The translations under genes and the position numbers were made by a program. DNA of 64,000 nucleotides from a bacterium (GTDB taxonomy: Bacteria > Patescibacteriota > Patescibacteriia > Patescibacteriales > JAKAJF01), in the NCBI GenBank assembly GCA_021788015.1, contig JAJYLD010000001.1, positions 209,581-273,580 of the forward strand. The letters are read 5' to 3'. Below are positions 1 through 64,000 of this stretch, one piece after another. The notes below the pieces were generated by a model. The model had not been told where the DNA came from and did no database searches. It saw nothing but the letters and a program-made list of their open reading frames with translations. Positions within the stretch are counted from its first letter, which is position 1. Every line of letters begins with the position of its first letter.

Positions 1-2
1 CT

Positions 3-854
3 CAAGAACTCGAAGAATTCGTGCGAAGTCGCGAGGTCGACGAAATCATCCAGGCCGATCCAAACCTTTCCAAATCGGAAATTTTACGTATGTACGATTT
101 TGCCGACGAACATCATATTACGTTCAAATACGCCGCCGATTTACTCGGAACAAAAGTTCTGAAAACGGAAGTCGTCGAAATTGCCGGCATACCGATAGTG
201 GAGGTGAAAAAAACGCCCTTGGACGGATGGGGGAAAATCGCAAAAAGAATTTTTGACATAGTTGTGTCCGCGGCAACCATCGCCATTTTGAGCCCGATTT
301 ATTTGCTGGCGGCCCTTTTAATCAAATTGGATTCGCAAGGTCCCGTTTTTTTTTCGAAGCGCGATGACGGCAACCCTGTTTTTCGCGTAGGGCAAAACGG
401 GAAGTTGTTCAAGTATATGAAATTCAGATCCATGGTCCCGGGTACCGACAGCATGCGCTACAATGAATTGGCCGAAAATAATTTAAGAGCGGGAACGCCG
501 ATGGTTAAAATAAAAGACGATCCGCGAATAACGCGATTCGGAAAATTTATAAGGCGTTGGAGCATAGACGAACTTCCCGAATTCTTTTTGGTTCTAAAAG
601 GAGACATGAGCTTGGTTGGTCCGCGTCCGCACCTTCCCGAGGAAGTGGCGAGATACGAAAGCAGACATAAAAAAGTCCTAACCTTGAAACCGGGCATAAC
701 CGGCATGGCTCAAGTTTCGGGACGTAGCGATTTAAATTTTGAAGACGAAGTAAAATTGGATACCTACTATATCGAAAATTGGTCTTTATTATTGGATTTG
801 ATTATTTTATTAAGAACGCCCTTGGCGGTATTAAGAGAAAGAGAAACTTATTAA
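3..854 (+). CDS. Polyprenyl-phosphate sugar-1-phosphate transferase (bacterial sugar transferase, WbaP/PglC-type catalytic domain); 5' end outside window
   Basis: The frame is open from base 3 to the stop at 852-854. A TM segment (ATIAILSPIYLLAALLI) is followed by family hallmarks KFRSM, DELPEF, VLKGDMSLVGPRP and PGITGMAQV. Confidence 0.85.
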   Translation, partial: QELEEFVRSREVDEIIQADPNLSKSEILRMYDFADEHHITFKYAADLLGTKVLKTEVVEIAGIPIVEVKKTPLDGWGKIAKRIFDIVVSAATIAILSPIYLLAALLIKLDSQGPVFFSKRDDGNPVFRVGQNGKLFKYMKFRSMVPGTDSMRYNELAENNLRAGTPMVKIKDDPRITRFGKFIRRWSIDELPEFFLVLKGDMSLVGPRPHLPEEVARYESRHKKVLTLKPGITGMAQVSGRSDLNFEDEVKLDTYYIENWSLLLDLIILLRTPLAVLRERETY

Positions 855-855
855 T

Positions 856-956
856 ACGAATCCTGTTAAGGGGTGACTCCAGCGGGATTGGATTTATTTT
901 TTAAGAATTAATCTATGCGGATCAAATTTTTTTGATTGCGATCTGCTTCTAACGGG
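856..956 (+). repeat. SCAIR element (start-codon-abutting inverted repeat), short form, copy 1
   Basis: The left arm ACGAAT-CCTGTTAAGGGG (856-873) is imperfectly complementary to the right arm TCTGCTTCTAACGGG (942-956). The right arm ends one base before ATG 957. The 3' part TTTTTGATTGCGATCTGCTTCTAACGGGATGAAA closely matches 44713-44745. Confidence 0.7.
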
Positions 957-2069
957 ATGAAAGTAGCATTGGTTCATGATCATTTGGCCCAGGACGGCGG
1001 AGCTGAAAAAGTTTTAAAAACTTTGACAGAAATTTTTCCCGACGCGCCGATTTTTACTTTGCTTTACGATAAAAAAGTCGTCGAGAATAACTATAAGGAC
1101 AAAAAAATAGAAGTTTCCATAATTCAGAAATTGCCCGGCGGAGTTAAATTTTACAAATGGTACATGCCGTTTATGCCCATGGCTGTTGAATTTTTTGACC
1201 TAAGTGAATTTGATTTGGTCATTTCGGATGCCAGCGCTTTTGCAAAAGGCGTAATTACGCCCTCAAAGACTCTGCATATATGCTATTGTCACACCCCCAC
1301 GCGATATCTATGGGACTATACTCACCAATACATTAATGAACTGCACTACAACAAATATCTTAAAAAAATAATCTCATTAATTTTGAATTATGTCCGCATG
1401 TGGGATAAATTGGCGGCCGATCGCGTCGATGTTTTTATCGCCAATTCAAAATTAGTGCAAAAAAGAATCGAAAAATATTATCGTCGCGGCTCGAAAGTGA
1501 TTTATCCGCCGGTCGAAATAAATGAATTTAAAGTTTCCGAGAAGACAGAGGATTATTTCCTTATCGGGGGACGTTTGGCTCCCTATAAACGTGTTGACCT
1601 CGCCATTGAAGCGTTTAAAAATACCGATTTGAAATTGAAGATTTACGGCGACGGCGTTGATTTAAAAAGGCTCAAAAAGATAGCCGGAGACGCTAAGAAC
1701 ATTGAATTCTTGGGCAGGATTACAGACCCGGAAAAAGCGGAGCTCTATACAAAATGTTTGGCGTTCTTAAATCCCCAGGAAGAAGATTTCGGCATCACTA
1801 TCGTCGAATCCATGGCCTCGGGAAGGCCGGTAATCGCTTTCGCGAAAGGCGGCGCTTTGGAAACGGTTATCCCGGGAGTGACGGGAGAATTTTTTTACAA
1901 GCAAACCCCGGAAGCACTTTATGAAGTGATAAAAAAATTTGATTCTTCGCATTATGATTCAAAAAGAATTCGCGAGCATGCGGAAAATTTTTCATCCGAA
2001 AGATTTAAAAACGAAATAAAAGAGTTTATTGAAACGGAATATAATAGATTTAACGCATTGGCGCCTTAA
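957..2069 (+). CDS. Glycosyltransferase family 4 (GT-B, retaining)
   Basis: Starts MKVALVHDHLAQDGGAEKV, and the C-terminal half has the EEDFGITIVESMASGRPVIA motif typical of GT4. The ATG at 957 is preferred to the alternative-codon start at 936, which lies inside the repeat. Confidence 0.85.
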   Translation: MKVALVHDHLAQDGGAEKVLKTLTEIFPDAPIFTLLYDKKVVENNYKDKKIEVSIIQKLPGGVKFYKWYMPFMPMAVEFFDLSEFDLVISDASAFAKGVITPSKTLHICYCHTPTRYLWDYTHQYINELHYNKYLKKIISLILNYVRMWDKLAADRVDVFIANSKLVQKRIEKYYRRGSKVIYPPVEINEFKVSEKTEDYFLIGGRLAPYKRVDLAIEAFKNTDLKLKIYGDGVDLKRLKKIAGDAKNIEFLGRITDPEKAELYTKCLAFLNPQEEDFGITIVESMASGRPVIAFAKGGALETVIPGVTGEFFYKQTPEALYEVIKKFDSSHYDSKRIREHAENFSSERFKNEIKEFIETEYNRFNALAP

Positions 2070-2091
2070 ATACGAAATCATTTTTCACAGA

Positions 2092-3471
2092 ATGAAAAAA
2101 AATCGCATCATATTATGGTTGGGTTTGATTTTAACCATTTTTTTTATTTTAGGGATGGCGATTGTTCCGTATGGAAAAATAAGTTACGCGTATACTCCCG
2201 GCAACCCCAATTTTTTTATCGGCAAATTGACTCCGGAAGAAAGAGTCGCTTCGGCGCAAAACGGTGAAGAAAAGATTACCGGCAACCCGGTTTATTTTTC
2301 CTTGCGCACCCCTAGAAAATTCGACGATGCGAAAATTACTTTGGTTTACAAAAGCGATTCGCCGGTAATCGAGCTTGGCGTTTTAAAGGACAAGGCGGTT
2401 TGGCGTTACGATTTGAAACCGGTCGAAAACAAATATTTGGACAATCTCAATACTTGGACGAAACTTGAAAAAAATGGAACGGAATTGTTCGAAAAGAACG
2501 GAAAATTCAAAAGCATAGAAGATTTCTTAAACAATCTTCCGCCGCGATCGGAAATCGCTTTATACAATTATGTTTTGCCGAATGAAAATTTTCGCATTTC
2601 GAATTATAAAGCGCAATCAAATTTTAGCTTGATCAATCCGGAGCCGATTCGCGGGCCTTATCAATTTTATACTTACATCAAAAACGAAACTCTTGATTTT
2701 AAATTTAATTTTTCCGATGAAAATAAAAATTTGGGAGCCGATCCGGTCGAAATCGATGTTTACAAGGGAAATAAAATTATAAAATTGGAAACTTTGGCCG
2801 ACAAGACGGCGAATGATGACGGTGAAATAAAAAATTTTGATTCGGAAATAAAAATTCCCGATTTGACGGAAGGCGTCTATAAAATCGAAATCAAAGCGGG
2901 GAACGATATTGTAACGAATAAAATCGTGTCGTCCCAGACAAAAATCGCTTTCGTGAATAAAATTTGGATTGGCGAGGCGGAGAATGTTAATTTAGTAACC
3001 GATTCGGAAGCGATCTACGCGCAGACAAGCGAGCCAGCCGATTTGCAGGACATAAAAATAGATCAGGGGTTGATAAATTTGAATAAGACCTATCAGCAAT
3101 TTAAATTTAGCGATGGCAACATTTTAAAATTAATAAATTTGAAAAGGGGAGAGGTAATTTTGTCCGGGGACGGCGTATTTTCTTTTAATCAAACCATGTT
3201 TTTCGAACCAGATTTTAAAACTATCGATGCCGATACGAACATAAAAAATGACGGAATAAATTATATTTTGGCCGATTACAATTCACCCGATGAAGAAAAT
3301 GGATGGAAAATTTCCCAAGCCGAATTTGATATTAAAGACGCTTATCGTGAAAATCAAAAATACAGCTTTTTGATTTCCATTCCCGAAAATGACGGGTTTG
3401 TCTTAAAAGGAATTCGAGTCGATCTGTCGGGGAAAACTTTATTTGATTATTTGAAAAACAAATTAAAATGA
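2092..3471 (+). CDS. Hypothetical membrane-anchored extracytoplasmic protein
   Basis: Long ORF. The ATG at 2092 gives MKKNRIILWLGLILTIFFILGMAIV (one N-terminal TM) followed by about 430 aa of hydrophilic sequence. No family recognised. Confidence 0.6.
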   Translation: MKKNRIILWLGLILTIFFILGMAIVPYGKISYAYTPGNPNFFIGKLTPEERVASAQNGEEKITGNPVYFSLRTPRKFDDAKITLVYKSDSPVIELGVLKDKAVWRYDLKPVENKYLDNLNTWTKLEKNGTELFEKNGKFKSIEDFLNNLPPRSEIALYNYVLPNENFRISNYKAQSNFSLINPEPIRGPYQFYTYIKNETLDFKFNFSDENKNLGADPVEIDVYKGNKIIKLETLADKTANDDGEIKNFDSEIKIPDLTEGVYKIEIKAGNDIVTNKIVSSQTKIAFVNKIWIGEAENVNLVTDSEAIYAQTSEPADLQDIKIDQGLINLNKTYQQFKFSDGNILKLINLKRGEVILSGDGVFSFNQTMFFEPDFKTIDADTNIKNDGINYILADYNSPDEENGWKISQAEFDIKDAYRENQKYSFLISIPENDGFVLKGIRVDLSGKTLFDYLKNKLK

Positions 3472-3647
3472 ATAGAAAAATTATTTTAATTACACGCGAA
3501 TTGTTTTACGTTTTTACCGCGGCTTTGGTTATTTTCGCCGCCATGGAAACGGTTTGGCCCGGCGTAGTTTTGGCTTATATAAACATAAATTGGGTATTGA
3601 TTTTATGGCTCTTTTTTGGTATTATAGTATTAATTAATCAGATTTAA
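3468..3647 (+). CDS. Small hydrophobic protein (59 aa, two predicted TM segments), absent from the supplied ORF track
   Basis: ATG 3468-3470 overlaps the TGA stop 3469-3471 of the preceding gene (ATGA coupling). Translation: MNRKIILITRELFYVFTAALVIFAAMETVWPGVVLAYININWVLILWLFFGIIVLINQI. Confidence 0.5.
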   Translation: MNRKIILITRELFYVFTAALVIFAAMETVWPGVVLAYININWVLILWLFFGIIVLINQI

Positions 3648-3656
3648 TTAAATAAA

Positions 3657-4109
3657 ATGATTAAAGATATAATCATAAAAAAACTGGAAAAATTTGAGGA
3701 TGATCGAGGCTGGCTCGCGGAAATTTACCGTGACGACGAACTTAATTATCAGCCTGTCATGGGATATGTAAGCGTAACCAAACCGGGAATAATTCGCGGA
3801 CCGCACGAGCACGTTGAGCAATCCGATTGTTTTGTTTTTTTGGGACCGGGCAGTTTTGAATTGCACCTTTGGGATCGAAGAGAAGCCAGCGAAACCAACG
3901 GCGAGTATTTAAAGATGAAAGTCGGGGAAAATAATCCGACAATGGTTATCGTCCCGCCCGGAGTCGTGCACGGATACAAATGCATCGGCGAAAAAGACGC
4001 TTATAGCATAAATCTGCCTAATAAACTTTATAAAGGCAAAAACAAAGCCGATGATGTCGACGAAATCAGATGGGAAAAAGATTCGGAATCGCCGTATAAA
4101 ATCGCATAA
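3657..4109 (+). CDS. rfbC: dTDP-4-dehydrorhamnose 3,5-epimerase-like cupin (RmlC family, short form)
   Basis: FEDDRGWLAEIY near the N-terminus, a HEH motif, PPGVVHGY, and position inside the rml operon. Confidence 0.75.
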   Translation: MIKDIIIKKLEKFEDDRGWLAEIYRDDELNYQPVMGYVSVTKPGIIRGPHEHVEQSDCFVFLGPGSFELHLWDRREASETNGEYLKMKVGENNPTMVIVPPGVVHGYKCIGEKDAYSINLPNKLYKGKNKADDVDEIRWEKDSESPYKIA

Positions 4110-4141
4110 CTCATATCGCGTATCGCGTAACGCACAAAAAT

Positions 4142-4555
4142 ATGGATTGTATTTTTTGTAAAATCGTAAATAAAGAAATCAGAAGTTACATGATTTATGA
4201 AGACGAGTTTACCGTCGCTTTTCTGGATATAAATCCGGTAAGTCATGGCCATACTCTTGTTGTCCCCAAAAAACATTTTATGAATATGGAAGAAATTCCG
4301 AGTGATGAACTGTGCCACGTCATAGAAGCCGTGAAAAAAGTGGGCGGAGCCTTGAAAAAGACTTTTGACTTTGACAGTTATAATATTCAAGTCAATAACG
4401 GAGCAACCGCCGGTCAGGTTATTGAGCATCTTCATTTTCATGTAATTCCCAGGCATATTGGCGATGGGCTCGAGTTATGGCCGCAGGGTAAATATGAGGA
4501 AGGAATCCCCGAGGAACTCACCAATATTTTAAGAAAAGAGTTGGGGCAAGAATAA
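4142..4555 (+). CDS. HIT family (histidine triad) nucleotide hydrolase/transferase
   Basis: N-terminal CIFCKI and the histidine triad HLHFHVIPR. Confidence 0.85.
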   Translation: MDCIFCKIVNKEIRSYMIYEDEFTVAFLDINPVSHGHTLVVPKKHFMNMEEIPSDELCHVIEAVKKVGGALKKTFDFDSYNIQVNNGATAGQVIEHLHFHVIPRHIGDGLELWPQGKYEEGIPEELTNILRKELGQE

Positions 4556-4557
4556 AT

Positions 4558-5568
4558 ATGAAAATTTTAATCACAGGCGGAGCCGGATTCATGGGCTCTA
4601 ATTTTATAAAACACATTTTAAACAAGTATCCTGATTATCAAATTATAAATCTGGATAAATTGACTTACGCCGGAAATTTGGAAAATTTGAAAGAAGTTGA
4701 AAATGATTCCCGCTACACTTTTGTCAAAGGAGATATCGCCGATGAAAATGATGTCGACAAAGCCATCGGCGAGGGCGTGGATGTAATCATAAACTATGCC
4801 GCGGAAACTCATGTCGATCGTTCCATTTTGGACCCCAAAGCTTTTTTAGAAACGGATATCCTGGGAACTTTTAATTTGCTCGAGGCGGTTCGCGCGGGAA
4901 AGGCAAAAAAAATGATTCAAATATCGACCGATGAAGTCTTCGGCATGGTCCATGAAATGGGAGAGGAATTTACCGAAGAATCGCGGTTTGATCCGTCAAG
5001 CCCGTACAGCGCTTCAAAAGCCGGCGGCGACCATATGTGCGGAGCGTATTTTAAAACTTACGACACCCCGATTATCGTTACGCACAGTTGCAACTTTTTT
5101 GGCCCTAACCAATATCCGGAAAAGTTAATCTCATTGGCGATTACAAATTTACTGGAAGACAAAAAAGTTCCGGTTTACGGAGAGGGGAATCAATTTCGAG
5201 AATGGATTTTTACGGAAGATCACTGCAATGCGATTGATACTATTTTGCACAAAGGAGAAATGGGCGAGGTATATAATATCGGAACAAGACAGAGAAGGAA
5301 GAATATTGATGTAATAAAAACATTACTTAAATTCATGGGTAAAGATGAAAATAATATTGAAAAAGTAAAAGACAGGCCCGGCCATGATTTTGGTTACGCG
5401 ATTAATCCCGATAAATTAATGGGCGAGTTGGGCTGGAAGCCTGCCGTTTCTTTTGAAGAGGGTTTGCAAAAAACAATAGACTGGTACAAGGAAAATCAAG
5501 ATTGGTGGAAAAAAATTAAAAGCGGCGAATATAAGGAGTATTACGCGAAGCAATATAAAAATGTATGA
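4558..5568 (+). CDS. rfbB: dTDP-glucose 4,6-dehydratase
   Basis: MKILITGGAGFMGSNF Rossmann motif, a YSASK catalytic motif, extended SDR length and operon context. Confidence 0.9.
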   Translation: MKILITGGAGFMGSNFIKHILNKYPDYQIINLDKLTYAGNLENLKEVENDSRYTFVKGDIADENDVDKAIGEGVDVIINYAAETHVDRSILDPKAFLETDILGTFNLLEAVRAGKAKKMIQISTDEVFGMVHEMGEEFTEESRFDPSSPYSASKAGGDHMCGAYFKTYDTPIIVTHSCNFFGPNQYPEKLISLAITNLLEDKKVPVYGEGNQFREWIFTEDHCNAIDTILHKGEMGEVYNIGTRQRRKNIDVIKTLLKFMGKDENNIEKVKDRPGHDFGYAINPDKLMGELGWKPAVSFEEGLQKTIDWYKENQDWWKKIKSGEYKEYYAKQYKNV

Positions 5569-6437
5569 AAATTCTAATTTTAGGAGCGCGCGGCAATTTA
5601 GGCGGGCAGCTTGTCAAAGTTTTTGAAAAAGACAGCGAGGTGATCGCTTGGGACCGAAGCGAAGTCGATATCACCGATAAAGATTTAATCACAAAAAAAA
5701 TTTTGGAAATAAAACCGGACGCAATAATCAATGCCGCCGCCTATAACGCCGTCGATAAATGTGAAGAAAGTGAGGAAGAATTTGAAAAAGCGAAAAAAAT
5801 AAACGGACAAGCCGCCGGATATTTGGCAGACGCGGCGATAAGCGTGGGCGCAATTTTAATACGCTACTCGAGCGATTATGTTTTCGACGGTGAAAATAAA
5901 AACGGCTACAAGGAAGACGACGTCCCCGATAATCCCGTCGATAAATACGGCGAATCACAGCTTGCTGGCGAAAAAGAAATAATTTCAAGAAGCGGCAAAG
6001 GTTTAAAATGGTATTTGATAAGAACATCAAAACTATTCGGGCCAAAAGGGGAAAGCGAGGCAGCGAAACCGAGTTTTTTCGATATAATACTCAAATTAAG
6101 CAAAGAAAAAAGTGAACTTAACGTGGTTAATGAGGAAGTAAGTTGTTTTGCCTATACACCGGATTTGGCAAAAGCGACAAAAGAAATTTTGGCAAGCGGG
6201 AAGGGATACGGAATTTATCATATCGTAAACGGTTCGCCTTGCACCTGGTACGAAGCGGCTTTGGAATTATTCAAACTTGCGAACACAAATGTAAAAGTGA
6301 ACGCCGTTTCAAGCGAACAATTTCCCAGGCTGGCGAAAAGACCGAAATTCTCCGTGCTTTTGAACACGAAATTGGAGCCGATGCGCAGCTACAAAGAAGC
6401 GTTAAAAGAATATTTAAATTTGAATCAGGAATTATGA
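5565..6437 (+). CDS. rfbD: dTDP-4-dehydrorhamnose reductase
   Basis: MKILILGARGNLG, a YGESQLAGE catalytic region, a 4-nt overlap with rfbB, and typical length. Confidence 0.85.
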   Translation: MKILILGARGNLGGQLVKVFEKDSEVIAWDRSEVDITDKDLITKKILEIKPDAIINAAAYNAVDKCEESEEEFEKAKKINGQAAGYLADAAISVGAILIRYSSDYVFDGENKNGYKEDDVPDNPVDKYGESQLAGEKEIISRSGKGLKWYLIRTSKLFGPKGESEAAKPSFFDIILKLSKEKSELNVVNEEVSCFAYTPDLAKATKEILASGKGYGIYHIVNGSPCTWYEAALELFKLANTNVKVNAVSSEQFPRLAKRPKFSVLLNTKLEPMRSYKEALKEYLNLNQEL

Positions 6438-6489
6438 ATTAAGAATCATGGTATTTTGCCATAATTCATAATTCATAATTCATAATTCC
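6428..6489. repeat. AT-rich word hairpin containing (CATAATT)x4
   Basis: GGAATTATGAATTA (6428-6441, spanning the rfbD stop) is the exact reverse complement of TAATTCATAATTCC (6476-6489). Four tandem CATAATT units occupy 6460-6487. Confidence 0.8.
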
Positions 6490-6491
6490 CT

Positions 6492-7217
6492 ATGCGTGGC
6501 ATAATATTATCAGGAGGCCTGGCGACAAGATTGCGTCCATGCACAAAAATAACAAGCAAACAATTACTTCCGGTTTATAACCGGCCCATGATTTATTATC
6601 CTTTAAACACGCTTATCAAGGCGGGGATCAAGGAAATTTTGATCATCGTCGCGCCGGAGAGAGCCGGCGATTATTTGAATTTGCTCGGAAGCGGAAAGGA
6701 ATTTGGAGTGAAATTCACTTATGAAATCCAGGATAAGCCGACCGGAATCGCTGAAGCTTTTTTGATTGGCGAAAATTTTATCGATCAAGACGATGTGACC
6801 TTAATTTTAGGCGATAACATTTTCGAAGACGATTTAAGCGAAGAAATTAAGAATTTTAAAGCGGGCGCGAAAGTTTTTGCGAAAAAAGTTCATGATCCGG
6901 AGAGATTCGGGGTGGTTAAATTCAACGGAAACATGAGAGCGGAAAAAATCATCGAAAAGCCGAAAGAGTGGATAAGCGATTACGCGGTAACCGGTCTTTA
7001 TATTTACGACAATAAAGTCGTGGAGATTTCCAAAAATCTGAAGCCCAGCGACCGCGGAGAATTGGAAATCACGGATGTCAATAAGGTTTATTTGGAAAAA
7101 GGAGAATTGGAAGTGGCGGTTGTCGAAAACGAATGGATTGATGCCGGAACTTTCGACAGTCTGCTTCGCGCCCAGATTTTGGCCAAAGAAAAATTGCAAG
7201 ATAAATTGTTAATTTAA
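6492..7217 (+). CDS. rfbA: Glucose-1-phosphate thymidylyltransferase (short form)
   Basis: MRGIILSGGLATRLRPCTKITSKQLLPVYNRPMIYYPL nucleotidyltransferase signature in rml operon context. Confidence 0.85.
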   Translation: MRGIILSGGLATRLRPCTKITSKQLLPVYNRPMIYYPLNTLIKAGIKEILIIVAPERAGDYLNLLGSGKEFGVKFTYEIQDKPTGIAEAFLIGENFIDQDDVTLILGDNIFEDDLSEEIKNFKAGAKVFAKKVHDPERFGVVKFNGNMRAEKIIEKPKEWISDYAVTGLYIYDNKVVEISKNLKPSDRGELEITDVNKVYLEKGELEVAVVENEWIDAGTFDSLLRAQILAKEKLQDKLLI

Positions 7218-8249
7218 ATGAGCGAAAATAAAAAAAAATTGGCAATCGGTTTTATTACTTATGGCAAATCCACTTCGAAATATTTGCCATATTTTTTGTC
7301 TAGTCTGAAAAAACAAAGTTTTACGGATTTTGAAATTTTGGCCGTTGATAATTCGGAAGAACGAGAAAATGAAAATTCAGGGTTTATTAAAGAAAATTAT
7401 CCCGAAATCAAATTGGAATGGACGGGAAAAAATATCGGATTCGGAAGAGCCTTTAATTTGATGATTAATAAATCCATGGGCAATGGCGCTGAATTTTTTC
7501 TGGCTCTTAATCCCGATATGCTTCTTGAGCCTGACGCCGTCGAAGAAATGATAAAAAAAATCAATGAAAACAAAAAAACCGGAGCCGTTCAAGCTAAAAT
7601 TTTAAAATGGGATTTCCCCGATAAAGAAACAAATATAATCGACAGTTACGGAATACTTTGCGATAGGTATTTTAGATTTAGAGATAACGGGCAGGGCGAA
7701 AGAGACAGAGACAATTTTTTAAAAGGACGGGACGAGATATTCGGGTTTACCGGAGCGGCCGTCCTATTAACAAAAGATTGTCTTCTTGATGTCGCTTTCG
7801 ATAATGGTCATACTAAGGAATATTTTGACGAATTGATGTTCATGTATAAAGAAGATTGCGATTTATCTTTGCGATTGCGCCTGCAAGGATGGAAGATTAG
7901 TCTGTCTGAAAAAGCGGTCATTTATCACGACCGCACGGCCAGTCGCATGGGTGACAGTATGTGGGCCATTATTCAAAACAGAAAAGGGAAAAAACGGAAT
8001 ATTAAAAAATGGTCTTTTTTGAATCAATGGATCATTGTTTTAAAATTCACCGGACTTCCTTTTTCTTCAACGGTAAAATTTTCGGTTTATTGGTACCAGT
8101 TTAAAATTTTGCTTTTTAGTATATTATTTGAGCAATATCTCCTTTTTGAATTTTTGAAACTTTGGAAAATTGGAGACAAAATAAAAGAAAGAAAAAAACA
8201 AATCAGACTAAGAGTCAGTCCTAAGGAGATTGAAAATCTAATGAGCTAA
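7218..8249 (+). CDS. Glycosyltransferase family 2 (rhamnosyltransferase-like), paralog 1 of 4
   Basis: GT-A motifs AVDNS, NIGFGRAFN, LNPDM and YKEDCDLSLRL, plus a hydrophobic C-terminal tail. Confidence 0.8.
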   Translation: MSENKKKLAIGFITYGKSTSKYLPYFLSSLKKQSFTDFEILAVDNSEERENENSGFIKENYPEIKLEWTGKNIGFGRAFNLMINKSMGNGAEFFLALNPDMLLEPDAVEEMIKKINENKKTGAVQAKILKWDFPDKETNIIDSYGILCDRYFRFRDNGQGERDRDNFLKGRDEIFGFTGAAVLLTKDCLLDVAFDNGHTKEYFDELMFMYKEDCDLSLRLRLQGWKISLSEKAVIYHDRTASRMGDSMWAIIQNRKGKKRNIKKWSFLNQWIIVLKFTGLPFSSTVKFSVYWYQFKILLFSILFEQYLLFEFLKLWKIGDKIKERKKQIRLRVSPKEIENLMS

Positions 8250-8253
8250 ATTT

Positions 8254-9132
8254 ATGGATTTATCGATTATTATCGTTTCTTGGAATGTAGAAAATTTGCT
8301 TCGAAAAAATTTAAAAGCGATTTTTAAAAATTCATCGAACATAAGTTTCGAAATATTTGTTGTTGACAACGCTTCGAAAGACGGAACGGCGGAAATGATT
8401 AAAACCGAATTTCCGCAAGTGAAACTTATAGTGAATGAAAGAAATTTCGGTTTTGCCAAAGCGAATAACGAAGCTATTAGATACGCAAGCGGGCGGTATG
8501 TTCTCCTTTTGAACCCGGACATGCGAGTTTTACCGGATACGCTTGAAAATATGGTATCATGGATGGATAATCATCAAGAAGCGGGAATCGCCGGCTGCCG
8601 TTTAATCAAAGAAAACGGAAAAACAATTCCGCATGTCCGAAAATTTCCGACTCTTTTCGACCAACTCGCGGTTGTTTTAAAATTGCCATATATATTTCCG
8701 ACAATTTTAAACAAATATTTGATGAACGATTTTGATTATTTGAAAGAGGCCGAAGTTGACTCGATCCGCGGCTCCTTTTTTACGATTCGAAACGAAGTAA
8801 TAGAAAAAATCGGGGAACTCGATGAAAGATTTTTTATCTGGTTTGAGGAAGTCGATTATTGCAAACGGGCCCGCGCGGCCGGCTTTAAAATTTTTTATAC
8901 GCCAGCGGCCAAATGCGTCGATTATGTCGGCAAAAGTTTTTCTCAAGTGCCGCGAGGGAAAACACAAAAATATTTTCGCGACAGCATGTTAAAATATTTT
9001 AAAAAATGGCATTCGGGACTGTCGTATTGGATTTTAAAAATAGCCTGGCCGTTTGGAATTTTACTGGCGATGATTTTCGGAGGATTAAAAAATGATAAGA
9101 CGGATTTAAAATTAGTCAAAAAATATGGATAA
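8254..9132 (+). CDS. Glycosyltransferase family 2, paralog 2 of 4
   Basis: Motifs SIIIVSWN, VVDNASKDGT, NFGFAKANN, LLNPDM and FEEVDYCKRA. Confidence 0.8.
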   Translation: MDLSIIIVSWNVENLLRKNLKAIFKNSSNISFEIFVVDNASKDGTAEMIKTEFPQVKLIVNERNFGFAKANNEAIRYASGRYVLLLNPDMRVLPDTLENMVSWMDNHQEAGIAGCRLIKENGKTIPHVRKFPTLFDQLAVVLKLPYIFPTILNKYLMNDFDYLKEAEVDSIRGSFFTIRNEVIEKIGELDERFFIWFEEVDYCKRARAAGFKIFYTPAAKCVDYVGKSFSQVPRGKTQKYFRDSMLKYFKKWHSGLSYWILKIAWPFGILLAMIFGGLKNDKTDLKLVKKYG

Positions 9133-10183
9133 AAAAATTGCGATTATTCTGGTTAATTATAAAGATTACGCGAAAAAATTTTTGGCCGAATGCCGAGACG
9201 GTTTGCGAAAACAGAATTATCCGAAAGAATTATTCATGGTTTACATTGTCGACAATGATTCGTCGGAAGAATCAAAAAATTTTTTAAATGAAAATTACCC
9301 GGAAGCGAAAATTATCCCCAGGGTCGACGGGAATTACGCAGCCGCGAATAATGCCGGAATAAAAAAAGGCATAGAAGACGGTTGCGAATTTTTTGTAATC
9401 GCCAATATGGACACGAAATTCGAGGAAAATTGGCTTTTAGAGCTGATGAACGCCGTTGAAAGCGAAAAAGAAATTGGCATTGCCCAGTCAAAAATCCTTC
9501 TTTATTCGAAATCGGGTGAAAAGAAAATAAACACATTGGGGAATTTAATTGACTTTTTAGGGTTCGGGTTTACAAGCGCTTATAACGAAAACGACCGAGA
9601 GATTAACGGTCTTCCCGAAATTACCTATGCGAGCGGCTGTTCGTTCATTGTAAAAAAAGAAGTTTTGGAAAAAATAGGCTTGTACAATGAAGAATATTAT
9701 ATGTACCATGACGATATGGAGATCGGTTGGCGGGCGAAGTTGGCGGGATATAAAATAGTTTTGGCGCCAAAATCGGTCGTTTATCACAAATACGAATTTT
9801 CGCGAAGCGTAAAAATGATTTATTTCATGGAACGAAACAGATACATGGCCATTTTTTCGTTTTATAGAATTCCGACCTTGATTTTAATTTTTCCGGCCCT
9901 CTTATTTATGGATTTGGGCATACTTTTTTATTCATTTCTAAACGGATGGTATCGGGAAAAAATTAAAGTTTATTTATATTTTTTAAATTTGGAAAGTTGG
10001 AAAAAAATTATCGAAACAAGAAAAAACGTCCATAGATACAGAAAAATCAACGATAAGAGCATTGTAAAAAATTTTTTGGGGAAAATCGGCTTTCAAGAAA
10101 TTTCCAATCCTGTTCTCGATTATTTTGCCAACCCGATTTTTAATCTGTATTGGAAAATAGCAAAAAGGATTATTTCTTGGTAA
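9125..10183 (+). CDS. Glycosyltransferase family 2, paralog 3 of 4
   Basis: Motifs AIILVNYKDY, IVDNDSSEES, AAANNAGI and YHDDMEIGWRAKL. It overlaps the previous gene by 8 nt. Confidence 0.8.
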   Translation: MDKKIAIILVNYKDYAKKFLAECRDGLRKQNYPKELFMVYIVDNDSSEESKNFLNENYPEAKIIPRVDGNYAAANNAGIKKGIEDGCEFFVIANMDTKFEENWLLELMNAVESEKEIGIAQSKILLYSKSGEKKINTLGNLIDFLGFGFTSAYNENDREINGLPEITYASGCSFIVKKEVLEKIGLYNEEYYMYHDDMEIGWRAKLAGYKIVLAPKSVVYHKYEFSRSVKMIYFMERNRYMAIFSFYRIPTLILIFPALLFMDLGILFYSFLNGWYREKIKVYLYFLNLESWKKIIETRKNVHRYRKINDKSIVKNFLGKIGFQEISNPVLDYFANPIFNLYWKIAKRIISW

Positions 10184-10223
10184 AATAGATGCAGCGGATG
10201 CATCACATACCGCAATTTATTGT

Positions 10224-11000
10224 ATGAATTTAAGTATTGTAGTTGTAAATTATAAAAGCAGAGATCAGATAGAAAGATGCTTGGCTCACGTTAAAAATTC
10301 CGATTTAAAAGGAATTGAATCGGAAATTTTTCTTATTGATAACGCTTCCGGAGATAATTTGGAAAATATTTTAAAAGCCAATCCGGAGATTAAATTTATT
10401 AAAAGCGACAAGAATCTTGGTATGGGCGGCGGAAATAATTTGGGTATTCGCCATTCAAGAGGGGAATTTGTTTTAATTCTCAACCCCGACACCTATCCGC
10501 AACCCGATGCGATTAAGACGCTTTATAATTATATAAAAGGGCGTTCCGAAATCGGCATAATTGGTCCTAAATTACTTAATTCTGACGGAACTTTGCAATA
10601 CTCTTGCATGCATTTCCCAAAGTTTTATATGCCTTTATTGCGTCGAACGTTTCTGGGACGATATGCGCGAGGGTCGGTTAATCATTTTTTAATGGCGGAT
10701 TACGACCATAATTCCGTAAGAGACGTCGATTGGCTCATGGGTTCGAGTTTGTTTATCAGACGCTCGGCTCTAGAAAAAATTGGCGGAGGGTTTGATGAAA
10801 AATTTTTTATGTACTTTGAGGATACGGATTTATGCCGCAGGATGCATGAGGCCGGCTATAAGGTAATTTACCTTCCCGCAGCGATAGTTATTCATGATCA
10901 TGCCCGTCAGAGCGCAAAGGAGCCTTGGTATTACGCGCTTTTTACAAATAAATTGGCGCGGGAGCATCTCAAATCTTGGTTTAAATATTTTTTAACCTAA
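10224..11000 (+). CDS. Glycosyltransferase family 2, paralog 4 of 4
   Basis: Motifs SIVVVNYKS, LIDNASGD, NLGMGGGNN, ILNPDT and YFEDTDLCRRM. Confidence 0.8.
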   Translation: MNLSIVVVNYKSRDQIERCLAHVKNSDLKGIESEIFLIDNASGDNLENILKANPEIKFIKSDKNLGMGGGNNLGIRHSRGEFVLILNPDTYPQPDAIKTLYNYIKGRSEIGIIGPKLLNSDGTLQYSCMHFPKFYMPLLRRTFLGRYARGSVNHFLMADYDHNSVRDVDWLMGSSLFIRRSALEKIGGGFDEKFFMYFEDTDLCRRMHEAGYKVIYLPAAIVIHDHARQSAKEPWYYALFTNKLAREHLKSWFKYFLT

Positions 11001-11036
11001 TTCGCGGTTTTATATCGGCGGATCGGTTTTACATTT

Positions 11037-11900
11037 ATGCAAAAAATTAAAAAAGCGATTGTGGCGGTGGCCGGGTCGGGAACGCGGCTTCTGCCGGCGA
11101 CAAAATCGATGCCCAAGGAAATGCTGCCGATTGTCGACAAGCCCATTATTCAATTGGTTGTCGAAGAGTTGGTGGCCGGAGGAATCGAAGATATTATTTT
11201 GGTCACAAAATGGGACAAGAAACCGCTCGAAGACCATTTTGACAACAGCTTGGCTTTGGCCAACGAATTGAAGAGCGCGGGCAAAGATCATCTTGCCGAA
11301 GAAATCAAAAAGATTTCCGAGATGGCCAACTTTATCTATGTTCGTCAGAAAGGCCCGTACGGAAACGGGACGCCGGTGTTGTCCGCGGCCAGTTTGATAA
11401 AAAACGAGCCGTTTGTTTTCGCCTTCGGCGACGATTTGGTTAAATCAAAAGTTTCTTTTACGAAGCAAATGATAGATGATTACGAAAAAAACGACAGTCC
11501 GATGATTGCGGTCCAGGAAGTGCCCCTTGAAGTGGTGAACAGATACGGAATAGTAAAACTTCGCGACAATACCATGGAAGTTGAAGATATAATCGAGAAA
11601 CCGACTGTCGAAGAAGCGCCGTCGAGACTTGCCGATTTTGGGCGCATGATTTTAAATCAGGAAATCGTCGATATTCTGAAGTCTACTGCTTTAGGCAAGG
11701 GAAATGAACTTTGGATTGTCGATGCCATCAGAACTTACGTGAAAAACGGCGGCAAATTTTTGGCAAAAGCCGTGGAGGGCGGCGAATGGCTTACTACCGG
11801 AGACCCTTTGAACTACATAAAAACGATTTTAAAATACGCTGCCGAGAGGGAAGATATGAATGGAGAACTGAAAAAAATTGCGAAAGAGTTGTTAAAATAA
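11037..11900 (+). CDS. galU: UTP--glucose-1-phosphate uridylyltransferase
   Basis: KAIVAVAGSGTRLLPATKSMPKEMLPIVDKPIIQ is the canonical GalU N-terminus, and 287 aa is the expected length. Confidence 0.9.
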   Translation: MQKIKKAIVAVAGSGTRLLPATKSMPKEMLPIVDKPIIQLVVEELVAGGIEDIILVTKWDKKPLEDHFDNSLALANELKSAGKDHLAEEIKKISEMANFIYVRQKGPYGNGTPVLSAASLIKNEPFVFAFGDDLVKSKVSFTKQMIDDYEKNDSPMIAVQEVPLEVVNRYGIVKLRDNTMEVEDIIEKPTVEEAPSRLADFGRMILNQEIVDILKSTALGKGNELWIVDAIRTYVKNGGKFLAKAVEGGEWLTTGDPLNYIKTILKYAAEREDMNGELKKIAKELLK

Positions 11901-11960
11901 CGCTTAGTCTCCGTCCCTAAACCCCGAGGCGGTTTTAAAACGAAAAAATTAAAGTATTTT

Positions 11961-11989
11961 AAAAGAGTCCGTAAATCGAGGACTCTTTT
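11961..11989. terminator. Bidirectional intrinsic terminator between convergent genes
   Basis: AAAAGAGTCC (11961-11970), a 9-nt loop, then GGACTCTTTT (11980-11989), with A and T runs on either side. Confidence 0.75.
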
Positions 11990-12005
11990 AAAATTTAAAA
12001 TCGGT

Positions 12006-13367
12006 TTATTGCAGCATCAGTTTATACAAAGCCTCTTTATTTCCGATTTTTCCTTCAAAATAAACCGAGCCGCTGTCACTATTGAAAAACGGAACGGAAA
12101 TTTTATCGAGTTTAACGAGTTCCAAAGTGTTTCTTTTGTCGCGGTCGTCCAATTCCAGGGAATTTACGGAGTTGTCCGTTGTGTAAAAAATATAGTTATT
12201 GCTCGGATGCCAAAAAACGGATATGATGGGCGTACTGACGCGAGTAAAGAGATTTTGGGCTTGGCTGTTTTTGTCATAAAGCCAAATCTCGAAATCATTG
12301 AAGTACAGCAATCTGTTGTTATCAATCCAAATCGCGTTTTTCACATTGTGAATTTCGTCTTGCAACGCAAAATTATTTAGAGGATCGACCAAATAAAGCG
12401 TTTCGAGATCGGGGTTATACAAATTTATGAGGCTATTTTCGGGATTGATGAATTTATAATGCGAAAATTTAAGCAGAGGGGAACCGGAGACAAGCTTGCC
12501 GCCGCTGTAAATATTAAATTTTACGTTATTTCCATTCTGAACAATGACGTAAGCGACGCCGTTTTTAATCAAGTAGTCTTGAAGATTTTGGAAAAGCAGC
12601 AGCTCTTTTTTTTGCAGGCTGTTCAAATCGAGACTCGTGATTATCATTTTTTTATTTTTGGGATTGATGAAATAAATGACATTGGAATCGCTTAAATCCC
12701 ATTTTAAAGCGGCCGCTTGCGGATTGATTAAAATATTCAAATCGGTGGTTTTACCCGAATCCAAATCATATATATAGTGGCCAGCCATAATTTTTCTTGA
12801 ATCGGGAGACCAGAGAAAGGAATTGATTTTGGGATCTATATTTATTTTTTGAATTTCATCGTTTGCGGTCGAAAGTAAATCGATTTCCTCGCCGTTTTTA
12901 TTGAAAACCATGTGATTTTTATCGGGAGACATGGACAAGCCCTTGATTGTTCCGGTCGTAATTTCAATCGGTAAGTTGTCGCGAAAAAGATAAATATTTT
13001 CGGCGAACGTCGACTCCCCCGGATTTATTTTTAATTTTTTTTCCCAGGGCCAGTAACCGTCTTCTTCTATTTTTACGTCATATTCGCCGGGAACGAGATC
13101 TTTTATTTTTGCCGGAGTGGTTATAAAACCGTTTCCGCCCCCAAAGAATGGATTAAAAAATTGCCTCTGCGGAATGTTATTTATGTAGATTTTCGCTCCT
13201 TCCGGGTTGGAATCCAAAACCAACATGCCGGTTTTTTGGATAAAAAAGGGGCCGGTCAGACTAAAACTGATTTTATATCCGGCCGCGGAAGAAATAATAA
13301 GGGGAGTTATGATTAAAAAAGCCAAGATGAAAATGATGTATAGAAATCGTCTGAAACGCAAAGTCAT
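12006..13367 (-). CDS. Membrane-anchored PEGA-domain protein with a probable beta-propeller C-terminal region
   Basis: N-terminal TM (FLYIIFILAFLIITPLII) and a PEGA motif (SNPEGAKIYINN). The long C-terminal part has TolB/WD40-like periodicity (WSPDS, FWHPSNNYIFYTT). Confidence 0.6.
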   Translation of the reverse strand: MTLRFRRFLYIIFILAFLIITPLIISSAAGYKISFSLTGPFFIQKTGMLVLDSNPEGAKIYINNIPQRQFFNPFFGGGNGFITTPAKIKDLVPGEYDVKIEEDGYWPWEKKLKINPGESTFAENIYLFRDNLPIEITTGTIKGLSMSPDKNHMVFNKNGEEIDLLSTANDEIQKINIDPKINSFLWSPDSRKIMAGHYIYDLDSGKTTDLNILINPQAAALKWDLSDSNVIYFINPKNKKMIITSLDLNSLQKKELLLFQNLQDYLIKNGVAYVIVQNGNNVKFNIYSGGKLVSGSPLLKFSHYKFINPENSLINLYNPDLETLYLVDPLNNFALQDEIHNVKNAIWIDNNRLLYFNDFEIWLYDKNSQAQNLFTRVSTPIISVFWHPSNNYIFYTTDNSVNSLELDDRDKRNTLELVKLDKISVPFFNSDSGSVYFEGKIGNKEALYKLMLQ

Positions 13368-13517
13368 ATAAATTTGTTACATGGTTAATCGGTTAAAACT
13401 TTTACATAATCCAAATCTGCAAATATCCGAATTCGCGTATCTCATATCTAAACCGCGTATCGCTTTAATTCAGATACAATGCGCGATACGAGATATGAGA
13501 AAAATTATTTCGCTTAT

Positions 13518-14789
13518 TTATAAGTTTAAAGTGCCTATCCGTTTTATATCGGCTCCCAGAGCGCGCAGCCGGCCGTCGATGTTTTCATACCCGCGATCGA
13601 TTTGGTAGATGTTGTCGATTTCGGTTTCGCCGCGTGCGATGAGGGCCGCGATAATTATGGCTATGCCGGCGCGCAGATCGGGACTGGTTAATTTTTTGCC
13701 GTAAAGAGTCGTCGGTCCGTTCACAACTATGCGATGGGGATCGCACATAATTATATCCGCGCCCATTTGCGAAAGCATGTCGGAGAAAAGAAGTCGCCGG
13801 TCCCAAATAACTTCATGGATCAAGGACGCTCCTTGAGCTTGAGTCATTAGAACCGTGTAGGGCGACTGCAAATCGGTGGGGAATCCGGGATATTCATGAG
13901 TTCGAATATTGTATGATCGGAAATTCCGCGATGGAATAATTTTAAGCCAGTCATTTCCTTTTTCAAATTCGATTCCTTGTTTTTTGAAGATATTAAGAAG
14001 CGATTCGATATGTCCGGGATTGCATTTCGTGATTTTTATTTCCGATTTTGTCGCCGCGGCCATTATGGCAAAAGTGCCGGTTTCGATTCTGTCTGGTATT
14101 ATTTCAAACTCTCCCGCGTTAACGCTCTCCACCCCTTCGATTGTAATCGTCGGCGTGCCCGCTCCTTTTATTTTTGCTCCTTGCGCGTTAAGATAATCGG
14201 CCAGGGCTTCGATTTCCGGCTCCATGGCGCAGTTTTTCAGAACTGTCGTGCCCGAGGCCAAAACGGCGGTCATCATCAAGGCTTCCGTTCCGGTAACGCT
14301 TACGGTTGTAAAAAAATATTCGCAAGCTTTTAATTTTTTCGCTTTCAGTTCATAGAATCCGTCACTCCAGTTTATCTCCGCTCCCATAGCTTTGAATCCT
14401 TCAAGAAATAGATCGATCGGCCTCGCGCCGGCTCCGATGACGCAGCCGCCCGGATGGGGGAATTTCACTTCGCCCGTTCTCGCGAGTAGCGGACCGACGA
14501 ACATGACGGACGCGCGCAGTTTATTCGCGAATTTAGGATTTAAAATGTTTGTTTTAAAATTTTCAATTTGAATCTCGCAGGAGTCTTTTTCTCTTTTGAC
14601 CGTTCCGCCCAGGTCTTCCATAAGTTCCATCGATCTCGAAACATCTTCAATGTTGGGCAAATTTTTAATTTTAATTTTCTCTTTCGACAAAATGGCCGCG
14701 GGGATAATTTTTAACGCGGCGTTTTTCGCGCCCTTGACTTCTATTTCTCCATGTAATTTCGCTTGGCCTTGAATTATGAATTTTGACAT
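13518..14789 (-). CDS. murA: UDP-N-acetylglucosamine 1-carboxyvinyltransferase
   Basis: MSKFIIQGQAKLHGEIEVKGAKNAALKIIPAA, with GGCVIGARPIDL around the active-site Cys. The 423-aa length fits. Confidence 0.95.
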   Translation of the reverse strand: MSKFIIQGQAKLHGEIEVKGAKNAALKIIPAAILSKEKIKIKNLPNIEDVSRSMELMEDLGGTVKREKDSCEIQIENFKTNILNPKFANKLRASVMFVGPLLARTGEVKFPHPGGCVIGAGARPIDLFLEGFKAMGAEINWSDGFYELKAKKLKACEYFFTTVSVTGTEALMMTAVLASGTTVLKNCAMEPEIEALADYLNAQGAKIKGAGTPTITIEGVESVNAGEFEIIPDRIETGTFAIMAAATKSEIKITKCNPGHIESLLNIFKKQGIEFEKGNDWLKIIPSRNFRSYNIRTHEYPGFPTDLQSPYTVLMTQAQGASLIHEVIWDRRLLFSDMLSQMGADIIMCDPHRIVVNGPTTLYGKKLTSPDLRAGIAIIIAALIARGETEIDNIYQIDRGYENIDGRLRALGADIKRIGTLNL

Positions 14790-14874
14790 AAAATAAAAAT
14801 AAAATGGATTTTTCGACCGAATCTGACTTTAGCATACCCTAAAAAACCAATATTTTCAATAGTTTGGGTTTTAT

Positions 14875-14903
14875 TTGTCATGACACACGAAATATGATAA
14901 AAT
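14875..14903 (+). promoter_or_regulatory. Sigma-70-type promoter upstream of SCAIR copy A
   Basis: TTGTCA (14875-14880), a 17-nt spacer ending in TGa, then TAAAAT (14898-14903). Confidence 0.5.
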
Positions 14904-14925
14904 AAAACATAATTGTGATCAAATT

Positions 14926-15247
14926 ATGGATCCCGTTGGAAGCCGCGATCGCGCTTCCGGGGGGAGAATAAGAATAACCAAGAGAATCTAAAGATATAAT
15001 TTAGGCGGCTATGCAATATATCTTTTTGATCGCGATCCCGACACCGCAAGTCCTATCGGATTCGGCCACGGGACAAGTTCTGCCGCACAAAATTTATTAT
15101 TAACCACGTCTCGCCCCGTAGTCACCGAATTTACGAGGCGTACCCCGTTAGAAATCTTTGGGATAAACCAAAGTAGAAATTTTTTCAAGGACATATCAGT
15201 CCGGATGGAACTTCTAACGGGGTGTACTACAGGGGCATTCTAACGGG
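14926..15247 (+). repeat. SCAIR element, long form, copy A (carries a nested small copy)
   Basis: The left arm is ATGGAT-CCCGTTGGAAGC (14926-14943) and the right arm CATTCTAACGGG ends at 15247, before ATG 15248. The core from TTGATCGCGATCCCGA onward aligns with 49522-49665 and 54048-54188. Confidence 0.8.
15143..15222 (+). repeat. Nested mini-SCAIR inserted in the core of copy A
   Basis: CCCCGTTAGAA (15143-15153) is complementary to TTCTAACGGGG (15212-15222). It interrupts GAGG-TGTA-CTAC, which is contiguous in copies B and C, and is flanked by CGTA on the left and TGTA on the right. Confidence 0.7.
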
Positions 15248-16501
15248 ATGGATAATGAAACAAAAAAATTTGGGAAACCGATCATAAGGACGATTATCAT
15301 AATCGTTCTTATGTTATTGAGTTTCGGCGCGGGACTTTATCTTCCGGGGAAAAGCGAAGTAATGCGCAATCTGTCCGCGAACGAGGCGGAATACGCCGGC
15401 AAAGTTTTAGGCCAATACGGCTTGCCGCCTGGCGGAACGATTTCCAACGATGTCAATTTCAACATGTTTTGGGATGTTTGGGACGCTCTAAAAAGCAAGT
15501 ACGTCGACCATAATAAATTAAGCGACAAGGAGATGTTTTATGGCGCTTTAAAGGGGTTGGCGGAGTCGACGGGAGATCCCTATACAGTTTTTATGGACCC
15601 CAAAGACGCCCAGAGTTTTTCAAATGATTTGGCCGGGACTTTTGAAGGCATCGGAGCCGAAATTGGAATCAAAAACAATATTTTAACCGTTGTTTCTCCT
15701 CTTGCCGGGTCGCCCGCGGACAAGGCGGGTCTTAAAGCGGGAGATAAGATTTACGCCATTAACGACGTTTCGACGGCCGGCATTTCCGTGGACGACGCGG
15801 TAGCGGAAATTCGCGGCCAGAAAGGCACGACGGTAAAATTAACCGTAATTCGCGAAGGCGTGGACAAACCCATGGATTTTGAAATTACCCGGAATACGAT
15901 TATCGTAAAGAGCGTTGATACGAAAATGGATAAGGGAATTTTTGTCATAACCATAAACAGTTTTAATGACGATACCCAGGATTTATTCGATAAAGCCGTG
16001 GAAGACGCCGTAAAAGCGAAACCGAAGGGAATCATTCTTGATTTAAGGAATAACCCGGGCGGGTACTTGGAAACTGCCATTGACGTGGCCAGCGCCTGGA
16101 TAAAAAATGGAGTCATCGTGACAGAAAAATTTTCCGACACGAAAAAGACGGATTTTCAAGCCAAGGGCGTGGCTCCTTTGGACGGTTATAAAACGGTCGT
16201 TCTTGTCAATCAGGGCAGCGCCTCCGCGTCGGAAATCGTCGCCGGAGCGTTAAAAGACGACGGCAAGGCAACTCTGGTCGGAGAAAAAACTTTCGGCAAA
16301 GGTTCTGTCCAGGATTTGGAAGATTTGCCGGACGGTTCGGAATTGAAAATAACCGTGGCGAAATGGCTGACTCCGAAAGGATACAACATCAATGAACAGG
16401 GGATAGAACCTGACGTCAAAGTGGACTTAACGCAAAAAGATTACGACGCGGGCAAAGATCCGCAAATGGACAAAGCGATTCAAATCATTAACCAAAAATA
16501 A
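15248..16501 (+). CDS. S41 family C-terminal processing peptidase
   Basis: N-terminal TM, a PDZ region (GIGAEIGIKNNILTVVSPLAGSPADKAGLKAGDKI), LDLRNNPGG, and the catalytic GSASASEI ... KTFGKGSVQ. Confidence 0.9.
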   Translation: MDNETKKFGKPIIRTIIIIVLMLLSFGAGLYLPGKSEVMRNLSANEAEYAGKVLGQYGLPPGGTISNDVNFNMFWDVWDALKSKYVDHNKLSDKEMFYGALKGLAESTGDPYTVFMDPKDAQSFSNDLAGTFEGIGAEIGIKNNILTVVSPLAGSPADKAGLKAGDKIYAINDVSTAGISVDDAVAEIRGQKGTTVKLTVIREGVDKPMDFEITRNTIIVKSVDTKMDKGIFVITINSFNDDTQDLFDKAVEDAVKAKPKGIILDLRNNPGGYLETAIDVASAWIKNGVIVTEKFSDTKKTDFQAKGVAPLDGYKTVVLVNQGSASASEIVAGALKDDGKATLVGEKTFGKGSVQDLEDLPDGSELKITVAKWLTPKGYNINEQGIEPDVKVDLTQKDYDAGKDPQMDKAIQIINQK

Positions 16502-16513
16502 AAAAAGCGTTGG

Positions 16514-16840
16514 TTACGCTTTAGGAAAATTTTTGTCGGCGCAGATTTTTTTAAGAGAAGCATTGATTTTTCGTTGTCTGTATCCGTGCCTTAGAGACGA
16601 GGTAATCATTATAATTATCATTGTAGAAAGAGCGAAGAGCATCCCCCATGCCAGTTGTTGGCGCAGGAAAGGTCTTAGGAAAATCATGTCCGTGGAGACG
16701 AAAATAAGTATGGAGACGGGCCAGAGCAAGACGAGGAAGCAGAACAAGGCCTTTCTTTTAAGAATAAAGTCCAGCAAGTCTTTTAAAAGATACGCCAATA
16801 AACCCAGTGTAACAATTGCGAAATCACAGATTTTTTTCAT
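16514..16840 (-). CDS. Hypothetical small membrane protein
   Basis: 108-aa ORF with three hydrophobic segments, occupying the gap between convergent and divergent neighbours. No family recognised. Confidence 0.4.
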   Translation of the reverse strand: MKKICDFAIVTLGLLAYLLKDLLDFILKRKALFCFLVLLWPVSILIFVSTDMIFLRPFLRQQLAWGMLFALSTMIIIMITSSLRHGYRQRKINASLKKICADKNFPKA

Positions 16841-16890
16841 TTAAGACCCCCTTTGTTTTAAGCATAAAAAAACATTTTAATATAGTCAAT

Positions 16891-18621
16891 ATGCCAAAAT
16901 CCCCAGCCAAAAAAAGAAAAAAAATCTCCACTAAATTTATTTTTGTCGTCGGCGGCGTCATGTCCGGCGTCGGCAAAGGCGTTACCACCGCTTCCATCGC
17001 GCGAATTTTGACAAGCAAAGGCTACAAGGTAAGCGCGATCAAAATGGATCCTTATATTAATGTCGATGCCGGGACCATGAATCCCATCGAGCATGGCGAA
17101 GTGTTTGTGACGGAAGACGGAGATGAAACCGATCAGGATATCGGCAATTATGAGAGGTTTTTGAATGAAAATATCTACCGCGAAAATTACATGACGACCG
17201 GCAGGGTTTACCAAAACGTAATTCAGCGGGAGAGAAATCTTGAGTATGAAGGCAAATGTGTAGAGGTCGTGCCGCACATACCCATGGAAATACGAGATAG
17301 AATCAATAAAGCGGTAAAAAAGACCGGCGCGGAAATTATGATCATTGAAATCGGCGGAACCGTCGGGGAATACCAAAATTTATTGTTTCTCGAAGCGGCT
17401 CGCATGATGAAACTTTATCATCCCGAAGACGTCTTGTTCGTAATGGTCAGTTATTTGCCCATTCCGGCCAAAGTGGGGGAGATGAAAACAAAGCCCACTC
17501 AGCATGCCATACGTTCTTTAAATTCGGCCGGAATTCAGCCGGATTTTATCGTCGCCAGATCCGTGGTCGGAGTCGATGAGCCGCGAAGAAAAAAAATTGC
17601 CATTAATTGCAATATTAACAGGGAAGACGTGATTTCCGCTCCCGATGTGAAATCGATTTACGAAATTCCGATAAATTTTGAAAAAGACAATTTGGGAAAC
17701 AGAATCTTGGAAAAATTCGGACTTAAGCCGAAGAAAAAAGATTTGGTGGATTGGCGAAAGATGGTGGCAAAAATGAACAATTCGAAAAATGAAGTTACAA
17801 TCGGTATTGTCGGCAAATATTTCTCAACCGGTGATTTCACTTTATCCGACTCCTATATTTCCGTTATCGAGGCTTTAAAGCACGCCGGGATGGCCAATCG
17901 GACAAAAGTAAATATGAAATGGATTAACACGGAAGAAGTGGAAAAAAACGGAACATCCCTTCTTAGAAAATACGACGGTGTAATCGTACCTCAGGGCTGG
18001 GGTTCGCGAGGCAGCGAAGGCAAAATTAAAACCATCGAATACTGCCGAAAAAACAAAGTGCCGTATTTCGGCCTCTGTTACGGCATGCAGATGGCCGTAA
18101 TCGAGTTCGCGAGAAATGTTTTAAAATTCGACAGGGCCAATTCCGAAGAAGTCGATCCGAAAACACCTTATCCGGTTATCCATATCATGCCTGGGCAAAA
18201 AGAATTGATAGCGAAAAAACAATACGGCGGAACGATTCGTTTGGGCGGATGGCCGTGCAAAATCATTCCAAAAACCCATCTCTCCAGAGCTTACAAAAAA
18301 TTCGGAAAAGAAGGAATTGTTTCCGAGCGCCATAGACATAGATACGAATTCAATAATAAATACCGCGAAAATTATGAAAAAGCCGGTTTGAAAATTTGCG
18401 GAACCTCTCCGGATGGAAAAATCGTCGAAGCGGTTGAAATCAAGGACCATCCTTTCTTTATTGGAACGCAATTTCATCCGGAATATATCTCCCGTCCGCT
18501 TAATCCGCATCCTCTGTTCGTGGAATTCGTAAAAGTTTGCGGGAATTTGAAAAAGAAAAGCAAGGGTGGATTTATGGTCCCGAAAGCAAAATTTATATCT
18601 GAACCACTGAAGATTAAATAA
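16891..18621 (+). CDS. pyrG: CTP synthase
   Basis: FIFVVGGVMSGVGKGVTTASIA, and a glutamine amidotransferase half with GLCYGMQ and the H-P-E motif in QFHPEY. The ATG at 16891 is preferred over the alternative-codon start at 16816. It has Lys-rich N- and C-terminal extensions. Confidence 0.95.
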   Translation: MPKSPAKKRKKISTKFIFVVGGVMSGVGKGVTTASIARILTSKGYKVSAIKMDPYINVDAGTMNPIEHGEVFVTEDGDETDQDIGNYERFLNENIYRENYMTTGRVYQNVIQRERNLEYEGKCVEVVPHIPMEIRDRINKAVKKTGAEIMIIEIGGTVGEYQNLLFLEAARMMKLYHPEDVLFVMVSYLPIPAKVGEMKTKPTQHAIRSLNSAGIQPDFIVARSVVGVDEPRRKKIAINCNINREDVISAPDVKSIYEIPINFEKDNLGNRILEKFGLKPKKKDLVDWRKMVAKMNNSKNEVTIGIVGKYFSTGDFTLSDSYISVIEALKHAGMANRTKVNMKWINTEEVEKNGTSLLRKYDGVIVPQGWGSRGSEGKIKTIEYCRKNKVPYFGLCYGMQMAVIEFARNVLKFDRANSEEVDPKTPYPVIHIMPGQKELIAKKQYGGTIRLGGWPCKIIPKTHLSRAYKKFGKEGIVSERHRHRYEFNNKYRENYEKAGLKICGTSPDGKIVEAVEIKDHPFFIGTQFHPEYISRPLNPHPLFVEFVKVCGNLKKKSKGGFMVPKAKFISEPLKIK

Positions 18622-18626
18622 AAGTT

Positions 18627-18998
18627 ATGTCATCTGAAAAATTTCAAGATTGGTTGAAACATTTGGGCGAAGCATGGTCCAATCTTGATGCTGAAAGCGC
18701 CGCAAATCTTTTTTCCAAAGACGTTGAGTATTATGAATCCGCTTTGGCGAATCCATGTGAAAATTGGGATAAAGTGTATGAATTATGGAAAGTCATCCCA
18801 ATCAATCAAAAAGAAGTAAATTTTGATTTCAACATACTCGCCACTTCGGATAATTTATGTGTTGCGAATTGGCGGATTAAAAGAACTTTGCTTCCGCAAA
18901 ATACGAAGCAAAAAATCGACGGTATTTTTGTATTTAAACTAAACGAAAATGGTCTGTGCAATTATTTCAAGCAATGGAGAACGGTCGAAATATACTAA
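18627..18998 (+). CDS. NTF2/SnoaL-like fold protein (hypothetical)
   Basis: 123 aa. The N-terminal W..L..AW...DAESAANLFSKDVEYYES pattern is typical of SnoaL-like/DUF4440 proteins. Confidence 0.5.
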   Translation: MSSEKFQDWLKHLGEAWSNLDAESAANLFSKDVEYYESALANPCENWDKVYELWKVIPINQKEVNFDFNILATSDNLCVANWRIKRTLLPQNTKQKIDGIFVFKLNENGLCNYFKQWRTVEIY

Positions 18999-19050
18999 TT
19001 GAAAAAAGGAGGAGCAAATGGACGCTCTTTGATATTTTGTTAAAAGAATT

Positions 19051-19299
19051 ATGGGAATCAGAATTAAATCGCGAGTCGGTTATTTTCTCTTTGCGCTCAA
19101 AGAAAACAATCGTCCACTAGGCGGTGTGCATTTAATTGTGAACATTGTCAATGACAATATGACTACTTTTGACATTGATAATGCCACCATTTTTCCCGAG
19201 CCTGCGTTAGGACCGTTAAACTTTCCTGTTAACAAAATTCTGGTTTTCCGGACATATGATGAGGCCAAAAGAAAACATAAAAAATTACGATTAAAATAA
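19051..19299 (+). CDS. Hypothetical protein (possibly a gene remnant)
   Basis: 82-aa ORF with no recognisable family. A strong Shine-Dalgarno motif plus a 4-codon ORF lies just upstream in another frame (19006-19032). Confidence 0.3.
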   Translation: MGIRIKSRVGYFLFALKENNRPLGGVHLIVNIVNDNMTTFDIDNATIFPEPALGPLNFPVNKILVFRTYDEAKRKHKKLRLK

Positions 19300-19322
19300 A
19301 GAGGAAGCCGCCTCTTTTTTTC
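19299..19322 (+). terminator. Intrinsic terminator
   Basis: AAGAGG, loop AAGCCG, CCTCTT, followed by a T run. Confidence 0.7.
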
Positions 19323-19328
19323 TTGTAT

Positions 19329-19364
19329 AACAGTAAAGACGCGGCATGCCGCGTCTTTACTGTT
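19329..19364 (-). terminator. Perfect palindromic hairpin downstream of rpmA
   Basis: AACAGTAAAGACGCGGCA / TGCCGCGTCTTTACTGTT is an 18-bp self-complementary stem centred at 19346/19347, with flanking T/A runs. Confidence 0.75.
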
Positions 19365-19384
19365 TTCGAATTGTTTGAGAGTTT

Positions 19385-19666
19385 TTATTTTTCCGCCAAG
19401 ACATTTATGATCGTAGTTGTCTTTAGGTGGTTATCGAATTTTCTAAGCTTTTTCGTTTGGAATTTGACCAAACCGGAAATCTTCGCGAAGAGAGTGTCAT
19501 CCTTGCCTTTTAAAACGTTTGTGCCCGGATGGTATTTTGTTCCGCGCTGTCTGATTAAAATCGCGCCCGCTTTGGCGTATTGTCCGTCCTGGATTTTTAC
19601 GCCGAGGCGTTTACTTGCCGAATCGCGGCCCAATGCTGTCGAGCCCGCGGCTTTTTTATGTGCCAT
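19385..19666 (-). CDS. rpmA: 50S ribosomal protein L27
   Basis: [24 protein letters not shown] ... [16 protein letters not shown] is the canonical L27 sequence. Confidence 0.97.
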
Positions 19667-19757
19667 ATTGCAATTTCAGATTTTAGAATTTCGATTTCAG
19701 ATGTTTGACTGAAATTTATCGATAATCTATAAATCCCGATAAATTATTACTTTTATC

Positions 19758-19786
19758 ATATTAGCAAGTAAATGAGTTAAAGTCAA
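19758..19786 (-). promoter_or_regulatory. Sigma-70-type promoter for rpmA
   Basis: On the minus strand: TTGACT (19786-19781), a 17-nt spacer, then TAATAT (19763-19758). Confidence 0.55.
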
Positions 19787-19839
19787 GAATAAAAAAAGAA
19801 GCCGCCAGGAATAAACCCCGCGACTTTTAAGAATAATTC

Positions 19840-20475
19840 TTACCCCCTCTTTTTAAAGGTATTTTTAAGGATTTTGCCAAGAGAGCGCCAGCGTTCGCCG
19901 ACGCCTCTCTTTTGTTCGGTTATTTTTTTTCTCCAATGGGCGAGAGTGTTTCGGACGACATCGCCCAGCGTAAGCGGTGTTACGCTCGAGTAGTTGGGAA
20001 GCTGAAATGACTTATACCCCCCGAGATCCTCTGGCATGGCTTCGATAGTGACCCCGAGGTACTTTAAGGTGAAGTTTAGGACATCGTGAGGGTCCTTGCC
20101 CCAAACCACGATCGCTCTCTTTTTGGGGATTATCGTGATAAAGCCATCGGTTATGGGTTGGGTTATATTTTTATCTTCGACCTCAATTAAAACAGAAGCA
20201 GCCGTTGTCCATGAGTCCTTACAGATCTCCTGGAAAATGTCCCCGTGGAAAGGCAAAAGGCCGATGAGGTTCGCGATTTTCATATCGATATAGTAGGCTC
20301 CCGGAATTGTCGGATCGCTTATACATCTTCTGTATACCCCATGCCATAGTCCGTAATCATTGCCTTTATTGGGATCATCGAAATGGATTTGGATGCCTAC
20401 CTCACCGATTCTGTCCAGAATTCGCCTTCCCTCATTGCTCCCATTTTCCCGTTCTAACAAGCTGCTACCCTTCAT
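19840..20475 (-). CDS. Hypothetical protein, visibly GC-richer than its surroundings
   Basis: ATG at 20475 (MKGSSLLERENG...) is preceded by AAAGGAGAG with a 7-nt spacing, which is rare in this window. The ORF track extends to 20583 but no start signal supports that. No family recognised. Confidence 0.6.
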   Translation of the reverse strand: MKGSSLLERENGSNEGRRILDRIGEVGIQIHFDDPNKGNDYGLWHGVYRRCISDPTIPGAYYIDMKIANLIGLLPFHGDIFQEICKDSWTTAASVLIEVEDKNITQPITDGFITIIPKKRAIVVWGKDPHDVLNFTLKYLGVTIEAMPEDLGGYKSFQLPNYSSVTPLTLGDVVRNTLAHWRKKITEQKRGVGERWRSLGKILKNTFKKRG

Positions 20476-20606
20476 AAACACTCTCCTTTGGGCTTTGGTA
20501 CCGCTGTTTTTCAATCGGTCCGCCCGATGGATTTCCTTGTCCAATGACAAGGTACCGCAAAGATCAATAGCTAAAAATAACACGGAATATTAATCATGTC
20601 AAGTAT

Positions 20607-20634
20607 TTGACACAATTTATTGTCATGGTATAAT
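20607..20634 (+). promoter_or_regulatory. Sigma-70-type promoter with extended -10 for the Fe-S operon
   Basis: TTGACA (20607-20612), a 16-nt spacer ending in TGg, then TATAAT (20629-20634). Confidence 0.65.
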
Positions 20635-20663
20635 AAAACCAACTAAATTAGTAGGAGATAATA

Positions 20664-20748
20664 ATACATCCCGTCAGAAGTCGTCGCTTTTGCGGGGTAA
20701 AAATTATTTTAATTTAGGCAGATTAATTAGAAGTCTGCTTCTAACGGG
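20664..20748 (+). repeat. SCAIR element, divergent short copy
   Basis: The left arm CATCCCGTCAGAAG (20667-20680) is complementary to the right arm CTTCTAACGGGATG, which ends at and includes ATG 20749. The right side carries the 19-mer GTCTGCTTCTAACGGGATG, identical to copies B and C. Confidence 0.7.
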
Positions 20749-21150
20749 ATGAAATTTTCGACAAAATCCACGTATGGCCTAAGGGCCATGATCAGGCTGG
20801 CGGAAAATTGGAAAAAAGAAAGTTTATCCTTATCGGTAATCGCAAAATCGGAAAACATTTCGCAAAAATACCTTGAAAGAATATTTGCTAGGTTAAAAAC
20901 AGCAAAATTGATCGAAAGTGAAAAGGGAGCGGGCGGCGGATATAAATTATCAAGATCTCCTTCTAAAATAAATATTTTGGAAATTATCGATGCATTGGAA
21001 GGAAAATTCGCGCCGTTTCATTGTTATACAAAAAGCGGAAAGGTTGTTTGTAGCACTTCCTGTAATTGCGGAGTTACTTTGGTTCTTAACCGCATTCAAA
21101 CCGGAATCGAAGATTCCTTAAGAAATATGAGCCTAAACCAGTTAAAATAA
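20749..21150 (+). CDS. Rrf2 family transcriptional regulator (IscR-like)
   Basis: MKFSTKSTYGLRAMIRLA winged-helix N-terminus, with C-terminal Cys residues (HCYTKSGKVVCSTSCNC). It lies at the head of the IscU/Nfu/desulfurase genes. Confidence 0.85.
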   Translation: MKFSTKSTYGLRAMIRLAENWKKESLSLSVIAKSENISQKYLERIFARLKTAKLIESEKGAGGGYKLSRSPSKINILEIIDALEGKFAPFHCYTKSGKVVCSTSCNCGVTLVLNRIQTGIEDSLRNMSLNQLK

Positions 21151-21151
21151 G

Positions 21152-21296
21152 AATCTCAAAACGCAAATCTCAAAACCAAAATTTAAAACCGAAAAACTGG
21201 ACAGAAAATACAATAAAAAATTTTTATTTTTATTCAAAGCAAAAATTTTTGAGATTTGAGTTATGGTTTTAAGTTTTGACATCTGAATTTTGAGAT
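21152..21296. repeat. AT-rich palindromic element (TCTCAAA word family), gene-less version
   Basis: 21153-21186 is identical to the reverse complement of 35378-35411 (34 nt). 21246-21296 resembles the reverse complement of 34981-35033. The two arms are mutually complementary. Confidence 0.75.
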
Positions 21297-21373
21297 CAAT
21301 GCTTGTAATTTTGTAAAAAATTCGTAATTTGTAGAAGAGGAAAATTAATATTAATTTTAATAAGCCAATACTT

Positions 21374-21751
21374 ATGTTATATTCAAAACAAGTCATAAAT
21401 CATTTCAAGAAGCCCCATAATCAAGGCTCGATTAAAAATGCCGACGCCGTCGGCGAGGCCGGCAATCCGATTTGCGGCGACGTCATGAAAATGTATTTAA
21501 AATTGTCCAAAAATAAAAAAGGACAAGATATTATAAAAGAGGTGAAGTTTGAAACTTTGGGCTGCGCGGCCGCCATCGCGGTTTCTTCGATTTTAACCGA
21601 TATGATCAAGGGTAAAACCTTGGATTACGCCCTGAAAATAAAAAAGGACGACATTGTGAAGGATTTGGGAGGGTTGCCTCCGGCAAAAATCCATTGCTCG
21701 ATGCTTGGCCTCGAAGCTTTGAAAACGGCGGTGGATAACCGGAATAAATAA
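21374..21751 (+). CDS. Fe-S cluster scaffold protein (IscU/NifU N-terminal domain)
   Basis: HFKKPHNQG, GNPICGDVM, ETLGCAAAIASS-like and HCSMLG, giving the three conserved Cys. Confidence 0.9.
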   Translation: MLYSKQVINHFKKPHNQGSIKNADAVGEAGNPICGDVMKMYLKLSKNKKGQDIIKEVKFETLGCAAAIAVSSILTDMIKGKTLDYALKIKKDDIVKDLGGLPPAKIHCSMLGLEALKTAVDNRNK

Positions 21752-21839
21752 TACCATGTACGGGACACGGAGTTTGGCATTCGAGGTAAAAAGTACCAAT
21801 CCTATATGCCGCGCTCCAAGCCTTGCGCTTTTAAATAAT

Positions 21840-22064
21840 ATGAATAAAAAAATTAAGAAAATACTCGAAGAAATCAGGCCGTCTTTGCAGATGGACGGGG
21901 GAGATGTCACTTTTGTCGCTTTTGACAAAAAAACGGGAGTTTTAAAAGTCGAACTCTTGGGTATGTGCGCCCATTGCCCAATGTCGCAAATAACTTTAAA
22001 ACAGGGGATTGAAGCGGAAATCAAAAAAGCCATCCCGGAGGTGAAAGAAGTTAAAACCGTATAA
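21840..22064 (+). CDS. NifU C-terminal (Nfu-type) domain protein
   Basis: The ATG at 21840 gives MNKKIKKILEEIRPSLQMDGGDVTFV ... GMCAHCPMS (CxxC). The upstream part of the tracked ORF (21756-21839) has no start signal. Confidence 0.8.
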   Translation: MNKKIKKILEEIRPSLQMDGGDVTFVAFDKKTGVLKVELLGMCAHCPMSQITLKQGIEAEIKKAIPEVKEVKTV

Positions 22065-22184
22065 TTTTAATTCTAGTTTTTAAATTATAATTTCTAATAA
22101 AATTTTCGTGAGAATAAACACATTCATAAATTTCAAATTTTATAATCATTTTACTAAATTACAATTTATAATTTAGTCATTTTT

Positions 22185-23423
22185 ATGAAACATATCTATT
22201 TCGACCATAGCGCCACCACGCCGGTGGATGGAAAAGTGCTCGCGGCCATGATGCCGTATTTTTCAAAGACTTACGGGAACCCCTCATCGATTCATAACTT
22301 TGGGCAAAACGCGGTCATGGCGGTGGATGAAGCGAGAGAAAGTGTCGCCAAATTTTTGAACTGCGTTCCGGAAGAAGTAATTTTCACTTCGGGATCTACC
22401 GAATCTGACAATTTGGCCATTCGCGGAGCGATCAAGGCTTTGTTAAAAAAAGGCGTAAAAAAACCGCACGTTATCACGACGACGATTGAGCATCCCGCCG
22501 TTTTGGAACCGTGCGCCGAATTGCAACGCGGAGGCGTCGAGGTTACATATTTAAAAGTGAAACCGAACGGTGTCATTGCTTCGAATGATTTAAAAAAAGC
22601 GATAAAAGACAGTACTGTCCTAATTTCCGTGATGTACGTGAACAGTGAGGTGGGTAGCATTCAACCGATCAAGGAAATCGGCAAAATGATCAAAAAAATA
22701 AACGAGAACCGTTTCAAAACCTGGCGCGAAGCCGATCTGAAAACTCGCGGCGATAAACCGATGCCGATTCTTTTTCATACCGACGCGACTCAAGCGCTAA
22801 ATTTTTTGGATTGTGATGTGCAAAAAAACAATATTGATTTACTAAGCATGTCCGGCCATAAAATCTATGGTCCAAAAGGAGTGGGAGCGTTATTTGTTAG
22901 GACCGGAACCCCGCTTCGCGCTTTGCAGCTTGGCGGCCATCACGAGAATAATTTCAGGAGCGGGACATTGAACGTCACGGGGATCGTCGGTCTCGGAGCC
23001 GCCGTCCGGGAATTGTCGCGGAAAAAAGTCGATGTCAATAATAAAAAAATCGCGAGACTGAGAGACACTTTGGTCAAGGGAATTATGAAAAATATTCCCG
23101 ATGTCGTTTTGAATACGGACAGAGACAACGCGACGCCTTCCCACGCCCATTTTTCCTTTCTCGGAGTTGAAGGGGAGTCGGCTTTGATTTCTCTGGATCT
23201 GGCTGGTATCGCGGTTTCGACCGGTTCGGCTTGCGCGTCCGGAAGTTTAAAACCATCTCATGTGCTTCTGGCCATGGGGATAAAGCAGGAAGTCGCCCAT
23301 AATTCGATAAGGTTTACTTTGGGGAAAAACAACACGATGGAAGAAATAAAAAAAGCGATAAAAGTTTTACCGCCGATTATACGAAAATTAAGAAAAATGA
23401 ATCCATTAAAAAAAGCGGAATAA
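22185..23423 (+). CDS. Cysteine desulfurase (NifS/IscS class I)
   Basis: MKHIYFDHSATTP, SGHKIYGPKGVGALF (PLP lysine) and the catalytic loop STGSACASG. Confidence 0.93.
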   Translation: MKHIYFDHSATTPVDGKVLAAMMPYFSKTYGNPSSIHNFGQNAVMAVDEARESVAKFLNCVPEEVIFTSGSTESDNLAIRGAIKALLKKGVKKPHVITTTIEHPAVLEPCAELQRGGVEVTYLKVKPNGVIASNDLKKAIKDSTVLISVMYVNSEVGSIQPIKEIGKMIKKINENRFKTWREADLKTRGDKPMPILFHTDATQALNFLDCDVQKNNIDLLSMSGHKIYGPKGVGALFVRTGTPLRALQLGGHHENNFRSGTLNVTGIVGLGAAVRELSRKKVDVNNKKIARLRDTLVKGIMKNIPDVVLNTDRDNATPSHAHFSFLGVEGESALISLDLAGIAVSTGSACASGSLKPSHVLLAMGIKQEVAHNSIRFTLGKNNTMEEIKKAIKVLPPIIRKLRKMNPLKKAE

Positions 23424-23437
23424 ATTCCGCTTTTTTT
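23410..23437. terminator. Bidirectional intrinsic terminator
   Basis: AAAAAGCGGAAT-AA-ATTCCGCTTTTT overlaps the desulfurase stop, between convergent genes. Confidence 0.75.
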
Positions 23438-23714
23438 AATGGAACGGATTGTTCAAACCGTCGATGTTACGAATGTATGTTTTTTGGTTTATTTTTTTTA
23501 TTATACCGTTGAATTTATTTATATCGAAAGTTTCGGTGGCGACTTCATTTTTTAACACCAAAACAATTTCAGATTGCGTAACCGATTCGTAAAAATTATT
23601 ATAAAGAAAGATGACGTCGAAATACAAAACGAAAATTATAAGCAAGACCAAAAGAAAATAAGTCGCCCCAGAAATTTTTCGGAATGAAATTTTTATTTTC
23701 CCCGCTATACGCAT
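23436..23714 (-). CDS. Small membrane-anchored protein at the distal end of the pilus operon
   Basis: 92 aa with one N-terminal TM (ATYFLLVLLIIFVLYFDVIFL). Its ATG directly follows a SCAIR right arm. Confidence 0.55.
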   Translation of the reverse strand: MRIAGKIKISFRKISGATYFLLVLLIIFVLYFDVIFLYNNFYESVTQSEIVLVLKNEVATETFDINKFNGIIKKINQKTYIRNIDGLNNPFH

Positions 23715-23807
23715 CCGTTAGAAGCGGATTTCAATCATTTTTGATTATACAAATCCGCATAAATAATGATTAAATTTTATCCCGGTCGAAGCGTGCTTCT
23801 AACGGGG
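23715..23807 (-). repeat. SCAIR element, short divergent copy on the minus strand
   Basis: Read on the minus strand: CCCCGTTAGAAGC (23807-23795) ... CCGCTTCTAACGG (23727-23715), immediately followed by ATG (23714-23712). The internal hairpin is GCGGATTT/AAATCCGC. Confidence 0.7.
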
Positions 23808-23813
23808 TAAATG

Positions 23814-24371
23814 TTATTTCCAATAAGTATCCGCGGTAATTTGCATCACCACGTCGTTTTTACCGGTATCATTGCTTTTAACGATATCAAGGTTGTTTAT
23901 GTTTATGTAATAATTCAAAGACTCCATGTCGATAAGATAATTTAAAATGCTCGGGAAATCTCCTTCGACCATGACTTGCAAAGGTATTTTTTTATAGACG
24001 GAATATTCCACGGCGTTATCAGTCATCAAATTGATTTTTTGACTTACATTATTTTTAGCGGCGATTCCCTCAAGAGTGGTCACAAATTCTAGGGCTCGGT
24101 TCTGATCGATAAAAACATTGTTCAGGGTGGTCAATTGCGGTTCCGTCTTTTTTAAATTTTCGCTTAATCTTCTCAAACTTTGCCCCTGGAGATATTTTTT
24201 TTCAAGGTCGTGTCTTTGCTGATTGATGGCGTCTTTCATGTTTAATATATCGGATATGGTGGGCATGATGATAAAATAAGACAAGATCGCAAAAAAGCCG
24301 ATTAACAAGACCACAAGGATGATTATTTTGTTTTTTAGGCCGATTTTTTTTGAATTATCGATTTTTGGCAT
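23814..24371 (-). CDS. pilO: Type IV pilus assembly protein PilO-like
   Basis: N-terminal TM plus a coiled-coil segment, 185 aa, immediately downstream of the pilM/pilN homologs. Confidence 0.65.
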   Translation of the reverse strand: MPKIDNSKKIGLKNKIIILVVLLIGFFAILSYFIIMPTISDILNMKDAINQQRHDLEKKYLQGQSLRRLSENLKKTEPQLTTLNNVFIDQNRALEFVTTLEGIAAKNNVSQKINLMTDNAVEYSVYKKIPLQVMVEGDFPSILNYLIDMESLNYYININNLDIVKSNDTGKNDVVMQITADTYWK

Positions 24372-24918
24372 ATTTTGTTATTAAATCGGACAGATCGGTG
24401 TTAATCTCCGCCTTTATGTCGAAATTTATATTGCTCTCCTCCAATATATTTTGCAAAGGGAAATTCACGTTGTTGAAATCATCGGAATTTTGCAAGTAAT
24501 CGTTCAATTTTAACAAGTCGGAACGCAACTGGGCCAAGCCGCTTATCTTCACGGTTTTGTCGGCATTGTTTATGCGTAAACTGGAAAAAGCGACATCGGA
24601 AGGAGTGTTTGAAGCCATGTCTTCGATTAAAAACGACCAAGGGAAAAAGTCATTTTGAATCCCGGAAACCGCGTTCAGTTGTTGATTTATCTCTCTGACC
24701 CTATCGTTATAAGATTGGGAATTTTTTGTTATCAAAGTGGTTTCGGCAACGATTTGATTAAAGCTTTCCTGCAAAAAATACTTTGCCAAAAGCAAACTTA
24801 TCGTGGAAATTAAAACTAAAAGAACCAAAATAAGACCGGCCGTTTTGATTAGGTTGTAAGCATGCTTTAATTTTACTTCATTTTTTAATTCCTGCGAGAT
24901 CAGGTTCAATTGCATCAT
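24355..24918 (-). CDS. pilN: Type IV pilus assembly protein PilN-like
   Basis: NLISQELKNE ... followed by a single TM (LILVLLVLISTISLLLA), the typical PilN N-terminus. It overlaps pilO by 17 nt. Confidence 0.7.
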   Translation of the reverse strand: MMQLNLISQELKNEVKLKHAYNLIKTAGLILVLLVLISTISLLLAKYFLQESFNQIVAETTLITKNSQSYNDRVREINQQLNAVSGIQNDFFPWSFLIEDMASNTPSDVAFSSLRINNADKTVKISGLAQLRSDLLKLNDYLQNSDDFNNVNFPLQNILEESNINFDIKAEINTDLSDLITKYAKNR

Positions 24919-24919
24919 A

Positions 24920-26044
24920 TCAATCGTCGTTATTTACGAATAAATTTCTTAAACCAAGTCCGATGGCGGTGGCGTAAGTCGTTCCCGAATCCCCGTTTAT
25001 TTTTTTTAGTTTATTTTTTGTCACTTGGTTGACAATTTTTTTAAAATCGGAATTGATCACATGTCTCGCCGCATTCCCGACGGAAGTCGGTATCTGGGTC
25101 GCGACGTTGATTACGGATCCCAAATTTTTAATATTGGCTCCGCCGCCGCAAAGGATAATCTCGGTAATGGGTCCGTGTTCGGGGAAATGAGTTGAATAAA
25201 ATTCGATGGCATTATTGATTTTTTTAATCAGATCTTCTATAACGTCAGACAGAATGTTTCTGACCACGCCCTTGGCCTTACTTTCGTCAAAACCGCAAAT
25301 AAGCTTAGCCTTCTCGGCCTGATTAAGTTCAATTTTTAAAATATCGGATATTTGTTTGGTGATTTCGGTTCCGGAAATCGGAACTCCCATCGTAAAAAGG
25401 ATTGCATTCTTCGCATAAAACGTCAGACTTGTTTTTATGGCGCCGATATCTATGATAATGTAATTTTTATCAAACGGCCCTTTGTATTTGCCATTTTCTT
25501 CAGAAAGGAGCGATCGGCAAACGGCCACGGGTTCGATTTCCAGGGCGACAACCGAAAGGCCCGCTTCCGATAGTATTTTCGCGTATTGATCGACGATATT
25601 TTTCGCGGCCGCGCCTATCAGGACGTGGTAATGATTTTGCGATGTGTCTATCAGCTGCCAATCGTAATAGATGTCGTTTAAAGACATGGGAACATGCTTT
25701 TCAATTTCGAATTCAATGACATTTTCAAGATTATTCGGCCCTTTTTCGATATCAATATATTTTATAAAAGTTTTATTTTCCGGCAAACAAGCGACGACTT
25801 CGTTCGATGTGATTTTTCCGAACTGAGGATTCTCCAATAAATTTTTTATCACCTTAAGCAACTCGTTCTTATTTATGACTTCCCCTTGCCTTAAAACGCC
25901 TTCATTTAAATTAACTCTTCCCAGGGCTTGAATTTTAATTCTGTCGACTATTTTATTGAGCTGCGTGACTTTGAGAGAAGTGTCGGAAATGTCCAGACCG
26001 ACAGGATAATTGGAATTATAGTTAAACATAGTTATATTATACAA
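24920..26044 (-). CDS. pilM: Type IV pilus assembly protein PilM (actin-like ATPase fold)
   Basis: VGLDISDTSLKV, IIDIGAIKTS and LCGGGANIKNL match the PilM/FtsA-like phosphate and adenosine motifs. Confidence 0.85.
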   Translation of the reverse strand: MYNITMFNYNSNYPVGLDISDTSLKVTQLNKIVDRIKIQALGRVNLNEGVLRQGEVINKNELLKVIKNLLENPQFGKITSNEVVACLPENKTFIKYIDIEKGPNNLENVIEFEIEKHVPMSLNDIYYDWQLIDTSQNHYHVLIGAAAKNIVDQYAKILSEAGLSVVALEIEPVAVCRSLLSEENGKYKGPFDKNYIIIDIGAIKTSLTFYAKNAILFTMGVPISGTEITKQISDILKIELNQAEKAKLICGFDESKAKGVVRNILSDVIEDLIKKINNAIEFYSTHFPEHGPITEIILCGGGANIKNLGSVINVATQIPTSVGNAARHVINSDFKKIVNQVTKNKLKKINGDSGTTYATAIGLGLRNLFVNNDD

Positions 26045-26213
26045 TATTTTGATTTTTAGGTGAACAGTTTTAACAAATAATCCTAAATCCTAATTTCTAA
26101 ATCACAAACAAATCCAAAATTATAAATTCCAGTGACAAAAAATTTTGAATTTTTAATTTTTTTATCATTTGAATTCGTTTAGAAATTAAATATCAGGATT
26201 CGAATTTTTTAAT

Positions 26214-27446
26214 TTAATATTCTTCTTCCCAATGCTCTACGGTGATTGTAGGAGAAAAGGTTGTGGAACCGAGAATGTCGGACAAATAGTTACTGTTAAA
26301 AGTTATGTTAATCGGTTGCCAAACGCTCGTAATGGTAAGCATTCGGCTTATCAATCCTCCGACTTCGGTAAAATTTCCGCCCAAGGGCAAACTTATGATA
26401 TTCAGTTGATCATCCGCGTAAATAACCCCATTCGCGTTTACATTTCCCGTCCACAGTTCAAAATCAACCTTTCCTTTGGCCAAGATCCCGGCGGGCGTAC
26501 CGCTTGCGTAATTAACAATCAAATTATTTGTCCCGCACCTGAAACCGCGGCATAAACTATGACCGTCTATAAAGTCCTTATCCACAACCAGAAGGCCGTT
26601 AAGAGTTAAAGTCTGCCCGCCTTTTAACTCCACATTGCCGTTTACGAAAGTAATCGGATTATTCAAGGTCAAATTTTGATTATTTTGCATGAGATTGTCA
26701 AATTGAGACGAAGTGTAAACGGCGGTGGCTCTGTTTTCGTACGAAGTTGAAGCGTTTGAATCAAAATCGATCGCGGGCATAGGGACTTGGGCGGCGGCGG
26801 GAGGATGATTCGCCGCATGTATCGCTCCGCTTGTGCTCGCCGTTGAAATGTCTTGAACAAGAAAATTTCCCGTCGCGTTGACATCGCCTTCTATATTGAC
26901 AGTACTGCCGCCGTTAATAATGATATTGCCATTGGACTGAATGCCCCCGGTATGAAAATTTACTTCACTGAAAGATATATTTATATTTCCGTTGGCGTAA
27001 GAGGCGTTATTGCCCGTACTGATATTCACACCTAAGGCTTTAAAAGCTTTTGTTTTAATGACTCTTTGCCCGATTCTTCCGTTTATATTTACATTTCCGG
27101 TTGAAACAATGTCTCCGGAAGCGAGATCGGTGTTGGCGATTGAAACCGTATACGAACCTGAATTCGGCCCGAACGGGTCGGTTCTCGTGAAAGACGTCGT
27201 CCAACTCGGGTTGGTTTGGAAATCATTTTGGTAAGCGGGATCATTTTTTAATTTCCAGATCATTTCCGCGATTCCGGATTCGGCCAAGTAATATGCCTTT
27301 TCTCCCGTAATCTGGCTGTTTGAAATTTGCATTTCAGATAAAGAAAAGTTCAAAAAATATAAAGACAAAATCAAAACCAAGGTCATAAGCATAACCGCGA
27401 GTATCAAGGCGATTCCTTTGTTGTTTAATTTTGGTTTGATTGCCAT
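26214..27446 (-). CDS. PilX-N-like pilus-associated protein with a repetitive beta-helix-like body
   Basis: The N-terminal KGIALILAVMLMTLVLILSLYF resembles the PilX N domain. The body has repeated GN(I/V)N(I/A)xG segments (GNVNINGRIG, NGNINISF, NGNIIINGGSTVNIEGDVNATGN). Confidence 0.55.
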   Translation of the reverse strand: MAIKPKLNNKGIALILAVMLMTLVLILSLYFLNFSLSEMQISNSQITGEKAYYLAESGIAEMIWKLKNDPAYQNDFQTNPSWTTSFTRTDPFGPNSGSYTVSIANTDLASGDIVSTGNVNINGRIGQRVIKTKAFKALGVNISTGNNASYANGNINISFSEVNFHTGGIQSNGNIIINGGSTVNIEGDVNATGNFLVQDISTASTSGAIHAANHPPAAAQVPMPAIDFDSNASTSYENRATAVYTSSQFDNLMQNNQNLTLNNPITFVNGNVELKGGQTLTLNGLLVVDKDFIDGHSLCRGFRCGTNNLIVNYASGTPAGILAKGKVDFELWTGNVNANGVIYADDQLNIISLPLGGNFTEVGGLISRMLTITSVWQPINITFNSNYLSDILGSTTFSPTITVEHWEEEY

Positions 27447-27448
27447 AA

Positions 27449-28024
27449 TTAATTTCTTGGATAAACGCTTGTATCAAATTGCAAGGAACTGTTTCCTTTG
27501 GCAAAATCCATTGAAACGTTGACCAAGTCGCTTCCGGAAGACCAGAAGTTTAATTTTTGAAAATATTCGCCGACTATGCGATCTTCGAGCACCACTTCGG
27601 TGGGCGAATCTCCGAATTGATCGGTGCTGTTCCAATAAACATAAAGACTCGGATTGCTGTTAAAATAATAGGCGATTACGGATCTCATCAAATCGCCGTT
27701 GTTTAAATAGTAACGAATATAAGTGATGTTGCTTGTGTCATGGCCGTCTTGAAAAGTTATTTCATCCGACGGATTGGCAGAGTCGGTCGAAAGAGACGAA
27801 ATAATTTCCGGTGTCTGCCGTATTTCCCGAGACATTCTGTCCAATGAAACCCGTCCGTTTTGCGACAGCTCGTCCTCGTTTGAGCCGGCGCCGTATGATC
27901 TCTCGGCAAAAGAAAACATATTGCCCATGATTATGATAATAATCACAAACAGGGCCAAACTGACTATTATCTCAAGAAGAGAAAAACCGGCTGAATTTAT
28001 TTTTTTTCTTTTTTTACCCTTCAT
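27449..28024 (-). CDS. Prepilin-type N-terminal cleavage/methylation domain protein (minor pilin)
   Basis: The leader MKGKKRKKINSAG is followed by FSLLEIIVSLALFVIIIII (G/F cleavage motif with E5). Confidence 0.8.
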   Translation of the reverse strand: MKGKKRKKINSAGFSLLEIIVSLALFVIIIIIMGNMFSFAERSYGAGSNEDELSQNGRVSLDRMSREIRQTPEIISSLSTDSANPSDEITFQDGHDTSNITYIRYYLNNGDLMRSVIAYYFNSNPSLYVYWNSTDQFGDSPTEVVLEDRIVGEYFQKLNFWSSGSDLVNVSMDFAKGNSSLQFDTSVYPRN

Positions 28025-28437
28025 CTTTGGCTGATTAAAAGATTCAATGTATAGACTTTTTGATTTTTTAACGCATCCGCATAATACACGGAGGTTGAAA
28101 TTTTTTTCATTCCCGTTTCCGTCGCGCTTGGGTTTAAATTTCCGTCGACATATGAAATATCCGTTTCTCTTTGGAAATAATACATGTAATTCGACGTATT
28201 GTCGGAAAGCCGATGCAGTGTTTCAACCGTGCCCGTGGCTATATTGTTGTAACCTTCGGAAATTATGCTTTCAATTTCTCCTTGCGCGAGATAAGAAGCG
28301 ATAGACGCGTTTTCAGCTCCTTTGTTCAAGCCCAAAGAAATCGGGAAAGCCCCCATTAACGCGGTAAACGCGAAAGCGGTGATGGCAAAGGCCACCATGA
28401 TTTCGATTATAGTGAAACCGTTTTTATTTTTAAACAT
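28021..28437 (-). CDS. Prepilin-type N-terminal cleavage/methylation domain protein (minor pilin)
   Basis: The ATG at 28437 gives the leader MFKNKNG followed by FTIIEIMVAFAITAFAF. The tracked ORF extends to 28476, which would make the leader atypically long. Confidence 0.8.
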   Translation of the reverse strand: MFKNKNGFTIIEIMVAFAITAFAFTALMGAFPISLGLNKGAENASIASYLAQGEIESIISEGYNNIATGTVETLHRLSDNTSNYMYYFQRETDISYVDGNLNPSATETGMKKISTSVYYADALKNQKVYTLNLLISQR

Positions 28438-28498
28438 AAATTTAACTCGAGGATCGCAATTAATTTTAAAACTCAAATGTCAAATCCCAAAACAGTTT

Positions 28499-29014
28499 TT
28501 ATTGAGACAATTGAATATATCCTGACGGTTTGACATTAATAGTCTCGGTTTTGGTATTGTTTGACAAAACAATTGCTCCGGATTCATTTACGCCGCCAAA
28601 CGAATTAAAGATGACTTCGTTGTTCAGGACAGCATCGATTTGGCTGAATTCGACGCCCTGAGGCAGAGCAACCGATTTTATAGTCGTTGTCGCCGAACCC
28701 GTTTTAACAATCGAATAATTGTTCAGAGACGGATCGAGTTCGACTTCGTAAATATTTTGTTCAGAAATCGTCAATTGTTGGGCATAACGCAAATCGGAAG
28801 TCAAATTCTTCGCGGCTCCGTTAAGTTGAAGATCGGATTGGAACGCGTGCAGATACGGAGTCGAGATTGTCGTTAAAAGCGCGATAATGCCGATGCTTAT
28901 CAAAATATCAAGTAAAATCGCCCCTCTGTTATTCAGGTACCGACTGATTTTTATTGCTTTTTTTGTCATAATATTTGCGTTTTGGGTGTGAGACTTCTGC
29001 AAATTATAAATCAA
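28499..29014 (-). CDS. GspH/FimT-like minor pilin
   Basis: Hydrophobic pilin-like N-terminus (RGAILLDILISIGIIALLTT), then LQLNGAAKNLTSDLRYAQQL typical of GspH/FimT. The start may be the internal Met at 28969. Confidence 0.65.
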   Translation of the reverse strand: MIYNLQKSHTQNANIMTKKAIKISRYLNNRGAILLDILISIGIIALLTTISTPYLHAFQSDLQLNGAAKNLTSDLRYAQQLTISEQNIYEVELDPSLNNYSIVKTGSATTTIKSVALPQGVEFSQIDAVLNNEVIFNSFGGVNESGAIVLSNNTKTETINVKPSGYIQLSQ

Positions 29015-29026
29015 ATACCAAATTAA

Positions 29027-30166
29027 CTAAACCGCCGAAGTCAATGAATACATCGGCATGATAATGGCTATCGCCATGCCGCCGATGCCGCAACCCAGAA
29101 GAAGAATCAAAACCGGTTCAATTATGGCCGGAAGATTGGTCATAATTTGATCCACTTCTTCTTCGTAAAAAGAAGCCAATTCTTCGAGAATTGTATCCAG
29201 CTCGCCGGTTTGTTCGCCGACCGCGATCATTTGCCTGACCGTGGGCGGGAAAAGTTTTGGATACGCGCTTATAACTTCGTTTATTTGTCCGCCTTTTTTA
29301 ATTTTCTCTGCCATTTCGTCCATGGCTTTGCGATAATGCAGATTTCCAAGGACGTTGGCCGTAATCTGGAAACTTTTAATTATGGCGATATCGGTTTTTA
29401 AAAGCGAGCTTATGGTTCTGGCGAATTTGGCCAAATTGATTTTTTTGATGATATCCGAAAAAATCGGCAATTTAAGGAGAATGGAATGGAAGACGAATTT
29501 ACCTTTGTATGTGTGAAGAATTTTGTAAATTGCAGCGCAGACTACGATCAAAATAACAAGAGCAAGAATACCGTGTTGAACCAGGGCGTCGCTTACGGCG
29601 ATTAGAATTCTTGTTGCCAAAGGCATCTCCGCGTTAAAACTTTTCAGCATGTCCGTAATCTTGGGAACGACATAAATCATCATAAAAATGCCGATACCGC
29701 CCATGGCCGTGACGACTACAATCGGATATGTAAGGGCTCCTTTAACCTTTGAAATAAGTTCGTGCTGCTTTTTCAGCTGAATGAAAATCTGATGCAAAAC
29801 CTCCTCCAACTTACCGGAAATTTCGCCCGCCTCAACCATGCTTATAAAAAGGTCACCGAAAACTTTTCTGTGCGGCCTCAAACTCTCGGTAAAACTCACG
29901 CCGCGTTCGACATTTTTTGAAACATCGACAAGAATAAGTCTAAAGAACTTATTTTCCGTCTGCTCGGACAGAGTTTTTAAAGATATGGCCAGAGAAATGC
30001 CGGCCCTAAGCATGATGCCAAGATGCTGAACAAAAAATAACTTTTCCTTGATGGGAACCCCGGACAGTTTTATAAGAAGAAAATTGACTTTTTCGATAAA
30101 ATTTTTCTTTTCCTTGTCTTTTTCTTCTTCTTGGTTTGTTTTTTCCAAAACGAGATTGACCGGCAT
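29027..30166 (-). CDS. pilC: Type IV pilus platform protein PilC (T2SS F family)
   Basis: Duplicated T2SSF domains, three TM segments, and motifs such as GEISGKLEEVL and GEQTGELDTIL. Confidence 0.9.
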   Translation of the reverse strand: MPVNLVLEKTNQEEEKDKEKKNFIEKVNFLLIKLSGVPIKEKLFFVQHLGIMLRAGISLAISLKTLSEQTENKFFRLILVDVSKNVERGVSFTESLRPHRKVFGDLFISMVEAGEISGKLEEVLHQIFIQLKKQHELISKVKGALTYPIVVVTAMGGIGIFMMIYVVPKITDMLKSFNAEMPLATRILIAVSDALVQHGILALVILIVVCAAIYKILHTYKGKFVFHSILLKLPIFSDIIKKINLAKFARTISSLLKTDIAIIKSFQITANVLGNLHYRKAMDEMAEKIKKGGQINEVISAYPKLFPPTVRQMIAVGEQTGELDTILEELASFYEEEVDQIMTNLPAIIEPVLILLLGCGIGGMAIAIIMPMYSLTSAV

Positions 30167-30261
30167 ATGAGAAATTAAAAATTAAAAATGAAAAAATAAA
30201 AATAATTTGCGATCTTCAATTTTAGACATTGCGATTGCAATCGTAATTGAAAATTTTTAAT

Positions 30262-31470
30262 CTATTCAATTAACTTGCCTTCCGCGATCAATTCATCTTC
30301 GCATTTGTTGTCGATTAGTCGGAAGGCCGGATAAAGACTCAAGAAAATAATAAGAGCGAGCGCAAAAAATAGAACTCTGACCGGATAAAACAGAAGAATG
30401 AAAAAAGAAAGCGCCGAACCGAACAAATAAGCTATCGGGTTGGCCGTCCTGAAAAAATTATTCAAATCGACGTCGTGGCCGTCTATACGTTTATAAAAAT
30501 AAGAATCTCGGAGAGTTTGCAGAGAGGAAGCGCCTATTCTCGTAAAGACCAGAATCAGAATCCACAGTTTCAAACTCGGAACGGTCGTAAAAAAAACGGA
30601 CAAGGTGGCGATTCCCATAACAAAAAGCGCGGCAATCAGCAGTTCTTTTTCGCCCAATTTTTTGTCGGCGAGATAACCGATTGGGTAGGGCATAATGAGA
30701 AAAGGCACGAGCATGAAAGTAAAAATAATTCCGATTTGGCTCCAAGAAAATCCGATATCGCGAAGATAGATGGGGGAAAATATGACCATTATGGCAAAAA
30801 ATAATTCAAGAACGATGGAAACAGAATAAATTCGCATTATATTCGGTCTTTTTAATACTTTTTTCAGCAAGGCCTTTGTGCTTAATTTTTTATTGAATTT
30901 ATGATTAACTTGGCCCAACTTCAGAAGAGCGAGACTGAAAACGAAAACTACGATGATAAGCGCGGCGAAAAAAACATAGTGAAAACCGTATTTATTCAGG
31001 ATGTTCGTCGACAAAAACGGTCCTAAAACGTAGCCGCTTTCAAGGGCGATAATCTCCAATCCGCGAATTCGTCCGGAAAGTTTGTCGACTGAATATGATT
31101 CCAAAATAATATCAATAGCCACAGTGTCCAGAGGTACGAACATCATATAAACAAGCAAAAAGACTATGCTTGAAATTCCCGGTTTCAACATGACCAGAAA
31201 AAAGAGGGCAATGAGCTTTACTCCCAAAATTAAGAAAAGAGAATTTGATTTTCCGATCGATTTTACGATTTTATGGAGATTGAGCAATAAAACAAGCGCG
31301 ACGATACTTGTCCCAAAATAAAAAATACCCACGTTTTCGGTACCGATGGCGGCTTTAAAATAAGACGAGATCACATAAATTAAAACCGCTTGTGAAAATC
31401 CGATTAAAATCGAAATGAAATTGATAAAATTTATTTTTTTTCTGTTTAATTTTTCGTCGTGTTTTTTCAT
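30262..31470 (-). CDS. MFS transporter
   Basis: 402 aa and about 12 hydrophobic helices with a central loop. Substrate unknown. Confidence 0.7.
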   Translation of the reverse strand: MKKHDEKLNRKKINFINFISILIGFSQAVLIYVISSYFKAAIGTENVGIFYFGTSIVALVLLLNLHKIVKSIGKSNSLFLILGVKLIALFFLVMLKPGISSIVFLLVYMMFVPLDTVAIDIILESYSVDKLSGRIRGLEIIALESGYVLGPFLSTNILNKYGFHYVFFAALIIVVFVFSLALLKLGQVNHKFNKKLSTKALLKKVLKRPNIMRIYSVSIVLELFFAIMVIFSPIYLRDIGFSWSQIGIIFTFMLVPFLIMPYPIGYLADKKLGEKELLIAALFVMGIATLSVFFTTVPSLKLWILILVFTRIGASSLQTLRDSYFYKRIDGHDVDLNNFFRTANPIAYLFGSALSFFILLFYPVRVLFFALALIIFLSLYPAFRLIDNKCEDELIAEGKLIE

Positions 31471-31577
31471 ACGCGAACCTGCAAATTTAACGCGAATTTA
31501 CAAATATGCGAATTCGGCGCACCAATTTATTTAAAAAAATTTGCATATTTGTTATTTGATTTGTAATTCGTAGAAGT

Positions 31578-33320
31578 TTATTCTTTGGAAACGCGCATCA
31601 CTTCTTCGATACTCGTTATCCCGTTTTTCGCCTTGATAAATCCGTCTTCCGCCATGGTAACCATGCCCTGTTTTTCGGCCTGGGCTTTCAGTTCTTTGTC
31701 GGAGGCTCTTTTTAAAATCAACTCCGACATTTCTTCGGTGATTTCAAGAGTTTCGTAAATTCCGATGCGACCTTTGTATCCCGTATTATCGCATTGTTTG
31801 CATCCCTTGCCGCGATAGAAAAGCAAAGAATCGATGCCTTTTTCCGCGTCCATAATCACTTTGTTCGTTTCCAGCGTTTTTAAAATTTTATCGACATCGA
31901 ATTGTCCCTTCAATTCTTCTATATTCTTGCGGGTTAAATTGTAACTTTGAATGCAATTCGTGCATATTTTTCGGACAAGTCTTTGCGCGATAATGACGTT
32001 TGTCGTCGAGGCGACTAAAAAAGAAGCGATTCCCATATTAGACAAACGAGGCAGGGTGGTAATGGCGTCGTTGGTATGTAAGGTCGAAAGCACCAAATGG
32101 CCGGTCATGGCCGCATGAACAGCGATTTCGGCCGTTTCTTCGTCGCGAATTTCTCCAACCATGATAATATCGGGATCCTGGCGGAGAAGGGCGCGCAGGC
32201 CGGAAGCGAAAGTGAATCCGATTTTGGCGTTGACTTGCGACTGATTTACATGAGGCATGCGGTATTCGATCGGATCTTCGACGGTCGAAATGTTAACGCG
32301 AGGAGTATTAAGGATGTTCAAAATGGTATAAAGAGAAGTCGTTTTGCCGGAACCGGTCGGTCCGGTGACAAGTATCATCCCGTGGGGCTTGGCGATATTT
32401 CTTTTTATGGTTTCCAAGCTGTAAGGCTGAAGGCCAAGCTGTTCCAGAGTTAAAACCTGCGCTTTTTCGTTTAGAAGGCGCATAACGATTTTTTCTCCGT
32501 CAAAAGTGGGAATTATGGAAACGCGGAATGAAACTTGATATTCGGGATTGTTTATTTTGAACCGACCGTCCTGGGGCAACCTGTGCTCGTCCACCTTTAA
32601 ATTGGCCAAGATTTTTATGCGGGCGATAATTCCCGACTGCGCCGTTTTCGGCAAAGTCATAACATTGCGCAAAATGCCGTCTATGCGGTAACGGACGCTG
32701 ATTTCCTTTTCCCCCGGTTCGATATGAATGTCGCTGGCTCCTTCGAAAACGGCGTATTCGAGCAGTGTGTCGACAATCCTGACCACGGGCAAATCTTCCG
32801 CCATTTTTTTCAAATCCTGATCTCCTTCCGTTTCCGTCGAGCTTGCCCGATCATTATTTAAAGACAAAGAATTCAATTCCGCTTTTAGAGTTTTGTGATA
32901 TTGTTTGAGACCATCGCTTAAACTTTCCGGCGTAGTGAGGTATATCTCGGGTTCAAGCCCGGTCTTTTTCTTGATAAATTCGAATATTTCCAAATCCTCG
33001 CTGTCGAGAGTGGCGATTTTTATTTTCTTTGAATCGGCGTCAAAAGCGATTAGACTATGGGTTACGGCTATGGGTTCGGGAACGGAAAGAAGAACGTCTT
33101 TGCGGATTACCTGGTCTTTTAAGTTTATAAAAGGAACGTTAAAATAACCGGCGGCCGCTTCATACAAGGTAAGCTGGTTCGTTAATTTTTTTTCAATTAA
33201 GAATTCTTCAAGCCCCTTGCCGTTTTCTTCGGCCTCTTTAACCACTTTATTAAAATCTTTTTCGGATAAGATGTTGGCTTTGACGAGAATTTTTTTTAAT
33301 TGATCGTTATTTGCAAGCAT
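31578..33320 (-). CDS. pilB: Type IV pilus assembly ATPase PilB (GspE family)
   Basis: Walker A GPTGSGKTT, Asp/His boxes (VGEIRDEETA, GHLVLSTLHTN), a tetracysteine CTNC...CKQC, and an N-terminal GspE-N domain. Confidence 0.93.
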   Translation of the reverse strand: MLANNDQLKKILVKANILSEKDFNKVVKEAEENGKGLEEFLIEKKLTNQLTLYEAAAGYFNVPFINLKDQVIRKDVLLSVPEPIAVTHSLIAFDADSKKIKIATLDSEDLEIFEFIKKKTGLEPEIYLTTPESLSDGLKQYHKTLKAELNSLSLNNDRASSTETEGDQDLKKMAEDLPVVRIVDTLLEYAVFEGASDIHIEPGEKEISVRYRIDGILRNVMTLPKTAQSGIIARIKILANLKVDEHRLPQDGRFKINNPEYQVSFRVSIIPTFDGEKIVMRLLNEKAQVLTLEQLGLQPYSLETIKRNIAKPHGMILVTGPTGSGKTTSLYTILNILNTPRVNISTVEDPIEYRMPHVNQSQVNAKIGFTFASGLRALLRQDPDIIMVGEIRDEETAEIAVHAAMTGHLVLSTLHTNDAITTLPRLSNMGIASFLVASTTNVIIAQRLVRKICTNCIQSYNLTRKNIEELKGQFDVDKILKTLETNKVIMDAEKGIDSLLFYRGKGCKQCDNTGYKGRIGIYETLEITEEMSELILKRASDKELKAQAEKQGMVTMAEDGFIKAKNGITSIEEVMRVSKE

Positions 33321-33505
33321 GGGGATAAGTTTGTCGTATTTTTCTATTTAATTATAACACAAAAAAGCCATTTGCGAAAAGACGGGCTTTCTTCTTTCAA
33401 TATCAATGGCGATGTGATAAAATGGGATTAAGAAAATAAAAATTTTCAACTCGCAATTTTCAAACAATTTGCAATTTTTCAATTTTTAAATTTAGAATTC
33501 ATTTT

Positions 33506-33916
33506 ATGGATTTTACCAAAATATTAAATTACTTATACCTCACCCGCCAAAAGATTTTTGAAATCATCCCCGAAATTTTAAGTTTCGTTTATGTTAGAGT
33601 ATATTTGATTTTTATTTTCTTTTTCAACATTCTGTCTTGGGTTTTGGCGTATTTTATAAATTCGAAAGCCGGTCAAAATCCGATTATTTTTTTACATTAT
33701 AATGTCGATTTCGGAGCGAATCTTGTCGGCGATGTCGGCCAACTTTACACTTTGTCGGACCTTGGCCTGATCGTGTTTATTTTCAATTTCTTTTTATTTT
33801 TGAATTTTTACAAGAAGAATAAATTTATAAGCCATCTTCTTCTTTCGGCCGCGGTTTTGGTTAACGCCATTCTTGTTATAGCTTTATATTTAATTTATTT
33901 AGTTAATTTCCGATAA
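33506..33916 (+). CDS. Hypothetical integral membrane protein
   Basis: 136 aa with four hydrophobic segments, 3 nt upstream of mraY. Confidence 0.5.
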   Translation: MDFTKILNYLYLTRQKIFEIIPEILSFVYVRVYLIFIFFFNILSWVLAYFINSKAGQNPIIFLHYNVDFGANLVGDVGQLYTLSDLGLIVFIFNFFLFLNFYKKNKFISHLLLSAAVLVNAILVIALYLIYLVNFR

Positions 33917-33919
33917 TTT

Positions 33920-34975
33920 ATGCACAACGAATTGATTCGGATTCTATTTTTGACAACATTGTCTTTCGCGTTCGCGATGGGCTGGACGCCGCTTCTCGCG
34001 CATTTTCTTTATAAATATAAAATGGGGAAAAGGATCAGGAGCAATGGCGGAACTCCGATTTTCACGCAAATGCATGCTCATAAACAAGGGACGCCGGTCA
34101 TGGGCGGTCTCTTGGTCTGGGTTACCGTATTAATTTTCAGCTTGGTCTTTTTTTATTTGCCGAAAATATTTCATTCCGATTTCCTCAACTCTTTGAATTT
34201 TCTTTCCAGAAAAGAAACGCTTTTACCGTTGGGCGTTCTCGTAGCCACCGCCTTGGTCGGCCTTTTGGACGACTGGCTTGACATTACCGGCAATGGCGTT
34301 GCGGGCGGCGGAGGATTAAAAGTAAGGCATCGCCTTCTTATTTATACTCTTATCGCGATAGTGGGCGCTTGGTGGTTTTATTTTAAATTGGATTGGGATT
34401 TTTTTCATATCCCTTTTATCGGCAATTTTAAAATCGGTTGGTACTACATACTCATTTTTATTTTTGTGCTTGTCGCTACGGCCTTCTCGGTCAATGAAAC
34501 CGACGGCTTGGACGGTCTTTCCGGAGGCGTTTTACTTTCCTCATTCAGCGCCTATGCCGTAATCGCCTACGCTTTGGGCAAATATGATCTGGCCACTTTT
34601 TGCGGAATTATTGTCGGCGCCCTTCTCGCTTTTTTATGGTTCAATATCAATCCGGCGAGATTCTTTATGGGCGATACCGGATCCATGAGCCTTGGCATAA
34701 CTTTAGGCATAATTGCCATGCTCACGAACAGCGCTTTGATTTTGCCCATCATCGGCTTCGTTTTTGTTATTGAGTCACTGTCGGTTATCATTCAAATCAT
34801 TTCCAAAAAATTGCGCCACGGGAAAAAAGTTTTTCTTTCAAGCCCTTTGCACCATCATTTCGAAGCTAAAGGTTGGCCGGAGCCGAAAATCGTGATGCGA
34901 TTCTGGGTTATTGCCGGGGTAACTTCGGTTTTAGGTTTGATCATTTTTCTTTTGGACCAAACTACGAAAAGATAA
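33920..34975 (+). CDS. mraY: Phospho-N-acetylmuramoyl-pentapeptide transferase
   Basis: GLLDDWLDI, NETDGLDGL, FMGDTGSMSLG and PLHHHFE motifs. Confidence 0.95.
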   Translation: MHNELIRILFLTTLSFAFAMGWTPLLAHFLYKYKMGKRIRSNGGTPIFTQMHAHKQGTPVMGGLLVWVTVLIFSLVFFYLPKIFHSDFLNSLNFLSRKETLLPLGVLVATALVGLLDDWLDITGNGVAGGGGLKVRHRLLIYTLIAIVGAWWFYFKLDWDFFHIPFIGNFKIGWYYILIFIFVLVATAFSVNETDGLDGLSGGVLLSSFSAYAVIAYALGKYDLATFCGIIVGALLAFLWFNINPARFFMGDTGSMSLGITLGIIAMLTNSALILPIIGFVFVIESLSVIIQIISKKLRHGKKVFLSSPLHHHFEAKGWPEPKIVMRFWVIAGVTSVLGLIIFLLDQTTKR

Positions 34976-34980
34976 ATAAA

Positions 34981-35418
34981 ATCTCAAAACTCAAATGTCA
35001 AATCTCGAAACTGCAACTCAAAACCAAAAAACAGATGTAAAGATGAGAGCCTATCATTTTTCGATCCGTGTTATAAAGTTCATGGATTCTCTGCCGAATA
35101 AAAGAATTTTTGGATAATCGCAGGCCAACTATTAAGATCGGTAACCTCGATCGGAGCAAATATTATCGAAGCGAAATCGTCGTCATCGAAAAAAGATTTT
35201 ATTAAGTTTTATGAAATCGCTTTAAAATCGTCAAATGAAAGTAAGTATTGTTCGGATTATTGAGAGACGCCACGAATACAGACAAGGTAAAGTCAATGAA
35301 TTATTGCAAGAAACGAAAGAAATATCAAAAATACTCGGTGCCAGTCTGCTCACGCTTAAAAATAAAAGATTTTAGCTTTAAATTTTGGTTTTGAGATTTG
35401 CGTTTTGAGATTTGAGAT
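34981..35418 (+). mobile_element. Palindrome-flanked cassette carrying a degraded four-helix-bundle protein gene
   Basis: Arm 34981-35033 and arm 35378-35418 are mutually complementary TCTCAAA-word sequences. Both are shared, in inverted orientation, with the gene-less locus at 21152-21296. Confidence 0.5.
35043..35375 (+). pseudogene. Four-helix-bundle protein (23S rRNA intervening-sequence protein family), frameshifted
   Basis: Three frames together read MRAYHFSIRVIKFMDSLPNKRIF / IIAGQLLRSVTSIGANIIEAKSSSSKKDFIKFYEIALKSSNESKY / VNELLQETKEISKILGASLLTLKNKRF. This matches the family pattern (QL.RS..SIGANI.E....S.KDF) but needs at least two frameshifts. Confidence 0.7.
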
Positions 35419-35425
35419 TAATATC

Positions 35426-36571
35426 ATGTTCAAAAAAATAAAAAATTGGTTCACCAAACTCCTGCACCGCCAATCTTTCCAGCACAACCCTGATTATACT
35501 TTAATCGGGGTTATTTCGATAATTTTAGTTTACGGCTTGATTATGCTTTCGAGCGCGACAAGCGCGGTCGCTTACGCCAATCACGGAGACAGTTATTATT
35601 TTTTTAAGCATCAATTATTCGGAATCGCCATAGGCTTGGTCCTTTTTTATTTTCTCTCGCGAATCGATTATCATATTTGGAAAAAATACGCGGCCGGTTT
35701 TTTGTTTTTTTCCATTGCTTTATTGCTTCTTGTCTTTATTCCTCATCTCGGAGCGCATTATGGCAAGGCGCCGAGGTGGATTAATGTTTTAGGTTTTTCT
35801 CTTCAACCGTCGGAATTTGTAAAAATTTCTTTTCTTTTGTATTTAGCCGCTTGGCTTGAATCGAGAAAGTCAAAACTGCACGAATTCAATGCGGGCATAA
35901 AGCCGTTTTTAACGGCGCTCGGAGCGATTGCGATTTTAATGCTTATGCAGCCGGATTTGGGAACTTTGTCCATTATCGTAATCACCGCCCTTTCCGTATA
36001 CTTCGTCGGAGGCGGCAAAACCAAACATATAATTTACATCATTCTCGCCGGCGTAATCGCCATGATGATTTTGGTAAGAATAAAACCCTACCAGGCGGAC
36101 CGTTTTCGCTGTTACGCCGATCCGAACTACAGTCCCGACGATATCTGTTATCAACTTAATCAGTCGCTTATCGCCGTCGGATCGGGCGGAATTTGGGGCA
36201 GGGGACTGGGCGCGAGTCGGGAAAAATTCATGTATTTGCCGGAAGTGAGCGGCGATTCGATTTTTCCGATTATCGGCGAAGAAACCGGCTTTATTTTTAG
36301 CGTCGGCCTGATTTTGCTTTTTTTGCTTTTATTTTATCGGGGATATAAAATTTCTAAAAATGCGCCCGATCATTTCGGAAGAAATCTCGCTATCGGCATC
36401 GTAACCTGGATTGTCGCCCAGGCCTTGATTAATATCGGAAGCATGATCGATGCCATGCCCATGACCGGCGTGCCGTTGCCGTTTATAAGTTATGGCGGCA
36501 CAGCCATGATGTCGGCCTTAAGCGCGATCGGAGTGCTTGTTAATATAAGCAAACACACGAAAATTAATTAG
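35426..36571 (+). CDS. ftsW: Peptidoglycan glycosyltransferase FtsW/RodA (SEDS family)
   Basis: Ten TM segments, SEFVKI, MLMQPDLGT, GLGAS, PEVSGDSIF and PFISYGGT motifs. The ATG at 35426 is preferred to the alternative start at 35405 inside the repeat arm. Confidence 0.9.
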   Translation: MFKKIKNWFTKLLHRQSFQHNPDYTLIGVISIILVYGLIMLSSATSAVAYANHGDSYYFFKHQLFGIAIGLVLFYFLSRIDYHIWKKYAAGFLFFSIALLLLVFIPHLGAHYGKAPRWINVLGFSLQPSEFVKISFLLYLAAWLESRKSKLHEFNAGIKPFLTALGAIAILMLMQPDLGTLSIIVITALSVYFVGGGKTKHIIYIILAGVIAMMILVRIKPYQADRFRCYADPNYSPDDICYQLNQSLIAVGSGGIWGRGLGASREKFMYLPEVSGDSIFPIIGEETGFIFSVGLILLFLLLFYRGYKISKNAPDHFGRNLAIGIVTWIVAQALINIGSMIDAMPMTGVPLPFISYGGTAMMSALSAIGVLVNISKHTKIN

Positions 36572-36576
36572 ATTGA

Positions 36577-37689
36577 ATGTTTAAGATCAATCCTCAAAAT
36601 TATAGTGCGTTTATAAGAATTAAAGGCCGGGGCAAGGCAAAATGCCTGATGAATGAATTTTTGTTGAATGGTCCGCTTAAAAATGCCAATCCATTAATCA
36701 TAAATAATCAGGATTCTTGGGTTTTTTATATCGACAAGAGAAAGCAGAAAATTTGCGACAAGATTGGTTTCAATTTTTTTAAGAACGAGAAGAGATTTAA
36801 AAAGTACAGTTCTGATTTTGAAAAGTACGTAAATTTCGCACAGAAGAAATTGATTAAAAAGTATTCTTCAATACTTTCACGAATAAGTAAAGAAGAATTT
36901 AAAATTGCGGTTAAAAAATTGTCTGAATTTTGGAAATTTTACGGCTATACCGAATTTATTTTTCATGATTCTCCTTATGAAAGAATGCTTAAGACAAAAA
37001 ATAAAATTTTAAAGAAAAATTTAAAGAAATTGGACGCGCTTAAATTGGAAGGAAGAAAAATTTTTAATTTTTTTGTGCCGTACGGTGGAGTATTAAACAA
37101 TATTCTTTCTTCTATTTCAAAGCAATTTTTTCAAAATGAGGGGGACGGATATTTTCTCTATTATGACGAAATTATAAAATTGTTTAATGGTTTTAAAATT
37201 GATAAAAAAATAATAGCGCAAAGAAAAAGATTTTATGCTTTATCGGGAGGTAAAAAAATCAAGCATTTTAATTATACTGATTCGAAAAAAGTAGCGCGTA
37301 TTTTTTACAAATACGAAAAGAAGGAATTAAAAAATCAAACAAAAATGGGAATAAAAGGAGATATCGCAAATCCGGGAAAGGCGGTTGGTAAAATCGTAAT
37401 CGTTCCCATGATGGACGCAAAAGAAGCGGCGCATATTAAAATGAACAAAGGTGATATTTTAGTTGCACAAAGTACGAATCCTGATTTAATCAGTTTATGC
37501 ACTAAAGCCGGCGCTATCGTCGCCAACCAGGGCGGCATGCTTTCTCATGCCGCCATAATCAGTAGAGAATTAAATATACCTTGCATAGTCGGCACTACCA
37601 GTGCCACCAAAATTTTCAAAGATGGTGACCTGGTGGAGGTTGATGCCTTTCAGGGTATAATAAGAAAAATAAATGGAAATTATAAATAA
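36577..37689 (+). CDS. PEP-utilizing enzyme mobile (phosphohistidine swivel) domain protein
   Basis: C-terminal GKAVGKIVIV ... GDILVAQSTNPD ... GAIVANQGGMLSHAAIISRELNIPCIVG is the swivel domain with the catalytic His. The roughly 270-aa Lys-rich N-terminal region is unassigned. Confidence 0.7.
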   Translation: MFKINPQNYSAFIRIKGRGKAKCLMNEFLLNGPLKNANPLIINNQDSWVFYIDKRKQKICDKIGFNFFKNEKRFKKYSSDFEKYVNFAQKKLIKKYSSILSRISKEEFKIAVKKLSEFWKFYGYTEFIFHDSPYERMLKTKNKILKKNLKKLDALKLEGRKIFNFFVPYGGVLNNILSSISKQFFQNEGDGYFLYYDEIIKLFNGFKIDKKIIAQRKRFYALSGGKKIKHFNYTDSKKVARIFYKYEKKELKNQTKMGIKGDIANPGKAVGKIVIVPMMDAKEAAHIKMNKGDILVAQSTNPDLISLCTKAGAIVANQGGMLSHAAIISRELNIPCIVGTTSATKIFKDGDLVEVDAFQGIIRKINGNYK

Positions 37690-38746
37690 AAAAATACTTC
37701 TATCCGGCGGGGGCACGGGCGGTTCCGTATCGCCACTTTTGGCTATTTGTGAAAGTTTGAAAAAAGAATACGAATTTTTTTGGGTAGGCACAAAAAACGG
37801 CATCGAAAAGAAAATGGTCGGGGCCGAAAAGATACCTTATTATTCCGTTTCGAGCGGAAAATTCAGACGTTATTTTTCCATCCGTAATTTTATCGATCCG
37901 TTTTTTGTTTTAATCGGTTTTTTTCAATCCTTGGGGTTATTGCTTAATTTGAGACCGGACATGGTAATTACGGCCGGAAGTTTTGTCAGCGTGCCGGTCG
38001 TTTGGGCGGCCCGGCTTTTGCGCATTCCGGTTTTAGTACATCAGCAAGATATCAGGCCGGGACTTGCCAATAAACTGATGGCGCCGTTCGCAAAAGTCAT
38101 AACCGTTACTTTTGAAAAATCGTTAAAAGATTACGGCAAAAAAGCGGTTTTGACCGGAAGCCCGGCGAGGCAAAGTCTCCAAAATCCAAATTCAAAATTC
38201 CAAATTCCAAATGAATTTAGCGAAGGACTGCCTGTAATTTTTATTTTAGGCGGGGGCACGGGCGCGAAAGCTATAAATGATTTAGTTTATGAATCCATGT
38301 CGGAAATCACAAAATTTTGTAACGTAATTCATCAGACAGGAAAAAATAAAATCGCAAATCGCAAATCGCCGATTATCAATTGCGTTTCTTTCGATTTTCT
38401 CAATCCTCCCCAAATGGCTGCCGCATACGCCGAAGCCGACCTTGTCGTTTCCCGCGCCGGCATGGGAACTTTGACCGAACTTTCTTATTTCGGCAAACCG
38501 GCCATAATAATTCCCATGCCCGATTCGCATCAAGAAGAAAACGCCGAGATTTTAAAAAATGCGAACGCGGCGATTGTTTTGAATCAGAGAAAGTTGAGCT
38601 CGGATAAATTTATTTCGGAAATTAAAAAATTGCTCACAAATGATAATTTAAAATCGGAATTAAGCGCAAACATAAAAAAAATCATCCGCACGGACGCGGA
38701 TGAAATTATAAAAACAATAAAAGCTATAATACCAGCACAGTTATAA
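37673..38746 (+). CDS. murG: Undecaprenyldiphospho-muramoylpentapeptide beta-N-acetylglucosaminyltransferase
   Basis: ILLSGGGTGGSVSP, FILGGGTGAKAIN and VSRAGMGTLTELSYFGKPAIIIP motifs. It contains two in-frame AT-word repeat tracts. Confidence 0.9.
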   Translation: MEIINKKILLSGGGTGGSVSPLLAICESLKKEYEFFWVGTKNGIEKKMVGAEKIPYYSVSSGKFRRYFSIRNFIDPFFVLIGFFQSLGLLLNLRPDMVITAGSFVSVPVVWAARLLRIPVLVHQQDIRPGLANKLMAPFAKVITVTFEKSLKDYGKKAVLTGSPARQSLQNPNSKFQIPNEFSEGLPVIFILGGGTGAKAINDLVYESMSEITKFCNVIHQTGKNKIANRKSPIINCVSFDFLNPPQMAAAYAEADLVVSRAGMGTLTELSYFGKPAIIIPMPDSHQEENAEILKNANAAIVLNQRKLSSDKFISEIKKLLTNDNLKSELSANIKKIIRTDADEIIKTIKAIIPAQL

Positions 38747-39085
38747 GCTCTCAAAGTCTGCTTTTATTTTTTTTGCTTTATCAATAGCAACTTCTATTGA
38801 TTCTTTTAATTTAAATGCGTCCTCTTTCATTTTTAAACATCCCTTTATAAATTCATCCGTATCCTTAATTATTTTTGTGGAAAATTCTTTATCTTCGTCT
38901 TCAGAAAATTTTTCTAAGTATTTTTTTTCTTTTTCCGATTCTTCAATTTTTAATTCAATTTCGGTTATATATGCCATTATATCTTGAAGATCTCTTTCTA
39001 AAGACATTATTGTTTCTTCTATTTCTTCAAGATGGCGTCTTTTTTCACCTTCAAAGTCCGGTTCGTTTTTAAATTGTTCGTTCAT
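38741..39085 (-). CDS. Hypothetical acidic coiled-coil protein
   Basis: 114 aa, Glu/Lys-rich with heptad-like periodicity. Its start overlaps the stop of the upstream gene by 4 nt, and its stop overlaps the murG stop region. Confidence 0.45.
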   Translation of the reverse strand: MNEQFKNEPDFEGEKRRHLEEIEETIMSLERDLQDIMAYITEIELKIEESEKEKKYLEKFSEDEDKEFSTKIIKDTDEFIKGCLKMKEDAFKLKESIEVAIDKAKKIKADFESL

Positions 39086-40335
39086 ATTTTTGTGATTTTC
39101 CTCTGTAATTTCGAGGTTAAAATTAATTTATTTTTTGAAACATACCCGTTTATTTCCGATCGCATGCCGAATTTGTTTTCGAAATACAAACCCGGTTCGA
39201 TCGCAAAAGGAATATCCGGTTCCAAGGCTTTTTCATTCTTCGGCGAAAAAACAAAATGTTCGCCATGGCAGGATTTTGTGCCTAAACTATGACCGGTCGC
39301 GTGAATAAAATATTTGTCCAGCTTCAATTTTTTAAAATATCCGCGCGCCGCCCAATCGACTTTTTTATTTTGTATAGATTTTTTCTTCTTCAATTTTCTT
39401 TTTATGTAAGCCACGGATAAGTCGCGCGCCTTTACGATTAGCGCGAAGTTTTTTTCATATCCTTTCGGAATATTTTTTCCCGTGTAAAAAATCCAGCTCA
39501 AATCGCCGTAAATGGAACCTTTTTCTTGAAGTCGCGCCCAGATGTCGATTAAGAGCAGTTGATTCTCGTCGATGATTTTCGCCGTTTTCTTTTCGGGAAA
39601 ATAATGCGGAATGGCCGAATTTTCATTGACGGCGACAATCGGCTTGTCTTTGTCAGGAATCAAACCTTCTTTTTTAAATTCGCGCAAAATAAATCGCTTC
39701 AAATCATGCTCGGTGATTTTCCCGAGTTTTCTTTTCACTTCTTTCAAGACGCGATCGCGAATCATTTCCAGTTTTTTGACGGCGAGTTTATGGCTTGAGA
39801 TTAATTTTGGATTTTTCAGTTCCCGAACTATTTTTTTATGCTCATTTTTGTTGCGCAAGCAGTCTTTTTTGATTCCGGCAAAATATTTTTTAATGTCTTT
39901 TTCTGTTTCATTAATTAATTTTAAACCATTTGCAACCGAAAAATTATCTTCATTTATCATGCATCCGAAATTGTCCCGGGCATTTTTGGATTCATAAACG
40001 ATTTCGTCGTTCCTTATCCAAAACGGAAAAATTTTGCAGACAAGCGGCCGATTGTCGCCCAAAACGCAGCCCTCTCCGTCTTTCAGGAAAAAACATTTTC
40101 CGTTTATTTTTCTGACATTCAGTTTGTAAAATTTATCCTTTATTTTTATAAAACTTTTTCCCCACCAATCTTCGTCATTTTTATCAATTTTGTATTCGCT
40201 TGAAATGGCAAAGTCATAAAGATTAAAACCTTTCGCTATAATATTTTTAATATCGCGAACAGTAAAAGGAACTCTTGGCGAATCCGCGCAACATCCTTTT
40301 TTATTTTTTAAGCATGTTTTGCAAATGTTAAGCAT
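39082..40335 (-). CDS. Fusion of a YkgJ-type Cys-cluster domain and an M24 metallopeptidase (Xaa-Pro aminopeptidase-like)
   Basis: N-terminal CKTCLKNKKGCC ... CFFL..GEGC ... C pattern (UPF0153/YkgJ type). The C-terminal half has HATGHSLG, IEPGLY and SEINGYV, typical of the M24 pita-bread fold. Confidence 0.65.
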   Translation of the reverse strand: MLNICKTCLKNKKGCCADSPRVPFTVRDIKNIIAKGFNLYDFAISSEYKIDKNDEDWWGKSFIKIKDKFYKLNVRKINGKCFFLKDGEGCVLGDNRPLVCKIFPFWIRNDEIVYESKNARDNFGCMINEDNFSVANGLKLINETEKDIKKYFAGIKKDCLRNKNEHKKIVRELKNPKLISSHKLAVKKLEMIRDRVLKEVKRKLGKITEHDLKRFILREFKKEGLIPDKDKPIVAVNENSAIPHYFPEKKTAKIIDENQLLLIDIWARLQEKGSIYGDLSWIFYTGKNIPKGYEKNFALIVKARDLSVAYIKRKLKKKKSIQNKKVDWAARGYFKKLKLDKYFIHATGHSLGTKSCHGEHFVFSPKNEKALEPDIPFAIEPGLYFENKFGMRSEINGYVSKNKLILTSKLQRKITKI

Positions 40336-40339
40336 GTTA

Positions 40340-40367
40340 TTGACAAAGATTTTTTAAATGCTAATAT
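40340..40367 (+). promoter_or_regulatory. Sigma-70-type promoter
   Basis: TTGACA (40340-40345), a 16-nt spacer, then TAATAT (40362-40367). Confidence 0.55.
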
Positions 40368-40426
40368 CGGATTAAACTTATCGAACGTTTTTAATTTAAA
40401 TAAATTCTAAAAAGGATGGTGATTTC

Positions 40427-40756
40427 ATGAAGCTGGACAAAATGGATTCCGGCGCAAAGCTGGAGCTCAACTTCGTTATTCGGAAATTTCTTGAATTACC
40501 CGGGGCGGAAAAAGAACGGCTCTATGTCCTCACTCAAATCGGCGGCGAAGATTCAATGGATGAAGCGGGGACAGCCCTACTTGCCTTGTTAGTAAATAAT
40601 CGCGAGGAAATGGCCAAATTCGCCGGACAGCCACCTTTCAAATTGTGGGCGGTATTTCCCGAGGACGCTCCCTGCAAAGCCGTGCTGTTCTGGCAATATT
40701 TTAAAGACAATCTTACAAAAAGGAACGGGGATATTCGCATCGCCTCCGCGACCTAA
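40427..40756 (+). CDS. Hypothetical protein, visibly GC-richer than its surroundings
   Basis: 109-aa ORF preceded by AAAGGATGGTGA (Shine-Dalgarno-like). No family recognised. Confidence 0.55.
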   Translation: MKLDKMDSGAKLELNFVIRKFLELPGAEKERLYVLTQIGGEDSMDEAGTALLALLVNNREEMAKFAGQPPFKLWAVFPEDAPCKAVLFWQYFKDNLTKRNGDIRIASAT

Positions 40757-40804
40757 CTCTATGTGTGTTACATGGAGTTTTTTATTTTTGTTTATTGTCT
40801 ATAA

Positions 40805-40832
40805 CGTCATTCCCGCGAAAGCGGGGATCCAG
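40805..40832. repeat. GC-rich CGTCATTCC-type hairpin repeat
   Basis: CGTCATTCCCGCGAAAGCGGGGATCCAG has a CCCGC/GCGGG stem with a GAAA loop, between convergent genes. It shares its first 9 nt with the element at 41362. Confidence 0.65.
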
Positions 40833-40837
40833 AAAAA

Positions 40838-41194
40838 TTATTCTGCCCAGGAATTTTTTCTTGTAATTATTTCGTTTTCTTTAAACCAAGGAGGAGTAAT
40901 AATCAAAAGTAAATCCATTGTCCCCGCATAAGTATATTCAACTTTTGAAGGTACGTCTACCAACATTCCGGCTTTAACATTTATTTTTTTATTGTCAATA
41001 ATAAAATATCCTTTTCCGGTGAGAACAAAATAAATGTGTGAACATTTTTTACTGATTATAAATGTATCATGGCCCCTTTTGACTTTTATAAAGTAAATCT
41101 CAAAATTTTTATTTTGAACGGGGAATAGATAACCGCTAAGGCCGATTTGTGTAAATGTCGCTTTTTGGGGCAACTTTTTTATGTATTTATTCAT
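40838..41194 (-). CDS. Cupin domain protein
   Basis: 118 aa. The beta-barrel pattern (H.YFVLTGKGYFIIDNKKINVKAGMLVDVPSKVEY) is typical of small cupins. Confidence 0.65.
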   Translation of the reverse strand: MNKYIKKLPQKATFTQIGLSGYLFPVQNKNFEIYFIKVKRGHDTFIISKKCSHIYFVLTGKGYFIIDNKKINVKAGMLVDVPSKVEYTYAGTMDLLLIITPPWFKENEIITRKNSWAE

Positions 41195-41362
41195 AATGTT
41201 ATAAATTCATTATAATAAAAAGTTTTTAATGTCGATAATATATTTTCTGGTAACATAATTTAAACTTGCTTTTTTCTCTAAAATTCAGTAAAATTTTTTT
41301 ATCCTTTAAGTTGATTTCAGTTTATCATGGTTTGTTTAAAGTTAGCAAACCGAAATAAAACC

Positions 41363-41459
41363 GTCATTCCGGAGTGCGGCATAGCAGGGGAGCGACAGAA
41401 TCTCGTGAATTTCTCGAGATCCTATCGGTCGCTCATAAATTCGCTCCCTCCAGGATGAC
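41363..41459 (+). other. GC-rich structured element in the murC leader (candidate cis-regulatory RNA or MITE)
   Basis: The outer helix is GTCATTCCGGAG / CTCCAGGATGAC (12 positions: 10 Watson-Crick, 1 G-U, 1 mismatch). Inside, GAGCGAC can pair with GTCGCTC, or GGGAGCGA with TCGCTCCC. The apical helix is ATCTCG/CGAGAT. It ends 8 nt before ATG 41468. Confidence 0.45.
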
Positions 41460-41467
41460 AATTTAAT

Positions 41468-42877
41468 ATGGACCTATCCAAAATCAAAAAAATTTACATG
41501 ATCGGAATTAAGGGAGTGGGTATGACCATGCTCGCCCAGTTTTTGGCCGCGCAAAAAATCGAAATTATCGGATCGGACACAGAAGAAAAATTTATGACTG
41601 ATGAAGTTTTAAAAAGGGCCGGCGTCAAAGTGATAGAGCGTTTTCATGAAAACAATGTTCCGGCCGATGCCGATTTGATTATTTATTCGACCGCGTACAA
41701 CGTCGAGCGGAATGTCGAAGTGGCGAAAGCTTTGAATCAAAATAAAATAAGAGTGCTTACCTATGCGCAGGCTTTGGGTGAAATTTTTAATGAAAAATAC
41801 GGCATAGCGGTGGCCGGTTCGCACGGAAAAACGACGACAACCGCCTGGCTCGCGTTCGTTATGCAAAAATCCGGTCTCGAACCTAATGCCATGGTCGGTT
41901 CGACCGTGCCGCAATTCGAAGGACCGAGCATAACGGGAAATTCCGATTATCTTGTCGTCGAAGCGGACGAATATCAGAACAAGCTTCAATATTTCAATCC
42001 GAAAATCGCGCTTTTGAACAATATCGATTACGATCATCCGGATTTTTTTTCAAGCTTTCTCGATTATGTCGATGTGTTTTTGAAATTCATTCAAAAAATT
42101 CCGAAGAAAGGATTTTTAGTCGCCAATTTTGATGACCCCGTTATTCGCAAATACGCGGGAGTAAATTGTGTTTGCGAGGTTGTAAGTTACGGTGTGGAAA
42201 CGCACCGCGGTGATTCTCTAAAAAATTATGATTTTATCGCTTACGACTTGAATGAAGAACATGGCCGGCAATACTTCAAAGTAAAAATGCAAAATGATGA
42301 AAATTATGAAGAGCTGGGTCAATTCAACATAACTCTGCCCGGAGTTCATAACGTCTACAATGCGCTTGCCGTTATCGCCGCCTGCGTAAATTTGGAAATT
42401 CCATTATTGTCCCTTAGAACAAGTTTGGCGGAATTTTCCGGAACAAAGCGAAGGATGGAGATAATGGGTGAATTCAACAAAGCCGTGATTATCGACGATT
42501 ACGCTCATCACCCGACAGAAATCAAAGCGACCCTGAACGGCATCCGCCAAATGTACCCGAATAATAAATTAACCGTTGTCTTCCACCCCCATACTTTTAC
42601 GCGCACAAAAGTATTGCTTGATGACTTTGCCGCCAGCTTCGATCGCGCCGATGAGATAATCATTTTGGACATTTACGGATCGGCGAGAGAAAAACAAGGC
42701 GGAGTGCACAGCCGCGATCTCGTTGAGAAAATCCGAACGCGCAAAAAAGACGCGAAATATATTTCAACTTTATCCGAATGCGAAAATTATCTTCGCCAAA
42801 ACGCGGGCCGCGAGGAAGTGATTCTTCTCATGGGCGCGGGTGACGTTTTCAGAGTGGGAGAAAATTTGATCAAATAA
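41468..42877 (+). CDS. murC: UDP-N-acetylmuramate--L-alanine ligase
   Basis: IYMIGIKGVGMTMLAQ, VAGSHGKTTTTAW, DYDHPD and DDYAHHPTEI motifs. Confidence 0.93.
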   Translation: MDLSKIKKIYMIGIKGVGMTMLAQFLAAQKIEIIGSDTEEKFMTDEVLKRAGVKVIERFHENNVPADADLIIYSTAYNVERNVEVAKALNQNKIRVLTYAQALGEIFNEKYGIAVAGSHGKTTTTAWLAFVMQKSGLEPNAMVGSTVPQFEGPSITGNSDYLVVEADEYQNKLQYFNPKIALLNNIDYDHPDFFSSFLDYVDVFLKFIQKIPKKGFLVANFDDPVIRKYAGVNCVCEVVSYGVETHRGDSLKNYDFIAYDLNEEHGRQYFKVKMQNDENYEELGQFNITLPGVHNVYNALAVIAACVNLEIPLLSLRTSLAEFSGTKRRMEIMGEFNKAVIIDDYAHHPTEIKATLNGIRQMYPNNKLTVVFHPHTFTRTKVLLDDFAASFDRADEIIILDIYGSAREKQGGVHSRDLVEKIRTRKKDAKYISTLSECENYLRQNAGREEVILLMGAGDVFRVGENLIK

Positions 42878-42923
42878 ACCCGGGATGAGATTAAAGAGTT
42901 CCAAAGAGACGGCATGCAGAGAG

Positions 42924-42952
42924 TTGAAAAAAATAACAAGTCATGGTATTAT
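42924..42952 (+). promoter_or_regulatory. Sigma-70-type promoter with extended -10
   Basis: TTGAAA (42924-42929), a 17-nt spacer ending in TGg, then TATTAT (42947-42952). Confidence 0.55.
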
Positions 42953-43059
42953 AAATACGCAAGCAGGATTTAAGATAAATAAAGGCAAATTCCGACCGAA
43001 AGAACGGTTTTTTTAATTCGAAAGATCGGTGAAACAAAAGCCTTTTTTAATTAATATCT

Positions 43060-44598
43060 ATGGCGATAATCTTTATTTTTTTGCTTATTTTGGTCGCTTC
43101 CGTCTTCACTCCCCAGTATATTTTATTTTTATTGGTTCTAAATCTTTTCGCCGGACTTTTTCTGTCTCTCTCCCAAATAATAATCGCTTTGCTGCCGCAC
43201 GCAAAGCCTCTTCATAAACAATTGAATTCGCAACCGTTCGTTTCGATTTTCGTTCCCGCCTATAACGAACCTCCAGCGATTTTGATGCAAACGCTGGAAA
43301 CCCTTTCAAAATTGAGATATGACAATTTTGAAGTTTTGGTCATAGACAATAACACCGAAGATCCGGATATTTGGAAACCGGTGGAAGCGTTTACAAAAAC
43401 GCTCGGAGAAAAGTTTCGTTTCTTTCATGTCGATCGCCTTTCCGGTTTTAAAGCCGGCGCGCTCAATTACCTTATAAAATACATGGAAAAGAAATCGGAA
43501 TATGTGGCCGTAATCGACGCCGATTATCTCGTCCATTCCTATTTTTTGACAACCGCTTTGTCATATTTCACGAATAAAGACATAGCTCTCGTGCAATTTC
43601 CGCAGCAATACCGCAATCGCATCAAAAAGAATCAGGCCATAGCCGACGAATACAGACATTTTTTCGGTATTTACATGAATATGGCCAATCATCTCGACTG
43701 CGTTCCCTCGACCGGTACCGTAAGTATTTATAAGTCGAACGTTTTGCGCCAAATCGGCGGTTTTCGGGGCGAGGCGCTTACGGAAGACGCCGATATCGGA
43801 CTTAGAATTTACGGAGCGGGTTATCGCGGGATATTTGTCGACCGACCGATCGGTTACGGTTTGATGCCTTACGACCTTGAAGCTTACCGGAAGCAAAAAT
43901 GGAGATGGGCGTTCGGAAACGCGCAATCGATAAAAACTCTTTTTTCTCTGTTTGGGAAAATTCCGTTCAGGTCCTGGCTAGGATTTCTTATCCATCTTAC
44001 GGCATGGGATCATTTGAATTTCTTACCATTCGCCGTTTTGGCCGCTTATTCCGTCGTTTTGCTGCCGAACATTCCGGTAACGCCCACGCATAGGCTTCTG
44101 CTTGAAATCGCTTCTTTGTCGATTTTTGTCACCTTGATATCCAAATTGATTCTTATTCGAGTGGCTTTGCGGAACCAGCCGAATTCTTTATCGCGTTCTT
44201 TGCGGGCTTTCGGAGTCCATATCGGCATGACTTTTTTGTATTCCGAAGCATGGCTTACCTATATTCTGCGCATGAAATTCACTTTTGAACGAACAAACAA
44301 ATTTATTTTTGCGAAAATGCCGAGCCTTTTGAAAAATTCGTACAAAGAGCTTGTCCTGGGATTATGGTTTTTGATCGGGATGGTTGAGGCTATCTTCTGG
44401 GGTACAAGAATAATAACGGTCGTCGCTTATTTTGTCTCGTCGATAATTTTATTTTCCGTTTACTACGTGTATTGGAAAATTTATCCGACAAAATCATATT
44501 CGAAAAAAATATTTGAAAACACGGAAAAGAAATATCTTCCTTATATCAAGTCAACGACTCACAATGTAAATTACGAATTAACCGAAGCAAGATTATGA
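43060..44598 (+). CDS. Membrane-embedded processive GT2 synthase (cellulose/chitin/hyaluronan-synthase-like)
   Basis: N-terminal TMs, a GT-A core (VIDNNTED, DADY, TEDADIG), then the QxxRW motif (RKQKWRWAFGN) followed by about six TM helices. Confidence 0.8.
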   Translation: MAIIFIFLLILVASVFTPQYILFLLVLNLFAGLFLSLSQIIIALLPHAKPLHKQLNSQPFVSIFVPAYNEPPAILMQTLETLSKLRYDNFEVLVIDNNTEDPDIWKPVEAFTKTLGEKFRFFHVDRLSGFKAGALNYLIKYMEKKSEYVAVIDADYLVHSYFLTTALSYFTNKDIALVQFPQQYRNRIKKNQAIADEYRHFFGIYMNMANHLDCVPSTGTVSIYKSNVLRQIGGFRGEALTEDADIGLRIYGAGYRGIFVDRPIGYGLMPYDLEAYRKQKWRWAFGNAQSIKTLFSLFGKIPFRSWLGFLIHLTAWDHLNFLPFAVLAAYSVVLLPNIPVTPTHRLLLEIASLSIFVTLISKLILIRVALRNQPNSLSRSLRAFGVHIGMTFLYSEAWLTYILRMKFTFERTNKFIFAKMPSLLKNSYKELVLGLWFLIGMVEAIFWGTRIITVVAYFVSSIILFSVYYVYWKIYPTKSYSKKIFENTEKKYLPYIKSTTHNVNYELTEARL

Positions 44599-44739
44599 AT
44601 TCCATTAGAAGCTCAGCCGGAAACGGACGAGCGCGATTGCTTCGTTGGAAAGACAATAGAAATAAAAAATAAAGGATTAAAGATTAACTCGAGCGGATAA
44701 GCAGTTCAAACTTTTTGATCGCGATTCGCTTCCAATGGG
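44595..44739 (+). repeat. SCAIR element, short form, with compensated arm variants
   Basis: The left arm is ATGAAT-TCCATTAGAAGC (44595-44612) and the right arm GCTTCCAATGGG (44728-44739) ends before ATG 44740. The internal TTTTTGATCGCGAT matches the start of the long-form core. Confidence 0.7.
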
Positions 44740-45777
44740 ATGAAAATAGCTCTCCTTGCTCCGCTTTGGAAAAAAATTCCTCCCGAGAAATACGGCGGAT
44801 CGGAATTGGTTGTCGCCAATTTGGCAAAAGGATTAACCGAACTCGGGCATGATGTGACAACCTTGGCCTGCGGCGGATCAGAAGTATCCGGCAAACTTAT
44901 TCCTGTTATTGAAAAGCCGATGTATGATCTCGTTGGCGGTTTCGATTGGAGCGGAATCAAGCAATATGAATTTTTGTCTTTTTTTGAATTGGGCAAGCGA
45001 ATAAAAGATTTCGATATCGTTCATAACCACATGGGTTTTCATCCAATCGCTCTCGCTCCGTTTCTGGATATTCCGTTTGTCACGACGCTCCATAGCAGTT
45101 TGCCGCCGGATTTTCCGTTTTTGGCCGAAGCTTTTCGCGAATATCCGTTTGTCTCAATCAGCGAGGCGCAAAGAAGATTGGCGCCAGACTTGAATTATGT
45201 CGGAACGGTATATCACGGCATCGACGTGAAATCCTTTCGGCCGCGACCTGATGGCGACGGGAACGGTTTTGTCTTTATGGGCACCATGTCTCGCAATAAA
45301 GGCATCGATATCGCGGTCAAAGCCGCTCGCGCGCTCGGAGTAAAATTGACTATCGCGGGAGAAATAAGAGAAAGCGACGGGTCCTTTCTTGAAAAGGAAG
45401 TTTTTCCCTATGTTGACGGGAAAAACATACAACTTGTCGGAGAAGTCGATCATGAAGAAAAAAATCGTTTGTTTGCCGAGGCCGACGGCGTTCTTTTTCC
45501 ATCACGCTGGAACGAAGCCTTCGGATTGGTTATGGCGGAGGCGCTCGCTTGCGGCACGCCCGTTGTTGCGCTAAACAACGGAGCGGTTCCGGAAGTTATT
45601 AGAAACGGAAAAACGGGTTTTATCGTCGAAAACGAGCGGGAATTCACGGAAGCGATGGAAAAAGTCGGCAAAATTTCAAGAGAAGTTTGCCGCTCCGAAG
45701 CGGAACGGCGCTTCGATATTTCCGCGATGGCGGAAAATTATGATTACGTATATAAAAAATTAATCCAAACAAAATGA
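44740..45777 (+). CDS. Glycosyltransferase family 4
   Basis: MKIALLAPLWKKIPPEKYGGSELVV, and C-terminal PSRWNEAFGLVMAEALACGTPVVA. Confidence 0.85.
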   Translation: MKIALLAPLWKKIPPEKYGGSELVVANLAKGLTELGHDVTTLACGGSEVSGKLIPVIEKPMYDLVGGFDWSGIKQYEFLSFFELGKRIKDFDIVHNHMGFHPIALAPFLDIPFVTTLHSSLPPDFPFLAEAFREYPFVSISEAQRRLAPDLNYVGTVYHGIDVKSFRPRPDGDGNGFVFMGTMSRNKGIDIAVKAARALGVKLTIAGEIRESDGSFLEKEVFPYVDGKNIQLVGEVDHEEKNRLFAEADGVLFPSRWNEAFGLVMAEALACGTPVVALNNGAVPEVIRNGKTGFIVENEREFTEAMEKVGKISREVCRSEAERRFDISAMAENYDYVYKKLIQTK

Positions 45778-46925
45778 AAATAGCAATTGTCACGCCGGTA
45801 ATGGTAACGGTTCCTCCAAAAAAGTATGGAGGAATCGAGCTTATAGTAGATGAATTAGCGCGCGGTTTGGCCAAGCGCGGCCACGATGTTTCGGTATTTT
45901 GCGCCGGCGGTTCCAAAATCGATGGTAAAAATTTACATAGAGTCGAATCTTCTCCTTATCCAACAGGAAGACACCTTGAAGAGAACAGGTTATGGGAATT
46001 GCATCAACTTTTATCCGTGCTAAGCCGACAAAATGAATTCGATATCATTCATTTAAATTATGAACCGCTCGTATGCCGATTCAATGCGGATGGCATAAAT
46101 ACAAACCTGCTTGATTTCTTCACCGTTCCGGCAGTATCAACTTTTCATAACACAACCGCAATCCCTAAAAATATAAAATATTACCAAGATGCGCATTCGT
46201 TAAATAAGCACACTTTTGTTTTTGTTAGCGAAAACCAACGCAAGCGATTATCTTTCTTTCCTAGAACAAAAGTGATTTATAATTCAGTGAAAATTGAGCA
46301 ATTTTCCGTGGAGAGAAAGAAAGATGATTATCTTATGTTTCTCGGAAGAATCGCACCGGTTAAAGGCATAATTGAGGCGATCGTCATTGCCCAAAAAACA
46401 CAGATACCTCTTATAATCGCCGGCAAGATTGATCCGACCGATCGCGAATTCTATGAAAAAAAAGTAAAACGGCTTATCGACGGAAAACTAATCCGTTATG
46501 TCGGAGAAAAAAACTCTGTCGAAAAAGTTAAACTTTTGAAGCGAGCCAAATGCCTTTTGTTTCCTATTCTTTGGGAAGAACCGTTCGGCCTGGTTATGGT
46601 GGAAGCGCTCGCTTGCGGAACTCCTGTTGTCGCATTCAGGCGCGGATCCGTTCCGGAAATTATTAAAAATGGCGTCAATGGCTTTATTGTAAATACAATT
46701 GATGAAATGGCGGAAGCGGTGAAGAAAATAGAAAAAATTGATCTTTCGGCATGTCGCGAAAGTGTTGAAAAACGTTTCTCGGTGGAACGCATGGTCGGAG
46801 AATATGAAAATTTATTTAAAAAAATTATTAATGATTCAAAAAATAAAAAAGAAGTGGTAAAATATAATCATGATCGAAGAGAAAATAAAAGAAAACGTAA
46901 ATTTATCCCCGCTCTCAAGTTTTAA
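45774..46925 (+). CDS. Glycosyltransferase family 4 (paralog of the previous gene)
   Basis: MKIAIVTPVMVTVPPKKYGGIELIV and PILWEEPFGLVMVEALACGTPVVA. A basic C-terminal tail overlaps the murB start by 56 nt. Confidence 0.85.
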   Translation: MKIAIVTPVMVTVPPKKYGGIELIVDELARGLAKRGHDVSVFCAGGSKIDGKNLHRVESSPYPTGRHLEENRLWELHQLLSVLSRQNEFDIIHLNYEPLVCRFNADGINTNLLDFFTVPAVSTFHNTTAIPKNIKYYQDAHSLNKHTFVFVSENQRKRLSFFPRTKVIYNSVKIEQFSVERKKDDYLMFLGRIAPVKGIIEAIVIAQKTQIPLIIAGKIDPTDREFYEKKVKRLIDGKLIRYVGEKNSVEKVKLLKRAKCLLFPILWEEPFGLVMVEALACGTPVVAFRRGSVPEIIKNGVNGFIVNTIDEMAEAVKKIEKIDLSACRESVEKRFSVERMVGEYENLFKKIINDSKNKKEVVKYNHDRRENKRKRKFIPALKF

Positions 46926-47796
46926 AATCGGAGGAACGGCCAGATTTTTTGTCGAAGTGAAGAACAAAGAAGATTTGCGAGAAGCGATAAAATGGGCGAA
47001 AGAAAGGAAAGAGCTTGCTTATATTTTGGGCGGAGGCAGCAATATTTTAATAAATGACTCGGGCGTCGAAGGTCTGGTCCTGAAAATAGAAAATGAAGAA
47101 TTCGGCATCAAGGGGGATCGTATCGAGGCGGGAGCCGGAGTTTTGCTCGCGAAAGCCATGGTTTCCGCCAACGGCCGCGAACTTTCCGGTTTTGAATGGG
47201 CGGTCGGCATCCCGGGAACAGTCGGCGGGGCCGTTCGCGGCAACGCGGGAAATATCGGAGAAATTATCGAAACGGTTGAGGTTTATGATTCCAAAAAAGA
47301 TCGCTTTGAAAATTTCAGCCGCAAAGATTGCGAATTCGCATACCGTGAAAGCGTATTCAAGGAAAAGAAAAATCTTATCGTTTGGAAAACCGTTTTTAAG
47401 TTGGGCAAGGCGAACGCGAAAGAAATCAAAAAAACCGTTGAAAAATTTTTAAGCGCGAGAAAGGGCCAGCCCAATCTTCCGAGCGCGGGCAGCGTTTTTA
47501 AGAATGTGCCGCTTAAAACCGTTCGAACGAACAACAACGAGCTTGCCGAGCTGGCCTTAACGGAAAATAAGGTCGTTGATGAAAAAATTCCGGCGGGGTG
47601 GCTTATCGATTACCTGGGCTTGAAAGGCAAAATAATGGGCGGAGTAAAAATAAGCTTGGAACACGCGAATTTTATCGTTAATACCGGGAATGGAAAAACC
47701 GAAGACGTTATTATGCTCATAAGCTATATAAAACAGCAAGTTCGAGACAAATTAGGGATACAGCTGACGGAGGAAATCCAATATTTTGGAATTTAG
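46870..47796 (+). CDS. murB: UDP-N-acetylenolpyruvoylglucosamine reductase
   Basis: LSSFKIGGTARFF, ILGGGSNIL, GIPGTVGGAVRGNAG and PSAGSVFKN motifs. Confidence 0.92.
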   Translation: MIEEKIKENVNLSPLSSFKIGGTARFFVEVKNKEDLREAIKWAKERKELAYILGGGSNILINDSGVEGLVLKIENEEFGIKGDRIEAGAGVLLAKAMVSANGRELSGFEWAVGIPGTVGGAVRGNAGNIGEIIETVEVYDSKKDRFENFSRKDCEFAYRESVFKEKKNLIVWKTVFKLGKANAKEIKKTVEKFLSARKGQPNLPSAGSVFKNVPLKTVRTNNNELAELALTENKVVDEKIPAGWLIDYLGLKGKIMGGVKISLEHANFIVNTGNGKTEDVIMLISYIKQQVRDKLGIQLTEEIQYFGI

Positions 47797-47808
47797 TTTC
47801 GATTTAAT

Positions 47809-47867
47809 AAAACACAAAATTTTATTTAGAGCAAGTGGCTAAATTAAAATTTTGTGTTTTTATTTTT
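47809..47867 (+). terminator. Long perfect hairpin plus T tract downstream of murB
   Basis: AAAACACAAAATTTTA (47809-47824) is the exact reverse complement of TAAAATTTTGTGTTTT (47845-47860), followed by TATTTTT. Confidence 0.75.
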
Positions 47868-47917
47868 CTCTAAAATTGGCGTAAATTTAATTATAAAATA
47901 ATTACCATTGACTAATT

Positions 47918-47946
47918 AAAAAATTTATGTTATATTAATATAAATT
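47918..47946 (+). promoter_or_regulatory. Sigma-70-type promoter with extended -10
   Basis: TTGACT (47918-47923), a 17-nt spacer ending in TGt, then TATATT (47941-47946). Confidence 0.6.
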
Positions 47947-47990
47947 TTTAAAACATTAAATATTTAGTTCCATGCTTCTACAGAACTAAT

Positions 47991-49199
47991 ATGGAAAATA
48001 ATTCAATTCTTGACCAAATTATTTCAAACCAAAAGGCCGAAGAAATCGCCAAACTTAACGCCGTGGAGATTATCGGCAATATTTTCAGCAATTTAAACGA
48101 GCGCGAACGCGATGTTCTCAGCCGGAGATTCGGCTTGCGCGGAAACGGAAAAGAAACTTTGGAAAATATCGGCAAGGCGCATAATCTAACTCGCGAACGC
48201 ATCCGCCAAATTGAAATTTCCGGAATTAAAAAACTGCGCCAGCTCGATGAATTGGAAGATTACATAAAAGGCTTGCGCCATGTCATCACCCAGCTTTTGG
48301 AAGAACACGGCGGAGTCATGGAAAAAAATTATTTATTGAACAATTTGGTGAATTTTTCCGTTGACGGAGCCAAATCGGAAAATGTCGAAGAAATACATAA
48401 AAATCATCTCGATTTTCTTATCGCCAAACTTTTGCATAATGAATTCGAAGAAGTTCTCGATTCCGAATATTTCAAGGAATCGTTCAAATTGAAATATCAG
48501 ACTCTCGATCACCTTGAAGCACTGGCGAAAGAGTTGCTTGAAAAAATCCGTGAGATGAAACAAATTTTCTATACCCACGATCTTATCAATTTGGCCAAAG
48601 AACTTGATGGCTATAAAAATAACGAGGAAAAACTTAAAACTCCGAACAATATCGATATTTCCAGCGCTCTTAAAAGCGAATTGTTTGAAGAAGACTCCGA
48701 ACTTATTAATGAAAACAAATCTCTTTATTCTTTGCTCCGAGCCTTGAAACGGATTGAACAAAATAAATTCGGATATTGGGGCATCGAAGAATGGCGCGAA
48801 ATAAAACCGAAGACGATCAATGATAAAATTTATTTGATTCTTAAAAATAACGGTAAGCCCATGCATTTCGCCGAAATCGCCGCGAAGATCAACGAAATCG
48901 GTTTTGACGAAAAAAAAGCGAATCCGGCAACGGTCCATAATGAACTTATTCTCGACAAAAAATACATTCTTGTGGGACGCGGCCTCTACAGTCTTAAAGA
49001 ATGGGGGTATAAAAACGGCACGGTCGCGGACGTAATCGTCGATTTATTGAAAGAAAGTCCCGACGGCCTGACAAGGGATGAAATTATTAACAAAGTATTC
49101 GAACAGAGAATGGTAAAAAAGGCGACCGTAATTTTGGCTTTGATGGACAAAAATAAATTCGAACGGACGGAAAACGGGAAATATAAATTAAAAAGTTAA
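47991..49199 (+). CDS. Sigma-70 region 4-like HTH protein with a C-terminal HARE-HTH-like domain
   Basis: ERERDVLSRRFGL...ETLENIGKAHNLTRERIRQIEISGIKKLR is region 4. The C-terminal KIYLILKNNGKPMHFAEIAAKI...LVGRGLYSLKEWGY resembles the RpoE(delta)/HARE-HTH module. No region 2 was seen. Confidence 0.65.
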   Translation: MENNSILDQIISNQKAEEIAKLNAVEIIGNIFSNLNERERDVLSRRFGLRGNGKETLENIGKAHNLTRERIRQIEISGIKKLRQLDELEDYIKGLRHVITQLLEEHGGVMEKNYLLNNLVNFSVDGAKSENVEEIHKNHLDFLIAKLLHNEFEEVLDSEYFKESFKLKYQTLDHLEALAKELLEKIREMKQIFYTHDLINLAKELDGYKNNEEKLKTPNNIDISSALKSELFEEDSELINENKSLYSLLRALKRIEQNKFGYWGIEEWREIKPKTINDKIYLILKNNGKPMHFAEIAAKINEIGFDEKKANPATVHNELILDKKYILVGRGLYSLKEWGYKNGTVADVIVDLLKESPDGLTRDEIINKVFEQRMVKKATVILALMDKNKFERTENGKYKLKS

Positions 49200-49222
49200 A
49201 AGAAGCACTCAAAAATATAGAC

Positions 49223-49247
49223 AAAAAGACCTTGAAAAGGTTTTTTT
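49223..49247 (+). terminator. Weak intrinsic terminator
   Basis: AAAAAGACCTT-GAA-AAGGTTTTTTT, a short stem with one bulge followed by a T run. Confidence 0.45.
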
Positions 49248-49265
49248 GTTTTAAGTAGAGGTATT

Positions 49266-49348
49266 AATCTCAAATCTCAAAAAGCAAAAATTAAAACTGT
49301 AACTTAAAACTAAAAAGTTTTGAGATTTGCCATTTGAGTTTTGAGATT
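49266..49348. repeat. AT-rich palindromic element (TCTCAAA word family), third locus
   Basis: AATCTCAAATCTCAAAAAGC ... GCCATTTGAGTTTTGAGATT form complementary arms, using the same words as 21152-21296 and 34981-35418. Confidence 0.65.
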
Positions 49349-49402
49349 TTTTTTCTCAGCCAGATTTTATGTCCCGGTTCTGTTTGACGGATTGCAAGAA
49401 TG

Positions 49403-49432
49403 CCTCAAATTATGTTAAAATAAATTCATGAA
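49403..49432 (+). promoter_or_regulatory. Sigma-70-type promoter with extended -10 just upstream of SCAIR copy B
   Basis: TTGCAA (49403-49408), an 18-nt spacer ending in TGt, then TAAAAT (49427-49432). The predicted start lies within a few nt of the element's left edge at 49439. Confidence 0.55.
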
Positions 49433-49438
49433 TCCCGT

Positions 49439-49665
49439 TTTAGAAGCCGCGGTAGCTTTCACGGGAAGAATAGGTCTGATGTGAAATAAATTAAAATTTT
49501 TAACTTAGCAGATATAAATCAAATTTGATCGCGATCCCGATACAACAAATCCTGTCGGATTTGGCTACGGGACAAGTTCTATCGCACAAAACTTATTTTT
49601 AACCACGTCTCGCCCCGTAGTCACCGAGTTCACGAGGTGTACTACGGGGGTCTGCTTCTAACGGG
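49439..49665 (+). repeat. SCAIR element, long form, copy B
   Basis: The left arm is ATGAAT-CCCGTTTTAGAAGC and the right arm GTCTGCTTCTAACGGG ends at 49665, before ATG 49666. The core at 49522-49665 is nearly identical to 54048-54188. Confidence 0.8.
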
Positions 49666-51129
49666 ATGAATATCACCATTGATTTTAGCGCCATAAATAA
49701 TTTCTTAAACCAGCCGCTCGGCCCGTTGATGTGGCAAATTTTTTATACGATAGGATGGATTCCCGCCGTTTTTATCATGCTTTGGGGATTCAAGGAAATG
49801 TGGGTTGAGTATATACATAATCGTTGGGCGGGAGCGCAGAAAAAGATTTTATTGGCCATAGACATACCGCGCGGCAATACGCAATCTCCGCGAGCGGTCG
49901 AGAATATGTTCGCTTACCTCGCCGGCGCTCATGGCACCATCAATTTGGTTGAAAATTATTGGGAAGGGAAAATCCAGCTTTCTTTCAGCTTTGAAATCGT
50001 CAGCATAGACGGATATACTCAGTTTATAATCCGCACGCCCGAAGTTTTTCGCCATCTTGTCGAAACCGCGATTTATTCGCAATATCCGGACGCGGAAATC
50101 ACGGAAGTGAACGACTATATCGAAGGCATGCCGAAGAAATTCCCGGACGAAGAATACGACATGTGGGGGACGGAATTCATTCAGGCGAAAAACGAGGCCT
50201 ACCCCATTAAATTATATACGGAATTCGAGCACCAGATGGGCCCGGTGGAAACTTTTTATCGCGATCCCATGGCGGCATTGATGGATTTGTGCAGCAGTTT
50301 GCGCAAGGGGGAACAGCTTTGGTTCCAGATTATCGTCAAGCCCATCGACATGAACGAGTGGACAAAAATAGGGGACAAGGAGGCGGCGAAAATATTAAAA
50401 GAGAAGCCGGCGGAAGCCAAAGGAATTCTGCCTGGCATCGAAAAGGGTTTTTTTGGATTCTTTTCCGTATTGAGCGATATGATGGGATCCATGTTCGGCT
50501 ATGCTCCGGCGGAAAAGCAAAAGGAAGAAAAAAAGGATGAATCTCTCAAGATGATGCAGTTGAAACCGAAGGAGAGGAAACAGGTCGAGGCCGTTCACGC
50601 CAAAATTGGGAAAATCGGCTTTCATTGCAAATTTAGGTTTGTCTATATCGCGAAAAAGGACGTTATGAACAAACCGAAAGTCGTAAACGGTTTCGTGGGC
50701 TTCATGAAACAATTCGCGGCCATGGATTTGAACAATTTAAAACCGGATATGAAAAAAACCGCCACATCCGTTCATTATTTTTTTAAAAACTATCGCTTAA
50801 ACGGAAGGAAAAAAAGAGTAATAAGAAACTACATTGCCAGGGACGGAGGCAAAGGAAGGAAAATGGGTATTTTCACGACAGACGAATTGGCGACAGTTTG
50901 GCACTTCCCGGTCGAAAGCGTGGTCAAAGCCCCGATGATCCAGAAAGCGCCGGGAAGAAAGGCGGAGCCGCCATCAAGCCTTCCCATCGATATCGAACCG
51001 GCAAGCGAAGCCGTCTTCGAGCCGCGATTCCGAGAAGAAGTTCTCGGTCAAAAACCGAAGCAGATGCAGGAAGAAAAAATAAAAGAAGAAGAAAAAGGTT
51101 CGCCGCCGGACAATTTACCGTTTATTTAG
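49666..51129 (+). CDS. Hypothetical membrane-anchored protein, partner of the downstream TraD/VirD4-like ATPase
   Basis: 487 aa. One N-terminal TM (LMWQIFYTIGWIPAVFIMLWGF), a large soluble body and a Lys/Glu-rich C-terminus. No family recognised. Confidence 0.6.
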   Translation: MNITIDFSAINNFLNQPLGPLMWQIFYTIGWIPAVFIMLWGFKEMWVEYIHNRWAGAQKKILLAIDIPRGNTQSPRAVENMFAYLAGAHGTINLVENYWEGKIQLSFSFEIVSIDGYTQFIIRTPEVFRHLVETAIYSQYPDAEITEVNDYIEGMPKKFPDEEYDMWGTEFIQAKNEAYPIKLYTEFEHQMGPVETFYRDPMAALMDLCSSLRKGEQLWFQIIVKPIDMNEWTKIGDKEAAKILKEKPAEAKGILPGIEKGFFGFFSVLSDMMGSMFGYAPAEKQKEEKKDESLKMMQLKPKERKQVEAVHAKIGKIGFHCKFRFVYIAKKDVMNKPKVVNGFVGFMKQFAAMDLNNLKPDMKKTATSVHYFFKNYRLNGRKKRVIRNYIARDGGKGRKMGIFTTDELATVWHFPVESVVKAPMIQKAPGRKAEPPSSLPIDIEPASEAVFEPRFREEVLGQKPKQMQEEKIKEEEKGSPPDNLPFI

Positions 51130-51317
51130 TGACAAAAATAAAATTTTAAATTCTAATTTCTCAATCCTAAATTTATAGATCCAAATTACCAAAACGTTTT
51201 GAATTTTTATTTTTTGTCATCCGATATCGTTTGGAGTTTAGATATTATAAATTTTAGAATTTCAATTTGAGTTTTAGATTTTAATATTGCTTCGAATTTA
51301 GAATTTAAAATCATTTT

Positions 51318-53108
51318 ATGGATAACGAAATAACAGTATTCGCGGAAACGACTTTCCGCAATCATCATCGAAAATTCGGAATAAAAATCGACGATCGTCG
51401 CCGACATATGTATTTGATCGGGAAAACCGGTATGGGCAAATCGACCATTTTGGAAAATATGATTGTCGAGGACATCCGGGCCGGAAAAGGCGTCGCCGTA
51501 GTCGATCCGCATGGCGATTTGGCGGAAAAAATTATCGAGTTCATTCCCTCCGGCCGCGTCAATGACGTCGTTTATTTCAACCCCGCGGACATGGAATTCC
51601 CGATCGCTTTTAACGTTGTCGAACATGTCGAGCCACACTTGAGACATCTCGTCGCTTCCGGGCTTTTGGGAGTCTTTCAAAAATTATGGGCTGATTCATG
51701 GGGTCCTCGTTTGGAATATATTTTGCGCAACGCCATTTTGGCGATTCTTGATTATCCTGGCTCCACGCTTCTCGCCGTTACCAGAATGCTTTCCGATAAA
51801 GCCTTCAGAAAAAAGGTTATTGAAAAAATTCAGGATCCGGTCGTTAAAGCTTTTTGGGTCAATGAATTCGCCGGCTATGCCGACAAGTTCGCTTCCGAAG
51901 CGGTTTCTCCTATCCAAAACAAGGTCGGACAATTTTTGTCGAGTTCTTTGATTCGCAATATCGTCGGTCAAGTAAAATCCTCGATCGACGTCAGAAAAAT
52001 AATGGACGAAGGAAAAATTTTGATCATGAATTTAAGCAAAGGAAGAATCGGAGAAGATAACTCGGCGCTTTTGGGCTCTATGATGATCACAAAAATCCAG
52101 CTCGCGGCCATGAGCCGGGTCGATTTGCCGGAAAAGGACAGAAAAGATTTTTATCTTTATGTCGATGAATTTCAAAATTTCGCGACGGACAGTTTTGCCA
52201 ATATTCTTTCCGAAGCGAGAAAGTACCGTTTGAACTTGATCATGGCTCATCAATACATCGAACAGCTCGGCGAAAAAGTCAAGCCGGCCGTTTTCGGCAA
52301 TGTCGGCACTCTGATTGTTTTTAGGGTCGGAGCGGTCGACGCCGAAGAATTGGTAAAAGAATTTACGCCGACTTTTATGGAAGAAGACATCGTCAATTTG
52401 CCCAAATATGAATTTTATATAAAACTGATGATTGACGGGGTCGCTTCAAACCCGTTTTCCGCGCGCGGTTTGCCGCCTCTTGAAGAGGATGAAAAAACCG
52501 GCAATATCGAAAAGATCATAAAAGTTTCGCGTGAGCGTTATGCGAAAAAACGATCCGAGGTTGAAGAAAAAATCGCCCGTTGGCATATGAGCATAGAAGA
52601 AACGGAAGTAAAAAATTCGGCCGCGACAAAAGATAAAAGGAGAGAAGAAAAAGAACCTTGGAAAGAAAAAAACAAAAAAGTCGAATATTTGAAGCCAAAG
52701 ACCGAATTCGGGCGGGAAGAAAGAAAGACGGAAAGAAGCGATCGGGACAAGACGAATAAAAAGGAGGACGCTTTTCAATACGCGGCCGTTTGTTCACGAT
52801 GCGGAAAGGAAACGAAAATTTCTTTCGTGCCCGACGGTATTCGGCCGATATTTTGTAAAGATTGTCTCGCGATCGCGAAAAAAGAAAAACAATCGGAAGT
52901 CGAAACAAGAAAAAAAATGAAAATGAGGGAACTTGAAAAAATATCCCCGGCGGAAATCGATTCTCGGCCCGAGATGTCTCTGTCCCAACTTTCAAAGGAC
53001 AATATTGTAAGTTTTAAATCGGACAAAGATGGTTCGGCTCCGAAAATTGCCGATCCAAAAGCATTCGAGGGAAAATTAGAAGATGGTAAAGAGGTTAATT
53101 TTGAATAA
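51318..53108 (+). CDS. TraD/VirD4/HerA-like P-loop ATPase with a Lys/Glu-rich tail and a C-terminal CxxC...CxxC zinc ribbon
   Basis: Walker A GKTGMGKST, DPHGD, Walker B-like FYLYVDEFQNF, RKYRLNLIMAHQ, and the C-terminal CSRCGKETKISFVPDGIRPIFCKDC (52791-52865). Confidence 0.75.
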   Translation: MDNEITVFAETTFRNHHRKFGIKIDDRRRHMYLIGKTGMGKSTILENMIVEDIRAGKGVAVVDPHGDLAEKIIEFIPSGRVNDVVYFNPADMEFPIAFNVVEHVEPHLRHLVASGLLGVFQKLWADSWGPRLEYILRNAILAILDYPGSTLLAVTRMLSDKAFRKKVIEKIQDPVVKAFWVNEFAGYADKFASEAVSPIQNKVGQFLSSSLIRNIVGQVKSSIDVRKIMDEGKILIMNLSKGRIGEDNSALLGSMMITKIQLAAMSRVDLPEKDRKDFYLYVDEFQNFATDSFANILSEARKYRLNLIMAHQYIEQLGEKVKPAVFGNVGTLIVFRVGAVDAEELVKEFTPTFMEEDIVNLPKYEFYIKLMIDGVASNPFSARGLPPLEEDEKTGNIEKIIKVSRERYAKKRSEVEEKIARWHMSIEETEVKNSAATKDKRREEKEPWKEKNKKVEYLKPKTEFGREERKTERSDRDKTNKKEDAFQYAAVCSRCGKETKISFVPDGIRPIFCKDCLAIAKKEKQSEVETRKKMKMRELEKISPAEIDSRPEMSLSQLSKDNIVSFKSDKDGSAPKIADPKAFEGKLEDGKEVNFE

Positions 53109-53213
53109 AAAATGTCTAAATTATAATTTCCAATTTCTAAATTTAGGAATTGGGAATTTTATTAGACCTTATAATTTAGAAATTAGAAATTTTTGTCATT
53201 ACTCTCGCCTATT

Positions 53214-54017
53214 ATGAAAATCAAAGCCAGTTTACATATTCATACCAAAGAAGATAAAAAAGAGGGTTTTTTTATAAGCTACTCGATTTATGATTTAATT
53301 GATCATGCGAAATTGTTAGGCTTCAGGGTCTTGGCCTTGACGACCCATAAAACTTTTGTTTATAAGGAAGAGTACGGAAAGTACGCGGAAGAGAAAGGCA
53401 TTTTACTAATCCCCGGAATCGAACTTGATATGCATGCGCCGTTTTTAAAACGATGCCATATTCTCGTTTTAAATTGCGAAAAAGACATCGAGAAAGTAAA
53501 AACATTTTCTGATCTGAAAAAATACAAAAAAAAGAATCCGAAAATTTTTATCATCGCCCCTCATCCCAATTTCGACTATTTCAATTCGATGGGCATGCGC
53601 AATTTGAAAAAATATATCGGACTTTTTGACGCGATCGAACATTCTTGGTTTTTTTCAACATTCTTGAATTTTAACAGACGCGCGGGAAGAATCGCAAAAA
53701 AATTCAAAAAGCCCTTTATCGCCACGGCCGATTGTCATACCCTTGATTTTTTCAATTCCGATTACATAACCCTTGACTTAAAAAAAATGGACGCCGATTC
53801 CGTATTCAAAAAATTAAGAGAAAGAAAGTTTGAAAATGTGACCAAACGAAAAAAATTCTTGAAAATAATTTTTTATTATCTTAAAGAATTTATCTTTAAA
53901 TATTACGGATTGCTTTTGATCGTAAAAATTAAGAACATTTTAGAAAAAGATACGAATCCCGTTAGAAGCCGCGATCGCTTTAATGGGGAAAAAATAAAAC
54001 ATGAAAAAATTTCATAA
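53214..54017 (+). CDS. PHP family metal-dependent phosphoesterase
   Basis: The ATG at 53214 gives MKIKASLHIHTKED (HxH motif), with later TTH, APHP and ADCH metal-ligand motifs. The last 22 codons run through the left arm of SCAIR copy C. Confidence 0.7.
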   Translation: MKIKASLHIHTKEDKKEGFFISYSIYDLIDHAKLLGFRVLALTTHKTFVYKEEYGKYAEEKGILLIPGIELDMHAPFLKRCHILVLNCEKDIEKVKTFSDLKKYKKKNPKIFIIAPHPNFDYFNSMGMRNLKKYIGLFDAIEHSWFFSTFLNFNRRAGRIAKKFKKPFIATADCHTLDFFNSDYITLDLKKMDADSVFKKLRERKFENVTKRKKFLKIIFYYLKEFIFKYYGLLLIVKIKNILEKDTNPVRSRDRFNGEKIKHEKIS

Positions 54018-54188
54018 TAATATGCAGATTATAGAATCAAAATTTTTTTTGATCGCGATCCCGATACAACAAATCCTGTCGGATTTGGCTACGGGACAAG
54101 TTCTATCGCACAAAACTTATTTTAACTACGTCTCGCCCCGTAGTCACCGAGTTTACGAGGTGTACTACCGGGGTCTGCTTCTAACGGG
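53952..54188 (+). repeat. SCAIR element, long form, copy C
   Basis: The left arm ACGAAT-CCCGTTAGAAGC lies inside the 3' end of the PHP gene, and the right arm GTCTGCTTCTAACGGG ends at 54188, before ATG 54189. Confidence 0.8.
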
Positions 54189-55745
54189 ATGGATTATCTA
54201 AAAATTGGAAAAGCCACGGATCTCGATGGCGGGGATAAAAAATTATACCGGTTTTTGGAAATTCTTCCCGGCTCGCTTTCCTGGGCGACTTTAATCATTT
54301 TAACTTTGGCATCTTATCTCTGGCCGGTATGGGCGGCTTATTTTATTATCGCCTTTGACGTTTATTGGCTCTTATTGGTCGCTTTTCTTGGAATTCATTT
54401 GATTGTCAGTTATCGCAAATTGACGCAAAACAAAAAAGTGAATTGGGAAAAGGAATGTGAAAAAATCGATCTTTCCGATTCCGGTTTCAGTTTCGATTCC
54501 TGGCGAGACGTTTATCATCTCATAATTTTCCCGACCTATAACGAGAGCCTGGAAATTATCCGCCCCAGCATAGAAAGCGTTTTAAACGACGGCTATCCTT
54601 TGGATAAAATTATTCTGGTTTTGGCGATTGAAGAACGCGGCGGTCCCGAAGCTTTGGAGCGCGCGAAAACGATCGAGCGAGAATACGGAAATAAATTCGG
54701 ACATTTTTTAATTACCACCCATCCCGATGGAATTGTCGGAGAACTTAAAGCAAAGGGCGCGAACCAAGCATGGGCGGCCCGAGAGGTCAAAGAAAAAATT
54801 ATCGACAAAGAGGGGATCGATTACGATCGTATACTTGTGAGCGTTTTTGATATCGATACGATTGTGGATAAAGGTTATTTTTTCCGTCTGACCCAAAAAT
54901 TTTTAACTTCAAAAAATCCTTATCGCGCCAGTTATCAGCCGGTTCCTGTTTATTTCAACAATCTTTGGGAAGCGCCTTTTTTCGCGCGCGTGGCCGCATC
55001 CTCGAACACTTTTTGGCAAATGATGCAACAGATCAGGGAAGAAAAATTGGCGACGTATTCATCTCACTCTATGACATGGAAAGCTTTGGTTGAAATAGGA
55101 TTTTGGTCGACAAGTATGGTTAGCGAGGACTCAAGAATTTTTTGGCATTGTTTTTTGTATTATAACGGCGATTATCGAGTGGAACCGCTTTATTTTCCGG
55201 TATCGATGGACGTTACCATGGATGAAAGCTTTAAAAAAACCATGATCAATTTGTACAAACAGCAAAGGAGATGGGGCTGGGGCGTGGAAAATTTGCCCTA
55301 TCTTATGTTTAATACGATAAAAAGATGGAAAATTTTGCCAAAAAAAGGAAAAATGATCAATCGCATTTCGGTTCAACTTTATGGATTTCACTCCTGGGCG
55401 ACAAACGCCCTTATTATCGGTATTATCGGTTGGTTTCCCGTTCTTCTTGGGGGGGGGCGGTTTAATTCCACCGTGCTCTCCGGAAATTTACCTTATATAA
55501 GTCGAACGTTAATGACCTTGGCTATGGGCGGCATGGTTTTATCGGCCGTCGTTTCAACATTGCTTTTGCCCGAAAGACCGAAAAGATACGGATTTATAAA
55601 AAATATTATCATGTTTTTTCAATGGTTGATTCTGCCATTGAGCATAATTATTTTCGGATCCATCCCCGGGTTGGAGGCGCAGACTCGCTTGATGTTGGGC
55701 AAATATATGGGTTTCTTTGTTACGCCGAAAGCGAGAAAAAGTTAG
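54189..55745 (+). CDS. Membrane-embedded GT2-like synthase with a QxxRW motif
   Basis: N-terminal TMs, a GT-A-like core (IIFPTYNESLE, VFDIDT, SEDSRIF), YKQQRRWGWG, and C-terminal TM helices. Confidence 0.75.
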   Translation: MDYLKIGKATDLDGGDKKLYRFLEILPGSLSWATLIILTLASYLWPVWAAYFIIAFDVYWLLLVAFLGIHLIVSYRKLTQNKKVNWEKECEKIDLSDSGFSFDSWRDVYHLIIFPTYNESLEIIRPSIESVLNDGYPLDKIILVLAIEERGGPEALERAKTIEREYGNKFGHFLITTHPDGIVGELKAKGANQAWAAREVKEKIIDKEGIDYDRILVSVFDIDTIVDKGYFFRLTQKFLTSKNPYRASYQPVPVYFNNLWEAPFFARVAASSNTFWQMMQQIREEKLATYSSHSMTWKALVEIGFWSTSMVSEDSRIFWHCFLYYNGDYRVEPLYFPVSMDVTMDESFKKTMINLYKQQRRWGWGVENLPYLMFNTIKRWKILPKKGKMINRISVQLYGFHSWATNALIIGIIGWFPVLLGGGRFNSTVLSGNLPYISRTLMTLAMGGMVLSAVVSTLLLPERPKRYGFIKNIIMFFQWLILPLSIIIFGSIPGLEAQTRLMLGKYMGFFVTPKARKS

Positions 55746-55924
55746 AGACGGAAAAACAGACGGCGGATGACACGATTTAAATCTTAAACGAAACGTTTTA
55801 GATTGCCAAATTGTTGATAAATTTATGAAAAGCGATTTGACAATTCGACAATTTAGCAATTTTACACAAAATTTATTTCCCGTCGTTCCGTTACCCGTTG
55901 TCTATTTTGTGGTATAATGTTGAC

Positions 55925-56350
55925 ATGGCGCGCGAAGGAAAAAATTTTAAAGCATTTTTATTCAATCAAAGAACTTTGGCCATTTTAGGCTTAGCCGTAC
56001 TTATTTTGATTGCGCTTCCCTTATTTCGCAATATTTCCCAGAGGTACGAAATAAGCAAAGAAATAAAAGACACACAAAACGAAATAAATAAAATTGAAAA
56101 CAAAAATAACGATTTGAAAAATTTGATCGATTATTTGGGATCAAAACAATATTTAGAAGAAAAAGCAAGGCTGAATTTCGGTTTGGAAAAACCGGGAGAG
56201 CAAGTTGTCGTTGTTGAAAATTCGGGGCAAAATCAATCAAGCAGTTCCGATAATAACGCGATTTTCAGTTTGCCGAAAAATCAAATTCAACCCGCTTCCG
56301 CCGGAAAGAATAACGTCGATAGATGGATAAGTTATTTTTTTAAGAAATAA
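55925..56350 (+). CDS. ftsB: Septum formation initiator family protein (FtsB/DivIC-like)
   Basis: Short cytoplasmic tail, one TM (LAILGLAVLILIALPLF), a coiled coil (EIKDTQNEINKIENKNNDLKNLI), and YLEEKARLNFGLEKPGE. Confidence 0.75.
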   Translation: MAREGKNFKAFLFNQRTLAILGLAVLILIALPLFRNISQRYEISKEIKDTQNEINKIENKNNDLKNLIDYLGSKQYLEEKARLNFGLEKPGEQVVVVENSGQNQSSSSDNNAIFSLPKNQIQPASAGKNNVDRWISYFFKK

Positions 56351-56407
56351 AGCAACCATTTTCGTTATTGCCGAAAGTTACATGGGTGCCCCGCCTGCCA
56401 TCGCCAA

Positions 56408-56478
56408 AGCCCTCTGTCAGAATCGAACTGACGTATGTGGTTTACGATACCACTGTTCTGCCACTGAACTAAGAGGGC
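56408..56478 (-). tRNA. tRNA-Thr (anticodon CGU)
   Basis: Minus-strand cloverleaf: acceptor GCCCTCT/AGAGGGC, D arm GTTC-AGTGGCA-GAAC, anticodon arm GTGGT-ATCGTAA-ACCAC, T arm GTCAG-TTCGATT-CTGAC. CCA is not encoded. Confidence 0.9.
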
Positions 56479-56531
56479 TCAAGCCATGGCGGGCAAGGCG
56501 GGCGGGAATCGGTTTCTGCATCGCCGGAATG

Positions 56532-56602
56532 AGCAGGATACGAGAATCGAACTCGCGCCCTCTGCTTGGGAAGCAGACATACTGCCACTGTACTAATCCT
56601 GC
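56532..56602 (-). tRNA. tRNA-Gly (anticodon CCC)
   Basis: Minus-strand cloverleaf: acceptor GCAGGAT/ATCCTGC, D arm GTAC-AGTGGCA-GTAT, anticodon arm TCTGC-TTCCCAA-GCAGA, T arm GCGAG-TTCGATT-CTCGT, discriminator U. CCA is not encoded. Confidence 0.9.
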
Positions 56603-56657
56603 CGAATCACATTCGCGAAAACATTTATTATTATATTCAAATTTTTAACTAAAGTCA

Positions 56658-58208
56658 ATGCGAAATTTTAAAAAAAATTTAATCTTTATCGTTCTCGGCG
56701 CTTTGGTTATAAACGGTTTCGCTTATGCCGACCTCAATAAAGACGAGGTAAAAACTTATAAGATTACGGCAAACAATCCCGAGCCGATCGCGGACGCGCT
56801 TAATAATTTTAAAGTACTTCTTCTCCCGAAAACGTTTTCTTCGAGTAATGAGCTCAACTTGATAGACATAAACGAACCGATGAATTTTCCCTGGAAATTG
56901 GAAAAGTTGAGCGATGTTTACCAATTCGATTTTGAAAATAAAAATGCGTACGCGAAGAACAAGCCTATCTATATTCAAATCGGATACGACAAAAAATCAA
57001 ATTATTTAAAAAAAGTTTACTACTTTAACAGATTTACCGACACATGGAAATCATTGCCGACAAGGGATTATCCGAAGCAAAATTATGTAATTGCGCAGGT
57101 GCCGTTTCTTTTCGCGCGATTGGCCGTATTCGCCGACCCCGATTTTATGGCCGTGGGAGACGCGAGTTGGTACAGATACGAATACGGACTTTTCGCCGCT
57201 TCGCCCGATTATTCGATGGGAACGAAATTGCGCGTTTACAATTTGGATAATAACAAATCGGTCGAAGTTACGGTCAATGATTTCGGACCGGACAGAAACG
57301 CGTATCCGACAAGAGTCGTCGACTTGGACATCCAGGCTTTCAAAAAAATCTCATCTCCCAGCGCCGGCATAGCTAACGTCTTGGTGGAACCGATTGGAAT
57401 TACCGAATCAATTGAATCTCCCGACATAAAAATAAAAGCGAAATCGGCGGAAATTTTTGATTCTAAAACCGGAGAAGTTGTTTACAGTAAAAATCCCAAT
57501 GAAGTCAGACCATTGGCCAGTTTGACAAAGTTGGTCGCGGCCGATGTTTTTCTAAATACTCATCCGGATATGAATAAAATCGTAAAATATAGCGTGCGGG
57601 ATGAAAATTATAATTATAAATATGTCGATTACAAATGGCAGGTGGAACGTTTAAGAGTAAAGGATGGCGATACTTTAAGCATACAAGATTTATTTGACTC
57701 GGCCTTAATCGGTTCGGAAAATAACGCGGTTGAAAGCTTGGTTCGCGTAAGCGGCTTATCAAGATCGGAATTTATAGATAAAATGAATCAAACGGTCGCT
57801 TCATGGGGAGCCACTTCCACGCATTTTGAAGAACCGACCGGCCTTTCTCCGAAAAACGTGAGTTCGGCTCATGATTATGCTATAATAGCGGATGAGGTTT
57901 TAAACAATCCGATAATCCGAAAAACGAGCACCATGACCGAGTACCGATTTACGACTCGGAACACGAAAAAACTTCACATAGTGAGAAATACCGATAATTT
58001 GCTTTTAAGTCCCGACTTTAAAATTACGGGATCGAAAACCGGTTACCTCGATGAAGCCGGTCATTGTCTGATGATCGGTGCGCAAGCGAAAAATGGCGAC
58101 CAAATCATAGTGGTGACGCTCGGAGAAAAAACAAAAGACGACAGTTTGAAAGAAACGGATGATTTGATGCGTTACGGGATAAACAAAATAAACGACAATA
58201 ATTTATGA
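56658..58208 (+). CDS. Fusion of an RlpA-like DPBB domain and a D-alanyl-D-alanine carboxypeptidase (S11, PBP5-like)
   Basis: Signal/anchor sequence. The middle part, GDASWYRY...GTKLRVYNLDNNKSVEVTVNDFGP, is the RlpA double-psi beta-barrel. The C-terminal part has SLTK (SxxK), SEN (SxN) and KTG motifs. Confidence 0.75.
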   Translation: MRNFKKNLIFIVLGALVINGFAYADLNKDEVKTYKITANNPEPIADALNNFKVLLLPKTFSSSNELNLIDINEPMNFPWKLEKLSDVYQFDFENKNAYAKNKPIYIQIGYDKKSNYLKKVYYFNRFTDTWKSLPTRDYPKQNYVIAQVPFLFARLAVFADPDFMAVGDASWYRYEYGLFAASPDYSMGTKLRVYNLDNNKSVEVTVNDFGPDRNAYPTRVVDLDIQAFKKISSPSAGIANVLVEPIGITESIESPDIKIKAKSAEIFDSKTGEVVYSKNPNEVRPLASLTKLVAADVFLNTHPDMNKIVKYSVRDENYNYKYVDYKWQVERLRVKDGDTLSIQDLFDSALIGSENNAVESLVRVSGLSRSEFIDKMNQTVASWGATSTHFEEPTGLSPKNVSSAHDYAIIADEVLNNPIIRKTSTMTEYRFTTRNTKKLHIVRNTDNLLLSPDFKITGSKTGYLDEAGHCLMIGAQAKNGDQIIVVTLGEKTKDDSLKETDDLMRYGINKINDNNL

Positions 58209-58885
58209 TTCGATTACAAAATGTAACAAAAATTTATCATCCCGACATCAAAGCTCTGAACAAAGTCAATTTACATATCCGACCGGGAGAATTCGTTTCC
58301 ATTGTCGGCCAATCGGGAACCGGTAAAACGACTTTGGTCAAAACTTTGATCGGCGAAGAAAAAGTTTCGGGCGGAAAAGTGATAGTGGGCGGTTGGGACA
58401 TAACTCGTATCGGCCAATCGGAAATTCCGGTTTTGCGCCGGCAGATCGGAGTGGTTTTTCAAGACTTTAAATTGTTGCCCAAAAAAACTTTATTCGAAAA
58501 TGTTTCTTTCGCTTTGCAGGTTTGCGGTTACCCGGTTAAAAAAATAAAGAGTATCGTCCCGCAAGTGATGAAAATCGTCGGACTCGAAGGGAAAATGAAT
58601 CGTTACCCCCAGGAAGTTTCCGGTGGGGAACAACAAAGGACCGTTATAGCAAGATCTCTCGTTCATCGTCCGAAAATCCTTTTGGCCGACGAGCCGACCG
58701 GAAATCTCGATTCGATAAATACGAATGAAATTATCGACTTGCTTTTGAAAATCAACAAATTCGGAACGACGGTTGTTTTGGTTACTCACAATCGTGAAGT
58801 GGTCAATCAATTGCGCAAACGCGTTATCACTGTGGAAAATGGCATTATTGTAAGCGATCAAGCGGTTGGAAAGTATGTGCTTTAA
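58205..58885 (+). CDS. ftsE: Cell division ATP-binding protein FtsE
   Basis: MIRLQNVTKIY, GQSGTGKTT, the LSGGEQQR-like VSGGEQQR, and LLADEPTGNLD. It is adjacent to ftsX. Confidence 0.9.
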   Translation: MIRLQNVTKIYHPDIKALNKVNLHIRPGEFVSIVGQSGTGKTTLVKTLIGEEKVSGGKVIVGGWDITRIGQSEIPVLRRQIGVVFQDFKLLPKKTLFENVSFALQVCGYPVKKIKSIVPQVMKIVGLEGKMNRYPQEVSGGEQQRTVIARSLVHRPKILLADEPTGNLDSINTNEIIDLLLKINKFGTTVVLVTHNREVVNQLRKRVITVENGIIVSDQAVGKYVL

Positions 58886-59057
58886 ACAGAAAGAACGGAA
58901 TTACATATAAAATTTCTAATTTCTAAATCGTAATTCCCAATAAAAATTCCAAGTTTTAATTTTGATTTTTTTAGCATTGGATATTTTATTGGAAATTAGA
59001 AATTATAATTTAGGCATTTTCTTATATTTTTTTGATTTATATTTTAATTTTTTTAAC

Positions 59058-59972
59058 ATGTTTATTGTTTCATTTCTTCGCGTAATAAAATTCAGCATAC
59101 AGGACATAGCCCGAAATATTTGGTTATCGATAGCCACAATTATGATTCTTATTTTGGCCCTATTCTCGGTGAATATGCTTTTAACCGTCGATTTGGTGAG
59201 TAAGGCGGCGATCGAGTCGATTCGAAACAAAATCGACGTTAATTTATACATAAATCCGAGCGCCGATGAAAACGCGATTTTGGCTTTAAAGGCGGAAATA
59301 AGCAACATAAATCAAGTCAAGGACGTGACTTACATTTCAAAAGACGAGGCCATGAATATTTTTCAACAAAGACACCAAAACAATCCGGAAATTTTGGAAG
59401 CTTTGCGCGAATTGGGAGAAAATCCTTTGACTCCGGCCTTGGTAATCAAGCCGAAAAACATAGATCAGTACGATTCTCTGATTAACGCTTTAAATGCGAT
59501 TGATAACCCGATCATCCAGTCGAGAAATTTCGAAGATCATAAAGCTTTATTGGAAAAAGTGAATAACATTTCCCATAAAGTCAGCGAAGCCGGATTGATT
59601 ATAAGCGGTATTTTTATTTTAATAACCTTGTTGGTCGTTTATAACGCTATTCGCGTCGCCATTTACACTCATCGTAAAGAAATTGGAATTATGCGGCTTG
59701 TCGGCGCTTCGAATTGGTTCGTTCGCGCGCCCTTCCTTTTTTCAAGTGTCATTTACGCGTTTATAGGCGTTCTTGCCATAATTTTGATTTTTTATCCGTT
59801 CTTGTCCTTGCTTCAACCTTATCTCGAGGCGTTCTTTATAGATTACCAAATTAATTTGATTTCTTTCTTTAATTCTCATTTTCTCTATATTTTCGGCCTT
59901 GAATTCTTGGGGGCGGTAGCGATAAACGGAATTGCCAGCTTAATAGCCGTGGGGAAGTATTCGCGAGTTTAA
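59058..59972 (+). CDS. ftsX: Cell division permease FtsX
   Basis: The ATG at 59058 (MFIVSFLRVIKFSIQDIARNIWLS), one TM, a periplasmic domain, then three TMs, with the FtsX motif EIGIMRLVGASNWF. Confidence 0.85.
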   Translation: MFIVSFLRVIKFSIQDIARNIWLSIATIMILILALFSVNMLLTVDLVSKAAIESIRNKIDVNLYINPSADENAILALKAEISNINQVKDVTYISKDEAMNIFQQRHQNNPEILEALRELGENPLTPALVIKPKNIDQYDSLINALNAIDNPIIQSRNFEDHKALLEKVNNISHKVSEAGLIISGIFILITLLVVYNAIRVAIYTHRKEIGIMRLVGASNWFVRAPFLFSSVIYAFIGVLAIILIFYPFLSLLQPYLEAFFIDYQINLISFFNSHFLYIFGLEFLGAVAINGIASLIAVGKYSRV

Positions 59973-60005
59973 AAAATAAAAAAATACAAGATTCTTTTGG
60001 AACTT

Positions 60006-60125
60006 GGTTTAATTTCTAATTTTTAATTTTAATGTTTGTAACCAGAAGCCGATCTTTTCTAATTTAAAATTAAAATCATTAAAAATTGTTTAAAAATTAA
60101 AAATTATAAAATTAGAAATTAAACC
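60006..60125. repeat. AT-rich long hairpin (TTCTAAT word family) between ftsX and mnmA
   Basis: GGTTTAATTTCTAATTTT (60006-60023) is the exact reverse complement of AAAATTAGAAATTAAACC (60108-60125). The interior is also self-complementary AT words. Confidence 0.8.
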
Positions 60126-60166
60126 GACTTGTGTTTAATCCCATTCGGTGCTAGACTTTTTCCGAT

Positions 60167-61333
60167 ATGCCCAGAAAAAACAAAAAAATTATTGTCGCCA
60201 TGTCCGGAGGTGTTGATTCTTCGGTCGCGGCCGGACTTTTGAAAAACCAGGGGTATGAACCGACTGGTATTTTTTTGCATTTCTGGAAAGAAGACATCGA
60301 AGGCGAGAGCAGTGAAAATAAGTGCTGTTCGATTAGCTCTTTAATGGACGCGCGAAGAGTTTGCCAGCGCATGGGCATTCCTTTGTATACATTCAATTTT
60401 TCTCAACCGTTTAAGAAAAAAATTGTCGATGATTTTTTGCATGAATATAAAATTGGACATACGCCCAACCCTTGTGTTCGTTGCAATAAATATGTAAAAC
60501 TGGGGATGCTGATCGAGCGCGCGAAAAAATTGGGCTATGGCCATGTCGCAAGCGGACATTACGCGAGAATCAAAAAAACCGATCTCGCCGGCGGGCGGGC
60601 AAAAAATCAAAAAGGCAAGAAAACAAAAATTATCTATAAATTGTATCGCGCCAAAGATAAAGACAAGGATCAGTCTTATTTTTTGTATACATTTACCCAA
60701 GACGAATTAAAACATTTACTTTTCCCGCTCGGCGATTACGCAAAACCGCAAGTTCGCGCTTTGGCAAAAAAATATAAATTTAGTGTGGCGGAAAAAAAGG
60801 AAAGTCAAGAAATTTGCTTCGTCTCGGGAAAATCTCATAATGATTTTTTAAAAAGACATTTGAAATTAAAAAAGGGTCCGATAAAACTTCTTTCCAATTC
60901 TCTTTCTAGTCCTCTCCTAATTAGGACAGGGAATAAGGGTGAGGTTGTAGGTGAACACGGAGGTTTGCCTCTTTACACAATCGGACAAAGGAAAGGCGTG
61001 GAAATAGGCGGCATCGGACCATTTTATGTCGCCAAAACCGATCACAAAACAAATACATTATATGTGGTTGCCGATGGGAATAACCCGATTCTTTTCAGGG
61101 ATCACCTTTGGGCGAAAAATATAAACTGGATTTCCGGCAAAACGCCAAAAATGCCATTTTCGTGCGCAGCCGTCATAAGGTATCGCCATAAACCCGTGAA
61201 ATGCCAAATTAAAAAAGAAAATAACCAATATTACATAAAATTTATTGAACCACAACGCGCCGTAACCCCGGGTCAAAGTATTGTCTTTTACAAAGGCGAA
61301 GAGGTTTTAGGCGGAGGAATTATTGTAAGATAA
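60167..61333 (+). CDS. mnmA: tRNA 2-thiouridine(34) synthase MnmA
   Basis: IIVAMSGGVDSSVAA PP-loop, NPCVRCN, DQSYFL and YTIGQRKG. It contains two extra segments relative to the usual family layout. Confidence 0.9.
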   Translation: MPRKNKKIIVAMSGGVDSSVAAGLLKNQGYEPTGIFLHFWKEDIEGESSENKCCSISSLMDARRVCQRMGIPLYTFNFSQPFKKKIVDDFLHEYKIGHTPNPCVRCNKYVKLGMLIERAKKLGYGHVASGHYARIKKTDLAGGRAKNQKGKKTKIIYKLYRAKDKDKDQSYFLYTFTQDELKHLLFPLGDYAKPQVRALAKKYKFSVAEKKESQEICFVSGKSHNDFLKRHLKLKKGPIKLLSNSLSSPLLIRTGNKGEVVGEHGGLPLYTIGQRKGVEIGGIGPFYVAKTDHKTNTLYVVADGNNPILFRDHLWAKNINWISGKTPKMPFSCAAVIRYRHKPVKCQIKKENNQYYIKFIEPQRAVTPGQSIVFYKGEEVLGGGIIVR

Positions 61334-61491
61334 GAGAAAAAAATAAATTTGACACGCAAAATTAAGTTTTTGTGTGTTTTTTTATTGTTTCTTTATTTTT
61401 TCTATATCAAGATGTGGTACGGTTGTTTGTTTCCATTTTGGAAACAAAGTTTAGGGCGTCTGTAGTGGTGGCTATAGATTTTATCAAACTA

Positions 61492-61519
61492 TTGACAAAA
61501 CGGGAGGGTATGTTAATGT
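61492..61519 (+). promoter_or_regulatory. Sigma-70-type promoter with extended -10
   Basis: TTGACA (61492-61497), a 16-nt spacer ending in TGt, then TAATGT (61514-61519). Confidence 0.55.
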
Positions 61520-61552
61520 GCTTTGTCTGGCCAATCTATAAGGGGGTGCAAC

Positions 61553-62431
61553 ATGGTATGCCTAAAAGTTCTTCCCGATATTCCGTCGGCTCCGGTGCTT
61601 AACGCATTGTCTGACCCGACTCATGTGTTCTTGATTATTCAAGGCATGAAAGGAATTTGGAGGAATGAGGCCAGTCTTATGGCGTTTGGGCGGGCGGGGC
61701 TCAAATGTCATGAATTTTTGTTCGGACATCCGTCGGTTTGCCGGGATTGCCCGATCGAGTACGTTTTTGAAACGGGGGAAACCCAGACAAAACGTATTAG
61801 ACGAGGGCAAAAAATTTTCGACGTGACTTATCGTTTATTCCTTGGCAAGACATTGGGAGTCTTGGCCAAATTCGAAGACGCGACGGATAAAGTCCGGCTT
61901 TCCGCCAAATGCCGTACCGACCTTTCGACGGGACTTCTTAACAAAGTGGGTTTTCTTGAAACCGTCGCCCAGGAAGCCTGCAACGTCGAGAGGTATGGAT
62001 ATCCGTCAAGCATTATCATGGCGGATTTTGACAACTTCAAAATTATCAATGATGACCATGGTCATGACGTGGGTGACCAAGTACTCCTGAAATTCGCCGA
62101 AATTTTAAAAGGCGTTCTCCGGAGGGGCGATGTCGCCAGCCGATTCGGCGGCGATGAATTCAATGTCCTTTTAAAGAACACGGATATCCATAAAGCGCAT
62201 GAAACCGCCGAAAGAATCCGCAGGGACACTCAGGAGGTAATCCTCCGGGAAATGGGCATCGAAACGTCTATCAGTGTCGGAGTGCACGAAATAGACGGGC
62301 TGGCTCGCGACCCGCATTATTATATAAAAAAATTAAGTCAGCAAGTCAAGCTCTCTAAAGAGGGGGGAAAGAACCGGGTTTCGGTCGCGCCCGGTCAACT
62401 CGCATTTTCATTCGGAATGGCGGCAGTATAG
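61553..62431 (+). CDS. GGDEF domain diguanylate cyclase with a Cys-rich N-terminal sensor-like domain
   Basis: The ATG at 61553 is preceded by AGGGGG at a 6-nt spacing. The RFGGDEF active-site motif, DFDNFKIINDDHGHDVGD, and N-terminal C..H....H....C..C are present. Confidence 0.8.
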   Translation: MVCLKVLPDIPSAPVLNALSDPTHVFLIIQGMKGIWRNEASLMAFGRAGLKCHEFLFGHPSVCRDCPIEYVFETGETQTKRIRRGQKIFDVTYRLFLGKTLGVLAKFEDATDKVRLSAKCRTDLSTGLLNKVGFLETVAQEACNVERYGYPSSIIMADFDNFKIINDDHGHDVGDQVLLKFAEILKGVLRRGDVASRFGGDEFNVLLKNTDIHKAHETAERIRRDTQEVILREMGIETSISVGVHEIDGLARDPHYYIKKLSQQVKLSKEGGKNRVSVAPGQLAFSFGMAAV

Positions 62432-62444
62432 CCATTCCTTTTTT
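62414..62444 (+). terminator. Intrinsic terminator overlapping the GGDEF stop codon
   Basis: GGAATGGC (62414-62421), a 9-nt loop, GCCATTCC (62431-62438), then TTTTTT. Confidence 0.8.
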
Positions 62445-62625
62445 ATTGCCAAAAAACTTTTTTTTCTTTATACTTAAAAAAACACAAAGTGGAACGGATA
62501 GGCACGCGAATAAAAACGAAAGATAGTGCGAACTTCGATTTCTGGACAGTGTTTTTAATAAATTTAAAGCTAGTTTTTAATTCGTTAAGTTTCGTGATCA
62601 TATTCGTTTAATTCGTGTTTAATAT

Positions 62626-64000
62626 ATGAAAGCTCAAGAATTGCGTCAAAAATATTCGGAATTTTTTAAATCAAAAGGGCACGCGATAATATCGAGCTCT
62701 TCTTTGATTCCGGAAAATGATCCGACCGTTTTATTTACCACGGCGGGCATGCATCCTTTGGTTCCGTATTTGATGGGCGAAAAGCATCCTTTGGGCAAGC
62801 GTCTGGCCGATGTGCAAAAATGCATCCGCACGACGGATATCGATGAAGTTGGGGACGCCACTCATCATACTTTTTTCGAGATGCTCGGAAATTGGTCTTT
62901 GGGCGATTATTTTAAGAAAGAAGCGATCGAATGGAGCTGGGAATTCTTGACTTCGCCGGAATGGCTTGGCTTGGACAAGAATAGGCTGGCGGTCTCGGTT
63001 TTTGCCGGAGATGAAGACGCTCCCTTTGACGAAGAAGCGTTCGATATCTGGAAGGGATTGGGCATAAGCGAAAAAAGAATTGCAAGACTTCCAAAAAAAA
63101 GTAATTGGTGGGGGCCGGCCGGCGAAACGGGGCCGTGCGGCCCGGATACGGAAATGTTTTATTGGGTGGGAAGCCCAAGCGAAATCCCGGCAGAATTTAA
63201 TGACGACAATTCGCTTTGGGTGGAAATATGGAATGATGTTTTTATGCAATTCAACAAGCGGGAAGACGGCCAATACGAACTTCTGGCACAAAAAAATGTC
63301 GACACCGGAATGGGGCTGGAAAGAACGTTGGCGGTTTTAAACGGCCTTGATGATAATTATAAAACGGAATTGTTCATAAATTTAATCCATAAGATTGAAC
63401 GGCTTTCAAATAAAAAATACGGAGAATCTTCTGAAATTACCCGCGCCATGCGCATTATCGCCGATCATTTGAAGGCCGCGACTTTTATCATGGGCGGCGA
63501 TAAAGGAGTAACGCCTTCGAATACGGATCAGGGATACGTCGTTCGCCGCTTAATCAGACGCGCGATCCGCTACGGCAAGCAAATGGGTATAGAAGAGGAA
63601 TCATGGACAAAAGAAGTCGCCAAAATCGTTGTTCATGACTACGCTTACGTTTATCCCGAATTGCCAAAAAACGTTAATTTTGTAATCGAACGCTTAAAAG
63701 AAGAAGAGGCAAAATTTAAAAAAACATTGGAACACGGCTTAAAAGAATTTAATGAACTGGAAAACAAACGACAAACGACGGACGACAGAATAAACGGGAA
63801 AACGGCTTTTGATTTATATCAAACCTATGGCTTTCCTTTGGAAATGACCGTTGAGCTTGCGAAAGAAAAAGGTTTGCGGGTCGATGTCGAAGAATTTAAT
63901 AAAGAATTGGAAAAGCACCAGGAGCTTTCGCGGACCGCTTCGGCTGGAATGTTTAAGGGCGGACTGGCGGACGCGAGCGAAGAATCGAAAAAATTGCATA
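62626..64000 (+). CDS. alaS: Alanine--tRNA ligase, 3' end outside window (absent from the ORF track because it is unterminated)
   Basis: The ATG at 62626 gives MKAQELRQKYSEFFKSKGHAIISSSSLIPENDPTVLFTTAGMHPLVPYL ... THHTFFEMLGNWSLGDYFK ... GPCGPDTEMFY, the canonical AlaRS. The frame stays open to base 64000. Confidence 0.93.
   Translation, partial: MKAQELRQKYSEFFKSKGHAIISSSSLIPENDPTVLFTTAGMHPLVPYLMGEKHPLGKRLADVQKCIRTTDIDEVGDATHHTFFEMLGNWSLGDYFKKEAIEWSWEFLTSPEWLGLDKNRLAVSVFAGDEDAPFDEEAFDIWKGLGISEKRIARLPKKSNWWGPAGETGPCGPDTEMFYWVGSPSEIPAEFNDDNSLWVEIWNDVFMQFNKREDGQYELLAQKNVDTGMGLERTLAVLNGLDDNYKTELFINLIHKIERLSNKKYGESSEITRAMRIIADHLKAATFIMGGDKGVTPSNTDQGYVVRRLIRRAIRYGKQMGIEEESWTKEVAKIVVHDYAYVYPELPKNVNFVIERLKEEEAKFKKTLEHGLKEFNELENKRQTTDDRINGKTAFDLYQTYGFPLEMTVELAKEKGLRVDVEEFNKELEKHQELSRTASAGMFKGGLADASEESKKLH

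Follow-up and report, generated by a model that had tools for sequence, protein, structure and literature searches.

The window, a 64-kb stretch of DNA from a patescibacterial genome, carries a GT2 gene (43060-44598) followed by a GT4 glycosyltransferase ORF identified by a Pfam scan (44740..45777, forward strand), and the junction between them is occupied by a palindromic segment at 44595-44739. All parts of this segment are given here on the forward strand. It opens with the direct repeat ATGAA (44595..44599), which holds the start codon that the GT4 gene had before the insertion and overlaps the stop codon TGA of the GT2 gene (44596-44598). The left terminal inverted repeat, L, follows at 44600..44612 (T + TCCATTAGAAGC, against a family consensus of T + CCCGTTAGAAGC), together with a small local hairpin GCTC...GAGC (44611..44632), predicted by RNA folding and peculiar to this copy. 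The 5' strand of a second helix (L-ext, CGCGATT, 44632..44638) is complementary to GATCGCG at 44717-44723, as indicated by family covariation and by the fold. It is followed by R1 (44639..44650, GCTTCGTTGGAA), which repeats the right arm imperfectly in a proximal position and is able to pair with L through GAAGC/GCTTC and TCCA/TGGA. Beyond an A-rich variable interior (44651..44716), where alignments reveal the family motif ..ATTAAC..GCGGAT / GCAG, lie the 3' strand of the second helix with its junction GATCGCGAT (R-ext, 44717..44725, placed by family covariation) and the right terminal inverted repeat, R2 (GCTTCCAATGGG + A, 44728..44740). R2 proper spans 44728-44739, and the terminal A doubles as the first letter of the working start codon. 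The GT4 ORF begins at the 3' foot of the hairpin with the nucleotides ATGAA, the right direct repeat, and its ATG at 44740 is also called as the gene start in independent assemblies. In the predicted minimum free energy RNA fold L pairs with 44728-44740, and across RNA folds the L:R2 helix closes the structure. On the sense strand A is more frequent than T (3613 vs 2843), in keeping with the A-rich interior. The initial annotation had quoted the sequences of this copy exactly, and the change of its L:R1 pairing to TCCA/TGGA is complementary as read directly in the sequence.

Comparison with orthologous loci identifies the segment as an insertion. The element is missing from each of the 22 orthologous GT2-GT4 junctions (55-83% amino-acid identity), where the sequence runs ...ATGA(A/G)AATAGC; the window copy is therefore an insertion into ...ATGAAAATAGC, at the ATGA stop/start junction of the two genes, accompanied by duplication of ATGAA. 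An ATG is restored exactly at the 3' foot of the hairpin by the terminal A of the element together with the duplicated TG, which leaves the ORF intact. What the initial annotation had not recognized is that the arms represent the terminal inverted repeats of a mobile element that has inserted here. Exact direct repeats of 4-6 nt flank 97 of 137 copies of the family, against 39 with shuffled partners (a count of 97 was reached in none of 1000 shuffles). The length of the repeat is inconstant, from 3 to 5 bp (4 to 6 with the A included), a variation that is odd if one transposase is at work and that is compatible as well with microhomology-mediated copying. Copies situated away from start codons are flanked by unrelated 4-bp repeats (CCTG, TCGA, CAAG, YGTA), and their terminal pair becomes C:G or G:C. 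Tandem arrays of the form R2-ATGAAT-L and a nested copy are also present. One intragenic copy (L047) is in frame and stop-free within a ribD-like ORF, which favors translation through the element over its excision. Intron-like excision was rejected on account of this copy and of another (L088) that lies 13 nt upstream of pheS, outside the gene.

The family to which the element belongs is multi-copy in many genomes of Patescibacteria (CPR). Its sample consists of the window and the matches of an exact-pattern scan (at least 113 loci), and family counts refer to the matches listed. About 150 copies, 85-250 bp long, were collected in total from the window and at least 113 Patescibacteria loci; nearly all of the matched loci belong to Patescibacteria MAGs of several classes, and the distribution among relatives is patchy. 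At either end, copies terminate in 13-bp inverted repeats, T-CCCGTTAGAAGC ... GCTTCTAACGGG-A. Eight copies lie in the window, whose 15 arm-like 12-mer matches compare with 3.45 expected, a count of 15 being reached in none of 100 shuffles. Among the matches listed, at least two copies occur in 30 of 113 8-kb loci; a further copy turns up about every 27 kb in pattern-selected loci, and none in the 252 kb that surround GT4 homologues. The coding capacity is close to nil, with frames opened by the left ATG ending early in 80% of copies (median 12 codons). An open left-ATG frame is retained in one subfamily only. The window has no match in Rfam 15 at gathering score, two copies giving only chance-level hits at E-values up to 10, and neither Rfam 15 nor the literature searched yielded a description of the element. 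The search for an exact match of phage origin in IMG/VR was negative. No transposase is encoded within the window, and no pair of matching arms 0.34-4 kb apart, as expected of an autonomous partner, was found in 917 kb of fetched DNA.

The other copies in the window differ in length and state of preservation. Copy A (860..956, forward strand) has a degenerate L (ATCCTGTTAA...), and its R2 (945-956) adjoins the ATG at 957 of a GT4 gene; the parallel that had been noted between positions 929-962 and the 3' portion of the 44595 copy is real. Copy B (14926..15247, forward strand) is a long form with the left repeat ATGGA, L at 14932-14943, a core from about 15037 and R2 at 15236-15247 adjoining the ATG at 15248 of an S41 peptidase gene. 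Nested in its core is a short member (15143..15222, forward strand; C-CCCGTTAGAAAT...ACTTCTAACGGG-G) flanked by the repeat (C/T)GTA, and cores without the nested insert read GAGG(T/C)GTACTAC. The short copy C (20664..20748, forward strand; L 20670-20681, R2 20737-20748, fold z-score -5.2) adjoins the ATG at 20749 of an Rrf2 regulator gene, and a promoter-like site, TTGACA-N17-TATAAT, is found at 20608-20636, upstream of L. Copy D lies on the reverse strand (23714..23807), its R2 (GCTTCTAACGG) adjoining the ATG of a 92-aa ORF (23436-23714) downstream of pilO. Copies F and G are long forms on the forward strand. Copy F (49428..49665) has the left repeat ATGAA, L at 49434-49447 with a TT insertion, a core at about 49536-49650 and R2 at 49654-49665, adjoining the ATG at 49666. 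The gene call for the ORF at 49666 placed the start 63 nt too far downstream. In copy G (53952..54188, fold z-score -5.6) ACGAA stands as a decayed left repeat; L occupies 53958-53969, the core about 54060-54173, and R2 (54177-54188) adjoins the ATG at 54189 of a GT2-like gene.

The long core (n=5 copies, too small a number for a verdict on its structure) shows two hairpins with a single covarying pair. It is 97% identical between two window copies, and the remainder of both elements is about 70% identical, which makes the core look like an added module. The form without it accounts for about 95% of roughly 140 copies and the core is present in only 5, at odds with the proposal that short forms are long forms deprived of their core. 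Nor is the GATCGCGAT junction kept in every case, a point that the initial annotation had raised for the short forms: being the 3' strand of the second helix, it varies together with its partner.

The changes that set the 44595 copy apart affect three pairs of the L:R2 helix. At position 4 the change is compensated, G-C having become A-T. At position 1 a C-to-T change in L alone leaves a U.G wobble, and at position 7 a T-to-C change in R2 alone leaves an A.C mismatch without compensation. The initial annotation described the pairing as preserved, which overstates the case, given that one changed pair is compensated, one weakened to a wobble and one broken. With two transitions per 12-nt arm, one matching pair would arise by chance in roughly 10-30% of cases (a hand estimate), and the compensation in this copy by itself is thus not significant.

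Across the family the pairing is genuine. Strong covariation is seen in the inner 3-4 bp of the closing helix and in the second helix, with observed values reached in none of 500 to 2000 shuffles. The closing helix is 13 bp long, T-CCCGTTAGAAGC / GCTTCTAACGGG-A. Its outer 8 bp, CCCGTTAG/CTAACGGG, are near-invariant in sequence across many Patescibacteria lineages and have 4 compensated double changes where 0.14 are expected (0 of 2000 shuffles), one of the four being that of the 44595 copy. Compensated changes in the inner 4 bp outnumber one-sided ones by 60 to 17. In an alignment of 51 sequences, 98.6% of the cells of the 13-bp repeat are paired; cells changed on both sides number 72, where shuffles give 20.1 (72 reached in none of 500), and the covariation score is 0.231 vs 0.133, dropping to 0.088 or less with slid partners. 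In 133 copies, Watson-Crick pairing reaches at least 93% at positions 0-11, and the -1/+1 pair is T:A in 125 of the 133. The second helix covaries as well (CGCGATC/GATCGCG, CGCGGTC/GACCGCG, CACGATC/GATCGTG). A local hairpin of the R1 type, in which a proximal strand is able to pair with L, occurs in 38 of 130 elements (about 30%), window copies included, and GGG triplets cluster 10-25 nt past L. These sequence comparisons support selection on the arms to remain complementary, and the compensated pair of the 44595 copy probably reflects the same constraint, whether the pair came down from a variant master copy or was re-established following a mutation. The earlier reading of selection on structure accordingly holds for the arms and the second helix; its corollary, that structure is selected rather than a protein-binding word, does not, since the near-invariance of the outer 8 bp implies a sequence-specific reader as well. 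G.U is not preferred over A.C among non-Watson-Crick pairs (10 vs 15 in one count, 13 vs 17 in another). These counts give RNA no advantage over single-stranded DNA, or over an explanation by concerted evolution between the inverted repeats.

The placement of the copies is highly regular. Among the matches listed, about 90% adjoin a start codon with no spacer, and the polarity relative to the adjoining ORF (of at least 60 codons) is forward in 117 cases and mirrored in 2, that is, 98% fixed, also ahead of essential genes. Harmless positions some nucleotides upstream of the start occur but are rare (13 nt in L088, 5 nt in L037). The downstream genes are unrelated housekeeping genes, including pilC, topA, ssb, tig, ftsW, murG and those of aminoacyl-tRNA synthetases, and in the window roughly every eighth gene has the element at its start codon. 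Strong -10-like boxes reach their maximum 5-9 nt upstream of the left ATG, and a long ORF ends within 40 nt upstream in 53 of 102 copies. Most genes of the window have no Shine-Dalgarno sequence, so its absence ahead of the working AUG is not special. An internal outward promoter found no support, as -10-like hexamers are equally frequent on the two strands (188 vs 190). Coupling of an upstream ORF to the gene was rejected as a general mechanism: 80% of left-ATG frames stop early and in-frame fusions are absent. Left-ATG frames end at a TAA inside R2 in 17 of 105 cases, against 9.8 expected, the excess being due to one related subfamily.

Taken as a whole, the evidence identifies 44595-44739 as probably (at a probability of about 0.78) one diverged copy of a non-autonomous, palindromic, MITE-like mobile element whose terminal inverted repeats pair as a hairpin in a transcript or in single-stranded DNA. 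The family shares with MITEs the small size (a limit of about 300-500 bp), lack of coding capacity, terminal inverted repeats and dispersal in multiple copies, as well as target-site duplications, here of inconstant length, and empty orthologous sites. MITEs insert in either orientation, and in this respect the family is atypical (117 vs 2). Zero-spacer siting at start codons and 98% fixed polarity are unexpected of an ordinary MITE, so that either targeting or function has to be added to the explanation. The invariant termini would serve as the recognition site for a putative mobilizing enzyme; alternatively, their identity across classes could come from function and not from recognition by a transposase.

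Several known families of palindromic elements offer partial parallels. Correia elements (CREE) of Neisseria are non-coding MITEs of about 100-200 bp with terminal inverted repeats and short target duplications, many copies being located directly in front of a gene. Co-transcription gives an RNA in which the repeats fold into a hairpin cut by RNase III, and the elements influence expression of the neighboring gene (PMC10969869). The present family resembles them in size, absence of coding, terminal inverted repeats, short duplications and position upstream of genes. Correia elements, however, duplicate TA, are confined to a single genus, insert in both orientations, carry outward promoters and an IHF site and are not located at the start codon, whereas the present elements duplicate a sequence that includes the start codon, leave zero spacing to the AUG, have a fixed polarity and no directional promoter signal, and are spread over several classes of one phylum. 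ERIC/IRU sequences of Enterobacteriaceae and Vibrionaceae are imperfect palindromes of about 127 bp, transcribed in operons and conserved across genera, with orientation-dependent effects on mRNA (PMC10969869). They differ in residing mostly in 3' or intercistronic untranslated regions, in not duplicating the start codon and in a distribution at the level of families and not of a phylum. Rickettsia palindromic elements (RPE) are selfish palindromes of a reduced genome that survive where genes are unharmed, including in frame within ORFs (PMC10969869). The intragenic copy in the ribD-like ORF, in frame and free of stops, is reminiscent of them, but RPE are mostly translated intragenic insertions, and about 90% of the present elements precede an ORF at its start codon. 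Hairpin insertions with identical take-off and landing codons are known from the bypass (byp) elements of Magnusiomyces mitochondria and from the gap of T4 gene 60; byp elements are mobile, 27-55 nt long and located inside ORFs, and bypassing has been experimentally shown. The likeness lies in the identical AUGnn on either side of the hairpin, brought together by it. In the present family the in-frame, stop-free intragenic copy argues for read-through and not bypass.

The regularity of placement could also be explained by a cis-regulatory leader RNA passed on vertically, acting like a riboswitch or as a translational operator, in which L, R1 and R2 alternate to mask or open the start codon on a signal. 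Two strongly covarying helices, the constant adjacency of R2 to the AUG, the fixed polarity, the alternative R1 hairpin in about 30% of copies and an orthologous pair (L018/L105) with 86% identity in the interior and 57% at third codon positions would all agree with such an RNA. The 22 empty orthologous junctions and close relatives devoid of the element make it unlikely, as do the flanking direct repeats, which extend to off-start copies, and the existence of tandem, nested and intragenic copies. The downstream genes have no function in common, the interior is AT-rich and variable without a conserved unpaired core, and no Rfam family was matched; identity with a curated cis-regulatory RNA or riboswitch was rejected on these grounds together with the empty junctions. 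A regulatory role gained secondarily would be compatible with a mobile element.

Mobility itself might need no enzyme. The hairpin may stall synthesis during replication, the nascent strand copying a donor by template switching and returning through the flanking ATG microhomology; given that ATG flanks every donor, other start codons would be targeted automatically. A variable left junction (ATG plus 1 to 3 nt) next to a right junction that is always exactly CGGG/ATG, the failure to find a transposase and two mosaic window copies, identical at 97% over the 3' 135 nt and at about 70% over the remainder, are in line with this process. It too seems improbable, in view of off-start copies with clean 4-bp repeats unrelated to ATG, for which a true duplication mechanism is needed, and of the C:G or G:C terminal pair in these copies. 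The same termini in distant classes furthermore suggest horizontal spread with a recognizer.

A folded single-stranded DNA recombination site of the integron attC or REPIN type, the hairpin being moved or copied by a tyrosine recombinase or a RAYT-like HUH enzyme, appears quite improbable. The general build resembles that of attC: structure is conserved above sequence, the conserved outer box contains GTT/AAC, a bulge (with a conserved CT 5' of R2) and a covarying second helix follow, and the terminal structure is variable over 50-230 nt. Complementarity that is almost purely Watson-Crick, with G.U not preferred, fits DNA, and two unrelated interiors at the same orthologous site and repeat (L042/L073) could reflect exchange via the arms. 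The order of the triplets, however, is reversed relative to the attC R boxes, and attC was rejected on this ground. An attC site requires R'' RYYYAAC on the 5' side and R' GTTRRRY on the 3' side, and the element, 5'-CCCGTTAGAAGC...GCTTCTAACGGG-3', has GTT 5' and AAC 3' on both strands. The elements stand upstream of ordinary chromosomal genes several kb apart, not downstream of genes in cassette arrays, and neither an integrase nor a cassette array is present in the window. The flanking duplications are not made by tyrosine recombinases or HUH enzymes. They also argue against membership in the REP/REPIN sequences, which have no target duplication and go with a single-copy RAYT (HUH) gene flanked by REPs; no RAYT gene was seen in the window. 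An invertible promoter segment, with invertase sites at the inverted repeats switching surface-polysaccharide and pilus genes, would account for inverted repeats around an AT-rich segment full of -10-like hexamers ahead of the glycosyltransferase and pilus genes of the window, but is largely refuted by polarity (117 forward vs 2 mirrored in about 100 independent assemblies among the matches listed, and one orientation in three assemblies of the 44595 locus) and made very improbable by the equal hexamer counts of the strands (188 vs 190), a promoter-like site outside the repeats in copy C, the many elements inside operons and before housekeeping genes, and the absence of a recombinase from the window.

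Returning to the mobile hairpin as the preferred explanation, its consequences for expression may be sketched as follows. The element would be co-transcribed with the downstream gene, as suggested by the promoter-like -10 boxes or the upstream ORF to the left of L. In the mRNA, L:R2 pairing would mask the 13 nt ahead of the working AUG. This mask might be lifted once the proximal strand R1, or ribosomes initiating at the old left AUG, take hold of L. Ribosomes may land on the A-rich interior, in an organism largely devoid of Shine-Dalgarno sequences. A bolder possibility, which we regard as doubtful, is a mobile hairpin that homes to start codons, heals its own insertion and imposes a phylum-specific control of translation initiation on roughly 10% of genes, essential ones included. 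Insertion would take place after the A of the start codon, with the terminal A of the element rebuilding the AUG, and the 13-bp helix would set the old AUG, in its native initiation region, beside the new one. Ribosomes might then be passed across the foot of the helix in the manner of a shunt or bypass, or the hairpin might be cut off to leave an mRNA starting at the AUG.

Patescibacteria make up a large share of bacterial diversity and have tiny genomes, and very little is known of the control of their gene expression. What is new here is a single recognizable element that recurs with identical termini in several classes, at zero distance from the start codon and in a fixed orientation, and that in other genomes precedes topA, ssb, tRNA synthetase and cell-wall genes. 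In practice, gene callers and RNA-motif screens will misread such loci, the ORF at 49666 being an example. Should the element be only selfish DNA, it provides a natural experiment on the tolerance of insertions in streamlined genomes and a marker of horizontal exchange between CPR lineages. Should it act on expression, it would represent an undescribed way to initiate or gate translation in organisms largely without Shine-Dalgarno sequences.

The copy of the element at 44595-44739 comprises a left arm, T-TCCATTAGAAGC (44600-44612), a proximal imperfect copy of the right arm (R1), GCTTCGTTGGAA (44639-44650), a junction, GATCGCGAT (44717-44725), and the distal right arm (R2), GCTTCCAATGGG (44728-44739), directly followed by the ATG at 44740. 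The sequences quoted for this copy in the initial annotation match the window DNA exactly, and the likeness of its 3' part to 929-962 is real. Its claim of preserved pairing holds in part: of the three changed pairs between the left arm and R2, one is compensated (G-C to A-T), one has become a U.G wobble and one is an A.C mismatch left uncompensated. By a hand estimate, chance would produce one matching pair in roughly 10-30% of cases when each arm carries two transitions, and this copy alone is therefore no proof of selection on pairing. The window as a whole contains 15 arm-like 12-mers against 3.45 expected, a number reached in 0 of 100 shuffles.

The element belongs to a large family. Searching species-representative genomes for exact matches to CTGCTTCTAACGGGATG returned at least 113 loci. 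Among the matches listed, nearly all loci are metagenome-assembled genomes of Patescibacteria, representing Nomura-, Kaiser-, Zambryski-, Taylor-, Lipton-, Sungi-, Terry-, Jorgensen-, Harrison-, Moran-, Kerfeld-, Buchanan- and Levybacteria and Microgenomatus, and a left arm lies ~90 nt upstream in about 100 of 118 matches. The consensus reads ATG(nn) T-CCCGTTAGAAGC CGCG(A/G)TC, an A-rich interior of about 70 nt, and GA(T/C)CGCGA(T/C) CT GCTTCTAACGGG-ATG. Distribution is patchy, with 8 copies in the 64-kb window, about one additional copy per 27 kb in the pattern-selected loci, and none in 252 kb around GT4 homologues.

Seven of the window copies stand at start codons and one is nested (15143-15222). 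R2 adjoins the ORF start codon in all seven: at 957 and 44740 (both GT4 glycosyltransferases), 15248 (S41 peptidase), 20749 (Rrf2 regulator), 23714 on the minus strand (a 92-aa ORF after pilO), 49666 (unknown protein) and 54189 (GT2-like protein). For the ORF at 49666 (487 aa), the gene caller of the public assembly chose 49729 (466 aa), and the element may thus mislead start-codon prediction. The surrounding mur/ftsW/mraY, type IV pilus, suf and glycosyltransferase genes are those of an ordinary CPR-type chromosome; no transposase was found among the annotated genes of the window. Shine-Dalgarno sequences are absent from most window genes, whose leaders are A/U-rich (for example, upstream of 3657, 4558, 22185 and 31578), and the intergenic regions contain several promoter-like TATAAT boxes, 10-40 nt before gene starts. 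A second intergenic repeat family, unrelated to the start-codon element, consists of A-rich ~14-nt units (AATCTCAAAAC...; 21138-21209, 28462-28493, 34980-35030, 49273-49316), often directly followed by their inverse (GTTTTGAGATTTG...; 21266-21297, 35374-35419, 49317-49348), as at 49273-49348; together these could form hairpins between genes.

Across the family, pairing of the arms is under selection. Copies were detected by their outer cores only, so the inner arm positions are free of detection bias. In 133 distinct elements among the matches listed, position 10 is A-T in 120, G-C in 11, T-A in one and G.T in one, with no mismatch; position 11 is G-C in 105, A-T in 19 and A.C in 7; position 12 is C-G in 103, T-A in 21, A-T in 2, G-C in 1 and T.G in 4. 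The observed pairing was reached in 0 of 1000 partner shuffles at each position. More than 10 arm variants occur, each perfectly matched (GAAAT/ATTTC, GAGAC/GTCTC, GAGGC/GCCTC and others), and a second helix covaries as well (CGCGATC/GATCGCG, CGCGGTC/GACCGCG, CACGATC/GATCGTG, CGCGGAC/GTCCGCG). A covariation test on an alignment of 51 sequences found 92.2% of cells paired against 86.4% in shuffles, two-sided changes in 72 cells where shuffles give 20.1 (0 of 500), and a covariation score of 0.231 against 0.133, with slid partners at or below 0.088. The outer 8 bp are nearly invariant and carry four compensated double changes, one of them in the 44595 copy, against 0.14 expected (0 of 2000 shuffles). 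The proposal that selection acts on structure rather than on a protein-binding word is upheld by this family-wide covariation in its first half; recognition of the sequence itself is also implied, given how little CCCGTTAG/CTAACGGG varies. Non-Watson-Crick pairs show no preference for G.U (10 against 15 A.C in one count, 13 against 17 in another), and therefore RNA, single-stranded DNA and concerted evolution of inverted repeats fit these data alike.

The element arrived by insertion. Metagenomes searched with the GT4 protein yielded 22 orthologous GT2-GT4 junctions (55-83% identity), and the element is absent from all 22; there the upstream gene stops 0-40 nt before the start, often with an ATGA overlap, followed by ATGA(A/G)AATAGC. 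The window junction reads ...ATGAA | T-TCCATT...AATGGG-A|TGAAAATAGC, in which the left ATG, overlapping the TGA stop of the GT2 gene, is the ancestral start, with ATGAA duplicated. In 97 of 137 copies, the 4-6 nt preceding the -1 base are identical to the ATG and the nucleotides that follow it in the ORF, where shuffled partners give 39 (0 of 1000 shuffles reach the observed number). For genes with a start other than ATGAA, the corresponding figures are 43 of 64 and about 12. Copies away from start codons have unrelated 4-bp repeats (CCTG, TCGA, CAAG, (C/T)GTA) and a terminal pair of C:G or G:C, not T:A. The simplest model is an element N-CCCGTTAG...CTAACGGG-N' that generates a duplication of mostly 4 bp, the ATG at start codons being rebuilt from the terminal A of the element and the duplicated TG; at locus L055, a C:G terminal version turned ATG into GTG. 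Tandem arrays, R2-ATGAAT-left arm, occur at three loci (L005, L031, L051). A short member at L047:1277-1351, read on the minus strand, lies in frame and stop-free within a ribD-like deaminase/reductase ORF, adding 74 nt plus a 4-nt duplication, or 26 codons (...RVD-PVRSRPPTAVGVTTGTSGRLASNG-VD-LAR...), in the manner of Rickettsia palindromic elements.

In some cases, homologous genes of different species both carry an element. In the pair L018/L105, the interiors share 86% identity, compared with 57% for third codon positions. The orthologous genes at L042:4353-4479 and in the region of L073:5624-5752 (minus strand), which come from two species and are 81% identical in amino acids, share identical arms and the ATGTA repeat, with unrelated interiors: either the start codon was struck twice independently, or the interiors were swapped through the arms. 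One Nomurabacteria-type subfamily (L018, L034, L075, L087, L105, L115; elements upstream of the pattern match) keeps an open frame in the interior, M K x N I E K I N N L K Y Q I R E L I A I C F, which stops at a TAA inside R2, 4 nt before the ATG of the gene. Coding constraint on this frame is doubtful, because substitutions show no excess at third codon positions.

Five elements from three genomes, among the matches listed and in the window, contain a core of ~115 nt between the GATCGCGA(T/C) junction and CTGC: window 15037-15235, 49536-49650 and 54060-54173, L037:1-113, and L112 (minus strand, upstream of the pattern match). The copies with cores at 49536-49650 and 54060-54173 are 97% identical over junction, core and R2 and about 70% over the left part, and their flanks are unrelated. 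The core is predicted to fold into two hairpins, with a single covarying pair in these five sequences; its 3' hairpin (CCCCGTAGTCACC...GGTGTACTACCGGGG) looks like a miniature of the element's own arms, and no Rfam family matches it. The suggestion that short forms are long forms that have lost the core gives way to that of an added or exchangeable module, since roughly 95% of copies lack it.

Taken as a palindromic mobile element that maintains complementary ends, a reading to which we assign a probability of about 0.8, the family resembles MITEs in size, inverted repeats, duplication, copy number and non-coding nature; its orientation is not random. No autonomous partner with the same termini was found in 917 kb of DNA scanned, and no exact match to the element in IMG/VR. 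Rfam returned nothing credible for two copies at E-values up to 10, its sole gathering-score matches in the window being two minus-strand tRNA genes (56408-56478, 56532-56602). The element lacks the defining sequence and context of curated RNA families, attC sites and invertons. The closest known systems are Correia, ERIC and RPE, bacterial MITEs acting in transcripts (PMC10969869); placement at the start codon is, as far as we found, new.

For a MITE this placement is unusual: among the matches listed, the spacer to the start codon is zero in about 90% of copies, with rare exceptions (13 nt at L088, 5 nt at L037), and polarity relative to the gene is forward in 117 and mirrored in 2, which speaks against an inverton. 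Downstream genes are unrelated housekeeping genes, including pilC (five times), topA, ssb and trigger factor (three each), aminoacyl-tRNA synthetases, ftsW, murG and H+-pyrophosphatase. The left ATG occupies the expected position of a native start; in about a quarter of copies it is preceded by strong -10-like boxes, with a peak at a distance of 5-9 nt, and a long ORF ends at most 40 nt upstream in 53 of 102.

The element would then be co-transcribed with its gene. Predicted RNA folds are closed by the helix between the left arm and R2 and by the second helix (z-scores of -2.2 for the 44595 copy, -5.2 and -5.6 for two others); the first helix would cover the 13 nt before the working AUG. R1, present in about 30% of copies, including window copies, is able to hold the left arm in a local hairpin. 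R2 and the AUG might thus be masked except while the left arm is engaged by R1 or by ribosomes that initiate at the old AUG, which would leave them free. As candidate alternatives, the transcript may be cut at the helix foot or ribosomes may be passed across it, and we have little confidence in any one expression mechanism; an upstream ORF as a general mechanism and an internal directional promoter are not supported. The predicted folds, the interior, which is A-rich on the sense strand, the A/U-rich leaders without Shine-Dalgarno sequences and the presence of R1 lead us to favour a passive-to-modulatory role for the element in the transcripts of the genes it precedes.

Follow-up and report, generated by a model that had tools for sequence, protein, structure and literature searches.

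The Rickettsia palindromic elements (RPEs) are small palindromic mobile elements that lie in frame within genes (Ogata et al. 2000, as summarised in PMC10969869). Like the GC-rich subfamilies of 45-99 nt described below, they inhabit reduced, gene-dense genomes and persist by being translated; they differ from the present repeats in sequence and host phylum, and the main class of the latter is situated outside genes, at start codons, with the ATG duplicated, a terminal stop codon and an upstream open reading frame (uORF). To our knowledge, RPEs have not been described as duplicating start codons or as carrying a stop codon or a uORF. The Correia/NEMIS elements of Neisseria are likewise ~100-150 bp long, with inverted repeats, a target duplication, no transposase and many copies (PMC10969869), and they form hairpins in transcripts, with effects on neighbouring genes; however, the target duplicated by Correia elements is TA and their distance to genes varies, whereas the elements considered here duplicate a start codon, keep a fixed orientation and have an end spaced for translational coupling. 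The REPINs, mobilised by RAYT, are also two-arm hairpins of ~100 nt without a gene of their own that have spread genome-wide, but they make no target duplication, are extragenic and show no association with start codons. Elements derived from IS200/IS605 lack terminal inverted repeats and target duplications and insert 3' of a fixed tetra- or pentanucleotide; such an origin is excluded for the present palindrome, the ends of which are inverted repeats and the target of which is duplicated, with a variable duplicate. Putative mobile promoters, that is, 5' regions shared by unrelated genes, were reportedly described by Matus-Garcia et al. in 2012, and they resemble the present elements in that the same sequence stands directly upstream of non-homologous genes; here, however, no promoter-like site was found inside the window copies, the elements show no enrichment of -10 boxes and the native promoters remain upstream. 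In the translational coupling of adjacent cistrons, a stop codon likewise lies a few nucleotides before the AUG (UAACGGGAUG) and an upstream ORF crosses a structure that masks the start; the difference from ordinary coupling is that the upstream cistron is here carried by a mobile element and installed with each insertion, the coupling itself being predicted from sequence. We know of no transposon that recognises start codons. Literature searches with the arm sequence and for MITEs, inverted repeats and leaderless genes of Patescibacteria/CPR, as well as for MITEs at start codons, returned nothing relevant from the library covered, and start codons go unmentioned in a 2024 review of prokaryotic MITEs. 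The MITE or palindromic element is a kind already known; the choice of target and the apparent translational design are, as far as we can tell, undescribed.

The window analysed here is a 64-kb stretch of patescibacterial DNA, for which the original prediction proposed seven copies of a single inverted-repeat architecture, each preceding a credible gene. This is borne out by the count of the arm GCTTCTAACGGG, which, with up to one mismatch, occurs nine times where dinucleotide-preserving shuffles give 0.18 expected occurrences and never match the observed number (0/100 shuffled windows). At all seven sites a left arm resembling CCCGTTAGAAGC is followed 79-316 nt further 3' by the right arm GCTTCTAACGGG, the last G of which is, as had been claimed, the base directly before an ATG (957, 15248, 20749, 23714 on the minus strand, 44740, 49666 and 54189). 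The genes that follow have the identities assigned to them, in order a GT4, an S41 peptidase, an Rrf2 gene, a small ORF beside pilMNO, a second GT4, a DUF8128 membrane protein and a GT2, and the 18-mer TCTGCTTCTAACGGGATG is indeed present at four of the seven sites. A covariance model built from 59 copies of other genomes and run over the window with filters off (E<0.01) recovers the seven sites and one nested copy (15144-15221), and nothing else in the window. With regard to the boundaries, the seven sites stand, but copy 6, the one on which the prediction centred, starts at 49434 (49428 with its flank) and has a 2-nt insertion in its left arm; the A(T/C)GRAT that had been taken for a conserved part of the element is the duplicated start of the downstream gene. 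The features of the seven copies are the following.

862..956, + strand: copy 1, 95-nt short form with a degenerate left arm (CCTGTTAAGGGG); right arm at 945-956, GT4 ATG at 957.
856-861, + strand: left flank of copy 1, ACGAAT, a decayed ATGAA; the stop codon of the upstream gene is at 852-854.
14932..15247, + strand: copy 2, 316-nt composite of a main element, the inner module and a nested copy.
14926-14931 and 15248-15253, + strand: flanks of copy 2, both ATGGAT, the second being the start of the S41 peptidase gene.
15144..15221, + strand: nested copy in copy 2, 78 nt, of a different subfamily with C..G ends; flanks GCGTAC/GTGTAC.
20670..20748, + strand: copy 3, 79 nt; Rrf2 ATG at 20749.
20664-20669, + strand: left flank of copy 3, ATACAT, a decayed duplicate with AGGAG just 5' of it.
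23715..23806, - strand: copy 4, 92 nt; gene-side arm at 23715-23725, without one G.
23714-23712, - strand: ATG downstream of copy 4, opening a 92-aa ORF 3' of pilO.
23738-23718, - strand: mini-ORF MIEIRF* of copy 4, which stops at the TAA of the arm.
44601..44739, + strand: copy 5, 139 nt; flanks ATGAA at 44595-44599 and ATGAA at 44740-44744 (GT4 start).
49434..49665, + strand: copy 6, 232-nt long form before the ATG of the DUF8128 gene, the subject of the original prediction.
49434-49447 and 49654-49665, + strand: arms of copy 6, the left one (CCCGTTTTAGAAGC) with the 2-nt insertion, and the right one.
49659-49661, + strand: TAA of copy 6, 4 nt ahead of the DUF8128 ATG.
49428..49433, + strand: left target duplicate of copy 6, ATGAAT, the original start codon.
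49666-49671, + strand: right target duplicate of copy 6, the start of the 487-aa gene.
49392..49421, + strand: native promoter-like site of copy 6, TTGCAA, 18 nt, TG-n-TAAAAT, ending 6 nt before the left ATG.
49536..49651, + strand: inner 116-nt module of copy 6, inserted at the bulge where the extended right arm (GATCGCGAT) gives way to CTGCTTCTAACGGG, with two hairpins.
54060-54174 and 15037-15236: the inner module elsewhere in the window, the latter split by the nested copy; also present at locus L091.
53958..54188, + strand: copy 7, 231-nt long form; GT2 ATG at 54189.
53952-53957, + strand: left flank of copy 7, ACGAAT, a decayed ATG.

The window copies are partly decayed, and at four of them the left flank has drifted (ACGAAT twice, ATACAT and ATTTAC). 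In copy 5 the same G:C to A:T change is present in both arms and the TAA is mutated to CAA, and its left duplicate overlaps the upstream GT2 gene, whose TGA stop is retained in it (ATGA). The PHP-domain gene upstream of copy 7 (53193-54017) extends ~20 codons into the element, within which a 66-aa uORF (54001-54201) overlaps the start of the GT2 gene. The inner module of 115-116 nt is near-identical in the three window copies that carry it, despite strong divergence of their 5' halves, and a Parcubacteria genome (L091) has it too. A coding insert was considered and rejected: the open frame that crosses the module has no start codon, and the length of the module is not a multiple of 3.

In general terms the repeat can be written (T)CCCGTTAGAAGC...GCTTCTAACGGG(A), with terminal inverted repeats of 12-13 bp. 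The main class is ~105-125 nt long, and its stem comprises 14 bp, made of the last two bases of the flank and the 12-mer, followed by a 4-nt bulge, A(C/T)CT, on the gene side only and then by a GC-rich extended stem of 7 bp. With one or two exceptions among ~88 copies, it is the bulged arm that is turned towards the gene (~98%). The 12-13-bp ends are invariant in 59/59 aligned copies, stem cells are paired in 98.5%, one stem position covaries between A:U (32) and G:C (19), and at one position of the 7-bp stem both arms switch together, giving A:T in 39 copies and G:C in 28. The arm-arm helix that had been proposed is in agreement with these data and with folding predictions, in which the RNA helix is far more stable than in shuffled sequences (z = -4.4 for copy 6 and -5.8 for L038) and would take in the A and U of the AUG. 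The consensus fold consists of the long stem only; no conserved structure was found in the loops, which are AT-rich and variable, and an alternative helix, GCAGAU/AUCUGC, was discarded as it lacks clean covariation.

The family extends far beyond the window. A scan of one genome per species with the pattern CTGCTTCTAACGGG, taken without the ATG, yielded at least 116 loci, of which about half are chance 14-mers in unrelated bacteria; in the other half (at least ~55 loci) a left arm lies 45-166 nt upstream, and almost all of these belong to Patescibacteria, distributed over many classes. The hosts include Saccharibacteria, Microgenomates and Paceibacteria, together with Nomura-, Kaiser-, Zambryski-, Moran-, Doudna-, Levyi-, Kerfeld-, Lipton- and Sungbacteria. 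Metagenomes scanned with the left arm CCCGTTAGAAGCCGCG, likewise without the ATG, gave at least 120 loci and at least 101 copies carrying both arms. In the viral collection, 93 loci match the 14-mer by chance and none is a complete element; with no viral contig carrying both arms, a phage feature was ruled out. Among the matches listed, the window and 241 further loci hold 168 distinct copies of 45-316 nt. The arm sequence is identical across phylum-level lineages in which the flanks differ, a pattern that, at the sequence level, fits a protein recognising the DNA ends. A search for such a protein gave no candidate in the material covered: among the 241 loci listed, MAG assemblies being prone to break at repeats, no ORF lies between two arms spaced 0.4-5 kb apart and no flanked single-copy RAYT-like gene was seen, and a Pfam scan of the 61 window ORFs detected no transposase, integrase or HUH domain. 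Where GC-rich contigs have unpaired arms, these are chance 16-mers. The integron attC class, which the original prediction had not recognised in the repeats either, is excluded by its reversed polarity (GTTAGAA...TTCTAAC here versus RYYYAAC...GTTRRRY) and by the neighbouring genes, which lie in conserved synteny and are not cassettes.

Flanks and orthologous sites point to insertion. Intact duplicates bound three of the window copies (ATGAAT at 49428/49666; ATGGAT at 14926/15248; ATGAA, followed by T, at 44595 and ATGAA at 44740). Relatives of the DUF8128 gene (~64% identity; L118-L121) keep the order MurB, sigma-like gene, DUF8128 and VirD4-like gene, and in them an extended -10 box, TGTTAAAAT, is followed after 6-7 nt by a single ATG, with no element; the promoter-like site at 49392-49421, which has a leaderless layout, is the counterpart kept in these orthologs. 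Relatives of the S41 peptidase gene beside a divergent murA (L335 and L336) similarly have one ATG and an empty site, and one S41-peptidase relative also has the promoter TATGATAAAAT. Since synteny and promoter are kept at these empty orthologous sites, the copies are insertions, and since the encoded N-termini align from residue 1, the ATG adjoining the element is the true start.

Overall, 69 of the 93 distinct main-type copies are bounded by a direct repeat of 4-6 nt, which consists of the ATG and two further bases in 56 copies, one in 8 and three in 5; the remaining 24 show little or no duplicate and are mostly decayed. The base directly left of CCCG is T in 88/93 main-type copies, and it is complementary to the first duplicated base, which, together with the variable length of the duplicate, is odd for a simple staggered cut. 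The flanks can be read either as a 13-bp repeat (T...A) with a 3-5-bp duplication or as a 12-bp repeat with a 4-6-bp duplication and an extra base; a nested copy in L043 favours the former reading, the subfamilies with C...G ends, in which the outer-left base is usually G, favour the latter, and we could not settle between the two. Nested copies have duplications of their own (CCTG, CTGCG and GTGTA(C)), and these differences indicate that the duplicated sequence itself is not fixed. The nested copy at 15144-15221 adjoins no start codon, and its deletion together with 6 nt restores the host sequence seen in sister copies. Tandem copies also occur, placed at the left ATG, and in two Nomurabacteria species (L038 and L080) the elements are ~88% identical over their full length, with both flanks unrelated. 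A conversion of GTG or TTG starts to ATG by the terminal A of the element (L018, L013 and L232) was considered and set aside, as the left copies may simply have mutated; L066, taken for another such case, turned out to lie inside a gene, in frame.

Terminal inverted repeats, target duplication, small dispersed copies without a transposase, and presence or absence at orthologous sites are the marks of a MITE, and all four are seen here. We consider it probable that the repeats constitute a non-autonomous, hairpin-forming (MITE-like) transposable element, widespread in Patescibacteria, that targets start codons and is compatible with translation. On insertion at a start codon, 4-6 nt are duplicated; the original ATG stays on the left, where it keeps its promoter or ribosome-binding context, and the duplicate, ATG with 1-3 further nucleotides, opens the gene at the right end of the element. 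Most copies of the family would persist in gene-dense genomes by being translatable rather than disruptive, and the GC-rich short subfamilies may simply be translated in frame inside proteins. Of the overall reading in the original prediction, the single family ending at a start codon is retained, and the dedicated cis-regulatory RNA class is not, as the evidence favours a transposable element.

An ATG follows 86 of the 93 main-type copies, and a long ORF (or one running to the end of the locus) opens from 84 of these 86. The original prediction had suggested tabulating the distance to the nearest start over copies in this and related genomes, and over the window and the 241 loci 129 of the 168 distinct copies adjoin a gene start (127 an ATG and 2 a GTG), 14 lie in frame inside ORFs, 24 lie elsewhere (several of them nested or composite pairings) and 1 is too near the end of its locus. 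The intergenic DNA of the window amounts to ~6.2 kb and contains ~170 ATGs on both strands, compared with ~46 ATG starts; from a sequence preference combined with the loss of gene-disrupting copies, no more than one-fifth to one-third of copies would be expected at starts. In the reconstructed empty sites (n=67), no conserved base was detected beyond the ATG and an A at +5 (57/67). A -10 box (TANNNT) stands 5-8 nt before the original ATG in 22/67 targets, with a peak at 6-7 nt, versus 9.7 +/- 2.7 in shuffled flanks, an enrichment which indicates that many targets are leaderless genes; others are starts internal to operons, including ATGA stop/start overlaps. Such near-exclusive association (129/168, in fixed orientation) suggests either that targeting follows a new principle or that an adaptive filter of unusual strength is at work. 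A more specific proposal, offered tentatively and given a little less than an even chance, is that of selfish DNA that homes to start codons, inserts after or at the first base, rebuilds the ATG and brings a coupled uORF with it, sister lineages being those that are read through. If this were the case, one superfamily would have colonised a superphylum of minimal genomes, and some machinery would be able to find start codons on DNA.

The right arm reads GC TTC TAA CGGG ATG, with the stop codon 4 nt before the start. An ORF of at least 15 codons that begins with ATG and ends at the TAA of the arm is found in 44/77 main copies (57%), versus 7.8% +/- 2.9 after shuffling of the loops (maximum 17% in 500 trials), and its first codon lies in the loop (19-24 codons) or is the original left start codon (38-39 codons; 11 copies). 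Ahead of the TAA, the median length of the open frame is 26 codons, versus 6 and 13 in the other frames; in five further copies a long ORF ends at an ATGA overlap, and in two it reads in frame into the gene. In a subfamily of eight copies (MKINIEKINNLKYQTRELIAICF and relatives), third codon positions are the most variable, and the ratio of synonymous to other changes is 62:142 in frame versus 21:175 and 26:171 in the shifted frames, an excess seen in that one frame only. No enrichment of -10 boxes was found before the ATGs of the uORFs (10 versus 7.4 +/- 2.3), and no promoter-like site was predicted inside the window copies; native promoters stay upstream of them (20607-20634, 49392-49421 and 14875-14903). 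Given promoters upstream and none inside, the full hairpin should be present in the mRNA, with the original ATG or the SD at its left foot; for copy 3, the promoter at 20607-20634, a perfect match to the consensus (12/12), would make the entire hairpin 5' UTR. Ribosomes might then translate the small ORF, melt the hairpin, stop at the UAA and re-initiate at the AUG of the gene four bases on, and the sequence arrangement suggests that such termination-reinitiation keeps the downstream gene expressed. In 26/77 main copies, including the subfamily present in the window, a uORF-poor one marked by ...GGGAAA...TTTAGCAGRT..., no long uORF was found that stops at the start of the gene or continues into it; coupling can therefore not be the whole story, and for the window copies, which lack a good uORF, our guess is that the stem may be opened by ribosomes that load at the left ATG or SD. 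The built-in stop and uORF suggest how selfish DNA can sit before essential genes in genomes with little spare DNA, and, if the coupling works, portable translation-initiation modules could be envisaged.

Among the alternatives, a dedicated cis-regulatory RNA leader, in which the helix would sequester the AUG until a trans factor or ligand opens it and the downstream genes would form a regulon, is unlikely. Such a leader would accord with the very stable long-range helix predicted to reach the AUG, with the covarying stem position and the compensated change in the arms of copy 5, and with native promoters from which the whole hairpin would be transcribed. Nevertheless, the loops have no conserved structure and Rfam gives no match (none at gathering score for the window, none at E<=10 for copy 6 and chance-level ones only for L038), in line with the original prediction, which recognised no known riboswitch or ribozyme class in the repeats. 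Twenty randomly chosen downstream genes share no common function, and they include L22, L18, ribosome recycling factor, trigger factor, MreB, MurG, pol III delta', four aminoacyl-tRNA synthetases, RNase H and an S24 (LexA-type) peptidase; being unrelated, they do not form a regulon, and, with essential housekeeping genes among them, some within ribosomal-protein operons, the element cannot abolish expression. Transposition is evident from the target duplications, from the empty sites and from the nested copies, the arms are identical across phylum-level lineages in which the flanks are not, and the same arms occur in frame inside proteins, all of which speak against such a leader. The hairpin may still have a regulatory side-effect alongside its transposon nature.

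An ordinary MITE that inserts almost at random at TNNA, and of which purifying selection leaves the harmless copies at start codons, is also improbable. The related subfamilies are indeed found wherever they do no harm, in frame or in the cleaved leader peptides of pilins, nested insertions show that the sequence of the duplicate is variable, and many targets are leaderless genes or members of tightly packed operons, in which upstream positions are mostly constrained. However, intergenic sites other than starts are several-fold commoner, yet at most ~25 of the 168 copies lie there, several of these being artefacts; moreover, the orientation is fixed in ~98% of copies, and the spacing of the TAA and the enrichment of uORFs look like adaptation to the site.

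Removal at the RNA level, whether as an intron or through nuclease processing at the foot of the stem, which would regenerate a leaderless or native mRNA, is very improbable. The direct repeats at the base of a perfect stem and the -10 boxes enriched near the original ATG would fit it, but the in-frame relatives keep open frames and lengths divisible by 3, the uORFs are under coding-type constraint, and neither a ribozyme or intron match nor a conserved core was found in the family.

These in-frame relatives are GC-rich variants with the same 12-mer ends and lengths of 45, 48, 54, 66, 69, 72, 96 and 99 nt, almost all divisible by 3. Copies inside genes had been named in advance as evidence against the original prediction; related subfamilies do occur there, in frame, while the start-codon class itself does not. 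In other genomes, 14 GC-rich copies sit inside long ORFs in frame, whereas in the main class an open frame spans only 2/85 copies; two of the three frames run without a stop through both arms. Lengths divisible by 3 together with open frames indicate that the variants are translated and not removed. The inserted peptides (e.g. PVRS...ASNG and PLEA...LLTG) have duplicated residues on both sides, as in the ID...ID duplication of an RsmH-like methyltransferase, the identity of which was judged from the motif DLGLSSDQLE, and in two pilins GFT...GFT and GYT...GYT fall exactly at the prepilin cleavage motif. The variants add 17-41 residues to proteins, leader peptides of pilins included. The elements could also mark strain-level population genetics of uncultured Patescibacteria, and the public gene calls of two window genes begin 21 codons too late, just after such elements.

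Three of the copies of the element in the window, a MITE-like hairpin with inverted-repeat arms abutting a start ATG, carry an inner module of 115-116 nt consisting of two hairpins:
49536-49651, inner module of the copy ending at ATG 49666
54060-54174, inner module of the copy ending at ATG 54189
15037-15236, inner module of the copy ending at ATG 15248, split by a nested 78-nt element (15144-15221)
The insertion point, GATCGCGAT^CTGCTTC, is identical in the three copies; between the copies at 49666 and 54189, the inner module is about 97% identical, despite strong divergence of the 5' halves of these two copies. Positions 1-113 of L091, a locus from a Parcubacteria genome, match about 80% of the module, and Rfam holds no match for it. 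Possibly, the inner module is a mobile element in its own right, with the bulge of the first as its target. Further small palindromes are nested within elements at other loci (L170 249-528; L027 5180-5308; L036, L054, and L196); one is a hairpin of about 170 nt with the ends GAGACGGTTACAAAA, and other nested inserts are short, of the CCTGCCGGCAGG type, and adjoin the left arm. At L070, L009, L137, and L196, two or three elements stand in tandem, separated only by ATGAAT or ATGAGT, which suggests that the remaining original ATG, the left copy of the duplicated start codon, was targeted a second time.

The elements also touch coding sequences. The reading frame of the PHP-domain gene (53193-54017) upstream of the copy at 54189 enters the element about 20 codons before its stop; therefore, the insertion replaced or extended the C-terminus. 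On the gene side, the public calls P0001 (466 aa; window 49666) and P0122 (396 aa; window 15248) start 21 codons 3' of the element-abutting ATG, and orthologs of both proteins align with the longer forms from residue one; the public starts are probably systematic mis-calls beside the hairpin. GC-rich relatives of the element, of 54-99 nt, are inserted in frame within real proteins:
L086, 3937-4001 and 4478-4542
L001, 2404-2471
L102, L112, L061, L010, and L062
Two of these lie precisely at the prepilin cleavage motif G|FTLLE, where the added residues would leave with the cleaved leader peptide.

At window 49413-49430, the ATG is preceded by an extended -10 box at a distance of 6-7 nt, as is the start of the DUF8128 gene in L118 and L120; this is a leaderless-mRNA layout. 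This layout appears to be common in these genomes: a -10 box precedes the ATG at 22 of the 67 target sites in other loci, and SD-like motifs are rare (8/67). In the subfamily lacking the small internal ORF (including the copies at 957, 20749, 23714, 49666, and 54189), GC(A/G)GAT is conserved 15-25 nt 5' of the extended right arm. Its complement, AUCUGC, is made up of the bulge and the arm, with no clean covariation between the two motifs.

The remainder of the 64-kb window contains no mobile-element genes; its genes relate to the cell envelope, type IV pilus, cell division, and glycosylation. Other features are:
20607-20634, perfect sigma-70 consensus (TTGACA, 16 nt, TG-n-TATAAT) upstream of the copy at 20749 and the Rrf2 gene
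23402-23443, minus strand, terminator-like hairpin (stem of 19 bp) beyond the end of the small ORF that follows the copy at 23714
56407-56479, minus strand, tRNA-Thr(CGU)
56531-56602, minus strand, tRNA-Gly(CCC)

What the first reader, a model, noticed from the sequence alone, without database searches (positions are those of the whole stretch)
49666..53108. Two-gene module: an orphan membrane protein plus a TraD/VirD4-like ATPase with a zinc-ribbon tail, outside any conjugation context
A 487-aa protein has a single N-terminal TM and no recognisable domain. It is followed, after an AT-word hairpin spacer, by a 596-aa P-loop ATPase with motifs of the FtsK/HerA/TraD-VirD4 clade (GKTGMGKST, DPHGD, YVDEFQNF, MAHQ). 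No relaxase, VirB4, pilus-biogenesis or plasmid genes accompany them. The ATPase ends in a roughly 150-aa Lys/Glu/Arg-rich low-complexity tail and a CxxC-x17-CxxC ribbon (CSRCGKETKISFVPDGIRPIFCKDC, 52791-52865), which looks like a nucleic-acid-binding appendage. The module is preceded by a long SCAIR copy, and another copy follows the adjacent PHP phosphoesterase gene. A dedicated membrane-associated DNA or RNA translocation device, for uptake or export in an organism with a type IV pilus, is a reasonable but unproven reading.
Basis: partly seen in the sequence, partly recalled or inferred. Interest (0 to 1): 0.55.

Follow-up and report, generated by a model that had tools for sequence, protein, structure and literature searches.

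The report
Split membrane-anchored VirD4-like ATPase of Patescibacteria
These two genes are the two halves of one membrane-anchored motor protein, related to the "coupling" ATPases of bacterial conjugation systems, that is found (split or fused) across the ultra-small Patescibacteria and in some large Bacillus phages; its job is still unknown.

Summary
No conjugation, T4SS or relaxase gene lies in the 64 kb.

The upstream protein is not an orphan. It is a DUF8128 (PF26449) protein with more than 2,000 clusters at 50% identity. Many Patescibacteria, and Bacillus phages G and SPO1, encode DUF8128 and the ATPase as one polypeptide. A Berkelbacteria protein of 937 aa aligns colinearly to protein 1 and then protein 2, with five residues between the two matches. 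The window therefore holds a gene-split form, and its ATPase half carries a CxxC-x17-CxxC zinc-ribbon tail.

The ATPase is nearest to T4SS coupling proteins (TrwB, DotL), but it lacks their transmembrane domain and their gene context. The predicted DUF8128 fold weakly resembles VirB4.

The literature already counts about two such "T4CP homologues" per Patescibacteria genome, nearly all far from virB4 and of unknown function.

Most likely this is a two-piece, membrane-tethered ring ATPase that recruits a substrate through its tail and passes it to a separate channel, possibly the chromosomal T4SS. The substrate and the partner channel are unproven. I rate it a new variant of a known kind, of moderate interest.

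The parts
49524..49665 (+). Structured leader repeat that ends at the start codon of protein 1. It is one of three copies in the window.
   Evidence: Direct repeat family. Alignment of the three copies. A 17-mer gives 3 hits against 0.06 expected. RNA fold -49.5 kcal/mol, z = -3.07. No Rfam match.
49666..51129 (+). Protein 1 (487 aa): DUF8128 (PF26449) membrane protein, the N-terminal half of the split machine.
   Evidence: ORF. 1,742 homologues carry PF26449. Colinear with aa 5-382 of the fused protein P0424. AF2 model pLDDT 80, pTM 0.74.
49726..49782 (+). Single transmembrane helix (aa 21-39). The charge pattern suggests N-terminus outside and the rest cytoplasmic.
   Evidence: Hydropathy scan. 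Flank charges: aa 1-20 net -1 with no K/R; aa 40-60 has four K/R. The fused relatives P0424, P0430 and P0451 have the same N-terminal helix.
49843..50946 (+). Globular alpha/beta DUF8128 domain (aa 60-427), with a low-confidence helical insert at about aa 250-297.
   Evidence: AF2. Foldseek PDB: the top 11 hits are all TrwK/VirB4, E 5.6e-4, TM about 0.3. Foldseek viral: phage G gp156 at 1.3e-16, gp155 at 1e-5.
50962..50985 (+). Junction motif AEPPSSLP (aa 433-440). In fused relatives this motif directly precedes the ATPase.
   Evidence: P435, P436 and P440 are invariant. Fused proteins read '...GEPPANLP', then 10-20 aa, then the ATPase.
50986..51099 (+). Disordered acidic linker of variable length (aa 441-478).
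   Evidence: pLDDT below 50. Length is 33-106 aa across 68 homologues.
51100..51126 (+). Conserved C-terminal peptide SPPDNLPFI, a second copy of the junction motif. Proposed tether to protein 2.
   Evidence: P481, L484 and P485 are invariant and N483 nearly so, at the extreme C-terminus in 68 sequences. The tether role is inferred.
51130..51317 (.). AT-rich spacer with imperfect inverted repeats between the two genes.
   Evidence: In relatives the gap is 6-587 nt, median 63.
51318..52592 (+). Protein 2 ATPase core (aa 1-425): VirD4/TraD-class P-loop ATPase with no transmembrane segment.
   Evidence: Pfam TrwB_AAD_bind 43.1 bits, DUF87 31.4, TraG-D_C 25.9, all above cut-off. PDB sequence hits: TrwB, and with the family profile TrwB and DotL. 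60% identical to aa 388-804 of fused P0424. No hydrophobic segment.
51420..51446 (+). Walker A motif GKTGMGKST (aa 35-43).
   Evidence: Invariant in 54 homologues.
52158..52181 (+). Walker B region YVDEFQNF (aa 281-288).
   Evidence: Y281, D283, E284, F285, Q286, N287 and F288 are invariant.
52593..52775 (+). Lys/Glu/Arg-rich disordered linker (aa 426-486).
   Evidence: Aa 424-486 (63 residues) hold 20 K+R and 17 D+E. Length is 45-174 aa in homologues. pLDDT about 30-45.
52791..52865 (+). CxxC-x17-CxxC zinc ribbon (C492, C495, C513, C516).
   Evidence: Pfam PF23477 and TIGR04272 above cut-off. The four Cys are invariant. Local pLDDT 85-90. Zinc binding by this domain type was shown for M. mazei small proteins (PMC12704099).
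52866..53108 (+). Conserved basic helix after the ribbon (to aa 541), then a variable acidic tail.
47991..49199 (+). Context: sigma-70 region 4 plus HARE-HTH protein, the commonest upstream neighbour of protein 1.
   Evidence: Pfam and NCBIfam. Directly upstream in 63 of 80 loci. Not related to the phage relaxase gp27.3.
54189..55745 (+). Context: membrane GT2 glycosyltransferase (518 aa), a recurrent downstream neighbour that carries the same leader repeat (54048-54188).
   Evidence: Pfam Glyco_trans_2_3. Downstream in 35 of 46 loci that have protein 2, and in 6 of 6 neighbourhoods sampled from the protein 2 side. Leader copy.

Best explanation
The two genes encode the two halves of one machine. 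In many other Patescibacteria and in large Bacillus phages the same parts form one polypeptide, in this order: an N-terminal membrane helix, a DUF8128 domain, a short proline-rich 'PPxNLP' junction, and a VirD4/TraD-class P-loop ATPase. Here the gene is split at that junction.

Shown: this architecture, the homology and the split.

Inferred:
- Protein 1 sits in the cytoplasmic membrane with its DUF8128 domain in the cytoplasm. That domain acts as a docking platform, and its predicted fold resembles VirB4.
- Protein 1's flexible tail ends in a second PPxNLP peptide that holds protein 2 in trans.
- Protein 2 assembles into a ring ATPase, like its solved relatives TrwB, DotL and HerA.
- Protein 2's flexible charged linker, basic zinc ribbon and helix form a substrate- or adaptor-recruiting arm, analogous to the C-terminal extensions of TraD, VirD4 and DotL.
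- One membrane helix per subunit cannot form a pore, so the motor must hand its substrate to a separate channel. The most likely partner is the chromosomal type IV secretion system that most Patescibacteria carry elsewhere, whose own cluster lacks a recognisable coupling protein.

The substrate (nucleic acid or protein) is unknown.
For: Fusion and colinearity:
- P0424 aa 5-382 matches protein 1 aa 18-441 (E 2.5e-46).
- P0424 aa 388-804 matches protein 2 aa 2-420 at 60% identity. P0430, P0451, P0486 and phage G gp156 show the same order.
- HMMs built from split and fused members hit gp156 and SPO1 gp27.4 in both halves.

Adjacency:
- Protein 2 is directly downstream of protein 1 in 46 of 73 informative loci, median gap 63 nt.
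- DUF8128 is directly upstream of the ATPase in 6 of 6 neighbourhoods sampled from the protein 2 side.

ATPase class:
- Pfam TrwB_AAD_bind, DUF87 and TraG-D_C are above cut-off.
- The best PDB sequence relatives are TrwB and DotL.
- The ATPase HMM scores TrwB 38 bits, TrsE 31, TrsK 21 and FtsK 7.
- Foldseek on the weak protein 2 model returns only HerA, DndH, Cag-beta and TrwB.

DUF8128 fold:
- The top 11 PDB matches are all TrwK/VirB4.
- It also matches phage G gp155, a VirB4/TraG-type ATPase with an N-terminal domain.

Tether and topology:
- The PPxNLP junction and C-terminal motifs are conserved, with variable linkers between them.
- Topology follows from the charge distribution around the helix.

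Link to T4SS:
- One fused relative lies next to a PrgI/VirB4 cluster.
- 148 of 5,713 patescibacterial T4CP homologues lie near virB4 (PMC12102498).
- The essential Saccharibacteria T4SS cluster lacks a recognisable coupling protein (PMC10633639).
- Phage homologues sit beside a MobC-like relaxase and were proposed as a coupling ATPase (PMC3357382).
Against: - No T4SS gene lies in the window or in 8 of the 9 distinct neighbourhood types sampled. About 97% of the T4CP homologues are far from virB4.
- T4CP homologues are reported in 96% of genomes but VirB4 in only 80%, so some genomes may have the ATPase without a T4SS.
- The Southlakia t4cp homologue was reported as non-essential while the T4SS genes are essential.
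- The VirB4 resemblance of DUF8128 is weak (TM about 0.3) and has no sequence support.
- The protein 2 model is poor (pLDDT 56), so the ring assembly and the all-alpha domain rest on homology.
- Protein 1 is not followed by protein 2 in 27 of 73 loci.
- That the literature's 'T4CP homologues' are this family is my inference. It rests on the shared profiles and on the count of about two per genome.
Confidence: 0.5

Rival explanations
1. The motor works independently of any T4SS in cell-envelope or cell-division biology. It could move DNA at the division site as an FtsK-like pump, or it could act with the neighbouring membrane glycosyltransferase and wall-synthesis enzymes.
For: - The module lies in a conserved mreB-mreC-murB ... 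DUF8128-ATPase-(PHP/DUF1361)-GT2 block.
- The DUF8128-ATPase-GT2 part persists where the upstream context differs.
- The window region is rich in dcw genes: MraY, FtsW, MurG, MurC, MurB, DivIC, FtsEX.
- Protein 1, the GT2 and an S41 peptidase share one leader element.
- The family is more widespread than VirB4.
- The ATPase core is very strongly conserved, at 70-80% identity.
Against: - All sampled split loci come from one fairly close lineage, so shared gene order may only reflect ancestry.
- Fused paralogues sit in other housekeeping contexts, such as dnaX-serS and gyrBA.
- FtsK profiles score poorly: PF01580 13 bits against a cut-off of 24, and 7 bits with the family HMM.
- No ATPase of this class is known to act on polysaccharide.
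Confidence: 0.25
2. One reading: a dedicated nucleic-acid uptake or export motor that works with the type IV pilus/competence apparatus to feed a nucleotide-auxotrophic cell.
For: - Patescibacteria lack nucleotide synthesis and may consume host nucleic acid (bioRxiv 10.64898/2026.06.21.733656).
- The ATPase belongs to a class of DNA-dependent ring translocases.
- The zinc ribbon and following helix are basic.
- A pilus cluster lies in the same window.
Against: - The pilus cluster is about 17 kb away and no sampled neighbourhood links the two.
- No ComEC or ComFA-type gene lies nearby.
- ComEC loss did not affect viability in Southlakia (PMC12857230).
- Nucleic-acid binding by the tail is untested.
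Confidence: 0.12
3. A domesticated phage or mobile-element gene, or an anti-phage defence ATPase of the HerA/MADS type.
For: - PADLOC mad8 hit at 6.7e-18, plus HerA models.
- The only non-patescibacterial family members found are in Bacillus phages.
- PHROG 5156 covers both halves.
Against: - There are no partner defence genes. MADS is an 8-gene operon, and no Sir2, nuclease or methyltransferase lies nearby.
- The setting is a stable housekeeping context across species.
- Distribution is near-universal and sequence conservation is high.
- IMG/VR viral contigs gave no relatives of protein 1.
Confidence: 0.05
4. The split is a broken (pseudogenised) fused gene rather than a working two-protein system.
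For: Fused versions exist. The spacer here, at 188 nt, is longer than the median of 63 nt.
Against: - Both halves are intact ORFs with their own start codons in at least 46 species.
- Both halves are under strong conservation.
- The split forms have gained their own features: the C-terminal PPxNLP peptide on protein 1 and the zinc ribbon on protein 2.
Confidence: 0.02

Closest known systems
Type IV coupling proteins (VirD4, TrwB, TraD, DotL/IcmO)
   Same: P-loop ATPase with the same motif set (GxxGxGKS/T, DPxGD, hhhhDE). Pfam TrwB_AAD_bind and TraG-D_C are above cut-off. TrwB and DotL are the best solved-structure relatives by sequence. Both have a flexible C-terminal extension that could recruit substrates.
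   Different: The ATPase chain has no two-helix N-terminal membrane domain. Instead a separate (or fused) one-helix DUF8128 module of about 370 aa is present. There is no relaxase or T4SS neighbourhood. The protein scores far below the equivalog cut-offs (for example TraD 53.7 bits against 366). It carries a zinc-ribbon tail.
VirB4 (TrwK) T4SS ATPase, including VirB3-VirB4 fusions
   Same: The overall order of membrane anchor, large N-terminal domain and C-terminal ATPase is the same. The predicted DUF8128 fold has VirB4 as its only significant PDB match.
   Different: There is no sequence-level similarity in the N-terminal domain. The ATPase scores lower against VirB4 than against T4CPs. No VirB3/6/8 neighbours are present.
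Fused DUF8128-ATPase proteins of Patescibacteria (for example P0424, P0430, P0451), counted as 'T4CP homologues' in PMC12102498
   Same: They belong to the same family and are colinear over both halves, with up to 60% identity in the ATPase. They also sit in chromosomal housekeeping contexts.
   Different: They are a single polypeptide, they lack the zinc-ribbon tail, and they lack the extra C-terminal PPxNLP copy.
Bacillus phage 'coupling ATPase' (SPO1 gp27.4, 0305phi8-36 orf201, phage G gp156; PHROG 5156)
   Same: Both halves are homologous: the DUF8128 HMM gives 92-136 bits and the ATPase HMM 122-207 bits. They were proposed as a DNA translocase (PMC3357382).
   Different: They are fused. 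Phage G gp156 has no N-terminal membrane helix; SPO1 gp27.4 was not scanned. They lie next to a MobC-like relaxase (SPO1) or a VirB4-like ATPase (phage G). They have no zinc ribbon. Deletion of the 0305phi8-36 operon (orf201) gave no lab phenotype.
HerA / FtsK ring translocases
   Same: Same ATPase superfamily. DUF87 is above cut-off. HerA is the top fold match for the weak protein 2 model.
   Different: No NurA or Sir2 partner. FtsK profile below cut-off. No gamma domain and no multi-pass membrane domain.

Membership tests
Type IV coupling protein (VirD4/TrwB/TraD) | Nucleotide-binding domain with T4CP-type Walker A/B motifs, recognised by the family profile | tested here: met
   PF10412 scores 43.1 bits against a cut-off of 20.5, over aa 22-341. 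TrwB and DotL are the top PDB sequence hits.
Type IV coupling protein (VirD4/TrwB/TraD) | All-alpha domain inserted between Walker A and Walker B | tested here: inconclusive
   The PF10412 alignment runs through this region, and predicted helices span aa 109-230. The AF2 model there is low-confidence, however.
Type IV coupling protein (VirD4/TrwB/TraD) | N-terminal transmembrane domain (usually two helices) on the ATPase polypeptide | tested here: not met
   Protein 2 has no hydrophobic segment. Protein 1 supplies a single helix plus a 370-aa domain.
Type IV coupling protein (VirD4/TrwB/TraD) | Genetic association with a relaxase and/or virB4-type T4SS genes | tested here: not met
   None in the 64-kb window. 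Only one sampled relative, L087, is adjacent to VirB4/PrgI. The rest of this genome could not be examined.
Type IV coupling protein (VirD4/TrwB/TraD) | Score at equivalog level in curated models (TraD, CD1115 VirD4-like) | tested here: not met
   TIGR03743 scores 53.7 against 366. NF045973 scores 37.1 against 250.
Type IV coupling protein (VirD4/TrwB/TraD) | Hexameric, DNA-stimulated ATPase that recruits secretion substrates | not testable with these tools
   Needs biochemistry.
VirB4 | VirB4 family profile match | tested here: not met
   TIGR00929 scores 18.1 bits against a cut-off of 643. TrwK scores -0.1 bits with the family ATPase HMM.
VirB4 | VirB4-type N-terminal domain preceding the ATPase | tested here: inconclusive
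   In Foldseek the top 11 hits are TrwK/VirB4 (probability 0.57-1.0, E from 5.6e-4), but TM is about 0.3. There is no sequence or profile signal.
DUF8128 (PF26449)-ATPase family | PF26449 domain in the N-terminal part | tested here: met
   Precomputed PF26449 on the identical protein P0001 and on nearly all homologues. The name DUF8128 appears. My own HMM links the split, fused and phage members.
DUF8128 (PF26449)-ATPase family | Colinearity of DUF8128 and the T4CP-like ATPase with fused members | tested here: met
   five residues lie between the two matches in P0424.
FtsK/SpoIIIE | FtsK_SpoIIIE motor profile, multi-pass membrane domain, gamma domain | tested here: not met
   PF01580 scores 13.4 bits against a cut-off of 24. 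E. coli FtsK scores 6.7 bits with the family HMM.
HerA | HerA central domain profile | tested here: met
   PF01935 scores 31.4 bits against a cut-off of 23.2. This domain model is also matched by T4CP/VirB4-class proteins (TrsE is annotated DUF87), so it does not discriminate.
HerA | Partner nuclease or effector (NurA, Sir2, DUF4297) in the same operon | tested here: not met
   The neighbours are sigma/HARE-HTH, PHP and GT2.
MADS defence system (mad8) | Presence of the other mad genes in one operon | tested here: not met
   Only protein 2 hits mad8. MADS is an 8-gene operon, and none of the neighbours matches.
CxxC-x17-CxxC zinc ribbon (TIGR04272 / PF23477) | Four Cys with the defining spacing, above the curated cut-offs | tested here: met
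   The four Cys are invariant in 54 homologues.

The most novel reading that the evidence does not exclude
DUF8128-ATPases may be a separate, phylum-wide lineage of FtsK/HerA-superfamily pumps, beside VirD4 and VirB4 rather than within them. On this reading they work without a T4SS. They would be a membrane-tethered motor that moves host-derived nucleic acid, or another polymer, for these auxotrophic epibionts, or they would act with the envelope-synthesis machinery encoded around them. The split form with a zinc-ribbon arm would be a lineage-specific elaboration of that motor.
Probability: 0.2. Interest if true: 0.8.

Novelty: new variant of a known kind. Interest (0 to 1): 0.5.

Why it matters
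Patescibacteria make up a large share of bacterial diversity and depend on host cells. About 96% of their genomes are reported to carry VirD4-like ATPases, roughly two per genome, and almost none of these lie next to a secretion system. What they do is an open question (PMC12102498).

This analysis adds four things:
- The family has a defined N-terminal module (DUF8128) with a possible VirB4-like fold.
- Split and fused forms are the same machine.
- A proline-rich junction peptide is a candidate tether between the halves.
- The split forms carry a zinc-ribbon arm.

These points give concrete constructs and predictions for the genetically tractable Saccharibacteria and for Bacillus phage SPO1. 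If the family proves to be the missing coupling protein of the essential patescibacterial T4SS, or a T4SS-independent translocase, either result would help explain how these cells exchange material with their hosts.

Tried and rejected
- TrsD, the known free-standing VirB4-N-terminal-like protein: hhalign of the protein 1 family against pSK41 TrsD gave probability 0.4% and no HMM signal. Rejected as a sequence relative.
- A third conserved component upstream of the fused genes: the small ORFs (114-173 aa) are conserved only within lineages and have no counterpart in the window. Dropped.
- The upstream sigma/HARE-HTH protein as a relaxase analogue: no similarity to SPO1 gp27.3. It looks transcription-related.
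- Viral contigs (IMG/VR) searched for protein 1 relatives: none confirmed.
- Structure of protein 2: the AF2 model was poor (pLDDT 56), probably because the alignment held only sequences at least 68% identical. Its fold matches support the superfamily only.
- Sequence-profile search of PDB with the protein 1 family: nothing significant. The diverse fused profile hit only through the ATPase half.
- Defence reading (mad8/HerA): no partner genes.
- Rfam for the leader repeat and spacers: only the tRNAs and a spurious miRNA match on an AT hairpin.
- Promoter and terminator scans: counts were at shuffle level and uninformative.

Full report
**1. What is in the sequence**

The two ORFs are real: 49666..51129 (+, 487 aa, protein 1) and 51318..53108 (+, 596 aa, protein 2).

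- Protein 1 has one hydrophobic helix at aa 21-39.
- Protein 2 has none. It carries GKTGMGKST (35-43), DPHGD (63-67), YVDEFQNF (281-288) and MAHQ (309-312). All are invariant or nearly so in 54 homologues.
- The CxxC-x17-CxxC ribbon is aa 492-516, nt 52791-52865, as stated. It passes the curated cut-offs of Pfam PF23477 and TIGR04272.
- The tail is better described as four parts: a K/E/R-rich linker of about 60 aa, the ribbon, a conserved basic helix to aa 541, and a variable acidic end.
- The 188-nt spacer holds AT-rich imperfect inverted repeats. Similar ones follow the upstream gene and protein 2, so they are a general intergenic feature of this genome.
- The database start of protein 1 (466 aa) is 21 codons too short. 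The first 21 residues are conserved in homologues.

**2. Context**

Pfam scans of about 50 ORFs show a chromosomal housekeeping region. It contains:

- rhamnose and glycosyltransferase genes, MurA, an S41 peptidase and CTP synthase;
- a type IV pilus cluster at about 23.8-33.3 kb;
- MraY, FtsW, MurG, MurC and MurB;
- a sigma-region-4/HARE-HTH protein, then proteins 1 and 2, a PHP phosphoesterase and a membrane GT2;
- DivIC, two tRNAs, a PBP5-like carboxypeptidase, FtsE and FtsX.

There is no VirB4, relaxase or other T4SS gene. 'Outside any conjugation context' holds for the window. The rest of the genome could not be examined.

**3. Protein 1 is not an orphan**

- It has 1,742 significant hits at 50-65% identity, almost all carrying Pfam PF26449, which is named DUF8128.
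- An exhaustive profile search finds 2,267 clusters at 50% identity.
- The local Pfam copy lacks this model, which explains the empty result.
- No paper in the searchable library mentions PF26449 or DUF8128.

**4. The two genes are one machine**

- PHROG 5156 (824 positions) matches protein 1 with its N-terminal part and protein 2 with its C-terminal part.
- Phage G gp156 (825 aa) aligns to protein 1 at aa 32-157 and to protein 2 at aa 372-822.
- A search with gp156 found many patescibacterial proteins of 725-990 aa that combine PF26449 with PF10412, PF01935 and PF12696. They come from Berkelbacteria, Falkowbacteria, Saccharibacteria and Gottesmanbacteria.
- The Berkelbacteria protein P0424 (937 aa) matches protein 1 aa 18-441 with its aa 5-382 (31% identity, E 2.5e-46). 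It matches protein 2 aa 2-420 with its aa 388-804 (60% identity). Five residues lie between the two matches.
- In fused proteins the order is: membrane helix, DUF8128, '...EPPANLP', 10-20 residues, then the first strand of the ATPase.
- Protein 1 keeps that junction motif (AEPPSSLP, aa 433-440). After a variable disordered linker of 33-106 aa it ends in a second, conserved copy (SPPDNLPFI). I infer that this terminal peptide tethers protein 2 in trans. This is not shown.

**5. Synteny**

- Among 80 species-level genomes with a protein 1 homologue, 73 have enough downstream sequence to judge. In 46 of these protein 2 follows directly, with a gap of 6-587 nt (median 63). In 27 it does not.
- In two of those (L045, L012), unrelated genes follow protein 1: a glycosyltransferase in one and an undecaprenyl-phosphatase-like membrane protein (my reading, not profile-tested) in the other.
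- From the protein 2 side, 6 of 6 sampled genomes have DUF8128 directly upstream and a GT2 of 507-545 aa within two genes downstream.
- The sigma/HARE-HTH gene is directly upstream of protein 1 in 63 of 80 loci.
- All these genomes are fairly close relatives, so gene order alone is weak functional evidence. The fusions are the strong evidence.

**6. What class of ATPase**

- Pfam TrwB_AAD_bind (43.1 bits), DUF87 (31.4) and TraG-D_C (25.9) exceed their cut-offs. FtsK_SpoIIIE does not.
- NCBIfam conjugative TraD and VirD4-like models hit, but far below equivalog cut-offs. VirB4 scores 18 bits against 643.
- By sequence, the nearest solved structures are TrwB and, with a diverse family profile, DotL/IcmO. 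DptH and HerA follow. VirB4 is not significant.
- An HMM built from split and fused members scores as follows:

| Reference | Bits |
|---|---|
| TrwB (R388 T4CP) | 38 |
| TrsE (pSK41 VirB4) | 31 |
| TrsK (pSK41 T4CP) | 21 |
| FtsK (E. coli) | 7 |
| TrwK (R388 VirB4) | about 0 |

- The AF2 model of protein 2 was poor (pLDDT 56). Its fold matches (HerA, DndH, Cag-beta, TrwB) support only the superfamily.
- Conclusion: a divergent branch nearest the coupling proteins. It is not a canonical member, because the N-terminal membrane domain and the gene context that define T4CPs are absent.

**7. The DUF8128 domain**

- The AF2 model is good in the core (pLDDT 80, pTM 0.74). It has a long helix at aa 18-57, an alpha/beta domain at aa 60-427, and a disordered tail.
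- The charge distribution around the helix puts the domain in the cytoplasm.
- The top 11 Foldseek PDB matches are all TrwK/VirB4 of R388 (E from 5.6e-4, probability 0.57-1.0). TM-scores are only about 0.3.
- In the viral library it matches gp156-type proteins strongly. It also matches phage G gp155, a VirB4/TraG-type ATPase with its own N-terminal domain.
- No sequence-level link to VirB4 N-terminal domains or to TrsD was found.
- I treat 'VirB4-N-terminal-like' as a moderate lead, not a result.

**8. Wider family and literature**

- Fused members lie in housekeeping contexts. In Falkowbacteria the order is ferredoxin, a small ORF, the fused gene, dnaX, serS. In Saccharibacteria the gene lies near gyrBA.
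- One fused member lies next to a PrgI/VirB4 cluster.
- In Berkelbacteria two paralogues sit in tandem. One is an 829-aa type. The other is the 937-aa type that corresponds to proteins 1 and 2.
- Quinonero-Coronel et al. 2025 report 5,713 VirD4-like T4CP homologues in 2,918 of 3,035 Patescibacteria genomes. Only 148 are near virB4. VirB4 itself is in 2,417 genomes. They note that the t4cp gene may have been exapted, since the Southlakia homologue was not essential.
- About two per genome fits the two paralogue types seen here. That these are the same proteins is my inference.
- Wang et al. 2023 note that the essential Saccharibacteria T4SS cluster lacks recognisable coupling and relaxase proteins.
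- For the phage branch, Pathria et al. 2012 proposed 0305phi8-36 orf201 / SPO1 gp27.4 as the coupling ATPase of a phage 'DNA translocation operon'. It lies beside a MobC-like relaxase, and its deletion had no laboratory phenotype.
- Zinc binding by CxxC-x17-CxxC domains was shown for M. mazei small proteins.

**9. Mechanism**

Shown: the split and fused architecture, the ATPase class, the conserved motifs, and the zinc-ribbon domain.

Inferred:
- Protein 1 anchors the complex and presents a cytoplasmic platform.
- Its tail peptide binds protein 2.
- Protein 2 forms a ring motor.
- The linker, ribbon and helix recruit a substrate or an adaptor.
- Six single helices cannot form a channel, so a separate channel is needed.

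I favour the chromosomal T4SS as that channel, at about 35-40%. A T4SS-independent envelope or division role is next at about 25%. A pilus/competence-linked uptake motor is about 12%. Defence or mobile-element origin, and pseudogenisation, are unlikely.

**10. Verdict**

The 'orphan' claim is wrong. The interpretation as a single translocation module is right in outline, but the module is not unique to this locus. It is the gene-split, zinc-ribbon-bearing variant of a catalogued but uncharacterised, near-universal patescibacterial family. Interest is moderate, because the family's function is a real open question. The locus itself adds a variant, not a new kind of system.

Noticed in passing
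window 15025-15247, 49524-49665, 54048-54188: A structured repeat of about 125-150 nt has three + strand copies. Each runs right up to the start codon ('...TCTAACGGGATG') of an envelope-related gene: the S41 peptidase, protein 1 and the GT2. The first copy has an internal insertion of about 78 nt. The RNA fold has z = -3.07, and an outer stem pairs with the start-codon region. There is no Rfam match, and the element is absent by exact 17-mer search from 80 related loci. It could be a shared 5' regulatory leader.
   Followed up: partly
window 49266-49348, 51130-51275, 53111-53191: AT-rich 'word' inverted repeats of 17-33 nt arms (for example AATTTCTAAATT / AATTTAGAAATT) occupy the spacers after three consecutive genes. 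They may be terminator-like elements typical of this genome. One gave a spurious miRNA Rfam hit.
   Followed up: partly
window 47991-49199: A 402-aa protein has sigma-70 region 4 at its N-terminus and an RNAP-delta-like HARE-HTH domain at aa 276-338. It is the most conserved upstream neighbour of protein 1 (63 of 80 loci). A shorter variant (matching aa 1-338) accompanies the loci where protein 2 is not adjacent. Its function is unknown.
   Followed up: partly
window 54189-55745: A membrane GT2 (Glyco_trans_2_3, with a weak PgaC/IcaA-like hit) stays linked downstream of the ATPase even where the upstream context changes (L093, L097). It shares the leader repeat with protein 1. This may reflect co-regulation or only inherited gene order.
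   Followed up: partly
L090 2432-4921 and 5535-8348: Two paralogous fused DUF8128-ATPase genes (829 and 937 aa) lie in tandem in a Berkelbacteria contig, separated by a 173-aa ORF. This suggests two distinct paralogue types per genome.
   Followed up: partly
L081 2223-6365; L082 3747-7284: In phage G the family member gp156 directly follows gp155, a VirB4/TraG-type ATPase whose predicted structure also matches protein 1. In SPO1, gp27.4 is followed by gp27.3, annotated 'replication initiation by nicking'.
   Followed up: partly
L087 3264-9187: One patescibacterial fused DUF8128-ATPase, which lacks the N-terminal membrane helix, is divergently adjacent to a PrgI-like gene and a VirB4 that is itself split into 387- and 231-aa ORFs.
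   Followed up: no
window 49666-49728: The public annotation of protein 1 (466 aa) starts 21 codons downstream of the conserved N-terminus. The 487-aa ORF is supported by homologue conservation and by one Logan record.
   Followed up: yes
window 23817-33320 (- strand): A complete-looking type IV pilus cluster is present: PilO, PilN, PilM, a PilX-like protein, pilins, a GspH-like protein, PilC and PilB, with an MFS transporter gene inserted between PilC and PilB.
   Followed up: no
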